DNA from: Nitrosopumilaceae archaeon
GTDB taxonomy: Archaea > Thermoproteota > Nitrososphaeria > Nitrososphaerales > Nitrosopumilaceae
Length of the DNA: 64,000 bases
Reading direction: 5' to 3'
NCBI GenBank assembly: GCA_965214835.1
Contig: CBDCCK010000002.1
Location: forward strand, 160,001 to 224,000
Below the pieces are notes generated by a model that did no database searches, had not been told where the DNA came from, and saw only the letters and a list, made by a program, of their open reading frames with translations. The first letter of the stretch is position 1, and each line of letters opens with the position of its first letter. Positions 1-64,000 of this stretch are shown piece after piece. A program made the position numbers and the translations under genes.

Positions 1-1
1 G

Positions 2-103
2 CTGGAGACGATGGACAAGAAGCTGGACAAGCTGGACGACATGTCAGAGACCCTCAAGGAGATGCGCGACACGCTAAACGAGATCAACCGGAAGATGAAA
101 TAG
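2..103 (+). CDS. C-terminal end of MDKKLD-repeat coiled-coil protein (truncated by window edge)
   Basis: Frame 2 reads LETMDKKLDKLDDMSETLKEMRDTLNEINRKMK*; paralogous to ORFs at 114, 1829 and 2494. Confidence 0.7.
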   Translation: METMDKKLDKLDDMSETLKEMRDTLNEINRKMK

Positions 104-113
104 CCGCGCATCC

Positions 114-359
114 GTGTTTGTTTCGTCTTTAATAGCATTGCCGCTATTCGGGTTCAACATGCGGCTTGGCAACAGCGGCAAGAAGGAGATCATGGACAAG
201 CTTGAGACGATGGACAAAAAGCTGGACTCCATGGACAAAAAGCTGGACTCCATGGACAAGCTTGACGAGATGTCAGAGACGCTCAGGGAGATGCGCGACA
301 CCCTCCAGCAGATGAACCGAAGACATGGATTTCAGCCAGATACCCTGGAAAGGCTTTAG
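114..359 (+). CDS. Small MDKKLD-repeat coiled-coil protein (possibly 5'-truncated paralog)
   Basis: IALPLFG segment followed by MDKKLDS repeats (21-bp DNA repeat at ~210-260). Confidence 0.55.
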   Translation: MFVSSLIALPLFGFNMRLGNSGKKEIMDKLETMDKKLDSMDKKLDSMDKLDEMSETLREMRDTLQQMNRRHGFQPDTLERL

Positions 360-392
360 CGCATCAAACAGAGAAGACATCTCAGGCGCCGA
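352..392 (-). repeat. Short diverged fragment of the tadC-like gene
   Basis: Encodes SAPEMSSLFDALKP versus SPPELSSLFDALKP in 36508..38481. Confidence 0.6.
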
Positions 393-447
393 AAGCCAGG
401 AATTCCGGCCGGTTCCCCCGGAAGACTGAAATGCCGTCCCTCTCCCA

Positions 448-1527
448 TTACCTGCGCCGCCTTGCACACACCACCATCAGCGCGGCAATGCCCGGTAGTG
501 CAGCTGCCACTATCATGACTTCATACCTTCCCTCCTCCAGGATTTCACGGATGATGCCACGTTCCGTGCGCGGCCGGTCTTCCGGCGCGGCGTCCGGTTC
601 GGAATTCGCGTTCCTGCCCGTGTCCGGAGACTCCTGCAGGGGTTCTGCCGGGGCCTGCTGTCTGTTCTCCTGCCCGTGCGCGCTGCCCGTATCATCCGTC
701 GCAGTCCCGACCGTAATCGTAAACGTTGCGCTGGCAGGCGCCTGCGACCACGGGGAGCCTGCCACCACCTCGTACGTTCCGCCTGCGAGTCTTCCCACCA
801 TCGCCGCAGTGTCGATTTCCAGGGCGTATGTGCCGTCCGGCCCCACGTCTACCGCCCTGTAGGTGGGCCCCAGGCTTGTCCCTATCATGACCTTCTCTCC
901 ACGCATCCCCGACGAGCCGTATATGCGGACGGTATCGCCCTCCTCGTAATGGCGCCTGTCCGTGTTTACAGTAAGAAATGACGCCATTGCATCATCAATG
1001 GCAGGATTCCCCGACGTCCCTGTCCGGCCGTCCTGCAGCCCGCTGCCTGGCGGCCCTCCCATATATCGCATCTCAAATGCCACCTGTCCCAGCACCTTCC
1101 CGCCTGCTTTAGCAGACACAAAGTACGTTCCAGGATCGCTGGTGTAATAGTCCAGCGCGTAATGCGAGACAAACCCGCCGTCCCTTGCTGCCAGCACGTT
1201 GTGTGTCTCGGAGATGTCGTCAGGATGCACTATCGTTATGTGTACAGGCATCCGGCCTGCCTCATACAGGATGCCTGTTATGTGCACTGCCACCCGCTCC
1301 CCGGGGCCTACCGCATAGTCGAACATGTCAACTCCCACCTCCCCGTGGGAGGTGTTTCCCGTGTTGGCGCGTGCGGCATGCGCCGCATCATAATCATGCA
1401 TTGCAAATGCCGCAGTCAGCATGCACAGCATCATGATGACGCATGCCGCACGGGCATCTCCCGACAGATCCCGCCCGGACCTGCGCGGCACGTCCGTTCC
1501 AGGCGCCCCCGGCAGAAGGATCCGCAT
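448..1527 (-). CDS. Exported surface protein with Ig-like domains and C-terminal membrane anchor
   Basis: Hydrophobic signal-like segment, V.TD...Y..GD.V.I.G repeats typical of thaumarchaeal surface proteins, C-terminal TM plus RRRR; ATG at 1527 overlaps the upstream TGA. Confidence 0.75.
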   Translation of the reverse strand: MRILLPGAPGTDVPRRSGRDLSGDARAACVIMMLCMLTAAFAMHDYDAAHAARANTGNTSHGEVGVDMFDYAVGPGERVAVHITGILYEAGRMPVHITIVHPDDISETHNVLAARDGGFVSHYALDYYTSDPGTYFVSAKAGGKVLGQVAFEMRYMGGPPGSGLQDGRTGTSGNPAIDDAMASFLTVNTDRRHYEEGDTVRIYGSSGMRGEKVMIGTSLGPTYRAVDVGPDGTYALEIDTAAMVGRLAGGTYEVVAGSPWSQAPASATFTITVGTATDDTGSAHGQENRQQAPAEPLQESPDTGRNANSEPDAAPEDRPRTERGIIREILEEGRYEVMIVAAALPGIAALMVVCARRRR

Positions 1528-1775
1528 CAGGGCCACCACCCCTGCCATTCGGCCGGAAACGCCAGCATTGCTGCTGCCATGAAGACTGCGTTTGCGGCTA
1601 TCGGAATCCAGAGCGAGTGCACAAGGTGCCTCCGTGCGGCCTCGCGGTTGCGGTCCTTCCACACAAGATAGCACACAAGCCCGGATATCACCCAGCAGAA
1701 CACGTGCGCGACCCACCACAGCCTTGACGGGGACCCGGCCTGAACGGGGCCTGCCGGAGGCCCTTCTGAGGACAT
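1527..1775 (-). CDS. Small membrane protein
   Basis: Hydrophobic helices (LWWVAHVFCWVISGLVCYLVW); TATA-like TTTAATA ~25 nt upstream. Confidence 0.7.
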   Translation of the reverse strand: MSSEGPPAGPVQAGSPSRLWWVAHVFCWVISGLVCYLVWKDRNREAARRHLVHSLWIPIAANAVFMAAAMLAFPAEWQGWWP

Positions 1776-1828
1776 GCATGATCCAGCCGCGTTTGCTATT
1801 AAAGATGAAAAATGGTGCCTGCCGGCAG

Positions 1829-2224
1829 TCACGTCCTTTCAGGAAGACGCTCTCGCAAAATGTCGCGTATCTCCTTTAGAATGTCTTTCATTTCAACCTG
1901 TGTCTCTATGATGTCGTCCAGCTTGTCCAGCTTCTTGTCCATCGTCTCCAGCTTGTCCAGCTTCTTATCCATGCTGTCCAGCTTCTTGTCCTGCTTTTCG
2001 AAGGCGGCCATGATTTTTTTCATGTCCTTTTCGCTCAGAATCAATGCCATCAGGAAGAAGGTGATTGGAATAAAAACGCCAAATACCAAGCCCAGCACCC
2101 AGTCATAACCGAAATAGAATACGGCAAGTAAGATGAGCAGATCCACGAAGGCGGAGGCTGCGATCGTTATGGCAAGAATGCGGCGATCAATTCTGCCTAT
2201 GACTGCCTTCAATCCACCGGACAT
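1829..2224 (-). CDS. Two-TM membrane protein with MDKKLD coiled-coil tail
   Basis: Two TM helices, then DKKLDSMDKKLDKLETMDKKLDKLDD. Confidence 0.8.
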   Translation of the reverse strand: MSGGLKAVIGRIDRRILAITIAASAFVDLLILLAVFYFGYDWVLGLVFGVFIPITFFLMALILSEKDMKKIMAAFEKQDKKLDSMDKKLDKLETMDKKLDKLDDIIETQVEMKDILKEIRDILRERLPERT

Positions 2225-2493
2225 GATTCTTTCACGGGTCTGCACGTTATATCGATGTTGGATGCAGTTCCACGGGTTCACATGCAGTCTGTCATTTGAG
2301 ATTAGTGTAGGTTTCGGTCAGGCATGGAATTGCAGGCCAGACAGAACAGTCATGACGGGACAGTCGTTTCTGCAAAGCCTGACACTGACGGCGACAGGTT
2401 CCCGTCGATATTCTGGTGACGGTGGCAGGCTGGTGACATCAGGACTGATGGCATCTACGAGTGGAGGAAGGCAGGTGGCGGGGACAGTACGTC

Positions 2494-2858
2494 ATGACGA
2501 GACTCAATGGCCCGATGATTTACTTTGTGATGCTGCTCATCGCACTGGTGTCGTTTCTCCTGTCAGGCGCGTCGCTGATCATATTCAGGCTGCTGTTGCC
2601 GGAGATACATGCCGTCCATGGCGAGGTCATCCAGACGTGGCTGTTCTTTTCGGCTTCATTTGCTTTGCCGTTATTTGGAATCAACTTGTGGTGGAGTGTG
2701 ACACATCTTGACAGAATGGAGAAGTTCGGAGACAAGTTGACGTCATCGATGGCAAGCTGGACAGCATGGATAAGGAGATCTACAAGCTTGACGACATATC
2801 GGAGACCCTCAGGGAGATGAACGGCAAGCTGGATGAGATAAGCGGCAAGCTGAAATAG
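2494..2858 (+). pseudogene. Two-TM MDKKLD-family paralog with a 1-nt frameshift near 2740
   Basis: TM region in one frame; DVIDGKLDSMDKEIYKLDDISETLREMNGKLDEISGKLK* continues in another. Confidence 0.65.
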
Positions 2859-2904
2859 TCACACATGTACCTGTGATGATGCGGTACCGTCAGTGACTTT
2901 GGAT

Positions 2905-3507
2905 TCACATTCCATACAGGATTATTCCCATGATTATTCCTGTGATGATGCCCAGGACAGAGAATATGGCAATACCTGCAGCGGTGCCTATTATTTCATC
3001 CATCAGCCTGCCGTCTCCCTGCCCATATGACGCATATCTCACATTTTCACCATCCGAAGACCCGGAATCCTGCATGTTGCTGGCTGCCGCAGGCCGTGTC
3101 TTTTGCCCATCCTCCAGCACGCAATCATCGCAAATATTCGGATGAACTCCTTTATTGTAGCACCGCACCGGATTGTCCATGCCGCCGCCGCATCCCGGAT
3201 GATGACAAAATATGAGCATGCGATGTTTCATGTTTTTGTCGCATCTGCTGCACCGCGTCTCCATGGGTGTAGCATACCTCACATTTCCACCATCCAAAGG
3301 TTCGAAATCCTGTAGATCACGGGCAGTTGCTGCAGGCCGTGCCTTTTGTACATCCTCCAGCACGCAGTCACCGCAAATATTCTGATGTGATTTTTTGTTG
3401 TGACACCTTACAGGACTGCCCAGGGCACCGCCGCATCCCGGATGATAACAAAATATGAGCATGCCGTGCATTATGTTTTTGTCGCATCTGTAGCACCGCG
3501 CCTTCAT
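2905..3507 (-). CDS. Membrane-anchored protein with two tandem Cys/His-rich (zinc-finger-like) domains
   Basis: Two copies of CxxC...CxHPGC...C...ICxDC with a 243-bp DNA period; C-terminal TM. Confidence 0.75.
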   Translation of the reverse strand: MKARCYRCDKNIMHGMLIFCYHPGCGGALGSPVRCHNKKSHQNICGDCVLEDVQKARPAATARDLQDFEPLDGGNVRYATPMETRCSRCDKNMKHRMLIFCHHPGCGGGMDNPVRCYNKGVHPNICDDCVLEDGQKTRPAAASNMQDSGSSDGENVRYASYGQGDGRLMDEIIGTAAGIAIFSVLGIITGIIMGIILYGM

Positions 3508-3704
3508 GGGTGCAACACCTCTCTCTCACCGCAGCAGGCAACCTCCAATCTATCATATCGAGCCATCAGGCTGCCGTCTCCCTACACGCCTGCTGCCTGC
3601 CCCAAATGCGCTGCACGCAAAATACGCCATTATTATAATGACTATGGCGCCCGTCGCCCCGATCCTGGAGACATCAATCATGATACCATGACGCATGTTT
3701 GCAT

Positions 3705-3965
3705 TTAACTGCCCCCACCGCCCGTCCCCTTCCTCCACTCGTAGATGTCCATCAGCCCCGACGTCACCAGCCGGCCCCGCCTGTACAGCGAGATCCGGTG
3801 CAGCGTCCTGCCGCTTCTGTGGAGGCTGCGCTCCTCCATGACTATCCTGTATATCCCAAAGTGCGCCTCGTCGCCGTCCCCGAGGTCCCCGATCGCGGAG
3901 GTTATCGTCTCAGGAGAGTGTCCCGTTATCGAGCACATGCGCACAAACGCATCACCGTACCTCAT
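3705..3965 (-). CDS. Small hypothetical protein
   Basis: Follows the large minus-strand operon; its 3' part has an inverted diverged copy at ~2424-2483. Confidence 0.55.
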   Translation of the reverse strand: MRYGDAFVRMCSITGHSPETITSAIGDLGDGDEAHFGIYRIVMEERSLHRSGRTLHRISLYRRGRLVTSGLMDIYEWRKGTGGGGS

Positions 3966-4035
3966 GCCCGTATCTGTACCGTTTGAATTTAACCCGGCTT
4001 TTTGCGCAGCAGGCAGCCTGCATGCCGGTCCTGTG

Positions 4036-7000
4036 TCATCCCTGCTGCCTCCTCTTTGTATACATGGCCCTGACTGCCCTGTACCCGACGTATATCATGG
4101 CGCCCCCCATCAGCACGTAGAATATGCGGTACCCGATGACCTCCTCGTATAATGCCTCGGACGTTCCGTCCGGCGCTATCGCAGTCACGTTGCGCATTAC
4201 CGCGATTCCGCCCCACTCGTTCTGGACCGTCACCACCCCCAGCGCCGGCCCCGGCCTGTCAAGCACCAGCAGGCACCCGTCCCCGGCGCATGCCGAGTCG
4301 CGCATCCTGGTGCCATCAACCCATGCTGATTCGATGCCGCCGAACTCGCGCTCGCCCTGTACCATTGCCGTGTCGTCGTACATCTCCGTCAGAAGGACGT
4401 TCTCCGGGTGCATGTTTACCGGGATCCGTATCACGGGCTCTGCCTCAAAGCCGCCGTACAGCATGACTCCGGTGGCCTCTGCGCCCTCCCTGCCTGCCGT
4501 AACGTATATGGAGTGCCACGAGATGTGCGTCATCAGCGTACTCTCGTCTTCTGTTATCGCGTCCCCGTGCGATGCCGCCCCCAGGCGCTCTGCCAGCGGC
4601 GGCAGCGCCGACGTCGGATACGCTATTCCCGTGCGGTTGAGCAGTATCACGGATGTCGGCCCGCCAGGATATGCAGGCACGTTCATCTGGTACGTGTCGC
4701 CGAGCCTGAGATACGAGTACTTGTGGTCGGTCTTGTTATACAGCATGTGCTCTACCAGCGAGACCCTGCCGTACAGGTCCGGCGACTCGTCGCGTATGCG
4801 TATCTCCAGGATGTCCGTTTCCCCGTCTATCTCAGGCGGCAGCGGTGCGGTCACGTGCCACGCCGTGGCGTTGAGCGGTATGGAGAACCTGCCAAGCGGG
4901 TACCCGTACCCGTATGCGTGAAGCCATGTCACCTGTTCCCCGCCATAGTCGCGCGATGCCAGCGTGTCATGGGTAGTCATGTTCAGGTACAGCATGGGTG
5001 CGGCCTCGGCCGGGATGTCGCCGTCCACTGCTATCCTGATGTATCCCTCTTTTTCTATCATGGCGTCCTGGACGGTCCCGTTCCAGTATACGGGTGCGGC
5101 ATCGGCCCATCCGGTGACCGTCTTGAGCGGATGATCCTCTGGTATGTAGCCGCGCACCGTCGGGTGTATCGAGGTATCGTCAAGTCCTGCGGCGTCTGTC
5201 ATTGTGACGTCGGACTGCCATTTGGCATAGTCGGTCCCAAGCGGGGTCTGGATTGCCTGCACGGCGTAAATGTCGGTCACCTTCATCGGCCGCAGCGCGT
5301 GGATTCCCGGAGTGTCGCCGGGCCCGCCGCCCTCTGATCCCGCGTATTTGAGCGCCGTACCGTACCTGTTCTCAAAGCTGGTTGTGCCGCCGTCATTTGT
5401 GATACTCCACGTCATCTCCGAGTCTATTACGGGATCATACCACACCACCAGCGGCTTTGCTGCTCCCGTCCATTCCCCTGCCGGCCTGCCAAGGTTGTAC
5501 AGTGTGGCATAATGCAGAAGATTCTGGATGCCGTGCTCCGAGTCCTCATAGTGGACCGACAGCAGGTCGCCGTTTCCCGTATCCTGCAAGTATTCTGTTA
5601 TACGGTCGTGGTTTACAGATGAATGGCATGTGTGCATTCCAGTGCACAGGTGATCGTCCATCTCGATTACCGTGGTATCAGTTATGTCCGTATCAAACGA
5701 TATCGTCGCGTGCCGCTCGTCCTTCCAGACGGCGTCAGGCCATCCGTGTATGCCTATGGCATCATCGATATAGTATGTGGCATCCAGGTTCTTTGAGGGA
5801 AAGCCGTCCCTGTCGTATACCTGCGGGAACGCAAACAGTATCGGTCCCGTGCCGTTTACCGTGGGATATGCAATGTCTGCCGTATCTTGGCGCTTGTAAG
5901 TATGGCATTTTGTGGGGTTGTGGCTGCAGTACTGGCCGTATCCCGTTATCTCTATGCGCGTGGAATCAAACAGCAGCCGCCTCTCCTCCGGATAAGCGCA
6001 ATAGTTGACAAACGCAAGGTACCTCTCTATGGCGTTATGGTCCGTTCTCCACTTTGATGGGTTGTTCTTGTTGCCCTTTGTCCAGTAGCCGAATCTTGAT
6101 TCCAGGCTCTCATAGTATGCCTCGTCGTCTGTGATACACCACTGCGGCGGCGTGTCCTCTGTCGCAAGCTCTATGTGACCGTATACGCATCCCGAATACT
6201 TTTGACCCCGGCCGCATCCGGCGGCTGCCACCTCTTCGGCAAATAATTCCACGTCCTCGTCGTGCTCGAGTGCATCGAGTGCGTCAAACTCCGTCTGGTC
6301 GCGCGGCACGCCATAGTGGATCTTTGTCATGTCCGTATCATGGTGATCATCCAGGCCGCTGCACGATATCCTCCTGGTGGAGTCGCAGAATTCCTCGAGG
6401 GAATGGATGTCAAACCTTGGTAGGCTCTCCACGCGCGCCTCTTCGAGGATCGGGTGGTTTGACGTATACCCCATCACCCTGCCCGGACTCCCGCGCGGCT
6501 CGTACCTGCCTGCACTCACCTTGACTGTTATGGGCTCGCCGTCCGGGTCAAACTCTTCTGCACCCCAGTTCATGACGCCCCTGCCGGAGTACTGGAGCTC
6601 CTTTGCCTGTGTCCCGTTGAGGATGGTACCGACGCTGAGGTGCGCCCTGGAGACGTCGCACGGCCCGTCCTCAAGCGCCCCCAGATATGGCCCGATGCAC
6701 GACCTTGACGGGGCAGGCGACAGCGTGTAGGTCTCGCTCCATGTCGCCACGCAGTTCTGGTGGAAGCACCTCTTCCTGCTCTTCTCATAGTCTATCACGT
6801 CAAAGACGTGGCCCACCACCTGCTCGTCGACGCGCATCCCCCACGTGCTGAACCTGTGGTCGTGGACCTTCCCGTCGTGGTCTATCCTGTGAAGCGACAT
6901 GACGTGCATGTTCTGCGAGACCTCGAGCGGGTGCACCTGGAATCGCATGCACTCGCGGTGGCCGCTATACTTGTAGATGAAATGAAACGCGTCTCCCGGA

Positions 7001-7221
7001 TAGTACGTGCCGTCGGGGTTGATGCGGTCATCCCCGCTGGCAGCCCTCACCACCGGCGATGTCCCCGTGTCGCTGATGCGAACCCAGCACTTGCGGTCCA
7101 GGTGGGATGCATGCGCCTCGTCTGCCGTAATTATTACTTCCATGACTGTTATTGATGCTGCCAGTAACACCAGCGCCGGAACCAAGGATCTAATGACAGT
7201 CATTTTTTGCAGCGTCATCAT
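4036..7221 (-). CDS. Large (1061 aa) exported Cys-containing surface protein with C-terminal TM anchor
   Basis: Signal peptide ending AHA, C-terminal TM plus basic tail, ATGA overlap with upstream gene. Confidence 0.85.
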   Translation of the reverse strand: MMTLQKMTVIRSLVPALVLLAASITVMEVIITADEAHASHLDRKCWVRISDTGTSPVVRAASGDDRINPDGTYYPGDAFHFIYKYSGHRECMRFQVHPLEVSQNMHVMSLHRIDHDGKVHDHRFSTWGMRVDEQVVGHVFDVIDYEKSRKRCFHQNCVATWSETYTLSPAPSRSCIGPYLGALEDGPCDVSRAHLSVGTILNGTQAKELQYSGRGVMNWGAEEFDPDGEPITVKVSAGRYEPRGSPGRVMGYTSNHPILEEARVESLPRFDIHSLEEFCDSTRRISCSGLDDHHDTDMTKIHYGVPRDQTEFDALDALEHDEDVELFAEEVAAAGCGRGQKYSGCVYGHIELATEDTPPQWCITDDEAYYESLESRFGYWTKGNKNNPSKWRTDHNAIERYLAFVNYCAYPEERRLLFDSTRIEITGYGQYCSHNPTKCHTYKRQDTADIAYPTVNGTGPILFAFPQVYDRDGFPSKNLDATYYIDDAIGIHGWPDAVWKDERHATISFDTDITDTTVIEMDDHLCTGMHTCHSSVNHDRITEYLQDTGNGDLLSVHYEDSEHGIQNLLHYATLYNLGRPAGEWTGAAKPLVVWYDPVIDSEMTWSITNDGGTTSFENRYGTALKYAGSEGGGPGDTPGIHALRPMKVTDIYAVQAIQTPLGTDYAKWQSDVTMTDAAGLDDTSIHPTVRGYIPEDHPLKTVTGWADAAPVYWNGTVQDAMIEKEGYIRIAVDGDIPAEAAPMLYLNMTTHDTLASRDYGGEQVTWLHAYGYGYPLGRFSIPLNATAWHVTAPLPPEIDGETDILEIRIRDESPDLYGRVSLVEHMLYNKTDHKYSYLRLGDTYQMNVPAYPGGPTSVILLNRTGIAYPTSALPPLAERLGAASHGDAITEDESTLMTHISWHSIYVTAGREGAEATGVMLYGGFEAEPVIRIPVNMHPENVLLTEMYDDTAMVQGEREFGGIESAWVDGTRMRDSACAGDGCLLVLDRPGPALGVVTVQNEWGGIAVMRNVTAIAPDGTSEALYEEVIGYRIFYVLMGGAMIYVGYRAVRAMYTKRRQQG

Positions 7222-10181
7222 GTATCTTTCTCCCTGTACTCGCCTATCGCCGCCAGTATGCGGACGCGGTTCACGTAGGACAGCGCGGCAATGCCGGCAA
7301 ACCCGCAGACCAGTATGAGTCCCGTATAGTCCTCGCGGTACAGCGCCTCGGTGCTAAAGTTCTCGCGTGCGCGCAGCTGGACTGTCTGCGAGTAGATGTC
7401 GGATCCGTGGCCCTGCGGCAGCTCGGTCCAGCGGTCAAAGACGTCAGATACCAGGAACGGTATTCTTTCTCGCGGCGGCGCGTCCAGCGTCACCATCTGG
7501 CCGTCCTCGTATATGCCGCCTCCCGTCCCGCCGTGCACCTGTATCCTTATGGTGTGCATGTATTCGAGCCTGACCACGGTCAGCCCGTCTACATTCACCG
7601 GGAACGTGGGTGTCTCCCATGTATTGCCGTCGCCGTCCGTCGCCCGCACAAAGCTGTATCCGGCGTTTCCAACTATGACGTCGCGTGGAACCTCCACGTG
7701 GGCGGTCCCCAGGCCGACTGCCGTCTCGCCGGGGATGCCGGCAGTCGCCGTCTCGCCCGACTCCGAGGTTATGACCGCCGTGCCGGTGGTGGCAATCAGT
7801 GTGCCGGTGTCTACTGCGCGGGACTCCAGCCTGAGCACCGCCCTGTCGGGTATCATATACTCGTGGGAAAAGGTGGCCGCCTCGTATCCGGGGGCCTCCA
7901 GCGTTATGTGTATATCGTACGTCCCCGGGGACACGGGCGTTATGACTATTCCGGCATCGGACTCCGTGTATGGCAGCTCCGTGTCGATTATGTGCGTGGC
8001 CGCATCCGGCGCGGCTATCCCCACGACCTGGGAGGTTCCGATGTCTATTGTGTTTGACCCGAATGCCACTGTCGCGAGATCCGACGGCAGATCGTTTGTA
8101 AAGACGGCGACTGACGTCTCCCCGAATCCGACGGTCTCCCCGAATATCGCAAACGTCTCCCGCCCGGGGGACTGCGGCATGCAGGAGTACATGTTCCGGG
8201 ACTGCGCTGCTGCCGTGCAGCCGGTCTCCATGTGCTCTGAGATGTCAAGTATGTGGCCGTCGGCCGATCTCAGGTATGCGTATGCCGGGAACTCCTCTCC
8301 CCAGCGCACCGAGTCGGGGGCCCTGATGGTCAGCTGGAACGGGCTGGCAGGTATATTGGACTGCTGGCCTGTGATGTCCTCGGTGTCCGCTATCGCGGTG
8401 ACCTCGGGGTTTCTCACGTGCGGCGTCCCATACACGTAGGTTATCGGGTGCTCGAGGCGCACCGTCTGCGGCAGGTCCGCCTGCGAGGAGATCAGCGTTA
8501 TGCGGAGATCGCCGAACGTGTCGTGCGGGTCCACCACGTTTCCGGCCGAGTCCAGCACCATGACTGCCAGTACGGGCTGCGTCCCATGATTGTCGCCGCC
8601 GGCATCAACGCTCATCTGGCGCAGCTCCAGCGTGTACCGTTCCGTTCCTACTGCGATCTCGGCTGTCGCCGATCCCGTGTGCGGCGATGACAGGTGGATG
8701 GCCGACGGGGCCTGGGATGTCGGCGTCACCCGGAATGCTACGGACTGGGCCGGGAGCCCCTCTGGATCCCACGTGATGCTCTCCTCGTGCTCCAGCCCGC
8801 TTGAGGAGACGTGGATCACGCTGCCCTCTATCCCGTATGTTGGGATCACGTCGGGGAGCGTCCTGTCGTATTTGTCGCGGAACTCCACGTCTATTACCTC
8901 GTGGTCCGGGTTTTCCGTGTCCGTGTCTATATCCCACAGCGACGTATCGGTGTATGCTGATGCCACAAGGTAGGCTGCAGAGTCCAGCGGGATGGACGGC
9001 GGGTAGACTGCCGCAGTCATGGTGTTGGGGCGTGCTGCCAGCACCTGGGAGATGCGCTCAAGCGGCCTGCAGTCGGTCTCGGTTACCGTTACCGGCTCCA
9101 GCACCGTTTCAGCGCCTCCGTCATCATCACCGGCTGCTGCAGTAGAGTTTACCGCCACCAGCTGCAGCTCTATGTGCAGTGTAGTGATGCATACCTTGAC
9201 GTCCTTCCCGTCTATCCTGTCGAGCACCTCCATTTCGGCCTCGGCGGCGCCTATACCCCGGACGCTTGCTGTAACTGACGCGGTTCCCTCCCCGTGCGTG
9301 TATAGCTTTGCCATCCCCAGCCCGTTTACGATGTTGACCTTTGTCGTGGAATGGTCAGCTGTCCTGGTCGGCGTGAAGCCGGCTATCAGCCTGTCGGATA
9401 TTGTCAGCTCGGCCTCGCGCAGCGCGGAGGATGTCACCTGCTGCTGCCTGCCTGCGGCATCCTCCAGCCAGACGAACACGTATGCATAGCTGTTGGAGGC
9501 AATCACCCCGTCAGGCGCCACGGCTACCCTGACCGAGTGCCTGTCGTGCACGTACCGTATTTCTGCCGTGTCCGATACCGTGCTGTCCGTGTATGCCGTT
9601 ATCGTGGCGTCGTCGGCATGCAGTTTTATGGGCGCCATGGCATGCGTCTCCCCGTCGCGTATGGTTACGGTATTCGGCATGTCCACGCCGGTTCCAGCAA
9701 GGTGCACCCGCGTGTCGCCTGCGGATCTGACCGGCGTTCCAAGGTGGTCTACAAGCTGGACTGCGGCCGTGAATTCCCGGGATGCCGATGCCTCTGGGAC
9801 CGTCAGCACTATGGCGGTGTCCGAGCCTGCCCTCTCGTGTATGGTGGAGAAGGCCGGCGCGGCAAACTCCCCTGCGCGCTCGGCCCTGACCTCCAGGTCT
9901 CCCGTGCCCCTTATCTTTATCTCGAACGTTCCATGGTTTCTGCCCGCAGGGATTGTTACCTCGGCCGGGATGCCTATGATGTCGGAGCTTGATGCCAGGC
10001 GTACTGTTTCTGTTGTTGCATGGCCGTCGTCGCGGATGTACACGCCGTAATAGTACGCATCCGGCTGCGTGAAGAGCATCTGGTCGGGGATGAACAGCTC
10101 GTCTGCGTGTGCTGGCATGACGGGAATGGTTGCAGCTACAGCGATTATTGCGGCGACGACTGCGTGCAGGGCGTATCTCAC
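7218..10181 (-). CDS. Large (987 aa) exported Ig-like beta-sandwich surface protein/adhesin
   Basis: Signal peptide (PAHA), Thr/Val/Ala-rich beta repeats, GGTGGG.Y..G..V.L.A motif, C-terminal TM. Confidence 0.85.
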   Translation of the reverse strand: MRYALHAVVAAIIAVAATIPVMPAHADELFIPDQMLFTQPDAYYYGVYIRDDGHATTETVRLASSSDIIGIPAEVTIPAGRNHGTFEIKIRGTGDLEVRAERAGEFAAPAFSTIHERAGSDTAIVLTVPEASASREFTAAVQLVDHLGTPVRSAGDTRVHLAGTGVDMPNTVTIRDGETHAMAPIKLHADDATITAYTDSTVSDTAEIRYVHDRHSVRVAVAPDGVIASNSYAYVFVWLEDAAGRQQQVTSSALREAELTISDRLIAGFTPTRTADHSTTKVNIVNGLGMAKLYTHGEGTASVTASVRGIGAAEAEMEVLDRIDGKDVKVCITTLHIELQLVAVNSTAAAGDDDGGAETVLEPVTVTETDCRPLERISQVLAARPNTMTAAVYPPSIPLDSAAYLVASAYTDTSLWDIDTDTENPDHEVIDVEFRDKYDRTLPDVIPTYGIEGSVIHVSSSGLEHEESITWDPEGLPAQSVAFRVTPTSQAPSAIHLSSPHTGSATAEIAVGTERYTLELRQMSVDAGGDNHGTQPVLAVMVLDSAGNVVDPHDTFGDLRITLISSQADLPQTVRLEHPITYVYGTPHVRNPEVTAIADTEDITGQQSNIPASPFQLTIRAPDSVRWGEEFPAYAYLRSADGHILDISEHMETGCTAAAQSRNMYSCMPQSPGRETFAIFGETVGFGETSVAVFTNDLPSDLATVAFGSNTIDIGTSQVVGIAAPDAATHIIDTELPYTESDAGIVITPVSPGTYDIHITLEAPGYEAATFSHEYMIPDRAVLRLESRAVDTGTLIATTGTAVITSESGETATAGIPGETAVGLGTAHVEVPRDVIVGNAGYSFVRATDGDGNTWETPTFPVNVDGLTVVRLEYMHTIRIQVHGGTGGGIYEDGQMVTLDAPPRERIPFLVSDVFDRWTELPQGHGSDIYSQTVQLRARENFSTEALYREDYTGLILVCGFAGIAALSYVNRVRILAAIGEYREKDT

Positions 10182-10633
10182 CTGCCGCGCACCTCCGCTA
10201 TTGCAGTAGCATATGCGGTACTGCCGTCCCTGACAGCCGTGCCGTGTACGGTTACCGGATACCGGTCAAGCTCCAGCTGCGTATCATAGAATAGCTCCTC
10301 GTGGTATGTGGCAGTCATTCCCGGATCAAGGTGTGTGGCAAACGGGTTTGGCGGCAACGCGTCCCCCTGTCCCAGCATCCCAGTCGCGTTTGCAATATCG
10401 ACGAATTCAGCCCTCTCAAACGTGACGTCCCGTACTGTCTCGCTGCCGGCGTTTCTCGCAGATATGGCCAAGACGAAAATATCGCCCGGCGGATCGATTA
10501 TCTCCGAGGATACCTCGATGACGGCCCCCGTCTCTGCCTGGTCTAGTAGCCCGCCTGCCAGTATTCCGGTTATGGCGGCCACCGTCACTCCGGATACTGC
10601 CATCCACTTTATGATCTCCTTTGTCAGTAACAC
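10178..10633 (-). CDS. Pilin-like protein 3
   Basis: N-terminal LLTKE plus hydrophobic helix; ISARNAGSE motif shared with the other two pilin-like ORFs. Confidence 0.7.
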   Translation of the reverse strand: MLLTKEIIKWMAVSGVTVAAITGILAGGLLDQAETGAVIEVSSEIIDPPGDIFVLAISARNAGSETVRDVTFERAEFVDIANATGMLGQGDALPPNPFATHLDPGMTATYHEELFYDTQLELDRYPVTVHGTAVRDGSTAYATAIAEVRGR

Positions 10634-10701
10634 AAGCCCAAAAGCTGCCTTTGTTTAAAAATGGGGAATTTGTGTCAGAAAGAAAAAAGAGGTTGGCGGT
10701 G

Positions 10702-11268
10702 TTAGATGCCTATGCGTATGGTCTCTGTGACGTATTGCAGATTTGTATTTACTGGATCTGTAACTGTTATGTATACTGCTGTTATCGTATACCCGCCACC
10801 TGGCGCCACTCCGAGATTTCCACTTAAAACTCCGCTGAATTGGTTGGATCTACCTGAGGGGATAGATATTCCTCCAGCTGTATCTAGTCCATCGTCTGGG
10901 TCGTCAATATCGTGTGTGACAGATGCTGTACCATTAGTATATGTCCTAGCAACCCCATCAAACTGATCCGGGAGGAAAGAAGAACCACTGATCCTGTCAC
11001 CAAGATATAGTATCTCTTTTCCTGTCAGTCCATCCAAGGCCACCAGCAACACGCTAATATCGTTTCTTCCTGTGTTCTGAATCGTGGCTTCCGCTACAAT
11101 CTGTCCCGGAAGACCCTGCTTGGCAGATCCCTCGATGAATACCGTCTCTGTCGCACCCTCTCCTGCAAGGTCGCCCAGCACTCCTCCTGCGATTAGTGCG
11201 CCTGCGCCTCCGGCTATAGCTACAACAAGCCCAATCCATATGACTGTCTCTTTGGTTACCTGTACCAT
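10702..11268 (-). CDS. Pilin-like protein 2
   Basis: MVQVTKE plus hydrophobic helix, TIQNTGRND motif; TATA TTTATATG ~24 nt upstream; T-rich terminator-like tract downstream. Confidence 0.75.
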   Translation of the reverse strand: MVQVTKETVIWIGLVVAIAGGAGALIAGGVLGDLAGEGATETVFIEGSAKQGLPGQIVAEATIQNTGRNDISVLLVALDGLTGKEILYLGDRISGSSFLPDQFDGVARTYTNGTASVTHDIDDPDDGLDTAGGISIPSGRSNQFSGVLSGNLGVAPGGGYTITAVYITVTDPVNTNLQYVTETIRIGI

Positions 11269-11418
11269 TGATTCCGCAAAACCGTTTTGCATATAAACAC
11301 GCAAATTAGCTATGTTGGTGTCATGTTGGCGGCATGATATTGAGTGTGGATGGTTGTTGTGACGCGGTTAAATGATTAGGTATGTTGTGATGTTGAATGT
11401 CTGATAAACGCTCAAAAG
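11246..11418. repeat. Pilin 5' end plus divergent promoter region, copy 1
   Basis: 11246-11305 matches 16360-16419 and 11360-11418 resembles 16464-16521. Confidence 0.85.
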
Positions 11419-11633
11419 TAGCTTGGGGATTAATGATTGTTGGATTCGCAGTCCTGTCTCTGGGTATCGTTTTGTTCTTGGACTTGTTTGAGCTGGACAA
11501 AGAAAACATCGGTACGGTCTTAATGACGTCAGGGGGAGTCATCATCGGAATAGGTTCCGCGGCATTGATTGCCTCAAGATCATCCAACCGGCAGAATCCG
11601 CCTGCCCGACCGCGCAGAGTCACCCGTCTTTGA
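11397..11633 (+). CDS. Small two-TM membrane protein
   Basis: Two TM helices; TTAAAT ~25 nt upstream. Confidence 0.7.
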   Translation: MSDKRSKVAWGLMIVGFAVLSLGIVLFLDLFELDKENIGTVLMTSGGVIIGIGSAALIASRSSNRQNPPARPRRVTRL

Positions 11634-11746
11634 CCTGTCATGCAGAAACTCACATGTGACTGTGATCTTCACTTCCTGATAATTGAACATGACCTGATCA
11701 GCGATGATCATTCCATGCTTAAATGGCTTCAAGGTCTGTTGAAAGC

Positions 11747-13243
11747 ATGGGACTGTTCTCACGCAAGAAATCAGACATGCACAAATTGTATGAGGCCTGC
11801 ATGAAAGGGGCCGTAACAGATACGCTTACTGCCACGGAGACAAGCACCGCCATCGTCTCACCGTTCTCGCTGTACTGCAGCTATCATGCGGATCCAGACC
11901 TGCAGGATCCGCCGGATCCGTTCCAGCAGGCGCTTTCACGGAAGGGTCTCGAGCACGAGGCCGCAGTAGTCGAGTCGGAGCATCCGGACATACGGGAGAT
12001 ACCGGTCGAGTCGCCGCAGGACGGTTTTATGAAGATGCTTGACTCCATGTCTGCCGGGACCGAAGCTCTAGTGCAGCCTCCCATGTTCTACCTCCCTGAC
12101 TGCATGTACGGCGTCATTGATATCCTTGAAAGGCGAGACGGTGACTCTGTCTTTGGCAGACACCACTATGTAGTGAGGGAGATCAAGGTTGCACTCAACA
12201 TAAAGGAGCACCACCTCATCCAAGCGGCGTTTTACGCAAAGATGATGGGGCTGATCCAGGGCCGCCGGCCTGAATACTTTCTGATAACCGACGGCAACGA
12301 GAATACCATGAGCTTCCGGTATGACGAGTATGAAAAGCCTATGGAGGATGCCATGTCGCTTGCACGGCGCATAATGAAGGGGTGGATTCCGCCTGCAGTG
12401 TACAATACTGGCATCCCACCGTGGACAGGGTACACTAATGAGATTGCCATCCGGAACAACGACATCTCGCTTATTCCACATATCGGGCCAAAGATGCGCT
12501 CACTGCTGCTCGATGCTGGACTCCATACCGTAAACGACGTGGCCACATCGTCGGCAGGGAGGCTCCAGAAGATCAGGGGAATCGGTAGTAAAAAGTCGGC
12601 AGGATACATCGAGTCTGCCCGCGCCATAGACACCGGCCGGTGCGCCAGGATGGGCGGAAATATAGACCTGCCGGAACGGCCTACCGAGATATTCCTCGAT
12701 CTGGAGGGGCTCAATGCCACCTTCAGCAACAGACTGACGGACTATCTGATAGGTGCGGTTGTGAGAAGGGACGGGGAAGCTGCATACCACCGCTTCTTGG
12801 CAGAGAACTGGCGCGAGGACCGCATGCTGGAGGAGTTCCTCGGCTTTATAGATCAGCAGGATGACTATGTCATATACCACTGGCACAGCTATGAGAGGAA
12901 TCACCTGAAATCGATGATGGAAAGGCACGGCATGGACGGACACGGCATGCTTGCCCCGGATGTGATGATTGACCTGCACACCGTTGCCACCGGTGCCTTT
13001 GTGTTCCCGACATACTCCAACAGCATCAAGGACATAGCCAGGTGGATCGGGTTTGAGTGGAGGCACCATGACATGGGTGCGACATCTGCCATCGAAGTAT
13101 ACCTGCGGTATGCCGATGATCCGGAGGCATATGCAGACGAGATGAAGCTTGTCATCGACTATAACGAGGACGACTGCAGGGCCGTCATGGTAGTGAAGGA
13201 CTGGCTGGCATCACGTGCTCCACGCGAGGCGGCTGGCGCATGA
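11747..13243 (+). CDS. TM0106-family RecB-like nuclease (PD-(D/E)XK + HhH + RNase H-like domain)
   Basis: G..HE, G.ID.L...EIK, Q...Y motifs; IPHIGPK and IRGIGSK HhH; FLDLE...YHW..YE...YNEDDC; GCTTAAAT promoter at 11717. Confidence 0.85.
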   Translation: MGLFSRKKSDMHKLYEACMKGAVTDTLTATETSTAIVSPFSLYCSYHADPDLQDPPDPFQQALSRKGLEHEAAVVESEHPDIREIPVESPQDGFMKMLDSMSAGTEALVQPPMFYLPDCMYGVIDILERRDGDSVFGRHHYVVREIKVALNIKEHHLIQAAFYAKMMGLIQGRRPEYFLITDGNENTMSFRYDEYEKPMEDAMSLARRIMKGWIPPAVYNTGIPPWTGYTNEIAIRNNDISLIPHIGPKMRSLLLDAGLHTVNDVATSSAGRLQKIRGIGSKKSAGYIESARAIDTGRCARMGGNIDLPERPTEIFLDLEGLNATFSNRLTDYLIGAVVRRDGEAAYHRFLAENWREDRMLEEFLGFIDQQDDYVIYHWHSYERNHLKSMMERHGMDGHGMLAPDVMIDLHTVATGAFVFPTYSNSIKDIARWIGFEWRHHDMGATSAIEVYLRYADDPEAYADEMKLVIDYNEDDCRAVMVVKDWLASRAPREAAGA

Positions 13244-13299
13244 CCGTGGTTTGGGTACAGAAGATCGGACGTCTTTACACGTTCAGGCACGGTTACGTA

Positions 13300-13827
13300 A
13301 CATGTCATCTTGCTCGCAACGTTTAACTGGAACGCTCAGATCCAGACAGCAGGTTTGGACACGGAGTCGTTGGCCATAATTGCACCTGTGGCAACTTTTT
13401 CATCGCATTCATTGCCATTCGGCTGAATTATATCGACAAGCAGTTAGATATCCTGCTGCCGAAGTTCAAGTCAAAATTAGATCGTGCCGACAAGGAGCTT
13501 CAGGCGGAGATATCCAAAAGGAGTCCGAAAAAAGATGTCGTGCTGTCGTTCGCCAATCAAATCGCGTCATATACGAGCATCCGCAACACCATCAAGGAAC
13601 TTTCAAAGATGAACCGCAGGCAGGTTGCGTTGGATGCTGCCGCAATCGTGGGTATGATTACAATTGTAATAATCCACACGTATGGTTATCAGCATCAGCT
13701 AAAAGACGCGGCATCTGTCATTATCGTGCTTGCCATGGCCATGATGTTTTTTTCAGGCTTGACATTCGCTAGAAACTTTCACCGCATGAACCATTTTAAA
13801 AACAAGGCAATGGATCTCGAGGATTAG
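13300..13827 (+). pseudogene. Membrane protein with an apparent 1-nt frameshift in a T-run at ~13396-13400 (start uncertain)
   Basis: LAIIAPVAT and FIAFIAIRLNYIDK lie in different frames; the 3' part is ORF 13540..13827. Confidence 0.5.
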
Positions 13828-14339
13828 AGATCGGGCTCGTCGTATTCCGTACTGAGATACGAATCGGACTCGTAAATCCCCCTGCCTACCTTTGCCTTTA
13901 TCGTGCTTGCGCTTGCATACTGGGGGTACTGAAAGTAGACATCCTGCAGCAGCCGCGACAGGGAATACTCCTGGTATCTTTTTGTGATCGTCATGATCTT
14001 GTTGTGCAGGGCCGTGTGCTCGTGCCTCAGCCTCTCAAAGACCTTCATGCCCTGCTCTGTGACCGCGAACCTGTCCACCTTGAACCCGTAATCGTTTGTA
14101 ATCGGATGTTTTTCTATCTGGCCGCTGCCAAGCGCTCCCTCCATGTCGCCTGCCAGCCCAGCACTGAATGGTCCAAAGTTGCTTGCCCTCCAGTCGTCGT
14201 AGAACCCGACATTGCGAAGTTCCTTGATCTGCATTGCAGAGAGAAATGCGTACTTTTGCAACCTGGTCATGCCCTCCACATAGTCATGCATTCCGATCAG
14301 AAATGCCGGAATCTCCGAGCGCTCAATCATGTGCGGCAC
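13824..14339 (-). CDS. YwgA/SocA(Panacea)-like winged-helix protein, copy 1
   Basis: G.TRLQKYAFL, YDDWRASNFGPFS, VYFQYPQYA motifs. Confidence 0.75.
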   Translation of the reverse strand: MPHMIERSEIPAFLIGMHDYVEGMTRLQKYAFLSAMQIKELRNVGFYDDWRASNFGPFSAGLAGDMEGALGSGQIEKHPITNDYGFKVDRFAVTEQGMKVFERLRHEHTALHNKIMTITKRYQEYSLSRLLQDVYFQYPQYASASTIKAKVGRGIYESDSYLSTEYDEPDL

Positions 14340-14534
14340 CCGACCCCATGCCCGTATGTTCCTCCACGGCTGAATTAAATGGTTTCATCTGGATTACCCG
14401 TCCCTCCATAACCGAGTATTGTAGGACTGTGGGGTATTTATTGCTGCTTTTTTTCCATCCTACCTTCATAGATGTGACCAGGCTCGCGGCTGGATGGTCA
14501 ACAGGATCAGGCCAGTGTGATGTCATCTAGCCCC

Positions 14535-14981
14535 TTATCCTGCTGTTAACAACATACCCGGATATGCGTTATAGATCCCCGTCAGCAGCGCACGCTGGCT
14601 CTCGGCCTGCAGGAGGCGTATCTTCTCGTGCAGGTCGCCTATCTCCGACGTCTTTTCTGCCAGCAGCCTGCGCCACTTGACGCGCCCCTTCGTGGTGAGG
14701 GAGTATATATCATACTTGTGATTGCCGCTGCCGGCATCCTTTTTTATCAGCCCCGCATCGACGCATTTTTCTATGTCTGCCTCCAGCTGCCTGCTGAACG
14801 GCCCGTAATGGTATGCCTTCCAGTCGTCATAAAACGGCACCATGTACTCGATTGCCAGCTCTGACAGCTCCTTCCGGTACTGTTTGTGCAGCAGAAACCC
14901 GTATTTCTGCAGCCGTGTCGCCCCGTGTACGGCATTGTCGTTTATTATGAACAGTACGCGCTCCTCTGGCTGCAGTATCAT
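14535..14981 (-). CDS. YwgA/SocA-like protein, copy 2
   Basis: GATRLQKYGFL, YDDWKAYHYGPFS, YSLTTKGR, IYNAYP. Confidence 0.75.
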   Translation of the reverse strand: MILQPEERVLFIINDNAVHGATRLQKYGFLLHKQYRKELSELAIEYMVPFYDDWKAYHYGPFSRQLEADIEKCVDAGLIKKDAGSGNHKYDIYSLTTKGRVKWRRLLAEKTSEIGDLHEKIRLLQAESQRALLTGIYNAYPGMLLTAG

Positions 14982-15072
14982 CTGCTGAATGTATGCGGTG
15001 TTGTTATAAAAAGTATCAAGGCCGGCAGTCCATACCACGCCTTAAATCCGCATAAAGAACTTCAAAGCACGG

Positions 15073-15459
15073 ATGATCGAGATACTGCGGTCAATTGCCG
15101 GAGGGATGATGACTGTTGCAATGGTGGATATCATTCGTGCCATGACCAAAAAAGCGGCAAGGGACAGGGAGATATCCAAGATCAGAAAGTCTTTCAGAGA
15201 AGCCGAAGTGCGCACAAAGCACGGACGAAGTGATGGCGACAGGATAGTTGATCACATGGCAAGATTTGGATGTTTTAAATCTCAACTGCAAAATACCAAA
15301 CTAGCGGTGACATATTCTGAGAATTTAAGAATCAATCAAAAAGTTGAGCTGTTGCATATGATAGACAAGAGGCTGGACATCCTTGCCATTTTTGCAAGTA
15401 GCCAGATGTCAATGGCGGTTTACGAGATATTCTTTGATGATCTTAGAAAGCTCAGGTGA
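15073..15459 (+). CDS. Hypothetical protein, paralog of 27831..28250
   Basis: Shared AGGM..V, F.S.LQN.K and Y..FFD.L.KLR motifs. Confidence 0.65.
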   Translation: MIEILRSIAGGMMTVAMVDIIRAMTKKAARDREISKIRKSFREAEVRTKHGRSDGDRIVDHMARFGCFKSQLQNTKLAVTYSENLRINQKVELLHMIDKRLDILAIFASSQMSMAVYEIFFDDLRKLR

Positions 15460-15549
15460 TTAGGTTTTTGGGATTGCCGGAAATGACGTATTCTGATCCG
15501 TGTTCACACATGCTGGCAGGCTTGTCATTCCACTTTGTTGAATGAAAAA

Positions 15550-15657
15550 TTAATCCTCGTCCTCTTCAGAGTCCTGATACTTGTCACTGTTTGGATTCAT
15601 TTGTTGTGAGTGGTTGTCCAGATCGGCCTTGTCGCCTTTACCTTCGTATTTTCCCAT
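15550..15657 (-). CDS. 35-aa acidic microprotein (not in ORF track)
   Basis: MGKYEGKGDKADLDNHSQQMNPNSDKYQDSEEDED*; CTTATAAA ~25 nt upstream. Confidence 0.55.
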   Translation of the reverse strand: MGKYEGKGDKADLDNHSQQMNPNSDKYQDSEEDED

Positions 15658-15810
15658 GGTGTTTGTTCACGTGGATTGTTTATAAGGATTCCATGATGGA
15701 TGTGCGAGGCCGGTAAGAGCTGATGACTCTGGATCGCGCAAGGCCGTGCCCCCGGCACTGCCTGGCGGGGATCCTGCGAGCCGTTCCCCGCTTAAATGTA
15801 AAGGCGCATC

Positions 15811-16071
15811 ATGTCTGCATTGTACCTTGGAAGGCTTGTCACAACGGCCCGCACCGTCAGCTGCAGGGCAGACCGCGGCTGGAGACCATCCGTTGGCAGG
15901 TATCACCCCCTGACAGTGATAATGCTTGTAATCGCGGCCTTGTATGTGTCGCTCTTCTCGTCCCTTGGCCTTGTCGGGGAACCTGCCGATGAGCGGTACC
16001 TGATGGCCGCAAGCTACGGGATGATTGTTTTTGCCGTCTGGCTCGCGTGGTCGCACCTTCTCAAATCATAA
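15811..16071 (+). CDS. Small two-TM membrane protein
   Basis: Two TM helices; GCTTAAAT ~20 nt upstream. Confidence 0.6.
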   Translation: MSALYLGRLVTTARTVSCRADRGWRPSVGRYHPLTVIMLVIAALYVSLFSSLGLVGEPADERYLMAASYGMIVFAVWLAWSHLLKS

Positions 16072-16243
16072 TGCGATGGGATCCCGGGTTCAGGACTGCG
16101 CAGGCCGAATGCCGGGATTTTTATAATACCGCCTCCAATATATCGTGAGTTCGCTCCTTGCGTCCTTGGTTTCGATCAGGATTGCAGGCCCCGCCGGGCA
16201 TTATGCATGTGCCCGTTTTGCGAAGGCGGGGAGCTTTTTCCTT

Positions 16244-16317
16244 GGGGGTGTAGTTTAGACTGGATAGAATGCCAGATTCGCAACTGGAGATTGAGGGTTC
16301 GAATCCCTCCATCCCCT
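16244..16317 (+). tRNA. tRNA-like gene with irregular anticodon arm (identity ambiguous: Arg-TCG-like or Ala-CGC-like)
   Basis: Acceptor GGGGGTG/CATCCCC, D-loop TGGA, T-arm GAGGG-TTCGAAT-CCCTC; anticodon arm CCAG-ATTCGCAA-CTGG (4 bp plus 8-nt loop). Confidence 0.75.
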
Positions 16318-16359
16318 TGACTACCGAGAGGGGACATGATTACAAGGTCACCTAGAAGA

Positions 16360-16521
16360 GTTTCTTTCGTTACCTGTACCATTGATTCCGCAAAACCGTT
16401 TTGCGTGTAAACACGCAAAAGTGTGGCGCGCAAGTGATTGTACCCAAATGGAATCATGGATCATGACGCGGTTAAATGGTTGGATGAATCCGGATGTTGA
16501 ATGTCTCGTAAGCACTCAAAA
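16360..16521. repeat. Pilin 5' end plus promoter region, degenerate copy 2
   Basis: Encodes MVQVTKET on the minus strand then diverges; TATA mutated from TTTATATG to TTTACACG. Confidence 0.85.
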
Positions 16522-16600
16522 TCCGCTTGCAGATCCACACGCCACCGTCCGCACCTGTGTGAATCCGATTGTGCTTGGAAAGACATACAGCACGACTGCC

Positions 16601-17851
16601 CTACTTTGCTTTCTTGATAGTTATTCTGTTGGGCAGTTTCTTGCTCTTGGCTCTGCCCTTTCCATATTTCTGATCCAAAATAAAATTAGCGTCCCTTTGA
16701 GAAATTTCTGCCCCCAGCAGATGGGCAATCAGCCTTCCTGCCGTGCGCGCCGTGCGCTTTCCATACATCACGCGCCCGTTGGTCCTTATCAATATGCCAT
16801 TCCACATGTCGTTGTCCCTGCTCCAGTTGATCCTGTTCAATTTCTTCACAAGCGTATCTTTGTCTGTGTCAGTAGCTCCCAATAAGACACATGCAAGCGA
16901 GTATCCCATGACTATTGAGAGTTGTCCTACCGGGAGTCCCAGAATGGACCTTTTGCGCAATTCGATCCTTGAACTGTCGCCATTCTTTGCCGCGTCCCCC
17001 AACACCTTTTTCCATTCTATTATGCCCGACAGCAGCCGCCTCCACTCTTTTTCTATGTCCTTTTGCATGTCATCTCTTTCCTTGTCATTCATTGTTTCTG
17101 GCCTCCCGACAATTTGAATTGGAAGCGCAGGCAGCAGCTCCCTGTTTGCCTCATAAACAGTAGACATCAGCGTAAACTCTGGTGATTTTTTGTTTAGCGA
17201 ACTGGAGTCGATGTTGACGAGTTTGCGCGGTATGATGCCGCCCTCTATTATTTTGCGCGTTATCACCGCCATGGCATCATCGTCATCTGTGATAAGCTTG
17301 CCTGCCTTTGATGTCGGTTTGGCATACTTGTTTATCTTGTTGAATATGTATCTGGAATCTCCCTTGTCAAATGGAACAATTATTACCACCACCCTGTCAT
17401 CGCCCAGCTTGTTTTCAGGATCGTTTTCAAGAACGCACTGAAATGCCCTTGCTCTGTGCTGGCCGTCAAGCGGTATCAGATGACGGCTGTCATCCTCGAA
17501 TGTGACAAACCCGAGATCCTGTGTAGGGCGGTTGTATGCCGCCGGCAGATCGTCCTTTACGACATCCCTTATGTTGTCAAACCCCATGGCTCCTCCATTT
17601 GATGCCTCTGTCGCCATCACTAGGGCGCCTGAAAACCTCCTGGCGTCTTTTGCAAAATACGGCGCAATGTCCCTGTCTATCCTGCGTTCGTCGAGTTTTC
17701 TCTGAAACTGCTCCTCAAGTGAATAGGTTTCCCAGCCGTCTACCTCTGTCGGGAATCTTATGTTCTTTACCAGATCCGCTATGCGTACAGTCATCACATA
17801 GTACTCGGTGCGTCCGAACCTTCCACGCAGTGCCGGGTATGTGGATGTCAT
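16601..17851 (-). CDS. DndB-like DGQHR domain protein
   Basis: YYVMT, FQRKLD, IAPYF, LDGQHR, FNKINKYAKP motifs. Confidence 0.85.
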   Translation of the reverse strand: MTSTYPALRGRFGRTEYYVMTVRIADLVKNIRFPTEVDGWETYSLEEQFQRKLDERRIDRDIAPYFAKDARRFSGALVMATEASNGGAMGFDNIRDVVKDDLPAAYNRPTQDLGFVTFEDDSRHLIPLDGQHRARAFQCVLENDPENKLGDDRVVVIIVPFDKGDSRYIFNKINKYAKPTSKAGKLITDDDDAMAVITRKIIEGGIIPRKLVNIDSSSLNKKSPEFTLMSTVYEANRELLPALPIQIVGRPETMNDKERDDMQKDIEKEWRRLLSGIIEWKKVLGDAAKNGDSSRIELRKRSILGLPVGQLSIVMGYSLACVLLGATDTDKDTLVKKLNRINWSRDNDMWNGILIRTNGRVMYGKRTARTAGRLIAHLLGAEISQRDANFILDQKYGKGRAKSKKLPNRITIKKAK

Positions 17852-18219
17852 GGTGTGCCACCCGCGTTGTTTGTCAGTGGACGCATCTCCGATATTGCAT
17901 CAGATTCCATGGCGCGCAGGCGCCTCTCTGACACATCATGATATGAGAATGACAGCATGATCTCGTTTCTATACGTCTCAAAGTAATGTCTCAGCAGGAG
18001 ATTGTCCTCTGCAGTACAGTGCTCCCCTAGCCTCCTTCGCAGGTTCATGCTCATTCCAATATAGAGACACCTGCCGCGCAACCAAAAGCAGTAAAGACCT
18101 GGGGATTCATCAATTCCCTCGTATGACATGTACCCAAACGGCACCTGGCCTCCCGTCAGTCCGGATATGGGATCAGACACCGCAGAGACCCTCGCACTCG
18201 CTTGCCATAAAGTCCTCAT
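17848..18219 (-). CDS. GIY-YIG nuclease
   Basis: GLYCF...LYIGMSMNLRRRLGEH...E..AI....P..N; ATGA overlap with the DndB-like gene. Confidence 0.8.
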   Translation of the reverse strand: MRTLWQASARVSAVSDPISGLTGGQVPFGYMSYEGIDESPGLYCFWLRGRCLYIGMSMNLRRRLGEHCTAEDNLLLRHYFETYRNEIMLSFSYHDVSERRLRAMESDAISEMRPLTNNAGGTP

Positions 18220-19810
18220 AGTCCTCCGTATCGCTAAAGTCTACTGTATCCAGTGGTTTTCTGTCCTTGTGAAGATAGCCCTCCCCGTGCAGCGTTCCAC
18301 GAATGTGCGGCACGTCGCGTATTGCCTTGTCTATGAACACCGCGTCATTAAACGAGTCCGGATCGTTTTCTTTTATCCACTTCCACTCCATGTCTGTGTG
18401 GTACGGGCATCCAACGCATGCGCTCCTAGGCAGGCTTTGTCCCGGATACCTTTCGGCAAACCATTCATAGAGCTGCGCCCGTGAAATCTCCATCTCTATC
18501 AACGGGAACCTGTTTGTTATCCATTCGTTTCTGCTCGGCTTCATGCGGTGGGCCTCGTCGGCACTTATTCCCATCCACATCTCTACCTGCATGTTCTTTG
18601 GCGCGCGCTTGCCCGGCTCCAGATTTAACATGTTCCGAAGTTCCCTGTGAATCGGCCGTATCTTGTAATGGTTGGTGCACTGCCTGGCAGCCACCGACCT
18701 GCTGCCGTCCTTGTTTATTAAAAATACCGGCATGTCCAGAAACTTGTCTCCTGCAGGCGTCACACCCTTTAGCACGTTCTCGCGTATGTCTCCTGCCGTA
18801 ACCCTGATCACCTTGTAGGACAGCTGCTTTTCAAGCCAGTCAAGGTGCTTGTATACGTGCGGCGGCTCCCACTTTGTGTCCGCAAATATGGCAACATCCG
18901 GCTTTTCCAGTCCTCCCCATCCGCTTTCTGCCATGAGCGCCATCACTGTTGACTGGGTACCGGCCCCCAAGCTGAGCACCTTGAATTTTTTTACGCCCCT
19001 CAGATACCGGCGGTCAGACACAGATTCGGGCCTGCACATCTGGCGGTCAACTGCGCGGCTTACCAGGCCCCGTGCATCCCCCTGCGTCAGCACATCCAAT
19101 AATCTGGAGCCTGCCTCCAGGTTCAGCTCCCTGGCCACCATCCTGTATCCGTAGCGGTTCATGCCTTTCCCCTCGTTGAGCAGTGCCCTGATGCACTCGG
19201 CCCGGACTGTCGGATTGCGCAGTACCCCGAACTCCATCGTATGGTGATAGTATTCAGGATGCTTGGAGAACATGTCCAGTGCCTGTCGTGTATCAAACGC
19301 CCCGTTTGAGGCCTCTGCTGACTGCCGTGCAATGTGTGCTATCCACCATGTCCTGCCTGAAATGCTTGCCTCGTATATATCCCGTTTCTGTGACGACTTT
19401 GTGAGCCAGTGTTTTTGCACGTTTGATGCCGTCGTCTTTTTTCCACTTATCGGCCAGCGCTCTATCCCGTATCTGTGCAGATATACGTGGTTTATGTATG
19501 CGAGCAGCTCCGGCATCACTGCAAGCTTTGGCGTCATCCCTGTCAGGGAGTTGTAAAAATCAAGCGCCTGGGAATCTGCCTCATGACGTCGATTCACTGG
19601 CTTGTCTGCAGGCGGCATCATCATGATTGGACTGCCGCTGACTGTCACGTCCACACTTTTTCTATAATCGTCAATGCCGTTTTCCCGTAGCAACTTGACA
19701 AAGTCGGCATCCGGGTTCTCGTAATGATCTAGGTTGTCTGTTATGTTGCCCAAAAGCCATTCAAATGCCTCGTCAGAGAACCTGTACAGCTCACTCATTG
19801 CCTGCATCAT
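18173..19810 (-). CDS. Fusion of a DUF6339-like N-terminal domain and a PAPS-reductase-like PP-loop/Fe-S domain
   Basis: N-terminus Y..L...TP..A...ELLAYINH...RWP...RTWW.A; C-terminus VLSLGAGTQS, FADTKWEP, RQCT..YKI.PI, GISADE, SACVGCPYH, ECEGLCGV. Confidence 0.8.
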   Translation of the reverse strand: MMQAMSELYRFSDEAFEWLLGNITDNLDHYENPDADFVKLLRENGIDDYRKSVDVTVSGSPIMMMPPADKPVNRRHEADSQALDFYNSLTGMTPKLAVMPELLAYINHVYLHRYGIERWPISGKKTTASNVQKHWLTKSSQKRDIYEASISGRTWWIAHIARQSAEASNGAFDTRQALDMFSKHPEYYHHTMEFGVLRNPTVRAECIRALLNEGKGMNRYGYRMVARELNLEAGSRLLDVLTQGDARGLVSRAVDRQMCRPESVSDRRYLRGVKKFKVLSLGAGTQSTVMALMAESGWGGLEKPDVAIFADTKWEPPHVYKHLDWLEKQLSYKVIRVTAGDIRENVLKGVTPAGDKFLDMPVFLINKDGSRSVAARQCTNHYKIRPIHRELRNMLNLEPGKRAPKNMQVEMWMGISADEAHRMKPSRNEWITNRFPLIEMEISRAQLYEWFAERYPGQSLPRSACVGCPYHTDMEWKWIKENDPDSFNDAVFIDKAIRDVPHIRGTLHGEGYLHKDRKPLDTVDFSDTEDYEDFMASECEGLCGV

Positions 19811-20597
19811 CCTTGAGTATGTGCCTTAGGGGGTTTTCCAGCAGGTTTTGCGCGATGACGTATGGTGATTCCTTGTATGGGGGCTCATATCCGCGTTTTT
19901 TCAGGCTGTCTGTAAGCGCTTGTGCCCATTTCCTATCCAGGTTGTCTCCAAGTTCCTGTATTGCATGTGTGATGGCCGACATGTAAAGCGATGGAAACAG
20001 CACATGATCCCTGGCGTTCCTCCTTGCGCGTACCCTGTTAAAAGTGGTCTTGTGCATTCTTATCTGTATTTTATCCCCGCTCAGATCAATCCTGTACTGG
20101 TCCTCGCCTACCGACTTTTCTGGTATTATTTGTATGGCTGACCCTATCTTCTGGATGGAATCAAGCGTGAGCTCGTGCGTGTCCCCCATTGCAAGTATGG
20201 CGCCTGCTGGCAGATGGCACCTTATTCCCTTGAATTCCCTGTCGTGTTCTGCTGAGGAAAATGCCTCTATGTTCCGGATGGCTGCTATGTATGGAAGGAG
20301 TGTTATCTTTTCTGCATAGTCTGCCTCTGTGAGAGTTATTGTGGTCTTGGATTCCCTTATCTGAAATACCTGGCGGGCATATGTGCTTGGGCACCTTACT
20401 GCAATGAAAAAGCCTGCGTTGCCGTCAGTTATCTGCTGGCTCAGAAACCTGCTTTTTAGATCTGTCGTCATTTCTATCTTGATGCATCCGTCAAGTGTCC
20501 TCTGCACGTTGCCATCTATACTCGTGTCAAAGATGCATTCTTTTTGATAATCCTGGCGATCCGGTGATAATACCGGGTGCGGTATCAGCGCAGTCAT
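19791..20597 (-). CDS. Conserved hypothetical partner of the GHKL ATPase (PHPVL...DY N-terminus)
   Basis: 268-aa ORF overlapping both neighbours. Confidence 0.75.
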   Translation of the reverse strand: MTALIPHPVLSPDRQDYQKECIFDTSIDGNVQRTLDGCIKIEMTTDLKSRFLSQQITDGNAGFFIAVRCPSTYARQVFQIRESKTTITLTEADYAEKITLLPYIAAIRNIEAFSSAEHDREFKGIRCHLPAGAILAMGDTHELTLDSIQKIGSAIQIIPEKSVGEDQYRIDLSGDKIQIRMHKTTFNRVRARRNARDHVLFPSLYMSAITHAIQELGDNLDRKWAQALTDSLKKRGYEPPYKESPYVIAQNLLENPLRHILKDDAGNE

Positions 20598-22442
20598 CTT
20601 TCAACCGTGCCTCCCATTGCACACTCCACGATGTCATACCCCGGATAGGCCGCCCCCTTGTCGGTCACGACATCCAGTATTATCCGCCTGTCCGGCGCGG
20701 TGTTTATCTCTACAATGTTGTTGTCAAGTGATACTGAGACTCCGTCTGACGGAAAGACGTTCCTTACATCGTGCAATCGCACGGCGTCTTCATCATATGC
20801 CTCCTCTCCTGCAGGCTTTATCATGAATCGGATGCTGCCTGACTTTGGTGTAAAGGCGACCCGCAGCGTGTTTTCAGATTTGATTATGCGCCGATTGCTT
20901 ATGTTGGTGATGCCGTCGTTGATATGCTGTCTGCCGTCGTTGCCGCCGTCATGTCCGCCATCAGATCCATCAGCACTTTCGGCACCACTGCCATCTCCTG
21001 CTTGACCTCCTCCCCCGTCCCCCTCACGTACCGGTTTGGGTTTTTGTTTTGGAAGCTGGCGTTTCTTGTGTTTAATCTCATCAGGTATGCTATCAGGCAG
21101 ATCTTCATCGTCAAATAATGGTAGTATGTCCTGCAGTTCCGTGAGATTTGTCTGGTTTCCGTCGTTGCCTATCTCCAGTATTTTTTGTATGTGGTCACGC
21201 ACCTTGTCTCCCAGGATTTTAAGCAGTTGATCCGTACTCTTCCGCTCGTTGGGATCTGCAATCCTTTCAAATTCTATTGTCTCGTGGGTCGGAGGCTCCA
21301 TCTTACGTATGCGTTCGTCAGTCCTGTCATCTTCGGCGCATATGACTGCCATAAAGTTCCCAATGTCCCCCAGGCGAGGATGGAACGGGTTTTTCCTGCG
21401 TGATTTCTCATCAGTTATCATCATTCCCCTGCGGTTTATGTACGCCACACGGTTGTCCATGTCGTCATCACCTGTCACGGCCTTTAGGGTGAATCTGCCA
21501 AACTTGCCCTCGATTTTTTCCCAGCCGCCATCGGGGCTCTTGATTATATCGTAATAGTGCCTCCTGTTGACATCATCAAAATCGATTTCGTTTAGCGTCT
21601 CGTGTGATATGGTTTTGCTCCCTACTATTACGCGCAGTTTTTTGTCATGTATTGCAGAAAAGAAATTACGCGCCACGGATTTTATTGCCGCCTTTTCCCA
21701 ACCCTGCTCCATGAACCCGATTATGAATATGCCGCTTCCCTGTGAATCAAGCCTGAACGACTTGTCTATGTCATTGCCCATTATCGGCTGGAAGCGCGAA
21801 TCCCTGAGCTCGTTTGACGTGCCAAAACCCACATTCTGCAAATCATGTCTGTTGTTTTTAGGATCACGATGTGTCACCAGCTGGCACCTGGCAATGAATT
21901 TCTCGTACCGGTTCCGGTTGAGGTATCTGGTGGAATATCCGACCATTTTTAGCTGTGAGGCCACATATGGGGCGTTCTTTCCTATCCCATAGCTTCCCCC
22001 GGCAGCACCAACCCCGGTTTTGTCTGGTGTGCCCTCCATGTACACCAGGGCATCCCATTTGCGGTCTGTCAGTCCGGTGGTATTCTTGTCTACTATTTTG
22101 AGTGTTGGAATACGCTTGCTCTGCAGTATTTTCAGTGATTTCTTGAAGAATTTGACGGCATCATCATGACGAACATAGTTCATCTTCTTTATCGACTCCT
22201 TTATGTGCGGTATCAGGTCGTTGCCGCCGATCATGCGGCTTGTAACATCTATCATTTCCATCGTTACGATGACAGGTAGATCAGAACGTCTGCCATCATG
22301 TGCATCCAGCGAGTTCTGTATTACCTCGCGGATGACATGACCCATCACGTCTGCCCTGAAAAGCTCCTGACTACCGTGATTAAAGCCGGTATCGATCCCC
22401 CCCCCCCGTAGGCGGAAAATTCCACTTTATCTTGTTTGTCAT
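20594..22442 (-). CDS. GHKL (HATPase-like) protein; true start at 22442 is out of frame by +1 at a G11 tract
   Basis: REVIQNSLDA, D.NTTGL, GGSYGIGK motifs; upstream MTNKIKWNFPPTGGGIDTGFN joins in frame only with G10 (plus-strand C11 at 22397-22407). Confidence 0.8.
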
Positions 22443-22538
22443 GCGTTGTCTTGCCATGATCTGAGAGGGACTCACTGCCTTACCATTATGTACCCCAGTA
22501 TAAAGAATTTATGTAACAAACAGACAAGAGTCTCTCCC

Positions 22539-22725
22539 TCAAAAGAATTCGGATACCATCCACTCTATTATTCCAAAAAATATGTCCCAGCCGCCAACTA
22601 TAACTGCCGCGCAGCACAGCGTCACTCCTGCAGGCATCGTTGCCCGCAGCGTGTAATATGCCGTCTTTGCAACCACCATCCCAGAGCATGCTGCCATGAG
22701 TACGATTGCAGGCTTTAACGCATTA
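22539..22725 (-). repeat. Diverged copy of the tadC-like 3' end (~60 codons)
   Basis: ALKPAIVLMAACSGMVVAKTAYYTLRATMPAGVTLCCAAVI...MVSEFF* versus ...MVSEVF* at 36508-36690. Confidence 0.9.
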
Positions 22726-22883
22726 ATTGCTTGGAAATCTCCTAGACAATAAAACTCGATGACGATACCTGAAGGGATTGCCGTCGTGGCAGGCACTACA
22801 ATGCCGTCCCTTAACAATCAACCGAAATCCCGCATTTTTCCAATCTAAATATACCAAACATGTTAAGAGATGACGTTGACGTT

Positions 22884-22971
22884 GGCGTTGGCAAGCCCAC
22901 CGAGCTGATGCCTCGGCGAGTGGCCCCGAGACGGGCCGTTCATGCGGGTTCAACTCCCGTCGCCAACGCTG
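22884..22971 (+). ncRNA. tRNA-like structured element lacking a D-arm
   Basis: GGCGTTGGC/GCCAACGCT stem, CCGAG-CTGATGC-CTCGG hairpin, GGCCC/GGGCC hairpin, T-arm GCGGG-TTCAACT-CCCGT; TAAATATA upstream. Confidence 0.55.
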
Positions 22972-23229
22972 TAATCTATCCAGACATTCTATAAAAAAGT
23001 AGGGATCTGAAAGTTTACAGCTGACGCTGAGATGTAGCCGCATGTGTGATTATAGTCACGGTGGTTCTCATATGGCGGCTTGAATTAACTGCAAAGACAC
23101 GGCACCGGCAGCTGCAATCCCGCACCTCTAGGCTGCAATGCCGCCAAGTAATAATCGTCATTAACTTAGGACATCCTTCAGCAAGTGTCCAAGGCATCAT
23201 ACCGCAAAAACATGTCATGAAATATTAGT

Positions 23230-23724
23230 GTGTATGTGTATGATGATGTAGTGGATCCCAAACCAATCATGTTGAATCCCGAAGATCGGGTATTGTTCAT
23301 AATCAATGACAGGATAATCGAGGGATCCACAAGGTTTCAAAAATACGGCTTTTTGCTGTTCAAGCAGTATCAAAAGGAGCTGACTGAGCTGAGGATGAGT
23401 CATCCCGGCTTTGATTTTTACCGTGACTGGGTTCCCCATCACTTTGGCCCGTACAGCCGACAGCTCAGCCTGGACATGCAGTCCTGCATCAAGGGTGGAC
23501 TGATGAGCAAGGTCCTGATAGACCGTTCAAGCCGTTATGCACTTACACTTAGAGGCCGCGTCAGATGGAGAAAGCTCCTTGCCATCTCTCCTGATCAGGT
23601 CACTGCAATGTCAGAAAAGGTGGCCAACATGCAAAGGACATCCCTTTACGGATTGCTGAGGTCAATCTACAGCGCCTATCCGGAATATGCGGTAAACAGC
23701 CAGATAAAAGAAAGACTACAGTGA
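23230..23724 (+). CDS. YwgA/SocA-like protein, copy 3 (likely start 23269)
   Basis: GSTRFQKYGFL, YRDWVPHHFGPYS, YALTLRGR, IYSAYPEYA. Confidence 0.75.
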   Translation: MYVYDDVVDPKPIMLNPEDRVLFIINDRIIEGSTRFQKYGFLLFKQYQKELTELRMSHPGFDFYRDWVPHHFGPYSRQLSLDMQSCIKGGLMSKVLIDRSSRYALTLRGRVRWRKLLAISPDQVTAMSEKVANMQRTSLYGLLRSIYSAYPEYAVNSQIKERLQ

Positions 23725-24174
23725 TTCCGGGTTCTTTTGCGTTACAGTCCTGATATGTGTCATGAAATGAAACAGCGGCATTGAGAACAATATCATTAAT
23801 GTGAATACAAGCAACAGAAAATCATCTCTGAAAAAGCCCTGCACGGCTGCCAGTCCCAGTATTACAATGGAGAACAGTGCAAGAAAGTCGATTATCACTC
23901 CCTCCTTTTTGTTGTTGTTCTGCTTGGTTCGGTAAAAACCAATTGCCCTTTGAAACGAGGAAAGGTAGGCACGTGTCGTCTCAGAATCGGCATCCCCGGT
24001 GTCTTTTTCCGGCTCGGACATTATGCTCTCAGTCTTCTCTACGAACTTCTCCTGTTCTGCTATCATCTTAGAATAGTGGCTGTCAATATAGAGAAACCTA
24101 GTGGCTATGACTATTCCTATTATTGTCACCATCATCCCCATTATGGAGAATATTCCAGCGTTCCATGGCTCCAT
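23716..24174 (-). CDS. Three-TM membrane protein
   Basis: N-terminal TM, coiled region, two C-terminal TMs; convergent overlap with copy 3. Confidence 0.7.
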   Translation of the reverse strand: MEPWNAGIFSIMGMMVTIIGIVIATRFLYIDSHYSKMIAEQEKFVEKTESIMSEPEKDTGDADSETTRAYLSSFQRAIGFYRTKQNNNKKEGVIIDFLALFSIVILGLAAVQGFFRDDFLLLVFTLMILFSMPLFHFMTHIRTVTQKNPESL

Positions 24175-24650
24175 CCGTATATGTCAAAATGCCCATACAT
24201 AATAAATCGTTACCTAGAGACCGTGATGATGTATGTGACGGCTTTTTGTGATGCATCATGCTTCTGAGGCCGGAGTTCTATGAGGCATTCTTTGGCGAGT
24301 TGAAAAAAATTCGATGGCTGAAGTTTTAGTGTGAGGCTGCGTCCCTGCAACCGGACATGGAATTGCATATCAGTACTTCCTAGATGTACTTTTGCAGACC
24401 CGACACGGCACCTCCGCTACTTTCCGCGATCGTTTACAAACGAGTCGGCCGCATCGACAATGCACGCGACAAACAGCATCATGGTAAACCCCTTCCCTCC
24501 TGCAAATCCGTCCCACTTGGATTCCACGTCTATGAACACGGCAGTCCTCCACAGGTTGTACAGTATGACAGACATATAGAACAGCAGCAGCCTTGATCTG
24601 GACCCCGTATTTTCGAACCACTTTTTGGGCGTTTTTGCGTAGCTCTGGCA

Positions 24651-25487
24651 TCATCTGCCTGCCTCCCTTTGGTGCCGTACGATGAACTCCATCGGAGTGA
24701 GATATCCAAGCGAGGAGTGTATTCTATCGTGATTATAGTCCCTAAAGGCCTCCTTTATGACGTCTGAGGCGTCCTGAAAGGAGCCAAATTCATGGGGCCA
24801 CAGGTATTCCCTCTTGATGCTTCCGTGAAACGACTCTATGTGGCCGTTTTGCTCTGGCGTCCTGTATGCTATGAGCTCGTGCCTGATTCCCAGCTGTTTT
24901 AGGGACTCCCTGAACATACGCGATGTATACTGAGAACCGTTGTCTGTTCGCAGGGTCAGCATGCTGCAGTCCGGATCTGCTGCCGATACCGCATCGAGTA
25001 CGGCCTGAACCGCATTCTCCTTTTGCGCCGTGGTATCAAAGGAGTATGCAAGCCATCTGCGCGAAAAGGCATCAAGTACGTTGAAACAGTAGCACCAGCC
25101 GTCCCCGCCGCAGTCCACGTATGTAATGTCTGCCTGCCACAGCCGGTTGGGGGCATCTGGCCTTGTAAGCTTGCGCGAGGCCCGTATTATGTCGTTTTTG
25201 GTCTTTTTGGGCTCGATCCAGCCTATCTGGCGGTAGATTCGCTGTATCTTTTTGCGGTTTACGCGTACGCCAGTCTCGCGCAATATCTGGTTTGCCATCC
25301 TCCGGGTTCCATACGTCGGCCTTTTCTTGCCTATGGTACGTATGATTGAGACCGTCCCAGAGTCGGCTTTTCTGGTCCGTCTGTCGACGTCCTTCCTGGC
25401 GTAATACCAGGTGCCCTTTGAGACGCCGCAGTATTTCAGGGCCGTGTTGAGGCTCATCTTCTGGTGGCAGATCTGTACGGCATTCAT
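24651..25487 (-). CDS. IS3 OrfB DDE transposase/integrase core
   Basis: WQADITY, TDNGSQY, TPEQNGHIESFH, YNHDRIHSSLGYLTP. Confidence 0.92.
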   Translation of the reverse strand: MNAVQICHQKMSLNTALKYCGVSKGTWYYARKDVDRRTRKADSGTVSIIRTIGKKRPTYGTRRMANQILRETGVRVNRKKIQRIYRQIGWIEPKKTKNDIIRASRKLTRPDAPNRLWQADITYVDCGGDGWCYCFNVLDAFSRRWLAYSFDTTAQKENAVQAVLDAVSAADPDCSMLTLRTDNGSQYTSRMFRESLKQLGIRHELIAYRTPEQNGHIESFHGSIKREYLWPHEFGSFQDASDVIKEAFRDYNHDRIHSSLGYLTPMEFIVRHQREAGR

Positions 25488-25771
25488 CCTTTGCTCAGCT
25501 CCATTGTTTTTTTTAAAGCGTCACAGGCCACTGCATACTCGCCTATGATGCGTTTGAGATTCTGGTTCTCCTTTTGCAGGGCAGCCGCTACCTTGTCATT
25601 CCGGCCCAGGATGGATGCCTTGCCGCCCTCGACGAACCTGTCCATCCACCTGCCAAACGTGGTGGGCGCGATGTTGTGCTTGCGGCACAGCTCGGCAGTG
25701 CTGATGCTGGTCTTGATGGACTCCATCACTATGTCTGTCTTTTCGGCCAATGTGAACTTTTGTTTTTTCAT
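25484..25771 (-). CDS. IS3 OrfA HTH protein
   Basis: FT...K..IV, AELCRKHNI HTH, ENQNLKRIIGE zipper; A8 run near the 3' end is a candidate -1 frameshift site. Confidence 0.9.
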   Translation of the reverse strand: MKKQKFTLAEKTDIVMESIKTSISTAELCRKHNIAPTTFGRWMDRFVEGGKASILGRNDKVAAALQKENQNLKRIIGEYAVACDALKKTMELSKG

Positions 25772-27119
25772 GCCCCGTATGCCCTCCTGTCATATACAAA
25801 TTCTACGCATTTGGGTGGTTCGAATTTTATGGGGTCCTCACCAGCCTGACGACCGGGGAATTGCTGCACGTCTTGCCCATTATCCCCTTGATCACCCTGA
25901 ACCCGGTCTCGATTCCCCACCGACTGCGGTACTCCTCCGGTATCTGCTCAATGACTGCCTCTGCACTTTTAGCAGACATGTTGGTGGCAAAGACCAGATA
26001 CCTGTCGGCTATGGTCTCTTCTGCCTTGTCCTTCTTTGCTGCTGCCGTGCCGTCCTTTTCTACCTCGTCCTTTTCCACAATGACTAGCCTGAATGTGGCG
26101 CTCTTGCCGTCCTTGTTGGTCATTGTATATTTTGATACCGCACCGCGTTCTCCGCGGTCATGCTCCTCTATTGCCGCCACTATCCTCCTGTTCTTGACGG
26201 CAGGCATGATGTAGCTGCCCGTGCTTGTTTCTGCAGCCCTCATGCAGTCCACGTTAAAGAACCCGCGGTCATACAGGAACGTCTTGATCCTCATCCCTGA
26301 TCTGGACGCCTTGCGGATCATTTTAGGCACGAAATCGGCCAGTTTTGCCTCTTTTGGAAGCTGCAGCGAGGAAAGCACGAGGTCAGACCCGTCATCTGAT
26401 CCTATTCCGTGCATGGTAATGTGCGAGAGAAACGTCGACGTGCCGTTCTTGGGCTTTGACTTTCTGGCGATATCCTCCAGGCCCTTGCCATAGTATTCCA
26501 CGTCGGTAACGTCCACTGCCACGACGTCCGTGTTGTGCAGCATGCCTGACCTGCGGGCGCACCTTACCGTATGCTGCAGCATGGAGCTGCACCACTTTTG
26601 CGCATCATCCAGGCTGACGCCCCGGATCGCCTTTAGGATCCAGTCCGGACTAGGCGTACGGCAACTATACGCGCCGCCCTTGGAGGCAGCCCCGTCGTCA
26701 TGCTGCTGCCTGCTGCATTTTGAGGCCCGCCTGCGAAGGTGCGTCACGGCAGATTCTGCAAACATCCTCCTCTCAGACATGAAATATAGAACGCGCAGTG
26801 CGTCGATGTGGTCATACACTGCGTTGCGACTCTTTGAGACGGCCAGCCCGAGCTTGGGAAACCGCCGTCGCAATGTTTTAAACTGTCTCGATGTTATGTC
26901 AAACTGGTGTGCAAACACGTCGTTTTGTGTTACTGACATGATGATGGTTGGCACACCGCCTGATCTATAGTATGATGGTCAAAAAATCTCGGCAAATTGC
27001 GTAATTATCGTGCCTGCAAAAGTACATCGAGGAACTACTGATATGGCTGTGACTCCCATTCCCAGCTGGCAAGGAAATGCGACTTCACGCCGATGTATCA
27101 ATGGAACAACGGAGTTGTA

Positions 27120-27716
27120 TCACGACTCTTTCAAACTTTCAAGTTCTTTGATTACCGCCCCAACTGAGGGGTTCTTGCCAGGGTTTATCCACCGGATGTT
27201 GTTTTCCTCGCACCCCCGGACGCTTTCTTGATCCCGTGTAACCAGAACCATGCCGTATTCCCTGGCATGGTTTAGAACTGAAAAGTCAGACGTCATCGGA
27301 AGCCCCTTCCAGCGCAGTTTTTTCACGCTCTGTGCCTCATAGCATCTTTTTGGAAGCTTGGAGTCAAGCCCGTCATACATTTCATCGAACAGGATTTTGG
27401 TTCTTGGTGGTTTGTGATTCCTGTGTTTTATCGCATCGTCCACGATTGCCGAAATTATAACCGCCAGTACTATGACGATTGGAATGATGCCTGTTCCGAT
27501 GTACGTCAATCCTAATTCTGAAAAACCCTTGGAAATGACTTTCAGTGCTTCCTTGGCATCCCCAGACGCCTCGACAGAATCGATCTCCAATCCTGAACTG
27601 AACGTCTGCAAGGAAATCCCGGAAGCCAGCATCACCGCTCCCACAGTGACTCCAATTGTTGCCAGTAATTGCAAGATGGCAAGCCGCTTCTGAAATTCCC
27701 GTTCTGAACTATCCAT
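27120..27716 (-). CDS. Two-TM membrane protein fused to a DUF5615/Mut7-C-like PIN domain
   Basis: N-terminus paralogous to 32898..33419; C-terminus KILFDEM...SDFSVLNHARE...LVTRD. Confidence 0.7.
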   Translation of the reverse strand: MDSSEREFQKRLAILQLLATIGVTVGAVMLASGISLQTFSSGLEIDSVEASGDAKEALKVISKGFSELGLTYIGTGIIPIVIVLAVIISAIVDDAIKHRNHKPPRTKILFDEMYDGLDSKLPKRCYEAQSVKKLRWKGLPMTSDFSVLNHAREYGMVLVTRDQESVRGCEENNIRWINPGKNPSVGAVIKELESLKES

Positions 27717-27830
27717 GATGATATTTTTACACTCCAGCATGATTTTGCTTATAACCGCAGATTCGTATGCCCCAGCTGGCCATACGGCACATGCAAGGCC
27801 GGCGTCCTTCCACGCGCCACGCATATCAGC

Positions 27831-28250
27831 TCAGAACTTCAGCCATCGAAGCTTTCCCAGCCCGTCAAAGAACTGTCCGTAGATCTCGGATTCTGTGCGG
27901 TTGTTCCTTGGAAAACCTTCAATCATATCCAGTGTTTCCTCCAACACCAGCATCAGCCCAATGTCCTGCTCCGCCGTAAGATGCTCATGAGATATTGCAA
28001 GCATCTTGGCATTCTGCAGCCTGGATCTGAAACCTGCAAGTTTTGTGACTGGCTTAACTGGCATATGGCCGTCACTTCCACCCGTGCCCTTCACTGACGT
28101 CTCGAATTCTTTGAGAAATCCCCTGAGACGGTTTATGCCCCTTCTTCTTCGTCTTGTTCTGGCCAGCAGAAAGACAACTTCGACTGCCATTCCGCCGGCC
28201 AAGCCGCCTATCATTCCCTCTACGATTGAATCTGGTGACAGTTCGAACAT
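27831..28250 (-). CDS. Hypothetical protein with N-terminal TM, paralog of 15073..15459
   Basis: Shared motifs; TM followed by RRRRR. Confidence 0.65.
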   Translation of the reverse strand: MFELSPDSIVEGMIGGLAGGMAVEVVFLLARTRRRRRGINRLRGFLKEFETSVKGTGGSDGHMPVKPVTKLAGFRSRLQNAKMLAISHEHLTAEQDIGLMLVLEETLDMIEGFPRNNRTESEIYGQFFDGLGKLRWLKF

Positions 28251-28395
28251 ACGTACTTCGGAATTTATCATCAAGATTGTTCTTAAGCGACTCTTCGATG
28301 GCTGGATTGCTTACGCTGAGACCGGATTACACACTGCTAGGCCGTACTTCCTGCACGGCATAAGGCGGATCCGGCGGATTGGACGTCATCCCTGG

Positions 28396-28965
28396 TCAGT
28401 GCTTCAGCAGGACTATCCGGCTGATGTCCTTCTCCGTGAACACGATGGCATCGCCTACCTCCACCCACCTCCTTTCGTCTTTTTTCACCTGCAGCAGCTC
28501 CGGGTGTGAGAGTTCCACCTCCCTCCGGTGTTTCTCATCAGTCGACATCACCTTGATCCACCCCCTGTAGACATCCCCCTGGCTGGTGTGTACATCCACC
28601 CAGTCCCCGACGTTGTCAAACGCGAATTTTACCCAGACGCTTCCCCTGTTTACGCCCTTTCTCCACGTGAGGCGCGCAATCTCCCCGAACCCCGTGCCGA
28701 TGACTGCCGCCAGCACAAAGTAGCTGGTTATGACGTCATACTGCAGGATTCTGGTCTCCAGGTCCGATATTGACTGGAACTGCCAGATTGATGCAAAGGG
28801 AACAAAGATGATCACGCTGGAAATCAGGCTCCACAGGGTGGTCTGCAGGTTGTTGAAAACGAATTCGTATGAGGCCCTCCAGATGAACAGCCTAAATGCA
28901 AGGAACCCCGGGGCCAGGAGTATTATGATCGTGTATGCCTCTGTGAGGGACGGAATTTCTGCCAT
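28396..28965 (-). CDS. DUF6338-like membrane protein
   Basis: LLAPGFLAF N-terminus, three TMs, W...F.....WV.V....G..Y.G soluble domain. Confidence 0.7.
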   Translation of the reverse strand: MAEIPSLTEAYTIIILLAPGFLAFRLFIWRASYEFVFNNLQTTLWSLISSVIIFVPFASIWQFQSISDLETRILQYDVITSYFVLAAVIGTGFGEIARLTWRKGVNRGSVWVKFAFDNVGDWVDVHTSQGDVYRGWIKVMSTDEKHRREVELSHPELLQVKKDERRWVEVGDAIVFTEKDISRIVLLKH

Positions 28966-29858
28966 GTCGTGCTTTAATCTGACGCATGGTCAAAGTCGGT
29001 ATTGGCGGGTTTTGGGCGCTTGGGTTCGGACGCTGTCACCGACATGGCGATCTTGTATTGTGATTTGGCATTCTTTTTTTCCTGGTGCTGGCTATCTTTT
29101 TCCACGTACATAATGCATGTCACTGCTATTTATTTTCACCGACGACCGGCTTGTAGCCATCTGGCATGGCACAATCCATTTTTGCTGCAACCTCAAATAA
29201 AAATGGCGAAATCCTGTAATTTCTACTGCGCATACTACGACAATGATTGTTGTTCATACCTGCCAAACCACAAGCCGTCTCTGAAATTCCTGCCCTGAAT
29301 CATTCATGACCGCACCTTCACTCTCCAGCCCGCTTCAAACCCAGATCCACAGATTTGGCAGATATTTTTCCTATGATGTCTGTCAATCCAGATTCAAACT
29401 CCCTTGAGACGTCCCCCGCGCCGCTTGTCGCGTGACATGCCTCGTGAAGCAGCGTTCCCGCATAGTCCTCCAGACTCCCAAGCTGTCCGCGCTTGATGAC
29501 TATTCTCTTTTTGTCCGGCTCCCACAGGCCTACGGCCTCCACTCCCGACTCCTCCCTTCGCATGGTCTCAGACACTGCTATCTCCCCGATGATGCCAGGT
29601 CTTCCGCCGGCCAGGTCAAAGATGGCCCCCGTCCTGTCGAAGACCTTGCGCTCTGAGGAGTCCAGCTCCGACGGTTTTACGAACTTGAACTCAAAGCTGT
29701 CGTTCCATTCCGTGTTGTACTGCCCGAGATCCCTCATTACGTTTCCCGACATGTCCTGCTCCCCGCGTATCTTTTGAACGGTTGTCTCCGGCTAGACTGT
29801 TGCATAACTCCGACTAGAGCCCAGCCAATCCTTCCGGATCACTACCGGTGCTCGGTTC

Positions 29859-31073
29859 CTACATGGCAGTCACCGCCTCTGCGATCCACTTGTTGTACAG
29901 CCATATCCTCAGCTTTACCTCCTGCACTATGTTGGACCACTTGAGGGCCTTTACGTCCTCGCCGAACATGCGCTTTATGGCCGATATCACGATCTCGACG
30001 ATCCATCTACTGCCAAAGCCGACCGTGCTCTTCCAGTACCGCAGGTTCTCCTGCCTCTCCTCCTTTGACAGGTTGCCCACCGGCACCTCGGGGCCGCCCC
30101 CGAGCTGCCATCGCACCAGCCGGCCCCACTTGTCGCCGGCGCCCTTGCCCCTTGCAGTACAGCTTGTCAAAAGCCGTATGAGGGGCATTACGTCGTACTT
30201 GTAGCACTCGGCTACGTTCTTTCTAGAGCCGTATGCGCCGTCTGCAAGCAGGATCTTGCCAGGTGTAATCTGGTCCTCGCCGGTGCCGAGCATATCTAGC
30301 GGCGATCTCCCGTCTGCAAGCATGTTGGGGATCTTGATTGTATCCACGATGTCAGGGCAGTCCTGCTCCTCTTCCTTCTTGATGCTCTTGATTGTATCCA
30401 CGATGTCAGGGCAGTCCTGCTCCTCTTCCTTCTTGATGCTCTTGATTGTATCCACGATGTCAGGGCAGTCCTGCTCCTCTTCCTTCTTGATGCTCTTGAT
30501 TGTATCCACGATGTCAGGGCAGTCCTGCTCCTCTTCCTTCTTGATGCTCCTGGCCGCCTCCTCAAGTAGCGCAGGCAGCTCCGTGCTGTCGCCGACTGCC
30601 TCGCTTGTGACGGACACTGCCAGCACCTGCTTGGTGTCTGCGTCTACCATCAGGTGCATCTTGACGAACCCGCGCCTTACCTTCCATTTCTTGCGTATCC
30701 ACTCGCCCCGGTTGTGCTGCTTGAGGCCCGTGGCATCGGCTATCATGACCAGGTTGTTGGACTTGTCGCGCACGGTAATTATGTGCTCTGCAATGTCGAC
30801 GTCAAGCTTCTGCATCCTCCTGAATATCGTGGTATAGCACGGCGAGTCCATACCCCTTAGCATTTCCCCGAACATGCCTGACAGCTGCCTGTACGGTATC
30901 ATCAATGCGGTCCTGAGGGCGGCCGCGGCCATTATCATGCCTTCCGCGTACAGGAACGGGGCGCCCTCCTTGTGGCGGTTGGCATCCTTGAGATCCTTCT
31001 CCCAGCCGGGGTCGTGCTTGACGACCAGGCCGGCTCCCCTCTCTACGTACTTTGCGTTATCCGTGTGTGTCAA
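29859..31073 (-). CDS. IS5-family transposase with internal 18-aa tandem repeat
   Basis: DATGLK..NRGEW, ADGAY, RWIVE...SAIKR. Confidence 0.9.
   Translation of the reverse strand: MTHTDNAKYVERGAGLVVKHDPGWEKDLKDANRHKEGAPFLYAEGMIMAAAALRTALMIPYRQLSGMFGEMLRGMDSPCYTTIFRRMQKLDVDIAEHIITVRDKSNNLVMIADATGLKQHNRGEWIRKKWKVRRGFVKMHLMVDADTKQVLAVSVTSEAVGDSTELPALLEEAARSIKKEEEQDCPDIVDTIKSIKKEEEQDCPDIVDTIKSIKKEEEQDCPDIVDTIKSIKKEEEQDCPDIVDTIKIPNMLADGRSPLDMLGTGEDQITPGKILLADGAYGSRKNVAECYKYDVMPLIRLLTSCTARGKGAGDKWGRLVRWQLGGGPEVPVGNLSKEERQENLRYWKSTVGFGSRWIVEIVISAIKRMFGEDVKALKWSNIVQEVKLRIWLYNKWIAEAVTAM
30332..30549. repeat. 54-bp tandem repeat, four copies
   Basis: Encodes SIKKEEEQDCPDIVDTIK four times. Confidence 0.95.
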
Positions 31074-31522
31074 CTGATACCATACAAGGCATCCTCATGA
31101 TCCATTACTTTTTCGGCCAAGTTTCGTTGATCATTATGGTGATTTTCGGTCAAGTTTCAGATTTTAGGCAGGGTTATGCAACAGTCTATCTCCGGCACCA
31201 CCATGACTGACAGCCCGTCCCGCCTGGCGTTGTCTATTGCGGCCGTGTCATCCTGCAGCTGCTGCGGCGTCACAAATACCACCTGCGATGAGGCGTTGAG
31301 GATCTTGCATGCGTGTGCTGCAACGTCTACGTATTTCATCTCATCATGAATCGTCCCACTCTGGTATCCCTGCAGATCGTCCACCAGCATTCTTGCAACC
31401 CCCTTGTCTCGACTTGACATCAGGATTGACTTTACGCGTCCCGTGTATGCCCCCCTTCCCACATGCGTCCGCTCCCTGTTCAGTGCCTTCCTCATTGCTC
31501 CTGTCATGGACGTGATGTTGTA

Positions 31523-32098
31523 TCTATGTGTCGTGCTTATAAGGATTCCACGCGTAACGGTGTTGTGAAGTATGGCTTTGGCTGGGGGTCTCTTCCTGAC
31601 AATCACAAAATGAAGGTCGGACACTTATCTATACGAGGATCTCCCTCAGTACCATTCTTCATCCATTTGTCAGAACCGTTCTGCAGTTACTAAACGAGGA
31701 TCTCCCTCAACTACATCAACGCAGATTAAAGTTCTAACTGTAATGACAATAATAATGATGATGATGACGTTCATTTCACACGCATGTCCACTATGCACTG
31801 ACTGAAGGCCATCTATTTCTTTAGCATACGAGGACTCCATGACGCACCTGGTGTTATCCGGAATCTTTGCAAACATCTCTCTTATCTCGCTGTTCCTGTT
31901 GCTTATTTTTGTATTCCCCAGGACCTTGCCGTCCTTGTCCATCACCGCGACCTGGATGGACTCCTTGTGCACGTCCAGGCCGACATACTGCTGCTCCGCC
32001 TTTGATTTCACACATATCCTTTTTTTGCGCTAATCTGTCTGTTTGCATTGCCTTTTATCTTGGTACCATCTGAATTTTGTTTTTGAGACACATATGGT
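31523..32098 (-). mobile_element. Truncated IS110-derived insert flanked by TA
   Basis: YVGLDVHK...VMES (IS110 DEDD N-terminus) at ~31835-32011; removal restores the host ORF. Confidence 0.75.
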
Positions 32099-32897
32099 TA
32101 CGAAAACAGAAAGTTCTCCTCTTCTGCAACCGTGATTCCGTTGATGTAGATCCTCGAGGTCTGTCCCTTCCTCAGAATCTCCCCGTACTGCGTCCCCTCC
32201 AGACTTTCCTCCCCGGAAAACCTCAGAAAGAGATCCTTTGCCCTTTCAATGTCCCCCTTTGTGCACCCATTGAGAATCACCCTGGTGCCCGTCATTTCCG
32301 GCTCCGACGGCGGCGATATCACCGCATGAAGCGTAATGACGTCTTCAAAGCCGTGCTTTGATGACCGGTCGACGGTGATGTCTCCGTGCCTTGACCTGAT
32401 CACGATGTTTACGCCGTGTCTGGCAAATGTTGCCAGCGCGTCCTTTAGCCCGACCCCGAACTTCCCTATCACCAGCCCCGGATGCAAGATCTTCTCCTCG
32501 TCCTCGTTCTGCGTCAGGTGCTCGTATCTTATCCCGCGGCCGTAATCCCTGATTGCAAAGCCGTCGCCCTCTTTTTTGATTTCAATGTCCTCTGTCTTGG
32601 TTAATACCTGCTCGTCTATCGCGTTTGCAATGATCTCCCTTATTCCGTGATATATCTCCCAGTCCTCAAGAACCTCCTCTATGTTCAGGTCAAACTTTTT
32701 CGGTGCGCCGTTCTCCATCCTTGAATCCGGGCTGCCTTGCGGCGGCCTCCCACCGGATGTGGTCTTCCTTCCTGCCATGCCATAAAGTATGATGTCGCCT
32801 GCACTTAAACGGTTGTGTTCGGATTCACAGGTGTGTGGTCTTTCTTGACTTTCATCTGATTGTGTCATTTACCTAGATGCCCTTCTGATGTTTTGTA

Positions 32898-33419
32898 TCA
32901 TGTGTTTCCTTCCTTTGATCCTTCTGGCTTTCCGGGTCTCTGGCAGGTGAAATCCGTGCAGGTTCTTCGCCATATCTCAAAGCCAAGGAATCTGACTCTT
33001 TTTGAAGTCTCCCTGAATATGTCTCTCGAATTTTGTGACTCGTCGCCTTTTTCTATGGATTTGGAGTCACGTGCGTCATCACTTTCATCAAGTTGGATTT
33101 CTGTTTTTGTTGATTTGGTTACAGGTGTTTTTGTTTTCTGTTTGTAAATTTTTAATATCGTCACAGTTTGTATTGTAACTATAATACTTATAATCACTAC
33201 AACGTATCCAATTCCCGAATCCAGAGCAATCTTAGAGACTGTCAGCATGCCTGTTGTGTCTTCTTCTGATTCCCCAACGGCATCCATTCTTACTTCCACC
33301 TCAAACAAAAACAGTGCAAGCATGCCGGCAAGTACTGCCGCCCCTACCGTGGCCGCGATTGTGGCCGATACCTGCAAGACGGCAAGACGCTTCTGAAACT
33401 CCTGTTCCGAGACATTCAT
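32898..33419 (-). CDS. Two-TM membrane protein
   Basis: SEQEFQKRLAVLQ N-terminus shared with 27120..27716; ATGA overlap. Confidence 0.7.
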   Translation of the reverse strand: MNVSEQEFQKRLAVLQVSATIAATVGAAVLAGMLALFLFEVEVRMDAVGESEEDTTGMLTVSKIALDSGIGYVVVIISIIVTIQTVTILKIYKQKTKTPVTKSTKTEIQLDESDDARDSKSIEKGDESQNSRDIFRETSKRVRFLGFEIWRRTCTDFTCQRPGKPEGSKEGNT

Positions 33420-33763
33420 GACTGTATCCCCATACTCTCCACCCTGTCGGTTTTGCGGTACTGTCCTGCCAGTCCGGAAATCCAGGCAGCCAGCTTGCCT
33501 GCGGCAATGATTATCATGCCGCATCCCATGACTGCAAGTCCCACAAACATGATCAACAAGACCCAAGACAGGAACTGAGCAACCTCCTCCTCCTCCTTTA
33601 TCTCAGTGGGGTTTGTGGCTGCTGTCAGTATTAACATGACCACCAATATTACGGCGATTAATTGCGAGCCGACCCCTATGAAGGCACCTATGACTATCGT
33701 CAACATTCCTATGTCGAATGTGTCCCAAGGGTTGCCCGATTCCTGCCGTTCTGACTCGCTCAT
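33416..33763 (-). CDS. Membrane protein (MSESER start)
   Basis: TM helices; follows repeat unit 1. Confidence 0.7.
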   Translation of the reverse strand: MSESERQESGNPWDTFDIGMLTIVIGAFIGVGSQLIAVILVVMLILTAATNPTEIKEEEEVAQFLSWVLLIMFVGLAVMGCGMIIIAAGKLAAWISGLAGQYRKTDRVESMGIQS

Positions 33764-34322
33764 TGCCGCATCACGCCTGCTGCATCTTACGCTGACGGTG
33801 ATCTGATTCGGCAAGCCTCTTCTCCAGGTCTGCGGCATCCCAGCCCAGGCAGAGACAGACTGCAGGTGCAACTATAAAGAACATTATCACGCATATCCAG
33901 CTCAGTAGTAATGTGTGATTGACCCCCGTCTCATCTGTGACACCGTACTCTACTGCAATCCACACCAGAGTCGTCATAAGCAGTACCGCCAGAATCATTC
34001 GCGGAATTTTTTCCACCTCGTATAGGCCGCCCCTGATGCCTTCTGCGGCTGCCTTTCTGTATATAGACAAAAAGTACCACGCCTCGACGGCAACACCCGC
34101 ACCGCAGATGGACACTGCCAGCAGGTGCGTCAGGAATGCCGCGGGTTGACTAAACCCGCCGTCCACAATCCACATAATCAGCGTGCCTGCCAGCAGTACC
34201 GTAGATGATGCTACCAGCAGGATTCCCGAAATTACAAGCAACAACCTGTCAGGGAACGTTTGCTTAAAAAGCCGGATTCATTTGCCGTCTGACAGACCGG
34301 ATCCTGATTCCAGCCCGGCGGG
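33743..34322. repeat. ~580-bp diverged direct repeat, copy 1 (copy 2 at ~35133-35724)
   Basis: Shared ends GCCGTTCTGACTCGCTCATTGCCGCATCACGCCTGCTG and GACAGACCGGATCCT.ATTCCAGCCCGGCGGG. Confidence 0.85.
33771..34244 (-). CDS. Four-TM membrane protein
   Basis: Four hydrophobic helices; paralog at 35160..35646. Confidence 0.7.
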   Translation of the reverse strand: MLLVISGILLVASSTVLLAGTLIMWIVDGGFSQPAAFLTHLLAVSICGAGVAVEAWYFLSIYRKAAAEGIRGGLYEVEKIPRMILAVLLMTTLVWIAVEYGVTDETGVNHTLLLSWICVIMFFIVAPAVCLCLGWDAADLEKRLAESDHRQRKMQQA

Positions 34323-34342
34323 ACGTGGGCGCCGGCTGCATT

Positions 34343-34786
34343 TTAGGCCGGGCTGCTGAACCCGGGGTATGCGTTGTAGATCTGCCTTGTCAGGACATTG
34401 CGCGGCACCTGCTGCAGGCGCCTCACCCTGTCCTCAAGCACTGCCATCTCCGGGATCCTCTCAAGCATGTACCGGTATCTTTCCCTTCCCCTTGCCGTGG
34501 CACGGCACACCCTGGTTTTCCTGCCGCATATGGACACGTCCGAGATTCTGATTGTATCGTCGCGGCATTTTTCCATGTCCCGGCTCAGCTCCCCGCTGTA
34601 CGGGGCGTAATGGTACGGCCTCCAGTCATCATAGAATCCCAGGCTGCCATGCGAGATCTTTATCTCGTGCAGCTCCAGTGCATGTCTCTTGTAAAGGATG
34701 AACCCGTATCTCTGAAGCATTTCGCTGCCGTTTATCACCATGCCGTTCATTATGAGCAGTACGCGATCCCGTGATTCTATGTCCAA
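34343..34786 (-). CDS. YwgA/SocA-like protein, copy 4 (diverged)
   Basis: LQRYGFIL, YDDWRPYHYAPYS, IYNAYP. Confidence 0.7.
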   Translation of the reverse strand: MDIESRDRVLLIMNGMVINGSEMLQRYGFILYKRHALELHEIKISHGSLGFYDDWRPYHYAPYSGELSRDMEKCRDDTIRISDVSICGRKTRVCRATARGRERYRYMLERIPEMAVLEDRVRRLQQVPRNVLTRQIYNAYPGFSSPA

Positions 34787-34855
34787 TGGAATGGCAATGT
34801 AAGACTCCTTTTAATGCCGGAAATGAGTGCTGTCTGGCCGAGCCTGTCATTCTGT

Positions 34856-35152
34856 TCAAGATCCTCCTCCTCCTTCCCCCTCTTCGGGCCTGCCTAATCC
34901 GTCTGCTACCTCACACGTTATCATGCCGGCAAACATGCACACGATTCCCGGTATCGCTGTCAGTGCTACCAGCCCCCACAGTACGTTCATCACCTCCTCC
35001 TCTGGCATCTCGACGAGACCTGTCACTGTAAGCATTACCGCGCCCGCGACGATTATGAGTATGGATAATGCGATGAGCATTATGAGCCCGCCCGCGACGA
35101 CCACCTTCATTCCCATGTCATGCCGCGCACGGCGCCGTTCTGACTCGCTCAT
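34856..35152 (-). CDS. Two-TM membrane protein (MSESER start)
   Basis: TM helices; follows repeat unit 2. Confidence 0.7.
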   Translation of the reverse strand: MSESERRRARHDMGMKVVVAGGLIMLIALSILIIVAGAVMLTVTGLVEMPEEEVMNVLWGLVALTAIPGIVCMFAGMITCEVADGLGRPEEGEGGGGS

Positions 35153-35159
35153 TGCCGCA

Positions 35160-35646
35160 TCACGCCTGCTGCCACTTACACTGATGGTGATCTGATGCTG
35201 CAAGCCTCTTCTCCAAATCTGCGGCATCCCTGCCCAGGCAAGTCCAGACCACAGATGAGACCGCCAAGAAGAATATCACATATAGCCAGTTCAGCCTGGA
35301 TACGTGGTCGCTCATGCTCTCATCTGAGAAGACACCTAACTCTGCAAGCAGCCATGTTCCAATCCATACCAGGGCCATCACAAACAGGGCAAACTGAATC
35401 GTGCCCTTAAGTTTTTCCACCTCGTATAGGCCGCCCCCTGATGCCTTCTGCGGCTGCCTTCCTATACACAGACAAAAAGTACCGCACCTGGACGGCAACG
35501 CCCGCACCGCAGATGGACACTACCATCAGTTGCGTCAGGGATGTCGCGGGGTGGGTGAAATCGCCGTCCATAACCCACATGATCAGCGTACCTGCCAGCA
35601 GTACCATATATGATGCGACCAGAAGGATCCCCGAAATCATAAACAA
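35160..35646 (-). pseudogene. Frameshifted paralog of 33771..34244
   Basis: ORFs 35407..35646 and 35160..35507 together match the paralog; shift at GIRG/GLYEVEK near 35435. Confidence 0.75.
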
Positions 35647-35780
35647 CAGACAGTGAGGTGTTTGCTTAAAAACCTGGATTTTCTTGCAATCCGACAGACC
35701 GGATCCTAATTCCAGCCCGGCGGGGTGTAAGAGTCTGCCTTCTGGCAGATGTCCCTGTCAGTGCTTTAGCATGGACTGTT

Positions 35781-36467
35781 CTACCGTATCCTGACGATCT
35801 CGGTGGCACGCCGCAGATCCTCCCCGTAAAAGCACGTGCCGCCGATGCACTCGCCCTGCACGCCGTACACCACCGTCAGTATAACCGAGTCGCCACGCAT
35901 GACGTCACCGTTGTCCCCCAGTATCGCGGTTCCGACCCTGCCTGTTCCCCCTGCGGCCACATACTCCCTGTTTGATGGCTCCATGTGCACCGACAGCGGC
36001 TGATCCGTGTCGGCACTATAGTCGCGCACGTTTGCGGGAAGCCCGCCGCCCTGCTGCGGCCAGCTGCTCTGCCAGTCGGCGTGGTTGCCCGAATCCACGT
36101 GCGCTATTCCCGTTTTGTGCCACGGGCCGCCGGGCGCCTCTGCGTGTGCGTCTGCTGCCGCGTCATAGAACCTCGGTACATACTGCGCAAGGCCGCTGCC
36201 CGCGTGTATGACCTCCTCGCCTGAAAGCCCGTCAAGGGCCGCAAACACGACCTGGACTGGACTGCGGCCGTCGTTGCGTATTGTAACTGACGCTGCCAGC
36301 GTCCCGTTTGCCCCGGCGTATATCTCCGGCGTCACCGTCACCGGACCGCCGCCGACCGACTCTAGCGCCCTGTCTATGGCACCACCCGATAGTATGGCGG
36401 CTGCCGCGCCCGCGACTGCTACTGCAATCCCCATAAGCGTGACGACCTCCTTTGTAAGCTGCACCAT
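35781..36467 (-). CDS. Pilin-like protein 1
   Basis: MVQLTKE plus hydrophobic helix, TIRNDGRS motif; GCTTAAAT ~25 nt upstream. Confidence 0.75.
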   Translation of the reverse strand: MVQLTKEVVTLMGIAVAVAGAAAAILSGGAIDRALESVGGGPVTVTPEIYAGANGTLAASVTIRNDGRSPVQVVFAALDGLSGEEVIHAGSGLAQYVPRFYDAAADAHAEAPGGPWHKTGIAHVDSGNHADWQSSWPQQGGGLPANVRDYSADTDQPLSVHMEPSNREYVAAGGTGRVGTAILGDNGDVMRGDSVILTVVYGVQGECIGGTCFYGEDLRRATEIVRIR

Positions 36468-36507
36468 CGCACGCCATACCGCGCCGGGAATTTAAGCGCG
36501 GAATCGC

Positions 36508-38481
36508 CTAGAATACCTCCGATACCATCTGCTCTATTACCCCGAAGAAAAAGTCCCATCCGGCAAGGATTACTGCCGCGCAGCACAGCGTCACCCCGGC
36601 AGGCATCGTCGCGCGGACCGTATAGTACGCGGTCTTTGCCACTACGATTCCAGAGCAGGCAGACATCAGCAGTATGGCAGGCTTTAGCGCGTCAAACAGC
36701 GAGGAGAGCTCGGGCGGCGATCCCAGGCCGCCAAGCGACACCCCACCCAGCGTGTCAGTATCCGGTAATTTGGAGGTGATGGAGAGCATCAGCGAGGATA
36801 TGCCGACCATTGCCACGAACAGTACTACAGGCGCCGCATACAGCAGCAGCGATGACGTCCTCAGCGTGTCGTCCATCCTGTTCTTTATCTCGTTGAGCGA
36901 TATGGCAAACCCCTTTATCCTTACAAGCGCATCAACTGACTGGCCAAAGCCTCCGTCATATACGGTCTGCGCTATAAACAGCAGCAGCCTGAGCCTCTTG
37001 GAGGATATGGAGGAATCATATATCACGTCGTACTTTCTGTCGCTTATCCGGGCCATCCTGTATCTGATCCCGCGGCATATCTCGGCAAAGCCGCCCATCT
37101 TCTTTCTCATCTCGGCCTCGTCGGCAATGACGGTCTTTCTGAGGGCGACAAGAAAGTTGGCGTCTGCGGCACACCTCTCTATCATGTCGTGTATCCACGC
37201 CGGAAAGCCGTCGATCCTTGAGCGCCACGCCCCGAGCTCGGAGCTGACCGCCATCCCGTTTACGATGCAGGCAGCGGCACCCGCTACCGCGGCAGTCACC
37301 AGGATGTCTCCCAGTGCTACAAGCGAGGCAGCTCCCGCAATAGCTGCGGCAATCGCGGTCCTGACTGTCGGCGGCCTGCCGAGTGCGATGTCGGGCTTGC
37401 CCTTGTGGGATACCATCGCGTATACCGTAAACAGGACGGGCATTGCAAATATCATCATGGCCACCCCGCCGACTGCGTCCTGCGAGGAGACTACGAACAT
37501 CAGCATTATCATCATTACGGGCAGCATTATCATCCCCATGGCCCCCATCATGAAGGTGGCAGATATCTTGCCTATCTTGTCCTCGTCCTTTTTTACGATG
37601 ACGGCAAACTCCCTGTCTGCCAGGTCGCCGACATATGCTGTCAGGCCGACTGGGTGCGAGCGCGCCGTATCGGCATAGTCGAGGAAGAACTTTTGCATCG
37701 GGTCGTACGCGTGCTGCAGCGCGAGCCTGCGTATGGCGTCCTGCTCGGACATGCCGTCCAATTCGATCCACTTTCGCAGTATGGCAGTGTCGTGCGCTAT
37801 CGACTCCAGTATGCGGGATGCTGCAAGCCGGATCATGGCCTGGTATAATGACAGGCCGCTCATCGTGGCCACCTGCAGGTACGCCAAAAAGTACGCCATC
37901 TCCGACTCGTACAGCGCCGTCACGTCTGATGAGTGCGTCATGTTGGATATCCTCGGGTACAGCAGCAGCACCGCAGGCAGGCCGGCGGCTGCCAGCAGCA
38001 CGAGGTTTGCAGTCAGTATACCCGCAATGCAGACTGCGGCTGCTGCCGGTATCGATACGGCGACTGCCACCGTCAGATTTCTGGCAGTTGCCGACGGCGA
38101 CCTGAGTAGGCCTGCAGACGTGGCCCCGCTCTCCTCTGACTTTTTGATGGACTCTTCAAGATCGGCAAACACGGAATATTTTATCAGCCTTGCGTGCAGC
38201 GCGCCTATTACAGACTGGGCGTCTATCTTTTTTGCCCTGATGGGCATGGCGCCCGTCCGCGCCGGCCGCCTGCGCTCCCCGGCAGAGCGTGCCATGCAGG
38301 ACAGCCTTCCTGCAGCAGCTGCCATCTCCGGCAGAAACAGGATTGCGGTGGCCGCTGCCACAAACGATACGGTACTGTACATGTCAGAGAGCCCGGCAGC
38401 AGCTGCTGCCCCCAGTATGATCACGTACAGCACAAAGCGCAGCGACGGGTGCGCGACTGACGTTAATGCCCTAGGATGCAT
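36508..38481 (-). CDS. TadC/T2SS-F-like pilus platform membrane protein
   Basis: Multi-TM with two T2SSF-like halves (E...FL.YL.V...SG.SL..A; FP.WI.D); adjacent to the ATPase. Confidence 0.8.
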   Translation of the reverse strand: MHPRALTSVAHPSLRFVLYVIILGAAAAAGLSDMYSTVSFVAAATAILFLPEMAAAAGRLSCMARSAGERRRPARTGAMPIRAKKIDAQSVIGALHARLIKYSVFADLEESIKKSEESGATSAGLLRSPSATARNLTVAVAVSIPAAAAVCIAGILTANLVLLAAAGLPAVLLLYPRISNMTHSSDVTALYESEMAYFLAYLQVATMSGLSLYQAMIRLAASRILESIAHDTAILRKWIELDGMSEQDAIRRLALQHAYDPMQKFFLDYADTARSHPVGLTAYVGDLADREFAVIVKKDEDKIGKISATFMMGAMGMIMLPVMMIMLMFVVSSQDAVGGVAMMIFAMPVLFTVYAMVSHKGKPDIALGRPPTVRTAIAAAIAGAASLVALGDILVTAAVAGAAACIVNGMAVSSELGAWRSRIDGFPAWIHDMIERCAADANFLVALRKTVIADEAEMRKKMGGFAEICRGIRYRMARISDRKYDVIYDSSISSKRLRLLLFIAQTVYDGGFGQSVDALVRIKGFAISLNEIKNRMDDTLRTSSLLLYAAPVVLFVAMVGISSLMLSITSKLPDTDTLGGVSLGGLGSPPELSSLFDALKPAILLMSACSGIVVAKTAYYTVRATMPAGVTLCCAAVILAGWDFFFGVIEQMVSEVF

Positions 38482-40108
38482 GGTACCTCCTGAGCACCTC
38501 CATTACCGCGTACGGCGTGTCTGCATTCTTTTCCACTGCCGAGTTGATGAATCCGATCCTTTTTGCCAGGTCGGCCTCCATGTCCGAGGACGCATCGCGC
38601 GCTCCCAGCTCCTTGAGCCTTACACTCTCTGAGGCCATCTCTTCTGCAGAGTCTCCCACATACCTGCCGCTTTTTGCGTCGTACTCGCAAAGCGTGTTGA
38701 GGCTGGCGCCCTTCTCGCTGTCCCATACCACCTCGTCAAATGATATGCACCGGCGCACCTGCATCCCGTCTGCATCCCTGACGACTGCAGGATTCAGCAT
38801 GAACCAGATGTGCGAGAACGACGCCGGATGCACGCCGTACTCGGATGTTATCTTGGACATCGCCCCCTGGCACGAGTATGAGTGAAATGACGAGAGCACG
38901 GCGTGGCCTGTTGATGCCACATCAAACAGCAGCTTTGTCGATATCCCCCGGACCTCGCCTACGGCTATCATCTGCGGCCTCTGCCGGAGCGAGGCGTTGA
39001 GAAACTGCCTGAAGCGGTCGTGGTATTTCTCGGAGGCTATGGGCACGTCTATGAGCAGCGGCACCCAGTCGCGCTGCGGTATCTGCAGCTCGGCGGCATC
39101 CTCTATGGATATGATCTTGGCAGAGTGGTGTATGAGGGGAAACAGCGTGTTGAGCAATGAAGTCTTGCCTGCGCCGGTCCCCCCCACGACCATCCCGGTC
39201 CCTGAGTTCTCCAGCATCTTCCAGATTACGGCTACTACCGACGCCGGGACTGTCCCGCCTTTTATCATGTCTGTCAGCGTGAACGGTCTGGACGACTTTA
39301 TGCGGACTGACAGCGCGTGTGAGGAGTTTGCAGTCACCTCGCCTGAGATTATCGATATGCGGTACTTTTCGCCGATGTTGAAATCAAGTATAGGATCGGA
39401 CGTGGACAGGTGCTTTCCGCCGTGGCGCGCCAGGCGGTCGAGGAACGCCCCCATGTGGCCCATGTTGCGAAACCCCAGGTTCGTGCGCAGCACCCCGTGC
39501 TCCAGGTACTTTCGGTGCATCACGCCGACCGATGTATAATCAGAGCACGTCACGTCCTCCAGGTGGTCTGTGTCCCGCATGGGCACATCAAGTATCTCGT
39601 GGCCCAGTATGTCGCGCGCGGCGTAGTATTTAGCAATGCCATAGTCCGGGTTTATCAGGTTGCGCAGTCCCAGCTCGTCTGCCCCTGCCAGTATGTTGTC
39701 CATCAGCTTGCCCTTGAGATCCTCGGAGTCCATCCGGGAGCCAGGCGGCCTGTCGATTATGTCCGATCTGAGAATTTTTTTGTAGTTCATGATGCGGTCG
39801 TACGCGCCGCGCGATTCCTCTGAGCTGAACTGCGGCTCGGACACAAGATACTGCATGTCCTGCGTGATGATCACCCGGGCCTCGCCGACCTTGTAGTCAT
39901 CCAGCGGTTCGGAGTCGCCTTTGACGTCTGCCGCAAAGGACTGCACATAGAACGAGTCGGTAGGCAGCTGCGGCTCCTGTGGTTTCTCCTTTTTGCCCTT
40001 CGGCTCCTGCCTCTTTTTTTTCCCGTCCTCCGGCCCCGGCTTTGCATCTGTCTTCTTGCTCCCCCCTCCTCCGGAAAGAAGCCTGATCCTCATGGAAGGC
40101 AGCTTCAT
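38471..40108 (-). CDS. Type II/IV secretion (VirB11/CpaF/ArlI-like) ATPase
   Basis: GGTGAGKT, SIEDAAEL, LRQRPQMIAVGEVRG, TGHAVLSSFH. Confidence 0.93.
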   Translation of the reverse strand: MKLPSMRIRLLSGGGGSKKTDAKPGPEDGKKKRQEPKGKKEKPQEPQLPTDSFYVQSFAADVKGDSEPLDDYKVGEARVIITQDMQYLVSEPQFSSEESRGAYDRIMNYKKILRSDIIDRPPGSRMDSEDLKGKLMDNILAGADELGLRNLINPDYGIAKYYAARDILGHEILDVPMRDTDHLEDVTCSDYTSVGVMHRKYLEHGVLRTNLGFRNMGHMGAFLDRLARHGGKHLSTSDPILDFNIGEKYRISIISGEVTANSSHALSVRIKSSRPFTLTDMIKGGTVPASVVAVIWKMLENSGTGMVVGGTGAGKTSLLNTLFPLIHHSAKIISIEDAAELQIPQRDWVPLLIDVPIASEKYHDRFRQFLNASLRQRPQMIAVGEVRGISTKLLFDVASTGHAVLSSFHSYSCQGAMSKITSEYGVHPASFSHIWFMLNPAVVRDADGMQVRRCISFDEVVWDSEKGASLNTLCEYDAKSGRYVGDSAEEMASESVRLKELGARDASSDMEADLAKRIGFINSAVEKNADTPYAVMEVLRRYHAS

Positions 40109-40770
40109 GGGATGGACACCTCCGCAAGAAATACCAGGAGGGCTGCCGCGTATGATGCCGTGATGTATACCATCCCGGGGTGCGCCGACGTCACATATAC
40201 CGTGTCCTCTGCAAGCCCGTCGGCTGCGCGCGTGCTCAGGTACAGCCCGCCGCTGCCGTCGCTGCGCTGGGCAGAGCGGACGTGCTCGTCTGTGTCCCTT
40301 TTGCGCCGCGCAAGCATGCTCCAGTATATCCGGCGCGCAGCAGATCCCGCGTTGCGCACGTCTCCGAACGGCCTGATATGGCGGTACGAGTCTGCCATGT
40401 TGTACGCCAGGTTTGTAGCAGTCCCCACTATCCCCTGCAGGATTACCACTCCAAAGAACAGGACTATCCCCGTCGGCAGCCCGCCTATGGCCGGCGTCGC
40501 CACAGAAGCTATCATGATTGCCACCGCATCACCTGCCGCAAACAGGCGCCCCGCGACGCCCACTATGCAGAATGCCGCAGCTGCTGCCAGCATCGCCGGA
40601 TCCGGGGCCCACGGCCTGGCGTGGGCCCCGTCATACTGCGGTACAACGACTGCAAGCGGCACCAGGACGGCAGCAGCTATCCCGAACGCCGCAAGCGGGA
40701 CGCTCCGGCGGCGCACGTCAAAGGCGCACAGTATTACAAGGCACGCAAGTACTGCCAGCTCCGCATACAT
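40105..40770 (-). CDS. A24-family prepilin peptidase
   Basis: AFDVRRRSVP and FAAGDA aspartate motifs, multi-TM, C-terminal PGMVYI. Confidence 0.8.
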   Translation of the reverse strand: MYAELAVLACLVILCAFDVRRRSVPLAAFGIAAAVLVPLAVVVPQYDGAHARPWAPDPAMLAAAAAFCIVGVAGRLFAAGDAVAIMIASVATPAIGGLPTGIVLFFGVVILQGIVGTATNLAYNMADSYRHIRPFGDVRNAGSAARRIYWSMLARRKRDTDEHVRSAQRSDGSGGLYLSTRAADGLAEDTVYVTSAHPGMVYITASYAAALLVFLAEVSIP

Positions 40771-40828
40771 GGCATGATCATCACCGGTAAAATATAAACC
40801 GGGTTTGCCTGCTGCGCCCGTCTCCTGA

Positions 40829-43429
40829 TCACATGCTGGTGTTTATGCTTGCAAACTGTATGGACGCGGTGGCGGACGCCTGTCCGTGCTGTGTACGGTC
40901 CCGGAACCCTGCCGGGAGTGGCGGATTGCTGCCATCCGCGCGTATCTGGTTGTAAAAGTAAAACTCGACAAAGTCCCCCTCGCTTACGGGTACCGACACG
41001 GTGTCAAATATCCTGACCTCCGGATACGCAAAGCGTGCCGTATGATACGTGGCGTACTGGCCTGACAGCCCTGCCTCGTGATCCGTTGCCGGGGTTTCGC
41101 TGAAGAATATCTGCATCCTGTAGGCCCCGTCAATCTGCTGCCGCTGCCCGTTGATGTATACCTCAAGCCATGCTGTCAGCGGATCACGCGGCCGTGGCGG
41201 CGGGGGCGGGATCGGTATGTTTTCAAACGTTCTCGTGTTCGTAATCTCGGATTCGCCAGATACGGAGGCCTGCACGTGTGCCTTCATCTGGCCGTCTGTC
41301 ACGGCCACCGCGTATGTCATTATTCCAGTCGTCGATTCGATCGATCCTATGAACGCGTCCTGGGACACGGTTATGGTGCTTGACGTCGGATCCGTGATCC
41401 TCAGCCCGGTTACGCCCAGCACGTCTGCTATGTTTATCGACGTGCCAACCCCGTTTATCGACAGGTGTATGGTCTCATACGCCGGAATGACCGGAATCAT
41501 GACTGCATCCCCCCCTCCATACCTGCCGTCCAGATACGAGAGCGGGATCTCGTCAAGTGTGATGCCGCTTACTTCAACCTGGCTGGGAACCGGAATCTTG
41601 ACGTATGCATGCGGCGTGTATGCCGTGCGCTCGGTTCCCGGAATCCTAAAGCTCTCCGAGTTCACCCGATCCATGATCAGCAGTCCCGACTGCTGGCCGC
41701 CTGCGTGCCGGTGCACCAGCGCCTCGTTGTACAGCCAAAGTCTCAGCTCCTCGCGTTGGACGTGGGCCGAGAACGAGTCGATTGTCACGCTGCCTTCCGA
41801 GATGCCTGCGCCTATGGTTGCCTGTCCGCTTGTAACCCTGTATACTGTACCCGCATCGATGCCGTCTATGCGAAGAAAGTCACGATCCTGTATGTCGTAT
41901 GCGCTTATTACAGACTGGCCTGCCTGCGTGCTGTCTATCACAAGGTACTTGTTCTGCAGTCCATCAAACTCGGCAGTAAAGGAACCTCTCATGACGTGGC
42001 CCTCCAGCTTTGCCGGAAGCGTGTCATATATGTAGTGGTTGTGATTTCCCACATTGTTATAGTTGGTCCTTAAAATCTTGCCTCCCGGTCTCGTTATAGA
42101 GTTTGGATCCATGGTCCACGCTGTGACATCGTCGCCCGTGACTGCAAGGTATCCGCTAGGATGTGATGCTATGCGCAGATTCGGCGTGGTGCTTATGTCG
42201 TGTGATCCCGTCTGTATGTATCTTCCCTTGCAGCACTTGCCATGATATACCACAAGTGATGCGCTCTGTGTGAATTCGTACAGGCATGATTTTACCGAGT
42301 CATCCACCGAGCCTGCCAGCACCTGCAGGCTGTCCGTGCCAGGATCCGACTGCGTGTGGCTTATGAGGAACCTTCCCTCAGAGAACGGTAGCGTCATCAG
42401 GTCGTAGGGGGACTCCACCACTCTGACCGTGGTGCCTTCGGCCGCAATGCCGTGAACGAGTGTCCTGGGTGCGACGTCTGTCAGCCTGAGTATGAGCCGT
42501 CCCTCTCCTGACACCGTTATTCCGTCCCCAGTGGAGGAGGCCGCAATGTCGCCGTGAATTGTCCTGGAATCCGTGTATCCCAGTGTGTTTGACGGGTTTG
42601 GCTTATTCAGGACTCCGTACTGGTTGAGAGTGTAGTCGTGATACGAGTAGGGGATGGGCCGCGAAAATATTATACCGTCGTCACTAATCACCGCCACGTA
42701 CTCTGCTTCGGCAGGCAACTGGATGTAGGGCCTCAGTGACTGCTCTGTGCCGATCGTCCCCGTGCCGTATATGACCTTTCCAGGCACGTCATGGTATACC
42801 AGACGCGCGCTTACTCCGAGTCCTGCCCCCATTGCCGTGCCGACCGCATCTCCACCGCCTCCTGGACCGCCTCCGAATCCCGTCCCGTTCACCCCGCCGT
42901 CAGGGCCCACAGGTATCTGCTCGCCGTCAGGCCCGGGCACCGTCCATCCGCCGTCCGTGCCGTTCCACGATGCCGGGCCGTATCCGCCGACGACGGGGAG
43001 ATCGACCGTAAACACGTTTCCGTATGACGTCACCACGTCTGCCCGCTCAAACCCCCCGAGATCCGGCAGGTCTGCCAGCCCCAGGCTTTTCTGCCCGCCG
43101 ACAGGCATGCTCATCGGCGTAAGCGTTGTGTCGTACCCGGTAAAGTTCCTGCCGGTACCGTCGTCCATTATTGCCCTGTAGGCTATGGCCCCGTCGGAGT
43201 CATAGAACCGCATCATGACTATTTCTGCCTCCTCTCCCCCGGCGTTTGTCAGCAGTATCTGGCCGTCAAACTGGAACTCCGGATCCACCTCCTCGAGCCG
43301 CTTGTCGGTGTCCGTCAGCGAGGACTCTGTGGATCTTACGCCGGCCTCGAGCATCGTGGATACGGCATACATCCCTGCCGCCATGATAAGCACCACTATT
43401 GCGGTAGCTATGAGCACCTGGTTCATCAC
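40829..43429 (-). CDS. Large exported protein with N-terminal pilin/flagellin-like segment
   Basis: N-terminal hydrophobic helix, LTNAGG...VVTSYGNVF motif, long beta-rich body. Confidence 0.8.
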   Translation of the reverse strand: MMNQVLIATAIVVLIMAAGMYAVSTMLEAGVRSTESSLTDTDKRLEEVDPEFQFDGQILLTNAGGEEAEIVMMRFYDSDGAIAYRAIMDDGTGRNFTGYDTTLTPMSMPVGGQKSLGLADLPDLGGFERADVVTSYGNVFTVDLPVVGGYGPASWNGTDGGWTVPGPDGEQIPVGPDGGVNGTGFGGGPGGGGDAVGTAMGAGLGVSARLVYHDVPGKVIYGTGTIGTEQSLRPYIQLPAEAEYVAVISDDGIIFSRPIPYSYHDYTLNQYGVLNKPNPSNTLGYTDSRTIHGDIAASSTGDGITVSGEGRLILRLTDVAPRTLVHGIAAEGTTVRVVESPYDLMTLPFSEGRFLISHTQSDPGTDSLQVLAGSVDDSVKSCLYEFTQSASLVVYHGKCCKGRYIQTGSHDISTTPNLRIASHPSGYLAVTGDDVTAWTMDPNSITRPGGKILRTNYNNVGNHNHYIYDTLPAKLEGHVMRGSFTAEFDGLQNKYLVIDSTQAGQSVISAYDIQDRDFLRIDGIDAGTVYRVTSGQATIGAGISEGSVTIDSFSAHVQREELRLWLYNEALVHRHAGGQQSGLLIMDRVNSESFRIPGTERTAYTPHAYVKIPVPSQVEVSGITLDEIPLSYLDGRYGGGDAVMIPVIPAYETIHLSINGVGTSINIADVLGVTGLRITDPTSSTITVSQDAFIGSIESTTGIMTYAVAVTDGQMKAHVQASVSGESEITNTRTFENIPIPPPPPRPRDPLTAWLEVYINGQRQQIDGAYRMQIFFSETPATDHEAGLSGQYATYHTARFAYPEVRIFDTVSVPVSEGDFVEFYFYNQIRADGSNPPLPAGFRDRTQHGQASATASIQFASINTSM

Positions 43430-43461
43430 CTATGAACGGGCGGTTCTATTAAGGCCGGATT

Positions 43462-44913
43462 CTACGGGTTCAGGAGGCCGGCTATGGCGTCCTGGATGGA
43501 TCGCACTGCCTGTCCCATTGCGTCAGTTATCTGCTGCTCCCACGACGGTGCAGTAGGATCCGGCCGGACGTCTTCTCGTTGCGGTGCAGGCGGCTCTTCC
43601 TGTGACTGTGATGGCGGCGGCGTGATCTGCCTGACTGCCTGTGACTGTGCCGGGTCAGGCGGCTGCGTGTCGGCGGGTTCGGATGGCGCCTGCGCCGGTC
43701 CGGGGTCAGGTGCCTGTGTGTCGATGGTGTCAGGTGCGGCGGTTATGGCATCCGGTATCTGATGCGATTCCTGATCCGTGCCGTCTGCCAGTGATGCCGC
43801 ATCCACCTCCTGCTCCTGCACGTCATCTGTCGGCGGCTCTGCGGTCCCGCCGTCGTCCCTGTCAGGCATGTCTGATGCCGCATCTCCCTCCTCCGCCTCC
43901 TCCAGGCCAGGATCCCCTTCCTGCGGCAGCCCCGTTCCGTCCCTGTCTGTCATTTCGTCAAGCACCGCGCCTATCACCTCGTCCGGATCGTCTCGCGAGC
44001 TGACGTCGACCCGTATGAACTCCCCGATGCTGCCGCCCGGATCCATGCCGTTGTACGACGTCATCCTGAACTCTGCCCCGTCATACGTATGCGAGAGGAA
44101 AGGTGACTCTACCGTCCCCTGGACAGGCAGCGGCACGTCGCTGTGAACCAGCAGCCTTGCCGAGTCGATTTCTCCAGAGACCACTATCGTATACTGCGTG
44201 GAATCCTCCCTGCCCGGCGTCATTGCCACGTCGTGTATGATCATCGTCGATCCCGCAGACGTCCTCGACGGGATCTCGTCGCCTATGGCCGGCCTGCCCA
44301 GTATGTGCCGCATGCCGGCATCCGTATATGGCCAGAGGACTGTATCTGCAATCATCCCCGGTATGGGACCGTGACCGAACGGATGCATGTTAAAGGCGTC
44401 ATCTGCCAGCAGTATCTCTGCCGTATCGGCCGTGCGCGCCTGCACCATCCAGACCTCCCCCGAGTGCATCTGGCCCCTTCCCAGTATCTCAAGGGACAAT
44501 ACATCGCACTCGTCCGCGCCGCTGATCCTGTCATGGCGGCAGAACTCGTAGACAAACTCGTCGCCCGTATCCCACCCATATTCCCATGATCTGGCGTGAT
44601 CCCCAAAATAGTAGCTGATGTTGGGCGCCGCCGCCTCCTGCCCCCAGGCAATCCACGGCAGCTGCAGTTGTTGTTCCGGCACAACAGTCCATGACGTGCA
44701 CGTCATCTGTATCTGATCTGACTGGGGCGCCATCTCCGACCCGTACATCGCAGTCATGTTTGATGATGACGTGCACGTCATCTGTATCTGATCTGACTGG
44801 GACTGTGGGGATGCCAGATTTGCCGCAATCCCCCCAAGCTCCGCCGACAGTATCACCACTGAGATTATGATCATCAGATTTAGTACTGCACCATATGAGA
44901 ATGTCATGCTCAT
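43462..44913 (-). CDS. Exported protein with acidic Pro-rich C-terminal region
   Basis: N-terminal TM, duplicated QSDQIQMTCTS, low-complexity tail. Confidence 0.75.
   Translation of the reverse strand: MSMTFSYGAVLNLMIIISVVILSAELGGIAANLASPQSQSDQIQMTCTSSSNMTAMYGSEMAPQSDQIQMTCTSWTVVPEQQLQLPWIAWGQEAAAPNISYYFGDHARSWEYGWDTGDEFVYEFCRHDRISGADECDVLSLEILGRGQMHSGEVWMVQARTADTAEILLADDAFNMHPFGHGPIPGMIADTVLWPYTDAGMRHILGRPAIGDEIPSRTSAGSTMIIHDVAMTPGREDSTQYTIVVSGEIDSARLLVHSDVPLPVQGTVESPFLSHTYDGAEFRMTSYNGMDPGGSIGEFIRVDVSSRDDPDEVIGAVLDEMTDRDGTGLPQEGDPGLEEAEEGDAASDMPDRDDGGTAEPPTDDVQEQEVDAASLADGTDQESHQIPDAITAAPDTIDTQAPDPGPAQAPSEPADTQPPDPAQSQAVRQITPPPSQSQEEPPAPQREDVRPDPTAPSWEQQITDAMGQAVRSIQDAIAGLLNP
44691..44801. 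repeat. Two identical 36-bp repeats 75 bp apart, each containing a 16-bp perfect palindrome
   Basis: ATGACGTGCACGTCATCTGTATCTGATCTGACTGGG at 44691 and 44766. Confidence 0.9.
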
Positions 44914-46139
44914 GGCGAGTCATCCTCCCCCTCCGGCGGCGAGGCCTCCAGCACGCCTCCTGCCCCGGTCAGGATCACCAGGTGCGCATCCGAGGACTGC
45001 GGGACCCTGCAGCGTATCTCCGTTATCACTCCTGCCGGAAGCCTCAGGTCGCGCTCGTTGATGTTGTTTGTCGTGCAGCCGTCCTCCTTCAGATGGCTTG
45101 CAGTGTATCCCTGCTCGCTGATGCCGTGTATGGTGGCCCCCGCACCAGAGGCCTCGACTACGATGTACGGGTTCTGCAGGGTGTTGGCAGGCGGCCATAC
45201 ATCAAAGTCAGGCGGGCCGATGGCAAACGTCTCGGAGCCCTGCACGCCGTTTGCATTGAGTGTCCTGTCGCTTGTGACCCACCAGACCGGCAGCGCGTCC
45301 ATGACCCGGTGGCAGTCCTCTGTGAACGGGCCGTCGTCGTGGATCTCTTGTGTCGGCTGCGAGTCCGCATATGCGCCAGGCGTTACCCTCTTTGCCTCAA
45401 GGCCCGCCTGGCGGATCGTCATATTTCCGGACGCGAATCCCGTGTCGCACGCCGTCCTGTCGCCTGATACGAACGTTGCGTCCCCTACCGAGTAGTCGCC
45501 ACTGTCATTGGGGAAGCTCGGGTGGTCAGGCCCGTACCATACGGGAGGCATGTTGCCGTACCTTAGCGTCTCGCGCTCCGAATGGTCCCCCATATCGTAC
45601 GCATCCAGCGCGGGCACGTACATCTCCTGCAGCTCCGCAGGCGTGTGGTCCGACGTGGCTATCCACCACCTGGCGACGCCCGTGCCGTTGAGCGTTACCG
45701 TATGCGTGCCCCCGCCGGGGACCCCGAGCGCAAACAGCTCCATCTGGCCCGGCAGTACCGCGTACTCTGCGTCGCCGGGCTCCGCTGACGTGTCAAATAT
45801 CCCCGCTATCCGGGCGTCGTTTTCCCCGTAGTTTGTTATGGTTACTGTAACGCTGGTCCAGTTCTGCCCGAGGGGCGCCCTGTCTACGGATACAATCTCC
45901 AGCTTTTCTGCAAGACCAGCTGCCTGCATCTCGTTGAGATCGACTATCGCAGAGGACATCGACTCGATGTGCTCGGACAGCCCCAGCAGCATCACCCCCA
46001 TGAATATGCCTGCAACTGCGGCCACCCCGAGGTACTCGTTGGTATAGGTTATGGCGTCGAGGCGGCCAAATGATGGAAGGATGGTGGTTGTCATTGACCC
46101 TGCGCTCGTACGCAACAGTCTGGCTACAGACTTCATCAT
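44910..46139 (-). CDS. Pilin/flagellin-accessory-like exported protein
   Basis: Hydrophobic helix, then EKLEIV...VTITNYGEN; CCTTAATAGA upstream. Confidence 0.7.
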   Translation of the reverse strand: MMKSVARLLRTSAGSMTTTILPSFGRLDAITYTNEYLGVAAVAGIFMGVMLLGLSEHIESMSSAIVDLNEMQAAGLAEKLEIVSVDRAPLGQNWTSVTVTITNYGENDARIAGIFDTSAEPGDAEYAVLPGQMELFALGVPGGGTHTVTLNGTGVARWWIATSDHTPAELQEMYVPALDAYDMGDHSERETLRYGNMPPVWYGPDHPSFPNDSGDYSVGDATFVSGDRTACDTGFASGNMTIRQAGLEAKRVTPGAYADSQPTQEIHDDGPFTEDCHRVMDALPVWWVTSDRTLNANGVQGSETFAIGPPDFDVWPPANTLQNPYIVVEASGAGATIHGISEQGYTASHLKEDGCTTNNINERDLRLPAGVITEIRCRVPQSSDAHLVILTGAGGVLEASPPEGEDDSP

Positions 46140-46170
46140 ATACCATACTGCCTGTCTATTAAGGACGCAA

Positions 46171-47157
46171 TCAGGCGTCGTTTGCGACAAAGACTACGAA
46201 CCTCCTTCCGCCCAGCGCCCCCTTCCACTCCTTGTACGTCTTGATGCTCTGCGACGTCATGACCGTCGGCGGAACGGAGTCTGCGCCGAGGAACTTTTTC
46301 TGCTTTGCAGACAGCGCGTACACCTGCTCGCCCCTGTCCCCCTCCAGTATCAGGACGTTGTCCTTTTCTTGGCGCGGGCCGATGTGCGTGTCCGTCACGA
46401 TATAGTCGCGCCCGCAGGCGCATCCGAACTCGCGCGCCGGAGCCGGCGCCTTGCGCTCCGCGCCGTCCACACCTTCCGCCGGCGCCCTGTCCTCCTTGGA
46501 TCGGCCGAGCATCTCGCGGAACACGCGCGGCGTGGGCCATCTAAAGTCCGACTTTGAGATGTATCCTGGCATGTTGCCTATCTTCTCTATTATTGTTGCC
46601 GCATCTTCGGCGTCAAGCTTGGCGATTGCGCGGAACAGCCACAGGGGGAACGTCGAGCGTATGCCGATTCCGTGCAGGTTCTGTATCATCCCCTCCAGCG
46701 CCGAGAGGGCGCCGGGCTCCATCCCTGCCTCGTGCATCTTTCCAAACGCCGCCGGCATGTACAGCATTGATGCGGCCTCCGCCGAGCCGCCGTACTTTGC
46801 GGCGTACGGATCCAGCAGCCTGACTATGGTCGCCGGGTTGGGAAAGCTCCTCTCTGAGAGTGTAAGCTTGCTTGCAGTGGCGTCCGACGCGGATATGAGC
46901 AGCGCCGGCACCTGTTCTACCTTTGCCTCCCTGGCGGCCGCATACACGTCGTATCTTGCCACCAGATCGTACCGTTTTTTGCCGCCCGGCCTTGACTCTG
47001 CCACTATCACAAAGAACAGCTTTTCTGCCTCCGAGCCCACAGCCCTTGTCGCAATCTCGACTGCCTCCCTTGACGGCCTGTCAACGACGTCCCTGGGCTT
47101 TGATATGTCGGATACGGATATGACGCGGTACTGGCCGACGGTCTCCTTGCTACTCAA
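46171..47157 (-). CDS. Degenerate ParB/Srx-like protein
   Basis: ISVSDI...VIVAE...YDLVARY..YAAAREAKVEQVPALL resembles the ParB N-domain without an intact GxxR. Confidence 0.55.
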   Translation of the reverse strand: MSSKETVGQYRVISVSDISKPRDVVDRPSREAVEIATRAVGSEAEKLFFVIVAESRPGGKKRYDLVARYDVYAAAREAKVEQVPALLISASDATASKLTLSERSFPNPATIVRLLDPYAAKYGGSAEAASMLYMPAAFGKMHEAGMEPGALSALEGMIQNLHGIGIRSTFPLWLFRAIAKLDAEDAATIIEKIGNMPGYISKSDFRWPTPRVFREMLGRSKEDRAPAEGVDGAERKAPAPAREFGCACGRDYIVTDTHIGPRQEKDNVLILEGDRGEQVYALSAKQKKFLGADSVPPTVMTSQSIKTYKEWKGALGGRRFVVFVANDA

Positions 47158-47818
47158 TGTACTCCTCCATTATGGCGCGCGCGGCCTTTACCTTGGCGTC
47201 GGCAGACGTCTGCGGCATGTCTCCGAGCATCTTGGCTACGGCCATGTGGTGCTCGGGCCTCACGTGCTTGCGGATCAGATACCGCTCTGACGGCTCCCAG
47301 TCCGGCTCCATCAGGTTGAGCCGGACGGCGCACGGCTTGATGTTGTATATGACGTCTCCGGGCTTCATCTGGCGGTGGTACCCGAATGTGGATCTTACGG
47401 CGTCTATTATCTCGTGCAGATCGCGCGGCATCTCGTGGAACTGTGCGGCCTGGTAGATGCAGAATGCGACCGTCTGCGCGACCCCGAGCTTGTGCGGCCT
47501 GAGCCTGCGCCACATCTCATGCGCGTCGCCTGCCGCGCACTCTGACATGTTCAGCTTCTCGCAGGCCCTCCTGAAGGAGACCTCGTGGCGGTCCCTCCTC
47601 CTCATCATGCCTTCGGTCCTGATCCCCGATATGTGCTGCAGTTTCAGTTTGGGATCGACGAGCCTCTCGCCGCCAAGCGGGAACGAGGACGGCGCCACCG
47701 GGACTTCGGCGCCCTCGTGTATCTCGTCCTCGAGAACCATGCCGCACCTGCCGCAGCACGACTCGTGATCTGCCGTTATGATATTGGTAGAGTTGCACCT
47801 GTTGCACCTGGTTTTCAT
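47150..47818 (-). CDS. Truncated transcription factor IIB (TFB)-like protein
   Basis: CNRCNS...CGRCGMVLED zinc ribbon plus one cyclin fold (CEKLNM...A...AFCIYQAA...PRDLHEI). Confidence 0.8.
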   Translation of the reverse strand: MKTRCNRCNSTNIITADHESCCGRCGMVLEDEIHEGAEVPVAPSSFPLGGERLVDPKLKLQHISGIRTEGMMRRRDRHEVSFRRACEKLNMSECAAGDAHEMWRRLRPHKLGVAQTVAFCIYQAAQFHEMPRDLHEIIDAVRSTFGYHRQMKPGDVIYNIKPCAVRLNLMEPDWEPSERYLIRKHVRPEHHMAVAKMLGDMPQTSADAKVKAARAIMEEYIE

Positions 47819-48074
47819 CTGTAGCCAACCACTACCATTGGTGCACTATTTAAGCATCAGCACACCTGTGTGCGGTAAAATGTCCCGAAACATCCCCATG
47901 GTTTCAAACTTTGGCCGCACCGGCAAGCTACCAAATCCGTGCCATGACAGTATGACATTCAAACTGTGGAAGTGAATGTGTGATGTGGTTCGTTGTTGAT
48001 CGGTTGTCGTACTTGTCCTTTAAATACCAAAACTCACCGTTAAAGGGTGCTACCTAGCACTCTTTCACGGTGAC

Positions 48075-49520
48075 TTATTCCAAGAATTCAAACGTCGTGC
48101 CTTCACTGTTTCCCCGCCTTTTCCGCCAGAAATAGAACGCTCCAACACCTATACATGCAATTACGATGTATATAACAATTCTGTCGGATTCGGGGACAGT
48201 TGCCGCCTCGGGTATTATCGCGTCAGTGATTCCACTGGTTGCGTTCTCTGGAATTATCCTGTCTATGATCTCGGCTACCGGCTCCACCGGCACCGTCACC
48301 GGCGGCGCAGGCTTTGGGCACGAGTTCCAGTGCTCGGCGGCAAAGCTGCTCTTCTTGCAGAACCCAGACTCCAGCCGTGCATGACCGAGCTCCAGCAGCT
48401 CGGCGTTGAGAACGGTATCGCCGCATGTCACCTTTGCCCATGTCGCCCCCCTGGAATCCTCCGGGGTCGTATCGTCCGCATCCACTAGCACGTGTGCGTG
48501 CAGCGGGCAGTGCTCGGCAGTAAAGGCTGCCGCCTCGATCGACCTGGTGCTGCGCAGATCGTCCGGGGTGTTTGCAAGCGACAGCCGTATCTCCGTGCCG
48601 TCCACCTCAAACCCGTCGCCGTCGTCAAGCTCCGTCACCACCCCGACATGGCACGTGTCACACGTCATGTTGTAGCTCCATCCGACGTACATCGCATTGT
48701 GCTCCACGACATCCCTGACGTTGAGCGGATCTTCTGTGGCCGCCTCCATGGCCTCTGAGCGGATCTGTTCTGTGATTTCTGGCGCGTCTACCACCTTTAT
48801 GCCGCCGCGGACCCACGGGTGTATTGTACACCAGAACTCGCCGTCACCGTCGGCCCTCTCCGGCACCAGCACGCCGTCACCGTCCGGGAGTATCTCCCCC
48901 GTCGTGACATCGCCGACCCTGATGTTGTGTGTCACATAGTCGTTGTTCCAGAACCTGACGGGCACGCCGACCGGTGTCGTCGTGTGTTGCGGTGACGTGC
49001 ACCCGTCTCTGGATGATGCCGGTGCCTCCGCTTCATCCTCCTCTGTGTCCCCCGTGTCTGCATCCTCGCAGGCGACTATGGCGTTGCGCATGATGTCGAT
49101 CTCTATTCGGCCGGAGTGATCCGTGATCAGAAAGTTCAGATCGTGAGTCCTCTCGCGGGTCCTTGTGTCTGCCGCGTCCCATGTAGTTATCTGTACGGTG
49201 TACAGCCCAGACTGGGTGCCGCCCTCAAGGCTGACAAACCCGACCAGGACTCCCGATTCTGCCACGAGAAGCGTGGACTCTTCTATAGTCCCGCCGGGGC
49301 CCGTGACTGTCATGTTTGCATTGGGAAGCTCTATGCGCCCGTCTATTCTTACCAGCAGCCGCTCTGTATGCCTTTCAAGTATCCTGTCCTCGATGTGCAC
49401 GCCGTACTCGTCACCGTGCTCCTCCGCATGTGCTGCCGGCGTACCGGATCCGAGCCAGAGGATCGCCATTGCCGTCACTACCAGCACTGCCAGTCCTGTT
49501 CCTGCAGTGCTGGGTCTCAT
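48075..49520 (-). CDS. Exported cupredoxin + thermonuclease(SNase)-like fusion with C-terminal anchor
   Basis: Signal peptide; N.D...HN...WCTIHPW; DGDG...IRL...NTPD...LNAELLELGHA; C-terminal TM plus RKRR. Confidence 0.8.
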   Translation of the reverse strand: MRPSTAGTGLAVLVVTAMAILWLGSGTPAAHAEEHGDEYGVHIEDRILERHTERLLVRIDGRIELPNANMTVTGPGGTIEESTLLVAESGVLVGFVSLEGGTQSGLYTVQITTWDAADTRTRERTHDLNFLITDHSGRIEIDIMRNAIVACEDADTGDTEEDEAEAPASSRDGCTSPQHTTTPVGVPVRFWNNDYVTHNIRVGDVTTGEILPDGDGVLVPERADGDGEFWCTIHPWVRGGIKVVDAPEITEQIRSEAMEAATEDPLNVRDVVEHNAMYVGWSYNMTCDTCHVGVVTELDDGDGFEVDGTEIRLSLANTPDDLRSTRSIEAAAFTAEHCPLHAHVLVDADDTTPEDSRGATWAKVTCGDTVLNAELLELGHARLESGFCKKSSFAAEHWNSCPKPAPPVTVPVEPVAEIIDRIIPENATSGITDAIIPEAATVPESDRIVIYIVIACIGVGAFYFWRKRRGNSEGTTFEFLE

Positions 49521-50788
49521 CTGCCGCCTCCCTCCATCTGGTGATATACGTCTGCATACGCATCCATTCCGGTGCGGTCACCGTCTTCCCCGTCCCCGCC
49601 GTCGGATCCTGCATTCTGTGTCTGCGTATCGTCCCCTTCCTCCGGCCCGTCCACGACGTTGCTGTCTTCCTGGCGCGGACTCCCGGCGTCATTGTCATCA
49701 TCCGACTCTTGGCCTTCGGTATCGCAGTCTTCCCTTGCCTGCCCCGGACTGTCCGTGTCGTCGTCACCCCCTTCTGCCTGCTCCCGGACTTTGGCACCGT
49801 CATCTACATCCCCGGACTCGTCTGCAGCGTCTGCCGTGCCGTCGGCCGTGTCGTTCCCTGCTCCCGTATTATCATGTCCCGGCATCCCGCCCTCGATTGT
49901 CAGGTGGTCAAATGCATGCTCGCTGAGCGCTGCCGACGACGTCGTAGTCGGATCGGCGTGTCCCATCTGCGCGGTCAGGCCGTCCTCCGGGAAGCGCACA
50001 ATCGGCGCCAGCTCATAGTCTGCCAGTATGTTGTTGCTGTTCTTGCACGGTTCCCTGACTGCCTTTTGAAGTCTTGTCGTTGCCAGATCCAGGTTCTTGG
50101 CCCTGGCAGATACCACCTTTCCTGTAACCAGCCTGTTCGGCTCGCGCTCTGCGGTATACGGGACGGCGTTGCACAGCCGCTGTATGTCTGACAGCGTTTT
50201 CGTGCCGACCAGTATCTCTGCTGCAAAAAACGACTCGGCCTCGGCCTTGCGCCGCGCGTCCTTCTCGTGCAGGTCTATGGCGCCTCCCGACTCGCTCCGT
50301 TTTTCGTTGCGCCGCGCAAGTGATCTGAACTTTGAGCTCAGGCGCCTGGATGGCACGTGCCTTAGCTTTATGACGAACACCCCGTGCGGGGCCTCGGCCA
50401 TGGCCGAGTGTATGTTCTGCTCGTCGCCCTCTGTAGTTGATACGTGGAGCGGGTATGCAAAGCTCTTGCCAAGCTTCAGCGCGACCAGCGCGTCAATCCT
50501 GGTCATCGGCGGAAACTCCATGCGCTCTGCCCCAAAGGAGGACACGGACTCTACGTTGGACGTGTAAGAGTCCGGTATCCTGAGGCATAGCGTCATGCCC
50601 GACGACGGCAGATGGAATATGCAGAATACCACGTCCGGTATCGCGCGGCACAGCATCAGCAGATCCTTGTCCTTGGAGTCGTCGTACTGCTCGGTTGCCG
50701 CCGCCTCGTACGGTCGCAGCCTGTACCAGGCGTATCCCTGCCGCACTACCGTCCACCCTGCTCCCGGGGTTTTGCGGCACCGCCGCAC
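49517..50788 (-). CDS. Hypothetical protein with acidic tail (start uncertain)
   Basis: Long ORF coupled to the downstream gene; ILADYELAPIVRFP is reminiscent of segments preceding VirD4-like ATPase domains, but no Walker A. Confidence 0.6.
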   Translation of the reverse strand: MRRCRKTPGAGWTVVRQGYAWYRLRPYEAAATEQYDDSKDKDLLMLCRAIPDVVFCIFHLPSSGMTLCLRIPDSYTSNVESVSSFGAERMEFPPMTRIDALVALKLGKSFAYPLHVSTTEGDEQNIHSAMAEAPHGVFVIKLRHVPSRRLSSKFRSLARRNEKRSESGGAIDLHEKDARRKAEAESFFAAEILVGTKTLSDIQRLCNAVPYTAEREPNRLVTGKVVSARAKNLDLATTRLQKAVREPCKNSNNILADYELAPIVRFPEDGLTAQMGHADPTTTSSAALSEHAFDHLTIEGGMPGHDNTGAGNDTADGTADAADESGDVDDGAKVREQAEGGDDDTDSPGQAREDCDTEGQESDDDNDAGSPRQEDSNVVDGPEEGDDTQTQNAGSDGGDGEDGDRTGMDAYADVYHQMEGGGR

Positions 50789-50846
50789 CCTGCATTCCGC
50801 ACCTGGCCGCCGCGTCTGTGCGCGTCCCTTGCGGACTCGGGCGCAC

Positions 50847-51461
50847 TCACTGTCTGGCCTCCCAGTCCTTCAGGGCCATCATGTCTAGGTGAAATGTTAT
50901 CGACTGGCTTCGCCTCCGCTTCTCCGGATACTCATCCCACATTATCTTCTCGTAGATAAACCGCCCAAGCGAATAGTAGTCCTCTCCCACATGGTCAAGA
51001 AACTCCAGTATCCGGTGATCATGTATTTTCAGGCTTGCAAACCATGCCTCAGAAATGTATCCTAGCGCGGTCAGTATGTGAAGTGCCTTTTTCCCCTCGT
51101 TCTCACTATGTGGTCCTACCAGCGTGTACTCTAGCGTCTCTCGCAGTATGTTCATCCTGCCGCGGATCTCCAGGTGCGCGTCGGTCACCCGCGTCAGCAT
51201 TGCAAGCGTGTGAAACGACATTCCCAGGTCGGCCGCAATTATGAGCCATCTTGCATACTTTGTCGGCCTGCCGTCCTCTATGAGGTACGAGTGGTCGCCT
51301 ATGGGTACGGGCCCGTACTTTAGCATCCTGTATGTGGCAGAGTCCTTGACTATCCTGGCGTGGCGGTTGAGCTTAAAGTCGCATTTTTTCTCGCGCTGTA
51401 CAGACTTTGCATTGCGGATGAGCTCGGGGTCTGTCACGCCGTGGTTCTTTGGCAGCCTCAT
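50847..51461 (-). CDS. Hypothetical protein, tandem paralog B
   Basis: Highly similar to 51458..52090. Confidence 0.8.
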   Translation of the reverse strand: MRLPKNHGVTDPELIRNAKSVQREKKCDFKLNRHARIVKDSATYRMLKYGPVPIGDHSYLIEDGRPTKYARWLIIAADLGMSFHTLAMLTRVTDAHLEIRGRMNILRETLEYTLVGPHSENEGKKALHILTALGYISEAWFASLKIHDHRILEFLDHVGEDYYSLGRFIYEKIMWDEYPEKRRRSQSITFHLDMMALKDWEARQ

Positions 51462-52090
51462 GTCTTTTCTCCTGCAGACGTCTGTGCCGCGTTACGTTCC
51501 TGGCATATCATGTCACGATGGAATCGTTCTACCTGTGTTCGCTTTCTCTCTTCTGCATAATCCTGTTGCATTATCTTCTTGTGTATGAACCGCCCAAGCG
51601 AATAGTAGTCCTCTCCAATCCTGTCTAGAAACTCCAGTATCGGCGCGTCGTGTATTCTTATGTTGCTGGTTCCCGCATGTGAGATGTATCCGCGGTTTGT
51701 GAGTATCTTGAGCGACTTTACCCCCTCCTCCTCTCTGTATTGTGATGTGAGTGCAGTCCTCAGCGCCTCACGCGGCACGTTGATTGCACCGCGTGTCTCC
51801 ATATGCATGTCGGTCACCCGCGTCAGCATCGCAAGCGTGTGAAACGACATTCCCAGGTCGGCTGCAATCATCAGCCATCTTGCATACTTTGTCGGCCTGC
51901 CGTCCTCTATGAGGTACGAGTGGTCGCCGATTGGAACCGGCCCGTACTTTAGCATCCTGTATGTTGCAGAGTCCTTGACTATCCTGGCGTGGGAGTTTAG
52001 TGGAAAGTCGCACTTGTTTTCCCGTCGCACCGACTTTGCGTTGCGGATGAGCTCGGGATCCGTAACGCCGTGGTTTCTTGGCAGCCTCAC
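51458..52090 (-). CDS. Hypothetical protein, tandem paralog A
   Basis: MRLPRNHGVTDPELIRNAKSV N-terminus shared with paralog B. Confidence 0.8.
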   Translation of the reverse strand: MRLPRNHGVTDPELIRNAKSVRRENKCDFPLNSHARIVKDSATYRMLKYGPVPIGDHSYLIEDGRPTKYARWLMIAADLGMSFHTLAMLTRVTDMHMETRGAINVPREALRTALTSQYREEEGVKSLKILTNRGYISHAGTSNIRIHDAPILEFLDRIGEDYYSLGRFIHKKIMQQDYAEERKRTQVERFHRDMICQERNAAQTSAGEKT

Positions 52091-52197
52091 GTCCTCCCCT
52101 CCTGGTTTTTCATCACCCTACACAGATGTAGAAGTATAAAAGCGCCATACTGCACGGTGCGGCCCCCGTGACTGCCGCGATTCCGTCCGAAATTCAC

Positions 52198-52431
52198 CTA
52201 TTCCATCTCCATTGCCCATGTACCGTCAGGGCGCAGCCTTATCCTGCCTGCCGATTCGAGCGACTCCAGTACCCGTATTATCGCAAAGCGGTCTGCCCCG
52301 TCTCCCCCCGTGCGTAAGGCGTATGATATCTGCGGTATGCTCATCCTCTTGCCGCCCTCAAGGAGGCCGCATATCCTGGATTTCAGCTGCGTGCCGGTCA
52401 CAGCTCGATCCTCCTGCGCGACACGTCGCAC
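52198..52431 (-). CDS. Small winged-helix DNA-binding protein
   Basis: MSIPQISYAL...VLESLESAGRIRL..DGTW. Confidence 0.6.
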   Translation of the reverse strand: MRRVAQEDRAVTGTQLKSRICGLLEGGKRMSIPQISYALRTGGDGADRFAIIRVLESLESAGRIRLRPDGTWAMEME

Positions 52432-52471
52432 GGCCTGCCGCAGCAGTCCGAGCCGTATTGCACGTATGTGG

Positions 52472-53119
52472 TCATGTCGCCTTCTCCGCCTGCGGTCCCG
52501 TAGGAATGGCGCGCGGCCACACCTCCTCCATCACGTCCCGGTCGTGCCGATCCCTTATCTTCACTATCCTCGTTATCTGATCGCCCTCAAAGTCTATCCT
52601 GTAGGTGGTAAAGTCGCCGCCGGGAATCTTGACGTATGCCGCATCCCCTAGCAGGTCGATTATGCAGTGTCCCCTTAGGAGGTTCATGATCTCGGCCATG
52701 CCGCACCTGGGATCCAGCAGAATCCTGCCTCCGAACAGCGGAACCTCCTCCTTCTGCGGCCGGCGTGATTCCTCGCTGCCGAGACGCGAAAGGATTGCGG
52801 CCGCATCTTCCTTGTCGTCCTCCTTCTTCAATTCCTCCGCCCTCTTTGACCTCCTGTCCGTATGCCACAGCGGGCCTGGGTGCCCGTCCGCCTCCTCCTT
52901 CCGCTTCTTCTCCCTCTCCAACCTTGCGGCCCTGTGGTACTGCGCCCGCGCATCCACGTATCTCTCGCCCCATGCATCGTCCCTCTCTGCATGCGGCGTC
53001 ATCTGCAGATCCATCAGGATCTCCTCCCATTGTTCGGAGTTCATTTCCTGTTCGTCCTCCTTCCGTTTCTTCCTGCCAAGCAGCTCGCCGAACGCGCGCG
53101 GCATGGGCCATGGGATCAT
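52472..53119 (-). CDS. Hypothetical charged protein
   Basis: Operon-like coupling; 27-bp stop/start junction duplicated at 53041 and 53116. Confidence 0.55.
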   Translation of the reverse strand: MIPWPMPRAFGELLGRKKRKEDEQEMNSEQWEEILMDLQMTPHAERDDAWGERYVDARAQYHRAARLEREKKRKEEADGHPGPLWHTDRRSKRAEELKKEDDKEDAAAILSRLGSEESRRPQKEEVPLFGGRILLDPRCGMAEIMNLLRGHCIIDLLGDAAYVKIPGGDFTTYRIDFEGDQITRIVKIRDRHDRDVMEEVWPRAIPTGPQAEKAT

Positions 53120-53544
53120 TTCCTGTTCGTCCTCCTTCCGTTCACCGGCAGCCGCCGCAGCGACTCGTCGATCATGCCGGTCCATCCGCACTGCAGTCCC
53201 CTGCACTTTGACGTGTCTATGACCAGCACCCGGAGTCCCGCTTCCCTGTAGTGCCTGTCGCGCAGCGCCGTGCGCCTTTTGTACTTGGGATACTTTCGGT
53301 GCGAGCTGCCGTCAAGCTCTATGACCAGATCTATGCTGCGGCACTGCGGATCCAGGATCATTATGTCCGGCGTGTGGTGGATCGTTCTTTCGAGGAGGTT
53401 CTTTGAGACCTTCTCAAAGACGCCGACTACCTTCGAGCGGTGGAACAGCACGCTGTGCTCCAGCAGCACCCTCTCCGGGGGCATCTCGTGCGTGTGCTCC
53501 AGGTATCCGACCATGGCGTTCAGCGGGCTGGCATCCTCGTTCAT
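53116..53544 (-). CDS. DUF559/Vsr-like PD-(D/E)XK endonuclease
   Basis: TPDIMIL...LVIELDGSSH...RD..YREAGLRVLVI. Confidence 0.8.
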   Translation of the reverse strand: MNEDASPLNAMVGYLEHTHEMPPERVLLEHSVLFHRSKVVGVFEKVSKNLLERTIHHTPDIMILDPQCRSIDLVIELDGSSHRKYPKYKRRTALRDRHYREAGLRVLVIDTSKCRGLQCGWTGMIDESLRRLPVNGRRTNRK

Positions 53545-54332
53545 GCATGTCCCTCCGGCCGCACCGCGCGGCAGTCGGCTGCGGCCTCCATGTCTATGAG
53601 GTACCATGTGCCGTCCCTGCCGCGCGCAAAGTCGACGCTCCATTCCCCCCGCACGACTCCGGCCACCTCGCCGGCGTGCCGCCTTATTTCATCAGCCGAT
53701 CCGTGTACGGTCTCGTTCTGCCGCGCAAGTATTGACCTCCAGCCTTTGCGGATCTCCGAGTCCGGCAGCCCGTCCCACCCGGCAATCACGTCCTCCGTCC
53801 AGTACGGCCTGACGCCGGCGACCTCCCCGCCGCGTATGACGGCACGCGCCTCGCACCCTATCGGCAGTGACGCGAACGCCGTAAAGTTGGCATCGATGTC
53901 TATCCACTCGCGGAATGCTATCCCCCTGTCGTGCAGGCCTGCTGCCGCATTGAGGCTTGCAAGCTCCAGTATGTGGCCGAGTAGTGATCTCTCGTCGGGA
54001 AGCCTGCACGTCCGGCGAAAGTGCCGCTTCTGGCTTGACGTGTCGGTTCGCAGAAACATCGGGAACCTGCCGATGCGGCTCATGGCAGCGCACAGGCGTT
54101 CCATGTCACTCCCGCACAGGCCGCGCCCCACGTTGATCGCGGACGATATCGAGTCGCTTGATATTGCCACCATCTCCGTTCTCGGCTGCGGAACGGGCAG
54201 GTCCCTGATTAGTCGGTACCAGTACAGCATCGAGTTTCTCTCGCGTGATGGCAACCGCTGTAATGAAGGTGATGACGCAAGGCCTGCAGGCCGTCCGTCT
54301 TGCATTGTCCTGCTGCCGGGAACCCACGTCAT
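53541..54332 (-). CDS. ATP-grasp-like protein of mobile elements
   Basis: FPMFLRTD..S.K, FREWI, EAR, PYW, WSVDFA...DGTWYLIDM. Confidence 0.65.
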   Translation of the reverse strand: MTWVPGSRTMQDGRPAGLASSPSLQRLPSRERNSMLYWYRLIRDLPVPQPRTEMVAISSDSISSAINVGRGLCGSDMERLCAAMSRIGRFPMFLRTDTSSQKRHFRRTCRLPDERSLLGHILELASLNAAAGLHDRGIAFREWIDIDANFTAFASLPIGCEARAVIRGGEVAGVRPYWTEDVIAGWDGLPDSEIRKGWRSILARQNETVHGSADEIRRHAGEVAGVVRGEWSVDFARGRDGTWYLIDMEAAADCRAVRPEGHA

Positions 54333-54517
54333 ATGTGCGCCTTCCTCCAGCATTTTGCGTGGTAGCGGAGCCGCCTGGAACGCGTGGGCCTTGTGACCAC
54401 CATGTCTCCCAGCTTGATCTCCTCGCCGCACTTGTGGCACTTGTCGGTGCCGCTGTCGCGGCTGCCTTCTCTCCCGTGCATGTGCCTTGCGCAGACGACA
54501 TACGTGCGCTTGCTCAT
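54329..54517 (-). CDS. Small zinc-finger protein
   Basis: CHKCGEEIKLGD...YHAKC. Confidence 0.65.
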   Translation of the reverse strand: MSKRTYVVCARHMHGREGSRDSGTDKCHKCGEEIKLGDMVVTRPTRSRRLRYHAKCWRKAHI

Positions 54518-54602
54518 TGTGGTGGACGCGCCCTCCGGCATGTGCAGTTTGTATGACGTGTCCGAAGCTGGGTTTCCCCCGCCCACACTTTGTGGGCGCG
54601 TC

Positions 54603-54872
54603 TCATGTCTTTTTCTTCACCTTGGTGTAACAGCTGGTGCAGTAGAGTGACTTTATGCAGTCGGCGCCGCACCGCAGGCAGATCATCTTTGTCGCGCCGA
54701 CCTGCCAGATCTTTACCTTTCCGTACGTCGGATGCTCCCTTGTCATGTGCAGGCATGTCGAGCACACCGGGTACTCGCTGCCGTCCTCAAACGATATGCG
54801 GTAGTCGGGCTCCCTGTCTGTGCAGCATCCGCCCGGCAGCTTTCTCATCTGCTCTGTTATGCTCAGGCTCAT
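54603..54872 (-). CDS. Small multi-CxxC zinc-finger protein
   Basis: CSTC, CLRC, CTSC. Confidence 0.65.
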   Translation of the reverse strand: MSLSITEQMRKLPGGCCTDREPDYRISFEDGSEYPVCSTCLHMTREHPTYGKVKIWQVGATKMICLRCGADCIKSLYCTSCYTKVKKKT

Positions 54873-55159
54873 CGCTTCTTCATCTCCTTTAGCGTCTGCC
54901 TTAGTCTGCTGTTCATTGACTGGGTGGTTGACGCGCCGACAAGGATCGACGCGTCGTTTTTCAAATCATGGATGTTATCAAAAAAGAAGAGAATGGCCGC
55001 CCGAAAGATCTGCGTTCTTGAGGTGTCTGCTCCATTCTGTTTTATCTCTTGCAGTACCGCAGAGCTGTCGATGATCTTTGACACCAGTCTTTGTGTGGCG
55101 CTAGCCATCGGCGAGCCGATGATCACGCTATGTTCACTATCTAAGGGTGGCCACCCCAT
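54869..55159 (-). CDS. Small putative DNA-binding regulator (RHH-like)
   Basis: SRTQIFRAAI motif; first gene of the module, GCTTAAAT upstream. Confidence 0.5.
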   Translation of the reverse strand: MGWPPLDSEHSVIIGSPMASATQRLVSKIIDSSAVLQEIKQNGADTSRTQIFRAAILFFFDNIHDLKNDASILVGASTTQSMNSRLRQTLKEMKKR

Positions 55160-55348
55160 CTATGTTAGTCATGTTGTTGCAGTTTTCTATATGATTGAAA
55201 ATTATTTAAGCTTTGCACAACACCCATAGTTGAACATTTCATGCATTGGCATGTCGCCTCCAGAGAATACGTCTTGGAAGTGTGATGATCAAAACCCTAT
55301 CGACGCATTATGTAACAACTCATGCAAACCCACATCTGCCAGCATCTG

Positions 55349-55878
55349 TCCTATTGTTAGGCATCAATTTGTTTATAAAAACATCAGATTTGCAGCATTG
55401 AACGTACTTGTACATGCAAAGGCGGGCAAACGACACCGTCCCGTAATGCTCAGATATGGCGCGCTGCAGCTCGCTGACCTTTCTGTACACTATCCCACTG
55501 AAAACGACAGGCTTGCCTAGGCTCCGGCATTCTTCCACGACATTGGGGTGCGGCGATCCCCCCCCCCCCCGGGATCATTGTCAGCCTGACGTCTAGATGG
55601 CCCGCCGGATATTCTGCGACGGTAGCAGCTCCGTGCACGCTCCACATGTAGCAAAAGACTGCAACCCTGTCAGACTTCGCGCAGCGCCTCCAGACATTGT
55701 ATGAACTGCACCGACGTAAACGATCCCGTAAACGTCATGAACAGATTCCTGCCGTCTTCTGCGATGCTTCCAAACACGGCCACCTTTGTGTGGTCCACGA
55801 ATACGACGCCACGCTTCTGGTGCCGACCGGACCCCATGCGTATCTGTCGTATGAACCCTGCACGAAGAACGCCTCATC
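55349..55878 (-). mobile_element. IS630-family transposase 3' remnant (inverted copy of ~57281-57790)
   Basis: Near-identical reverse complement (DEAFFVQGSYDRYAWGPVG), multiple frameshifts. Confidence 0.8.
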
Positions 55879-56119
55879 ACAGCTAAGTGAAAAGTACCCT
55901 GAAATCGAGCAAAAACAAAAACTGGACATGAGGCACAACGCCTCAGCAGCAAGGCAAAACAGCAAATCTAATTTACATTTCACTTAGCTGAAATTGGAAC
56001 TGGGACACTCATGAGTGGCAATTCTCCCTGGGACACGCCGGGATGCGCGATTCAAGGAAAGAAAAAGATCAGGGTTTTCACAAACCGTTTACGCTTTCGG
56101 AGCCAGACATCTGCTAAAA

Positions 56120-56599
56120 TCACAATTCATAAAAATCAATTCCAACATTTTCAGGCCTGTTAGAAAGAACCCCCTCTGCGCGGCATATCATGACCTTGAT
56201 CTTTGTTTCGGACTTTCCCCTTATTTGTGACGCACTGGGTTTGCTGTTTCCGGATTTGGCCTCCACCCACATAAAGTCCTCAGCTTTGGTCTGGTTGATC
56301 TGCCGGGACGGACTTTCGGCGCACAGCCGGACTGCAAGAAAATCATACAGGTATCGCGGCCTGTATTTTGTAGTTGTCCTGCATATATTGCAGATATCGT
56401 TCCTTAGAATCCCAGGTACTGCTATGTCTATTCTGCCATCTTTGTAACCAAACGGTATTTTGTTGCCGGATAGCAGCTCTCCTGCGTCGATGTTATGCGG
56501 CCTGACACATGCCATGTTTTGGGAGTAAAGAAACTGTTCACAGTACGTCTCCCCCAGCGCTCCAAGAATCTGGTTGTTCATTTCCAGGTATTTTTTCAA
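56120..56599 (-). CDS. PD-(D/E)XK endonuclease-like protein
   Basis: LGALGE...YDFL...WVEAKSGNSKPS..Q. Confidence 0.7.
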   Translation of the reverse strand: MKKYLEMNNQILGALGETYCEQFLYSQNMACVRPHNIDAGELLSGNKIPFGYKDGRIDIAVPGILRNDICNICRTTTKYRPRYLYDFLAVRLCAESPSRQINQTKAEDFMWVEAKSGNSKPSASQIRGKSETKIKVMICRAEGVLSNRPENVGIDFYEL

Positions 56600-56768
56600 G
56601 TGTTTTTCTTATGCAGGCTCCGAATTTATCGATATCTTCCCCCTCCCCATGTCCCGAATTGAACATCCCGGTAAAATGCCCGAGTTAGTATAGCAACGAG
56701 CAGAAGTCTTTGAGCCAAAACAGGGTTCATTCGAAAGGTATGATGATCGCGTAACCGGCATGGTGGGC

Positions 56769-57786
56769 ATGGCAAAAGAAGCAGACATCCTGCCAGAGGC
56801 CATGCGCAGAGAAAAGGATGCCAAGTCTGTAAAAAGATCATAGCGTTGATGTTTGTGTTAGAAGACGACGTAGGCGTGCCCGAGACCGCAAGAAGGGGGT
56901 CCAGTGCAGCGAGAATTCCGTGCGCAACTGGCTGGCGAGGTTTTCGGAGGACGGCATAGACGGCCTCCGGGATCTTCCCCGTTCCGGATGCAGGCCAAGG
57001 GTGGACAGAAAAAAGATTGCCGCCATAATGAACCTGTCCATTGAACGCAACAGTACCTACGTCATGACGGTACGCGATGACATACGGGATGCCGCCGGGA
57101 CAGAATACAGCACAGGCCATGTCCGAAGACTGATGCGCCGGCACGGCCTGTCGCGCCGCAAGGTGCAAAACGTACATGTCAACCATGCCGCCCCAAGCTC
57201 GGCATGCTCATGGCAGCGGTATCTTGAAGACGTGCGGATTCCACGCCTGAAAAACGGCGGTTTTACGCTGGTGTCATCTGATGAGGCGTTCTTCGTGCAG
57301 GGTTCATACGACAGATACGCATGGGGTCCGGTCGGCACCAGAAGCGTGGCGTCGTATTCGTGGACCACACAAAGGTGGCCGTGTTTGGAAGCATCGCAGA
57401 AGACGGCAGGAAGCTGCTCATGACGTTTACGGGATCGTTTACGTCGGTGCAGTTCATACAATGTCTGGAGGCGCTGCGCGAAGTCTGACAGGGTTGCAGT
57501 CTTTTGCTACATGTGGAGCGTGCACGGAGCTGCTGCCGTCGCAGGATATCCGGCGGGCCATCCAGACGTCAGGCTGATAATGCTCCCGAGAGGATCGCCG
57601 TACCTCAATGTCGTAGAAGAATGCTGGAACCTGGGCAAGCATGCCGTTTTCAGGGGGATAGTGTACAGAAAGATCAGCGAGCTGCGGCACACCATATCCG
57701 AATATTACAGGACGGTGTCGTTTGCCCGCCTTTACATGTACAGGTACATTTACAGATCGCCGCTCAAGGCCATCAATTACTTGTGA
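56769..57786 (+). pseudogene. IS630-family transposase, frameshifted
   Basis: VRNWLARF..DGIDGL.D.PRSG.RP HTH, SDEAFF, LPRGSPYLNVVEECW. Confidence 0.85.
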
Positions 57787-58116
57787 CCGCTGCTAGAAGA
57801 AAGCATATTTTGAAAATTTTAGATTTTCTGAAGACCTCGATTTTGTATGTCTTGAGGATGTTTCAGTAGATTTTATGGGTTTTATACAAGATAACACGAA
57901 AGATCTCGATGTGGAATTTACTGAAATATCTGACTTGGAAAAGAAGAGTGAAAGTTCAAAATTCAAAGTCAAGTATAGCCAATCCAGTGGAGCTAAGACA
58001 AGCATCAGGGTGGACTTGAGCCAGTCTTCCCAGAAGTAACCGACTCGTGGCGGTGCAGGAGGCTACATGCGGATCTGCAGGCAGCCTCATCTGAATTGTT
58101 TCGAGTCTAGGATAGT

Positions 58117-58540
58117 TTGATGCGGTACTTCGGGGGAGACAGCTTACGAGGTGATATAGTGATAGAACACCCTGCCGGGAACAGGCCACGTCACTGCACA
58201 GACGGCAATATCGAAGCTAGTCGACATCAAGAGGTTTCCCGCCCCCGAAAAGCTCGTCGCATACGCTGGTCTGGCTCCGTCGCGCAGGGACAGCGCGGAC
58301 AGGCACAGGGGAGGCGGCATGACAAGGCAGGGATCGGCGTGGCTGCGCCGGATGATGGTCAACTCGGCTACCGTCGCGGTGTGGAATGATCCCGGGATAA
58401 AGGGGATATTCAGCAGGGTGAAAAAGAGACGCGGATAGCAAAAGGCAAAGGTTGCAGCGGCAAGGCACATGACGGAGATAATCTGGCACATGCTGACCAC
58501 CGTGGAGTACCGGACGCAGAACCCGGCTCTTATGCAGTGA
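58117..58540 (+). pseudogene. IS110 transposase C-terminal remnant
   Basis: RFPAPEKLVAYAGLAPSRRDS...TRQGSAWLR...AKVAAARHMTEIIWHML across frames. Confidence 0.8.
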
Positions 58541-59001
58541 AAGTATAAGAGATGCCCTACACGATGAGATCATCCTGATTTGGAGCACGACACCTGCAAG
58601 GATCCACGGTAGGATCGGGTACGATTTCATATGGGAGTGGCGATTCAAAGTTTTTGAGCACACATGGGTGTAAACTACGCGGGAATACACCTTTTGGTGA
58701 TCAAAGACTATCAGTCGCCACTATGGGCCTCCTCAACAGCGAGCACCTCCACGCGCAGTCTATACTTGTGTCCGTTTGGCGTCACTATGTAAGTGCCGCC
58801 GTCCTGCTGCCACTCGGACGCACGGATCCCTGATGACATGCCGGCCTGAGGTATTGCATGGTATCAGGATGCCTGGACTTGTGGCGGATCCATCTGCGGT
58901 GCCTCGATCCTGCGGGTGGGCACGCCCTCCCACGTTATGCGGCATGTCGTACGCCTTTTTTGATCTACAATTAATTAGCTGAAACATACAACCAAGAAGG
59001 G

Positions 59002-59820
59002 TTGAAGCGAATCGCACTCTTGGGCTGTGGCGCCATAGGAACCCAGATTGCCCTGGCAATCGACTCTGGAAGGATCCCGGCCGCCCTCACCCACATCTAC
59101 GACGCAGACAAGGCGCGATCCGAGTCCCTTGTCTCCAAGCTGGACTCGGATCCGCAGATTGTGGAGAACTCCCACCTGCTGTCGTCCCAGCCCATCGACC
59201 TGGTGGTGGAGGCCGCCTCCCAGGACGCAGTCAGGGACGTGGCGCTGAGCGTCTTGCAGAATCGCAAGGACCTGATGATCATGAGCGTGGGCGCACTGCT
59301 GGATGCGTCGGTCTTTGAAGTCATTGCCGAGGCCTGCAGGGACTATCACAGGACCGTCTACCTGCCATCCGGCGCAATCGCCGGACTGGACGGGCTAAAG
59401 TCTGTAAAAGACGAGATCCAAAGCATATCGCTGACCACCACAAAGCACCCGCGCTCCCTTGTGGGCGCCAAGTTCTTTGAGACGTCTGATGTCGACCTGG
59501 ATGCCATCGACGGGCCGACCAAGGTCTTTGAGGGATCCGCAAGGCAGGCAGTGTCCCTGTTTCCTGCCAACATCAATGTGGCAGCGCTCCTGAGCCTGGC
59601 CACCGTCGGCAGCGAGAGGACCCTTGTAAGGATCATGGCAGATCCGTCGACTGACAAAAACACCCACTCCATCGTTGCACAGGGTGCCTTTGGAAGGATG
59701 ACCCTTGAGATACAAAACGTGTCTGACTCGGCCAACCCAAAGACCAGCAGGCTTGCCATGCTGTCTGCAATCGAAAGACTCCGCCAGATCTGTTCTGAGG
59801 GGATTCAGATTGGCACGTAA
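59002..59820 (+). CDS. nadX: L-aspartate dehydrogenase
   Basis: LLGCGAIG, VVEAASQ, PSGAIAGLD, FPANINVAA, NPKTS.LA. Confidence 0.95.
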   Translation: MKRIALLGCGAIGTQIALAIDSGRIPAALTHIYDADKARSESLVSKLDSDPQIVENSHLLSSQPIDLVVEAASQDAVRDVALSVLQNRKDLMIMSVGALLDASVFEVIAEACRDYHRTVYLPSGAIAGLDGLKSVKDEIQSISLTTTKHPRSLVGAKFFETSDVDLDAIDGPTKVFEGSARQAVSLFPANINVAALLSLATVGSERTLVRIMADPSTDKNTHSIVAQGAFGRMTLEIQNVSDSANPKTSRLAMLSAIERLRQICSEGIQIGT

Positions 59821-59891
59821 CCTGGCAATAATTGCCGTAATTGCCTGAATTTTAGAAGATTCCGGGTCACGATCTTATTCTTTAAATCCCC

Positions 59892-60869
59892 TTGTCTTGG
59901 ATGGTTTCTGGTTTGCTTGCGCAAGAAACTGCCGGCTTGAAGGAGGAGGTTCTGAGGCTCAAAAAAGAAAAGGATGTCCTGGTACTGGCCCACAACTACC
60001 AGATTCCCGAGGTTCAAGACATCGCTGACTTTGTCGGCGACTCACTGGGCCTCTCAAGGCAGGCTGGAAGGACTGATCACGGGAGAATCCTGTTCTGCGG
60101 GGTTCACTTTATGGCCGAAACTGCCGCAATTATAAGTCCCGAAAAGCGGGTTTTCATCCCAAGCCTTGAGGCGGGCTGCTCGCTGTCTGACTCCATTACC
60201 TTGGATGACTTGAAGAAATGGAAGGAAAGACATCCGGGCGCAGTTGCCGTGGGGTATGTAAACACCACTGCGCAAATAAAGTCAGAGCTGGACTATTGCT
60301 GCACATCATCGAACGCCGTAAGCGTGGTAAGGGCGATACCAGAGGACAGGGAGATCCTGTTTCTGCCCGACATGTTTCTGGGCGCCTATGTCGCCAGGGT
60401 TACCGGCAGGAGGAACATGCGAATATGGGCCGGTGAGTGCCACGTCCATGCGGGAATCACCCCAGACGACGTGCAAAAAAAGCTGGACTCTATGCATGAT
60501 GCAGAGCTTCTGGTGCATCCGGAGTGCAGTTGTACTACGCCCATGCTGTATGACATCGCGTCGGGAGGCTATGAGGGACGCAAGGTCTCAATCCTGTCTA
60601 CTGAGGGCATGATGCAGCATGCGTCAGAATCAAGCGCCAGGGAATTCGTCGTAGCGACTGAGACTGGCATCCTGCACAGGATGAGGCGGCAAAACCCCGC
60701 CAAAAAGTTCGTCCCCGCCTCCGAAAAGGCAGAGTGCCAGTACATGAAAATGATCAACCTGCAAAACGTCCGCGACGCGCTAGTCGAGGACAAATACGAG
60801 GTCAGGGTTCCAAAGGACGTCGCCGACAGGGCAAGGCTCGCAATTGAGCGCATGATTGCCATAAGCTGA
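59892..60869 (+). CDS. nadA: Quinolinate synthase
   Basis: LAHNYQ, GDSLGLS, CGVHFMAETA, CHVH, HPEC, CQYMK. Confidence 0.97.
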   Translation: MSWMVSGLLAQETAGLKEEVLRLKKEKDVLVLAHNYQIPEVQDIADFVGDSLGLSRQAGRTDHGRILFCGVHFMAETAAIISPEKRVFIPSLEAGCSLSDSITLDDLKKWKERHPGAVAVGYVNTTAQIKSELDYCCTSSNAVSVVRAIPEDREILFLPDMFLGAYVARVTGRRNMRIWAGECHVHAGITPDDVQKKLDSMHDAELLVHPECSCTTPMLYDIASGGYEGRKVSILSTEGMMQHASESSAREFVVATETGILHRMRRQNPAKKFVPASEKAECQYMKMINLQNVRDALVEDKYEVRVPKDVADRARLAIERMIAIS

Positions 60870-60903
60870 ACTTATAATCGTAGGAGTATGCCCGGTTTTT
60901 AGT

Positions 60904-61296
60904 TTGACAGGTCTGTTCGGCAGGACTCCAAAGGATCCTCAAAAGAAAAAAAACGTTGAAAAGATCAAGCAGATGCGAAGGCTAGTCAGGGAGCAAAGGT
61001 ATGACGAGGCGCTAAAAAGCGGGCTGGAATACCTCCAAAAAGTCCCGCACAACCACGATGTCCTCTTCATCGTGGGCGGGATTTACTATATGAAACGGCA
61101 GTACAGATCCGCCCTCATACACCTCGAGCATGCAGCTGAGATCGGCACCTATGACGTGGACGTGCTGCTGCTAAAGGCCAACGTGCACCTGATTCTCGGC
61201 CAAAAAAAGCGCGCAGGGGAGTGCTGCGACAAAATCCTAGAGGTAGACGAGGGCAACAAGGACGCCAAGGAAATCCTGGCAGGGCTAGATCTCTAG
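60904..61296 (+). CDS. Tetratricopeptide repeat protein
   Basis: TPR-like helical repeats. Confidence 0.85.
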   Translation: MTGLFGRTPKDPQKKKNVEKIKQMRRLVREQRYDEALKSGLEYLQKVPHNHDVLFIVGGIYYMKRQYRSALIHLEHAAEIGTYDVDVLLLKANVHLILGQKKRAGECCDKILEVDEGNKDAKEILAGLDL

Positions 61297-62100
61297 GCTC
61301 AGATCTATCCCCATTACGGAGCTTGTAATGCTTCCGACAGAGATCATGTCGACCCCCGTCTTGGCGTAACCGCCTATGTTTCTTTCGGTTATGCCGCCTG
61401 AGGCCTCTAGCCTTACGCTATCCCGGAGTCCCATCCTTTTTAGCTCCCTTACCGTTCCTGTGATCTGCCTTGGCGTAAAGTTATCCAGCATGATGATCGT
61501 CGCCCCGTTTCGTGCGGCGATGACTGCGTCCTTTTTTGTCTCCACCTCTATTTCGACCCGGCGGTGCTTTCTTTTTGCGCGTCCTAGCAGCTCCTCTATC
61601 GACAGTCCGACTGACAGGTGGTTGTCTTTGAGCATCACCATCTCGTCTAGCCCCATCCTGTGCTTTTCTCCCCCGCCTATTCTTACTGCGTCCTTGTCAA
61701 ACATCCGCAGTCCCGGCGCCGTCTTCCTCGTCGCAAGCAGTCGGGTACCCCTCGGGAGCCTCCGTGCCAGTGCGTGGGTCTGCGTCGCTATGCCGCTCAT
61801 CCGCGACAGCAGGTTCAGTGCAGTCCGCTCACATGACAGGACATCCTGCGGGCTCCCGGTTATCGTCATGACTGTCTGGTTTGGCCTCAGCCTGGCCCCG
61901 TCCCTTGTCCTGATCAAGACCCTGCATTTTTTCAAAGCAAAGATCTCCTTTGCAAATCGGACTCCTGCGGCGATTCCCTCCTGCCGTGAGATTATTTTTG
62001 CACGGATCGGTTTTTTTGGCAACAGCGAGCTTGTGATGTCCCCAGAGCGGATGTCCTCTGCTAAAAACCTGGAAAGCTCCCTTCGTAAATCGGACTGCAA
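61285..62100 (-). CDS. nadC: Nicotinate-nucleotide pyrophosphorylase (carboxylating)
   Basis: ERTALNLL.RMSGIAT, TRKTAPGLR, KDNH, IMLDNF, EASGGI. Confidence 0.97.
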   Translation of the reverse strand: MQSDLRRELSRFLAEDIRSGDITSSLLPKKPIRAKIISRQEGIAAGVRFAKEIFALKKCRVLIRTRDGARLRPNQTVMTITGSPQDVLSCERTALNLLSRMSGIATQTHALARRLPRGTRLLATRKTAPGLRMFDKDAVRIGGGEKHRMGLDEMVMLKDNHLSVGLSIEELLGRAKRKHRRVEIEVETKKDAVIAARNGATIIMLDNFTPRQITGTVRELKRMGLRDSVRLEASGGITERNIGGYAKTGVDMISVGSITSSVMGIDLSLEI

Positions 62101-62101
62101 C

Positions 62102-62290
62102 TTATGTTACCTTTAGTGCATACTTTCCCTTCTCAGTAATTCCCAAGGTTTTTGCAACGATGGAGTTTGACGGCTCCACCACCAGGACAACCCCGTTCCA
62201 GTCCGGCGTCAGGTCGGATGATTTGCATGCCGGGCAGACCTTTCCTGTTGTAACATACTTGCATTTTCTGCAAGCCATTTCTCTGACCAT
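62102..62290 (-). CDS. spt4: Transcription elongation factor Spt4 (RpoE2)
   Basis: ACRKC...CPAC.S.DLTPDWNG...GKYALKV. Confidence 0.95.
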   Translation of the reverse strand: MVREMACRKCKYVTTGKVCPACKSSDLTPDWNGVVLVVEPSNSIVAKTLGITEKGKYALKVT

Positions 62291-62315
62291 CTACTTCGCC
62301 TTTGCTTTTGCCTTT

Positions 62316-62894
62316 TCAGGCTTTGGCCCCGCCTCCGGATTCGCCGTCTCCCTTTTTGATTTCTTCTGCAATCCACTCGTCTGCACCCAGGAAGGGCTGC
62401 CTGCACGTAATTCCGATCTTCCCCATCGTAGCTGCCTTGCCCAAGGATACCGCGGTGATTCTTGCGCGCAGCGTCGAGCCGACCTTTAGCGTCCTTCCGC
62501 TCTGGTTTGCAATAATCATGCCGGACTTTACATCGCTCTTCAGATAATCATCCATCACCTGCGACAGGTGCAGTAGTGCGTCAGTCGGACCGATTCTAAC
62601 AAATGCACCAAAGTCTGTAATGTCCACAATCTCACCCTGGACAATCTCCTGTAATTTTGGATAAAACGTTAATGCGTCAAACTCGACTCGGTGGAAGGTT
62701 CCGCCGTCTCCTGCAACCATCTTTCCCATTTCATCCACCTTTGCATCTATGATCATGATGATATATCCCAAGTCTGCGTTGATCATGCTCTCGTACTTTT
62801 CCTTGAGGATGTTCACAGCTGCCTTTTTGAGCGTGGTTCCAAACAGGCTTGGCGGGATCCTTACAACATCAACTAGGGTAGATATAGAAAACAA
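62316..62894 (-). CDS. rpo7: DNA-directed RNA polymerase subunit Rpo7 (E')
   Basis: DVVRIPP, S1 domain TDFGAFVRIGPTDALLHLSQV, RQPFLG. Confidence 0.96.
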   Translation of the reverse strand: MFSISTLVDVVRIPPSLFGTTLKKAAVNILKEKYESMINADLGYIIMIIDAKVDEMGKMVAGDGGTFHRVEFDALTFYPKLQEIVQGEIVDITDFGAFVRIGPTDALLHLSQVMDDYLKSDVKSGMIIANQSGRTLKVGSTLRARITAVSLGKAATMGKIGITCRQPFLGADEWIAEEIKKGDGESGGGAKA

Positions 62895-62979
62895 CTGTGT
62901 TCAAATTCACGAATTTGAATTTATGAATCTTTGGGTAATTTCAGCCAAGTGAAAAGTACCCCAGCCAGGCAGAAAACCA

Positions 62980-63263
62980 AGGAATTTAGACCGTCTTGGC
63001 AATGCTGGCAGATGCAAGCAGATCAATTGCGGTGCGGCCCCGTACATTGTTCACCTTTGTCAGGCATCCGGGCATGGAGCCTGCCAACAGCAGTGCCGAA
63101 AGGGTGCTGCGCAGGACGGTCATGCAGAGGGGCGTACGGTGCGGCTGCGCACCCCCGCCGCATGTGTGGGATGTTTGGCACCATGATGTCGTGTACGGGG
63201 ACATGGCTCATACGCGGGCCAGACGTGTCGGCTAGGCTAGTCGAGGTGCTTGTGGCGGCCTAG
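62980..63263 (+). pseudogene. IS66 transposase C-terminal remnant
   Basis: LFTFVRHPGMEPANSSAERVLR resembles the IS66 P.NN.AER.LR motif. Confidence 0.7.
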
Positions 63264-63279
63264 GATTCGCGGTAACTGA

Positions 63280-63374
63280 TCGGGTTCTGGAAGCCGTTTC
63301 TGATTTTAGGCACAAATCCTATTTGATCGGCATTCACTAGTGACAGAATTGACGCCTGAACTTCCAGAACCCGA
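63280..63374. repeat. 95-bp element with 14-bp terminal inverted repeats (MITE-like)
   Basis: TCGGGTTCTGGAAG ... CTTCCAGAACCCGA. Confidence 0.55.
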
Positions 63375-63902
63375 CCTGCTGCGGTTCGTGCCTGTTTCCC
63401 ACCTCAGCCTCCTGTGCTCAACCTAACCGATTACGGTCTCCTAGTATTATTACGCGTTTGAGACGAGGCATGCGCTTTCAGAATACCGGAGAACGTCCAG
63501 TACTCAGCTTGACGTCAGAGGATTCATCCGGAGTGGTTCGATACTTTTCAAGAACTTGCCGGCAGCATGGGACGACAGGCCAGGAACATGCTGAGCCAAG
63601 TTCGGATCCAACGTTGCGGCGCCGCTGACCTCGACGTACGTGGAGCCTGTCTCGCAGGGGCCACGATCACGCTGTGCTCGGAGGCTGCGGGCACATGCAT
63701 GCCAGAGGAGGCCGTACTGCGGCATCCGAGGGCATCCCCCAAGAAGACCGTGCGTAAAGGACGCCAGGCAGACCACCAGGAATTCTGACTATGACAGTCA
63801 AAGGTTCTCGAGGTATTTCATGGTCATATACCAAGCCAGCAGGTTGCCTGCAGGAATTTATGATTGCAGGTATGGATGACGACGCAGGTCCCAGTGGCGG
63901 GC

Positions 63903-64000
63903 TCAGAGCAGTTTTAGCTCCCCGGTAATCTTGTCAATCATGCCCTCCGGGGCGGGTCCTAGTGCGATGCAGGTGGTAGTTCCGGGGGCAATTTGCGTAT
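63903..64000 (-). CDS. pth2: Peptidyl-tRNA hydrolase 2, C-terminal end
   Basis: [31 protein letters not shown]. Confidence 0.9.

What the first reader, a model, noticed from the sequence alone, without database searches (positions are those of the whole stretch)
16601..22442. Candidate new DNA modification/defence system: GHKL ATPase, unknown protein, DUF6339/PAPS-reductase fusion, GIY-YIG nuclease, DndB-like
Seen: five co-oriented genes that all overlap (ATGA at 20594-20597 and 17848-17851), carrying GHKL motifs, a PP-loop SLGAGTQS with CxxCPYH and terminal CxxxC cysteines, a GIY-YIG motif and DGQHR. Known: phosphorothioate systems use PAPS-reductase-family enzymes (DndC, SspD), and DndB is a DGQHR regulator; here DndD, DndE, SspB/C and a cysteine desulfurase are absent. 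Inference: this is a non-canonical modification-restriction module in which the PP-loop domain, fused to a putative DNA-recognition domain, writes a sulfur or adenylation-dependent mark and the GHKL motor and nuclease attack unmarked DNA. I do not recognise this combination as a named system.
Basis: partly seen in the sequence, partly recalled or inferred. Interest (0 to 1): 0.88.

Follow-up and report, generated by a model that had tools for sequence, protein, structure and literature searches.

The report
Sulfur-type DNA-marking defence operon, phase-switched
An archaeon from a sponge-type microbial community carries a five-gene operon that most likely marks its own DNA with a sulfur-type backbone tag and cuts foreign DNA, built on an uncharacterised three-protein core and apparently switched on and off by a run of eleven G bases.

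Summary
Five overlapping minus-strand genes lie at 16601-22442 with every motif named. One thing was missed. Gene A is frameshifted at a G11 tract (22397-22407), and contigs from three public runs reproduce that length.

A, B and the N-terminal half of C are the PADLOC candidate triad PDC-M33. It appears in no paper I could find. The C-terminal half of C is an SspD-like PP-loop domain.

The DUF6339-PAPS-reductase fusion is a conserved family. A-B-C order holds in 43 of 44 loci. In 34 of 44 loci the next genes are effector modules: GmrSD/SspE-like, PbeA/C, helicase-MORC-PLD, or a small nuclease with a DndB-like protein, as here. On a Ligilactobacillus plasmid a Type IIG/DrmMI-like methyltransferase follows DUF6339 instead.

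Best reading (0.55): a BREX/DISARM-like epigenetic defence in a phosphorothioate-type flavour, with D and E as effector and the tract as a phase switch.

The host is an archaeon that also carries a canonical dndBCD-dndA plus Pbe-like cluster. It has 59 G/C tracts of 10 or more bases where 7.6 are expected.

The chemistry, the division of labour and actual tract switching are inferred, not shown. It is a new variant of a known kind. Interest 0.75.

The parts
20594..22442 (-). Gene A: GHKL-type ATPase (PDC-M33A). True ATG at 22442. Read as two frames because of the G tract. The listed ORF is 20594-22348.
   Evidence: PADLOC PDC-M33A 1.2e-72. A six-frame read-through matches profile positions 9-494 up to 22411. 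The N-terminal motif is split between two frames. hhalign to a HATPase_c_3 family gives 66%, E 5.7e-5. Invariant E8, N12, D15, G92, G118, G121, G123.
22397..22407 (-). G11 homopolymer (C11 on the + strand) at the conserved Gly-Gly-Gly of the N-terminal motif. Out of frame; candidate phase-variation switch.
   Evidence: The same length appears in contigs of three runs, 0 gaps. Relatives have G8, G10, G7, G12 and G13 tracts inside A, and A is split at them in L001, L002, L032, L035 and L040.
19791..20597 (-). Gene B: PDC-M33B, unknown function. Beta-rich N-terminal half, helical C-terminal half.
   Evidence: PADLOC 3.3e-38. No Pfam family. AF2 model pLDDT 89. 0 PDB fold matches at E<=0.001. Atlas clusters are unnamed.
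19025..19810 (-). Gene C, N-terminal half (residues 1-262): DUF6339 / PDC-M33C, all-helical.
   Evidence: Pfam DUF6339 1.6e-18. PADLOC PDC-M33C 2.4e-21. In the AF2 model the first 260 residues are mostly helices. All listed PDB fold matches are PP-loop-type enzymes; I did not see which residues they cover.
18173..18982 (-). Gene C, C-terminal half (residues 277-545): SspD-like PAPS-reductase / PP-loop domain with a 3-Cys site and a Cys-bearing tail.
   Evidence: PADLOC SspD 5.4e-16. Pfam PAPS_reduct 19.2 bits, below cut-off. Fold matches to CysH 6vpu, LarE 8cp4, GMP synthetase and TtuA. Invariant in 61 sequences: S280, G282, G284, Q286, S287, C378, C465, C468, C539, C543.
17848..18219 (-). Gene D: small GIY-YIG nuclease.
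   Evidence: Pfam GIY-YIG 2.6e-4. Y43, Y53, R63 and E105 are invariant and N117 is at least 90% conserved in 14 relatives.
16601..17851 (-). Gene E: divergent DndB-like DGQHR (ParB/Srx-superfamily) protein.
   Evidence: Pfam DndB 136.8 bits. TIGR03187 90.8 bits, above cut-off; the TIGR03233 equivalog scores 114.3, below 328. DGQHR is invariant. The genome's canonical dndB scores 395.7 bits elsewhere.
16244..16317 (+). tRNA gene about 280 nt beyond the operon's 3' end. Possible island landmark; not part of the system.
   Evidence: Rfam tRNA 52.3 bits. ARAGORN.

Best explanation
The operon is a five-gene epigenetic (modification-dependent) defence system of the BREX/DISARM/Dnd kind, in a sulfur-type (phosphorothioate-like) flavour.

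- C's C-terminal PP-loop domain is the writer. It would activate a DNA backbone phosphate with ATP and replace an oxygen with sulfur, delivered through its conserved three-cysteine site and its cysteine tail. The sulfur would come from a cysteine desulfurase encoded elsewhere in the genome.
- A (GHKL ATPase), B and the DUF6339 half of C form the conserved core (PDC-M33). The core carries the writer along DNA and is probably also needed for the restriction arm.
- D (GIY-YIG nuclease) and E (DGQHR ParB-like protein) form the effector. They are the two-protein counterpart of the one-chain GmrSD/SspE enzymes that occupy the same position in other genomes.
- The G11 tract in A is a slipped-strand phase switch. 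In this population the majority state is OFF.

Shown: gene content, domain identities, conservation of order, module swapping, and the tract and its reproducibility.

Inferred: the substrate and chemistry, who binds whom, which genes restrict, and that the tract actually switches.
For: (1) A, B and the N-terminal half of C match PDC-M33 A/B/C (1.2e-72, 3.3e-38, 2.4e-21). The C-terminal half of C matches SspD at 5.4e-16 and no other writer model at E<0.1.

(2) The model of C has pLDDT 90.6. Its C-terminal half has the PP-loop fold of CysH, [4Fe-4S]-LarE and TtuA. The PP-loop residues and five cysteines are invariant in 61 sequences.

(3) The fusion is a conserved family. 427 proteins score E<=0.001, and the best 120 are at least 49% identical.

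(4) A-B-C lie in this order in 43 of 44 fusion loci L001-L044; L042 lacks A.

(5) In 34 of the 44 fusion loci that continue past C, the next genes are effector modules:
- small nuclease plus DndB-like: 11
- GmrSD N+C, matching PADLOC Orf5 at 4e-91 and SspE at 2.5e-19: 9
- GmrSD_N only: 7
- SF2 helicase-HATPase_c_3-PLD: 5
- PbeA (1.4e-169) with PbeC (2.2e-52): 2

(6) In L044 an HNH protein replaces GIY-YIG before the DndB-like gene. GmrSD-like partners carry DGQQR: 10 of 12 in cluster 7 and 7 of 7 in cluster 10. E carries an invariant DGQHR.

(7) The same writer stands alone before the same effectors in 31 of the 80 loci. D+E follows in 7 and helicase-MORC-PLD in 15.

(8) On plasmid NZ_CP007647 the order is PDC-M33 A-B-C, then a Type IIG/DrmMI-like methyltransferase (2.8e-301), then a helicase, then a GIY-YIG nuclease. 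This mirrors PglX versus BrxP in BREX.

(9) Literature read as passages of PMC12914056: a PAPS-reductase-domain protein plus an NTPase plus a housekeeping desulfurase suffice for phosphorothioation in BREX type 4. TdpC alone suffices in Tdp.

(10) The genome has 10 Aminotran_5 matches.

(11) Viral homologues (585 confirmed stretches, 41-51% identical) lie beside C5 DNA methylases in 25 of 80 loci. They also lie beside a family A DNA polymerase and a UvrD-like helicase. This points to DNA as the substrate.

(12) Tract:
- G11 is identical in contigs of 3 runs.
- It lies at a conserved GGG motif.
- A is split at G/C tracts in 5 of 6 relatives with a split A.
- The genome has 59 G/C tracts of 10 or more bases against 7.6 expected.
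- 9 of the 10 tract-bearing long ORFs examined have a Pfam family, and 8 of them are glycosyltransferases, methyltransferases, a sulfotransferase, Mrr and a DNA methylase-REase.
Against: - No chemistry was measured, and PP-loop enzymes carry out many reactions.
- The Pfam PAPS_reduct hit is below its cut-off. No NCBIfam family and no PDB sequence matches C.
- PDC-M33 exists without any adjacent writer on a Lactococcus plasmid. The writer exists without A-B-DUF6339 in 31 of 80 loci. So the two parts can each work alone, and the core may have nothing to do with writing.
- E versus GmrSD by profile-profile comparison gave only 8.5% probability.
- Canonical DndB is described as a regulator, not an effector (PMC12839542, passage).
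- A is out of frame and the island is rich in IS elements, so decay is possible.
- The three runs come from one study and may include the source sample. Contigs cannot show minority tract lengths.
- I picked the 10 tract genes because they were long ORFs. Most of the 59 tracts lie in short ORFs or between genes.
Confidence: 0.55

Rival explanations
1. Two independent systems share one operon. A-B-DUF6339 (PDC-M33) is a self-contained defence that neither writes nor reads the mark. PAPS-reductase plus GIY-YIG plus DndB-like is a separate minimal modification-restriction cassette. The fusion only keeps them co-inherited.
For: The writer with D+E stands alone in 7 loci: L046, L050, L051, L059, L061, L065, L067. 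A-B-DUF6339 stands alone on Lactococcus pS127, and on a Priestia plasmid it lies beside an unrelated Sau3AI-type R-M pair. TdpC alone is reported to suffice for phosphorothioation (PMC12914056, passage).
Against: There is a covalent fusion in 45 of 80 loci and direct adjacency in the 4 split forms. A methyltransferase occupies the same slot after DUF6339 on NZ_CP007647. Effector modules vary while A-B-C stays fixed. Phase tracts sit in A rather than in the writer, which fits A being needed for the harmful arm.
Confidence: 0.2
2. The PP-loop domain does not make phosphorothioate. It writes another ATP-dependent mark, or acts on a non-DNA substrate such as a tRNA or a nucleotide. The neighbouring GmrSD-type enzymes are ordinary modification-dependent (Type IV) nucleases.
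For: The fold matches also include GMP synthetase, TtuA, TrmU and LarE. GmrSD-family enzymes are known Type IV restriction enzymes of modified DNA (PMC12839542, passage). The Pfam PAPS_reduct hit is below cut-off. The genome already has a canonical Dnd writer.
Against: SspD is the only writer model matched. PbeA/PbeC and SspE-like partners are phosphorothioate-associated families (PMC9239217, abstract start in the listing). Three invariant cysteines plus a Cys tail fit sulfur transfer. Phage homologues sit in DNA replication and methylation modules.
Confidence: 0.15
3. The locus is a decaying remnant. The frameshift in A is an inactivating mutation in an IS-ridden island, and the system no longer works.
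For: A is out of frame in the consensus of three runs. Three transposase genes lie at 24651-31073. Two relatives show clear decay (L038, L042).
Against: B, C, D and E are intact and retain all invariant residues. The break is exactly in a homopolymer at a conserved GGG motif. The same kind of break recurs at tracts in five other genomes. The genome has a strong excess of such tracts.
Confidence: 0.1

Closest known systems
PADLOC candidate PDC-M33 (A, B, C)
   Same: A, B and the N-terminal half of C match its three models in the same order. Plasmid examples match much more strongly, 1e-209, 8e-82 and 2e-94.
   Different: Here C carries an extra 270-residue SspD-like writer domain, and two effector genes follow. 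PDC-M33 is only a candidate. Searches for 'PDC-M33' and 'DUF6339' found 0 papers. The supplements where the candidate may be listed could not be opened.
SspABCD-SspE phosphorothioate system
   Same: The writer domain is SspD-like. In relatives the next gene is an SspE-like DUF262-DUF1524 enzyme with DGQQR. D+E look like that enzyme split in two.
   Different: No SspB (DUF4007) was found, though the control rang nowhere. No SspA or SspC lies in the locus. A GHKL ATPase stands in place of the P-loop ATPase.
BREX type 4 (BrxP/BrxC/PglZ/BrxL)
   Same: The logic is the same: a multi-protein core whose methyltransferase (PglX) is replaced by a PAPS-reductase-domain writer fused to another domain. 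The writer plus an NTPase plus a housekeeping desulfurase make phosphorothioate (PMC12914056, passages).
   Different: None of the five proteins matched a Brx or Pgl model at E<0.1. The fused partner is DUF6339, not DUF4007. The ATPase is of GHKL type.
DndBCDE(A)-PbeABCD
   Same: It has a PAPS-reductase writer, a DGQHR DndB-family protein, and PbeA/PbeC next to the core in 5 relatives. The same genome holds a canonical copy.
   Different: C does not reach the DndC equivalog: no NCBIfam hit, and TIGR03183 matches only the other locus. There is no DndD or DndE here. E scores 114 against the cut-off of 328 for the DndB equivalog.
Tdp (TdpABC)
   Same: A single writer protein with separate restriction partners, as in the 31 stand-alone writer loci (PMC12914056, passage that cites An et al. 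2025).
   Different: It could not be compared. No Tdp sequence or model was available, and the original paper was not in the library.

Membership tests
PDC-M33 (PADLOC candidate) | Adjacent genes matching models A, B and C in that order | tested here: met
   1.2e-72, 3.3e-38 and 2.4e-21; the genes overlap and are co-oriented
PAPS-reductase / PP-loop ATP pyrophosphatase superfamily | PP-loop motif and the adenine-nucleotide alpha-hydrolase fold | tested here: met
   SLGAGTQS is invariant. Foldseek probability 1.00 to CysH, LarE and GMP synthetase, E about 5e-4. Pfam 19.2 bits is below its 22.5 cut-off.
DndC (equivalog TIGR03183) | Score above 290.4 bits | tested here: not met
   No NCBIfam hit for C at E<0.1. 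The model matches only C2:1379925-1381220 in this genome.
Ssp system | SspD-type writer | tested here: met
   PADLOC SspD 5.4e-16, residues 277-497 on profile positions 2-202 of 277
Ssp system | SspB (DUF4007) nickase and SspC ATPase beside the writer | tested here: not met
   No such PADLOC hits in the five proteins. DUF4007 was not found in the genome, but the control rang nowhere, so the genome-wide absence is inconclusive.
BREX type 4 | BrxC, PglZ and BrxL with BrxP | tested here: not met
   No Brx or Pgl model matched any of the five proteins at E<0.1
MADS | Matches to mad gene models | tested here: not met
   PADLOC holds at least a mad2 model, which rang on a plasmid methyltransferase. 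None rang on the five window proteins. The MADS papers do not mention GHKL or DUF.
DndB / DGQHR (ParB-Srx superfamily) | DGQHR domain above cut-off | tested here: met
   PF14072 136.8 > 29.1. TIGR03187 90.8 > 58.85. The motif is invariant.
Canonical DndB (equivalog TIGR03233) | Score above 328 bits | tested here: not met
   114.3 bits. The genome's other copy scores 395.7 bits on PF14072.
GIY-YIG nucleases | GIY, YIG, Arg, Glu and Asn catalytic positions | tested here: met
   Y43, Y53, R63 and E105 are invariant and N117 is at least 90% conserved. Pfam 21.6 bits is just below 22.6.
GHKL ATPases | Bergerat-fold motifs I, II and G2 | tested here: inconclusive
   The motifs are invariant. hhalign to a HATPase_c_3 family gives 66%, E 5.7e-5. 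There is no Pfam HATPase hit. Topo VI-B scores only E 0.83.
Tdp | Homology to TdpC, TdpA and TdpB | not testable with these tools
   No model or sequence was at hand
Phase-variable (contingency) locus | Tract length varies within a population and switches the reading frame | tested here: inconclusive
   The frame depends on the tract. ON and OFF states at tracts are seen between genomes. Within-population variation is not visible in contigs.

The most novel reading that the evidence does not exclude
This is a fifth, GHKL-based architecture for writing phosphorothioate-type DNA marks, after dnd, ssp, tdp and BREX type 4. It was built by fusing a phage-type PAPS reductase to the DUF6339 subunit of an otherwise methylation-linked defence core. 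It passed between bacteria and archaea inside sponge-type microbiomes. In this archaeon it is run as a poly-G phase-variable contingency locus, one of dozens in the genome. That would make this an archaeal counterpart of the phase-variable restriction systems of bacterial pathogens.
Probability: 0.3. Interest if true: 0.85.

Novelty: new variant of a known kind. Interest (0 to 1): 0.75.

Why it matters
Only four enzyme sets are reported to write phosphorothioate into DNA (PMC12914056, passage). A fifth with a different ATPase and two proteins of unknown fold would show which parts of the machinery are truly required.

The swappable writer gives a natural experiment on how epigenetic defence cores recruit their marking enzymes. 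It is a methyltransferase in Firmicutes plasmids and a PAPS reductase here.

The close phage homologues of the writer bear on the many viral 'cysH' genes read as sulfur-metabolism genes (that common reading is recalled, not from a call). Here they sit among DNA replication and methylation genes.

The excess of poly-G tracts lies in defence and glycan genes of an archaeon. If they do switch, this shows that contingency loci are not confined to bacterial pathogens.

Tried and rejected
- B: a fold search of a good model gave 0 PDB matches at E<=0.001 and only weak beta-sandwich hits. Atlas gave only unnamed clusters. No function could be assigned.
- DUF6339 half of C: Atlas gave no usable hit. 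A word-based protein search on residues 1-262 found only the same fusion family, 53 proteins. So it gave no evidence on other fusions.
- E versus GmrSD N-domain: profile-profile comparison gave 8.5% probability over one 36-column stretch. The kinship of DndB and GmrSD N-domains therefore rests on the shared DGQ[HQ]R motif and on the literature (PMC12839542), not on my test.
- D+E complex prediction returned 'no answer', score 0.00. It is evidence neither way.
- PDB sequence searches with profiles of C and A gave nothing significant.
- MADS was considered as the named identity of the triad and rejected.
- The ARAGORN 'tRNA-Ile' at 22875-22969 was not confirmed by Rfam.
- The high read depth at 16400-16526 suggested a repeat, but the genome holds only weak partial copies. 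I left it unexplained.
- Read laying could not test tract heterogeneity, because all runs are kept as contigs. Coverage gaps in run X5 are not evidence.
- Literature searches that found nothing: 'DUF6339', 'PDC-M33' and 'PAPS reductase'+'GHKL'+'defense'. The search on 'phase variation'+'archaea'+'homopolymeric'+'restriction-modification' listed no title about archaeal poly-G switching; I read titles only.
- Supplements were closed. The PADLOC/Millman candidate tables and the MADS supplementary notes may hold more on PDC-M33.

Full report
**What is there**

Five minus-strand ORFs fill 16601-22348:
- A: 20594-22348
- B: 19791-20597
- C: 18173-19810
- D: 17848-18219
- E: 16601-17851

A/B and D/E share ATGA. 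B/C overlap by 20 nt and C/D by 47 nt.

The profile results are as follows.
- A, B and residues 7-256 of C match the PADLOC candidate PDC-M33 A, B and C (1.2e-72, 3.3e-38, 2.4e-21). Residues 277-497 of C match SspD (5.4e-16). E matches DndB (4.6e-31).
- Pfam gives DUF6339 for C (1.6e-18) and DndB for E (1.2e-39). It gives PAPS_reduct (19.2 bits against 22.5) and GIY-YIG (21.6 against 22.6) just below their cut-offs. It gives nothing for A or B.
- NCBIfam places E in the DGQHR domain family (90.8 bits, above 58.85). E does not reach the DndB equivalog (114 bits against 328). NCBIfam gives nothing for C.

**The frameshift**

It is followed by a run of eleven G at 22397-22407 and then a stop.

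Orthologues begin with the peptide motif KW.FPPTGGG..GFN..ELF...E..QNS.DA. In the window the first half of this motif lies in the ATG frame and the second half in the frame of the 584-aa ORF. The two halves meet in the tract. One G fewer joins them.

A six-frame read-through of the PDC-M33A model reaches 22411. The truncated ORF lacks two phenylalanines that are at least 90% conserved in 33 relatives.

Contigs of three public runs from three samples of one study cover the tract with no gap or mismatch. G11 is therefore not an error of this assembly. The samples may include the source, and contigs hide minority lengths.

**The host**

The genome has 3.22 Mb in two contigs and is 99.95% complete. 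It has archaeal SSU and LSU rRNA. Its nearest C homologues are from Nitrosopumilaceae/Cenarchaeum-type MAGs.

The operon lies in a region of lower G+C, about 10-35 kb of the window. That region holds three transposase genes. A tRNA gene lies at 16244-16317.

**The fusion is a family, and the core is fixed**

The 545-aa protein C has 427 relatives at E<=0.001. The best 120 are 49-72% identical, most of them over the full length, and are annotated at most as 'DUF6339 family protein'.

A scan of one genome per species confirmed 552 stretches. I studied the best 80. They divide as follows:
- 45 have the fused form.
- 4 have DUF6339 and the writer as adjacent genes.
- 31 have the writer alone.

In L001-L044 an A homologue lies upstream in 43 of 44 and a B homologue in 44 of 44, always in the order A-B-C.

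In the alignments the PP-loop residues, C378, C465, C468 and the tail cysteines C539 and C543 are invariant (18 and 61 sequences).

A confident model (pLDDT 90.6) shows a helical N-terminal half and a C-terminal half with the PP-loop fold. Its best PDB fold matches are CysH, [4Fe-4S]-LarE, GMP synthetase and TtuA. There is no PDB match by sequence.

**What follows the core varies**

I clustered the ORFs of the 80 loci. I annotated one representative per cluster.

Of the 44 fusion loci that continue past C, 34 have a recognisable effector module next:
- 11 have a small nuclease followed by a DndB-like protein. This includes all 6 archaeal loci. The nuclease is GIY-YIG of the window's type, a second more distant GIY-YIG group, or HNH in L044.
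- 9 have full GmrSD enzymes, matching PADLOC Orf5 at 4e-91 and SspE at 2.5e-19.
- 7 have GmrSD_N-only proteins.
- 5 have an SF2 helicase, a HATPase_c_3 ATPase and a PLD nuclease.
- 2 have PbeA (1.4e-169) and PbeC (2.2e-52). Three further loci hold the Pbe pair within 10 kb.

The other 10 have varied or unannotated neighbours.

The stand-alone writer is followed by the same sets:
- helicase-ATPase-PLD: 15
- D+E: 7
- GmrSD_N: 1
- ParB_N: 1
- C5 methylase: 1
- other: 6

The GmrSD-type partners carry DGQQR: 10 of 12 in one cluster and 7 of 7 in the other. E carries an invariant DGQHR.

I read D+E as the two-chain form of the one-chain ParB-like-plus-nuclease effectors. My own profile comparison of E with the GmrSD proteins was weak, at 8.5%. 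The kinship therefore rests on the motif and on published assignments of both to the ParB/Srx superfamily (PMC12839542, passages).

**The core without the sulfur enzyme**

tblastn of A against plasmids found 20 records. I looked at 5 of them, and in three the whole triad could be read.
- On a Priestia plasmid, A, B and an unfused 252-aa DUF6339 protein form a three-gene unit beside a Sau3AI-type R-M pair.
- On Lactococcus pS127 the triad stands alone.
- On Ligilactobacillus pMP1046A the triad is followed, co-oriented and tightly packed, by three genes. They are a 900-aa Type IIG/DrmMI/PglX-like methyltransferase (2.8e-301), a DEAD helicase and a GIY-YIG nuclease.

So a methyltransferase and a PAPS reductase alternate in the same slot, as PglX and BrxP do in BREX.

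In a sample of 401 genomes of the host's phylum, DUF6339 was found in 3, counting this one. All three are in one family and all have open frames of about 550 aa. Full-length C was found in 3 of 40 relatives.

In a quick tree of 42 fused proteins the archaeal sequences form one clade with SH-aLRT 100, set among Chloroflexota branches. The root is not established. One transfer between the domains is therefore likely, but its direction is open.

**Phage homologues**

They are 41-51% identical and stand alone at about 270 aa.

In the best 80 viral loci no A, B, DUF6339, D, E or GmrSD relative was found with my seeds.
- 25 loci have a C5 DNA methylase. It is directly upstream in 12.
- 31 have a family A DNA polymerase.
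- 23 have a UvrD/PcrA-like helicase.

This places the enzyme in DNA replication and modification modules.

**How it most likely works**

In BREX type 4, BrxP and BrxC suffice for phosphorothioate synthesis when a cysteine desulfurase gene is present. In Tdp a single gene suffices. The authors also found DUF262 genes in dndC neighbourhoods (PMC12914056, passages). SspE is described as relying on the host's own mark (PMC9646914, abstract start in the listing).

This genome has ten Aminotran_5 matches.

I therefore propose the following.
- C's PP-loop half writes a phosphorothioate-type mark.
- A-B-DUF6339 is the core that carries it.
- D+E is the effector.

The tract sits in A, and A is also the gene broken at G/C tracts in L001, L002, L032, L035 and L040. 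In L034 the break is not at a tract. A switch is safe only if the switched gene is needed for the harmful arm, or if the effector needs the mark to act. Either would fit. I cannot tell which holds.

**The tract in context**

The genome has 59 G/C runs of 10 or more bases against 7.6 expected from base composition. Run lengths peak at 10-12. C runs lie on the + strand at both ends of the large contig and G runs in the middle.

Most runs lie in short ORFs or between genes. I picked 10 because they lie in or at the start of long ORFs:
- 3 glycosyltransferases
- 2 SAM methyltransferases
- 1 sulfotransferase
- 1 Mrr endonuclease
- 1 DNA methylase fused to an Mrr-type nuclease
- 1 cupredoxin-domain protein of 1688 aa
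- 1 without a family

As I recall it, this is the repertoire of bacterial contingency loci. That comparison comes from memory and not from a call.

**Comparison and novelty**

The system is not Dnd, Ssp, BREX type 4 or MADS by their defining parts (see the membership table). Its core is a listed but unstudied candidate. In the searches I ran, its sulfur-type form appears in no paper.

The same genome also holds a canonical cluster:
- dndB, dndC and dndD, all above cut-off
- a DndA-like gene
- PbeA-like and PbeC-like genes at C2:1.379-1.395 Mb

So two writer systems coexist in one genome.

I rate it a new variant of a known kind, with interest 0.75. The chemistry, the contacts between the proteins and real switching of the tract all remain to be shown.

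Noticed in passing
whole genome G000 (for example C2:1500821, 2237300, 2654147); window 22397-22407 and 55558-55570: There are 59 G/C homopolymers of 10 or more bases against 7.6 expected, with lengths peaking at 10-12. Their strand switches in a replichore-like pattern. 10 were picked for lying in long ORFs. 9 of the 10 have a Pfam family and 8 are glycosyltransferases, methyltransferases, a sulfotransferase, Mrr and a DNA methylase-REase. This is a candidate archaeal contingency-locus set.
   Followed up: partly
G000:C2:1378843-1395130: A canonical dndB, dndC and dndD (all above curated cut-offs) and a DndA-like desulfurase, followed by PbeA-like and PbeC-like genes. The genome therefore has a second, classical phosphorothioate system.
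   Followed up: partly
G000:C2:129038-129871 (-) and C2:2023106-2023879 (+): Two further stand-alone PAPS-reductase paralogues, 32-34% identical to C's writer half. One lies beside a ParB_N/HTH_ParB protein and a transposase. The other lies near a Cas3-HD-like protein.
   Followed up: partly
L045, L048, L049, L052, L053, L055-L057, L060, L062, L064, L068, L069, L074: A recurring four-gene unit: stand-alone PAPS reductase, SF2 helicase, HATPase_c_3 (MORC-type) ATPase, PLD nuclease. It is a candidate system in its own right.
   Followed up: partly
L106-L185 (viral contigs): Close stand-alone homologues of the writer are very common in viral contigs (at least 585). They sit beside C5 DNA methylases, a family A DNA polymerase and a UvrD-like helicase.
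   Followed up: partly
L017, L031, L043: A second, distant A-like ATPase with two other conserved genes (clusters 30 and 29) lies next to the A-B-C core. It may be a paralogous triad.
   Followed up: no
L040:7819-7872: A C11 run followed by a C42 run lies inside gene A of a Dehalococcoidia MAG, at the point where the gene is split.
   Followed up: no
window 4036-7221 and 7218-10181 (-): Two overlapping ORFs of 1061 and 987 aa have no Pfam or PADLOC match.
   Followed up: no
window 11246-11430 and 16360-16534: A segment of about 190 nt is repeated 5.1 kb apart, the second copy just 3' of gene E. Contig depth at 16400-16526 is several times that of the operon in three runs, yet the genome has only weak partial copies.
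   Followed up: partly
window 30271-30594: Five tandem copies with a 54-nt period lie inside a DDE transposase-like ORF (29859-31073).
   Followed up: no
window 11723-13243 (+), 13824-14339 (-), 28396-28965 (-): A 506-aa protein carries Cas4-like, HhH and RNase_H_2 parts. Other finds are a Type I specificity-subunit-like fragment and a weak DUF6338 match, 25.8 bits against a cut-off of 26.5.
   Followed up: no
L080: Two systems lie in tandem on one contig. One is B, DUF6339 and writer as separate genes. The other is A, B and an unfused DUF6339.
   Followed up: no
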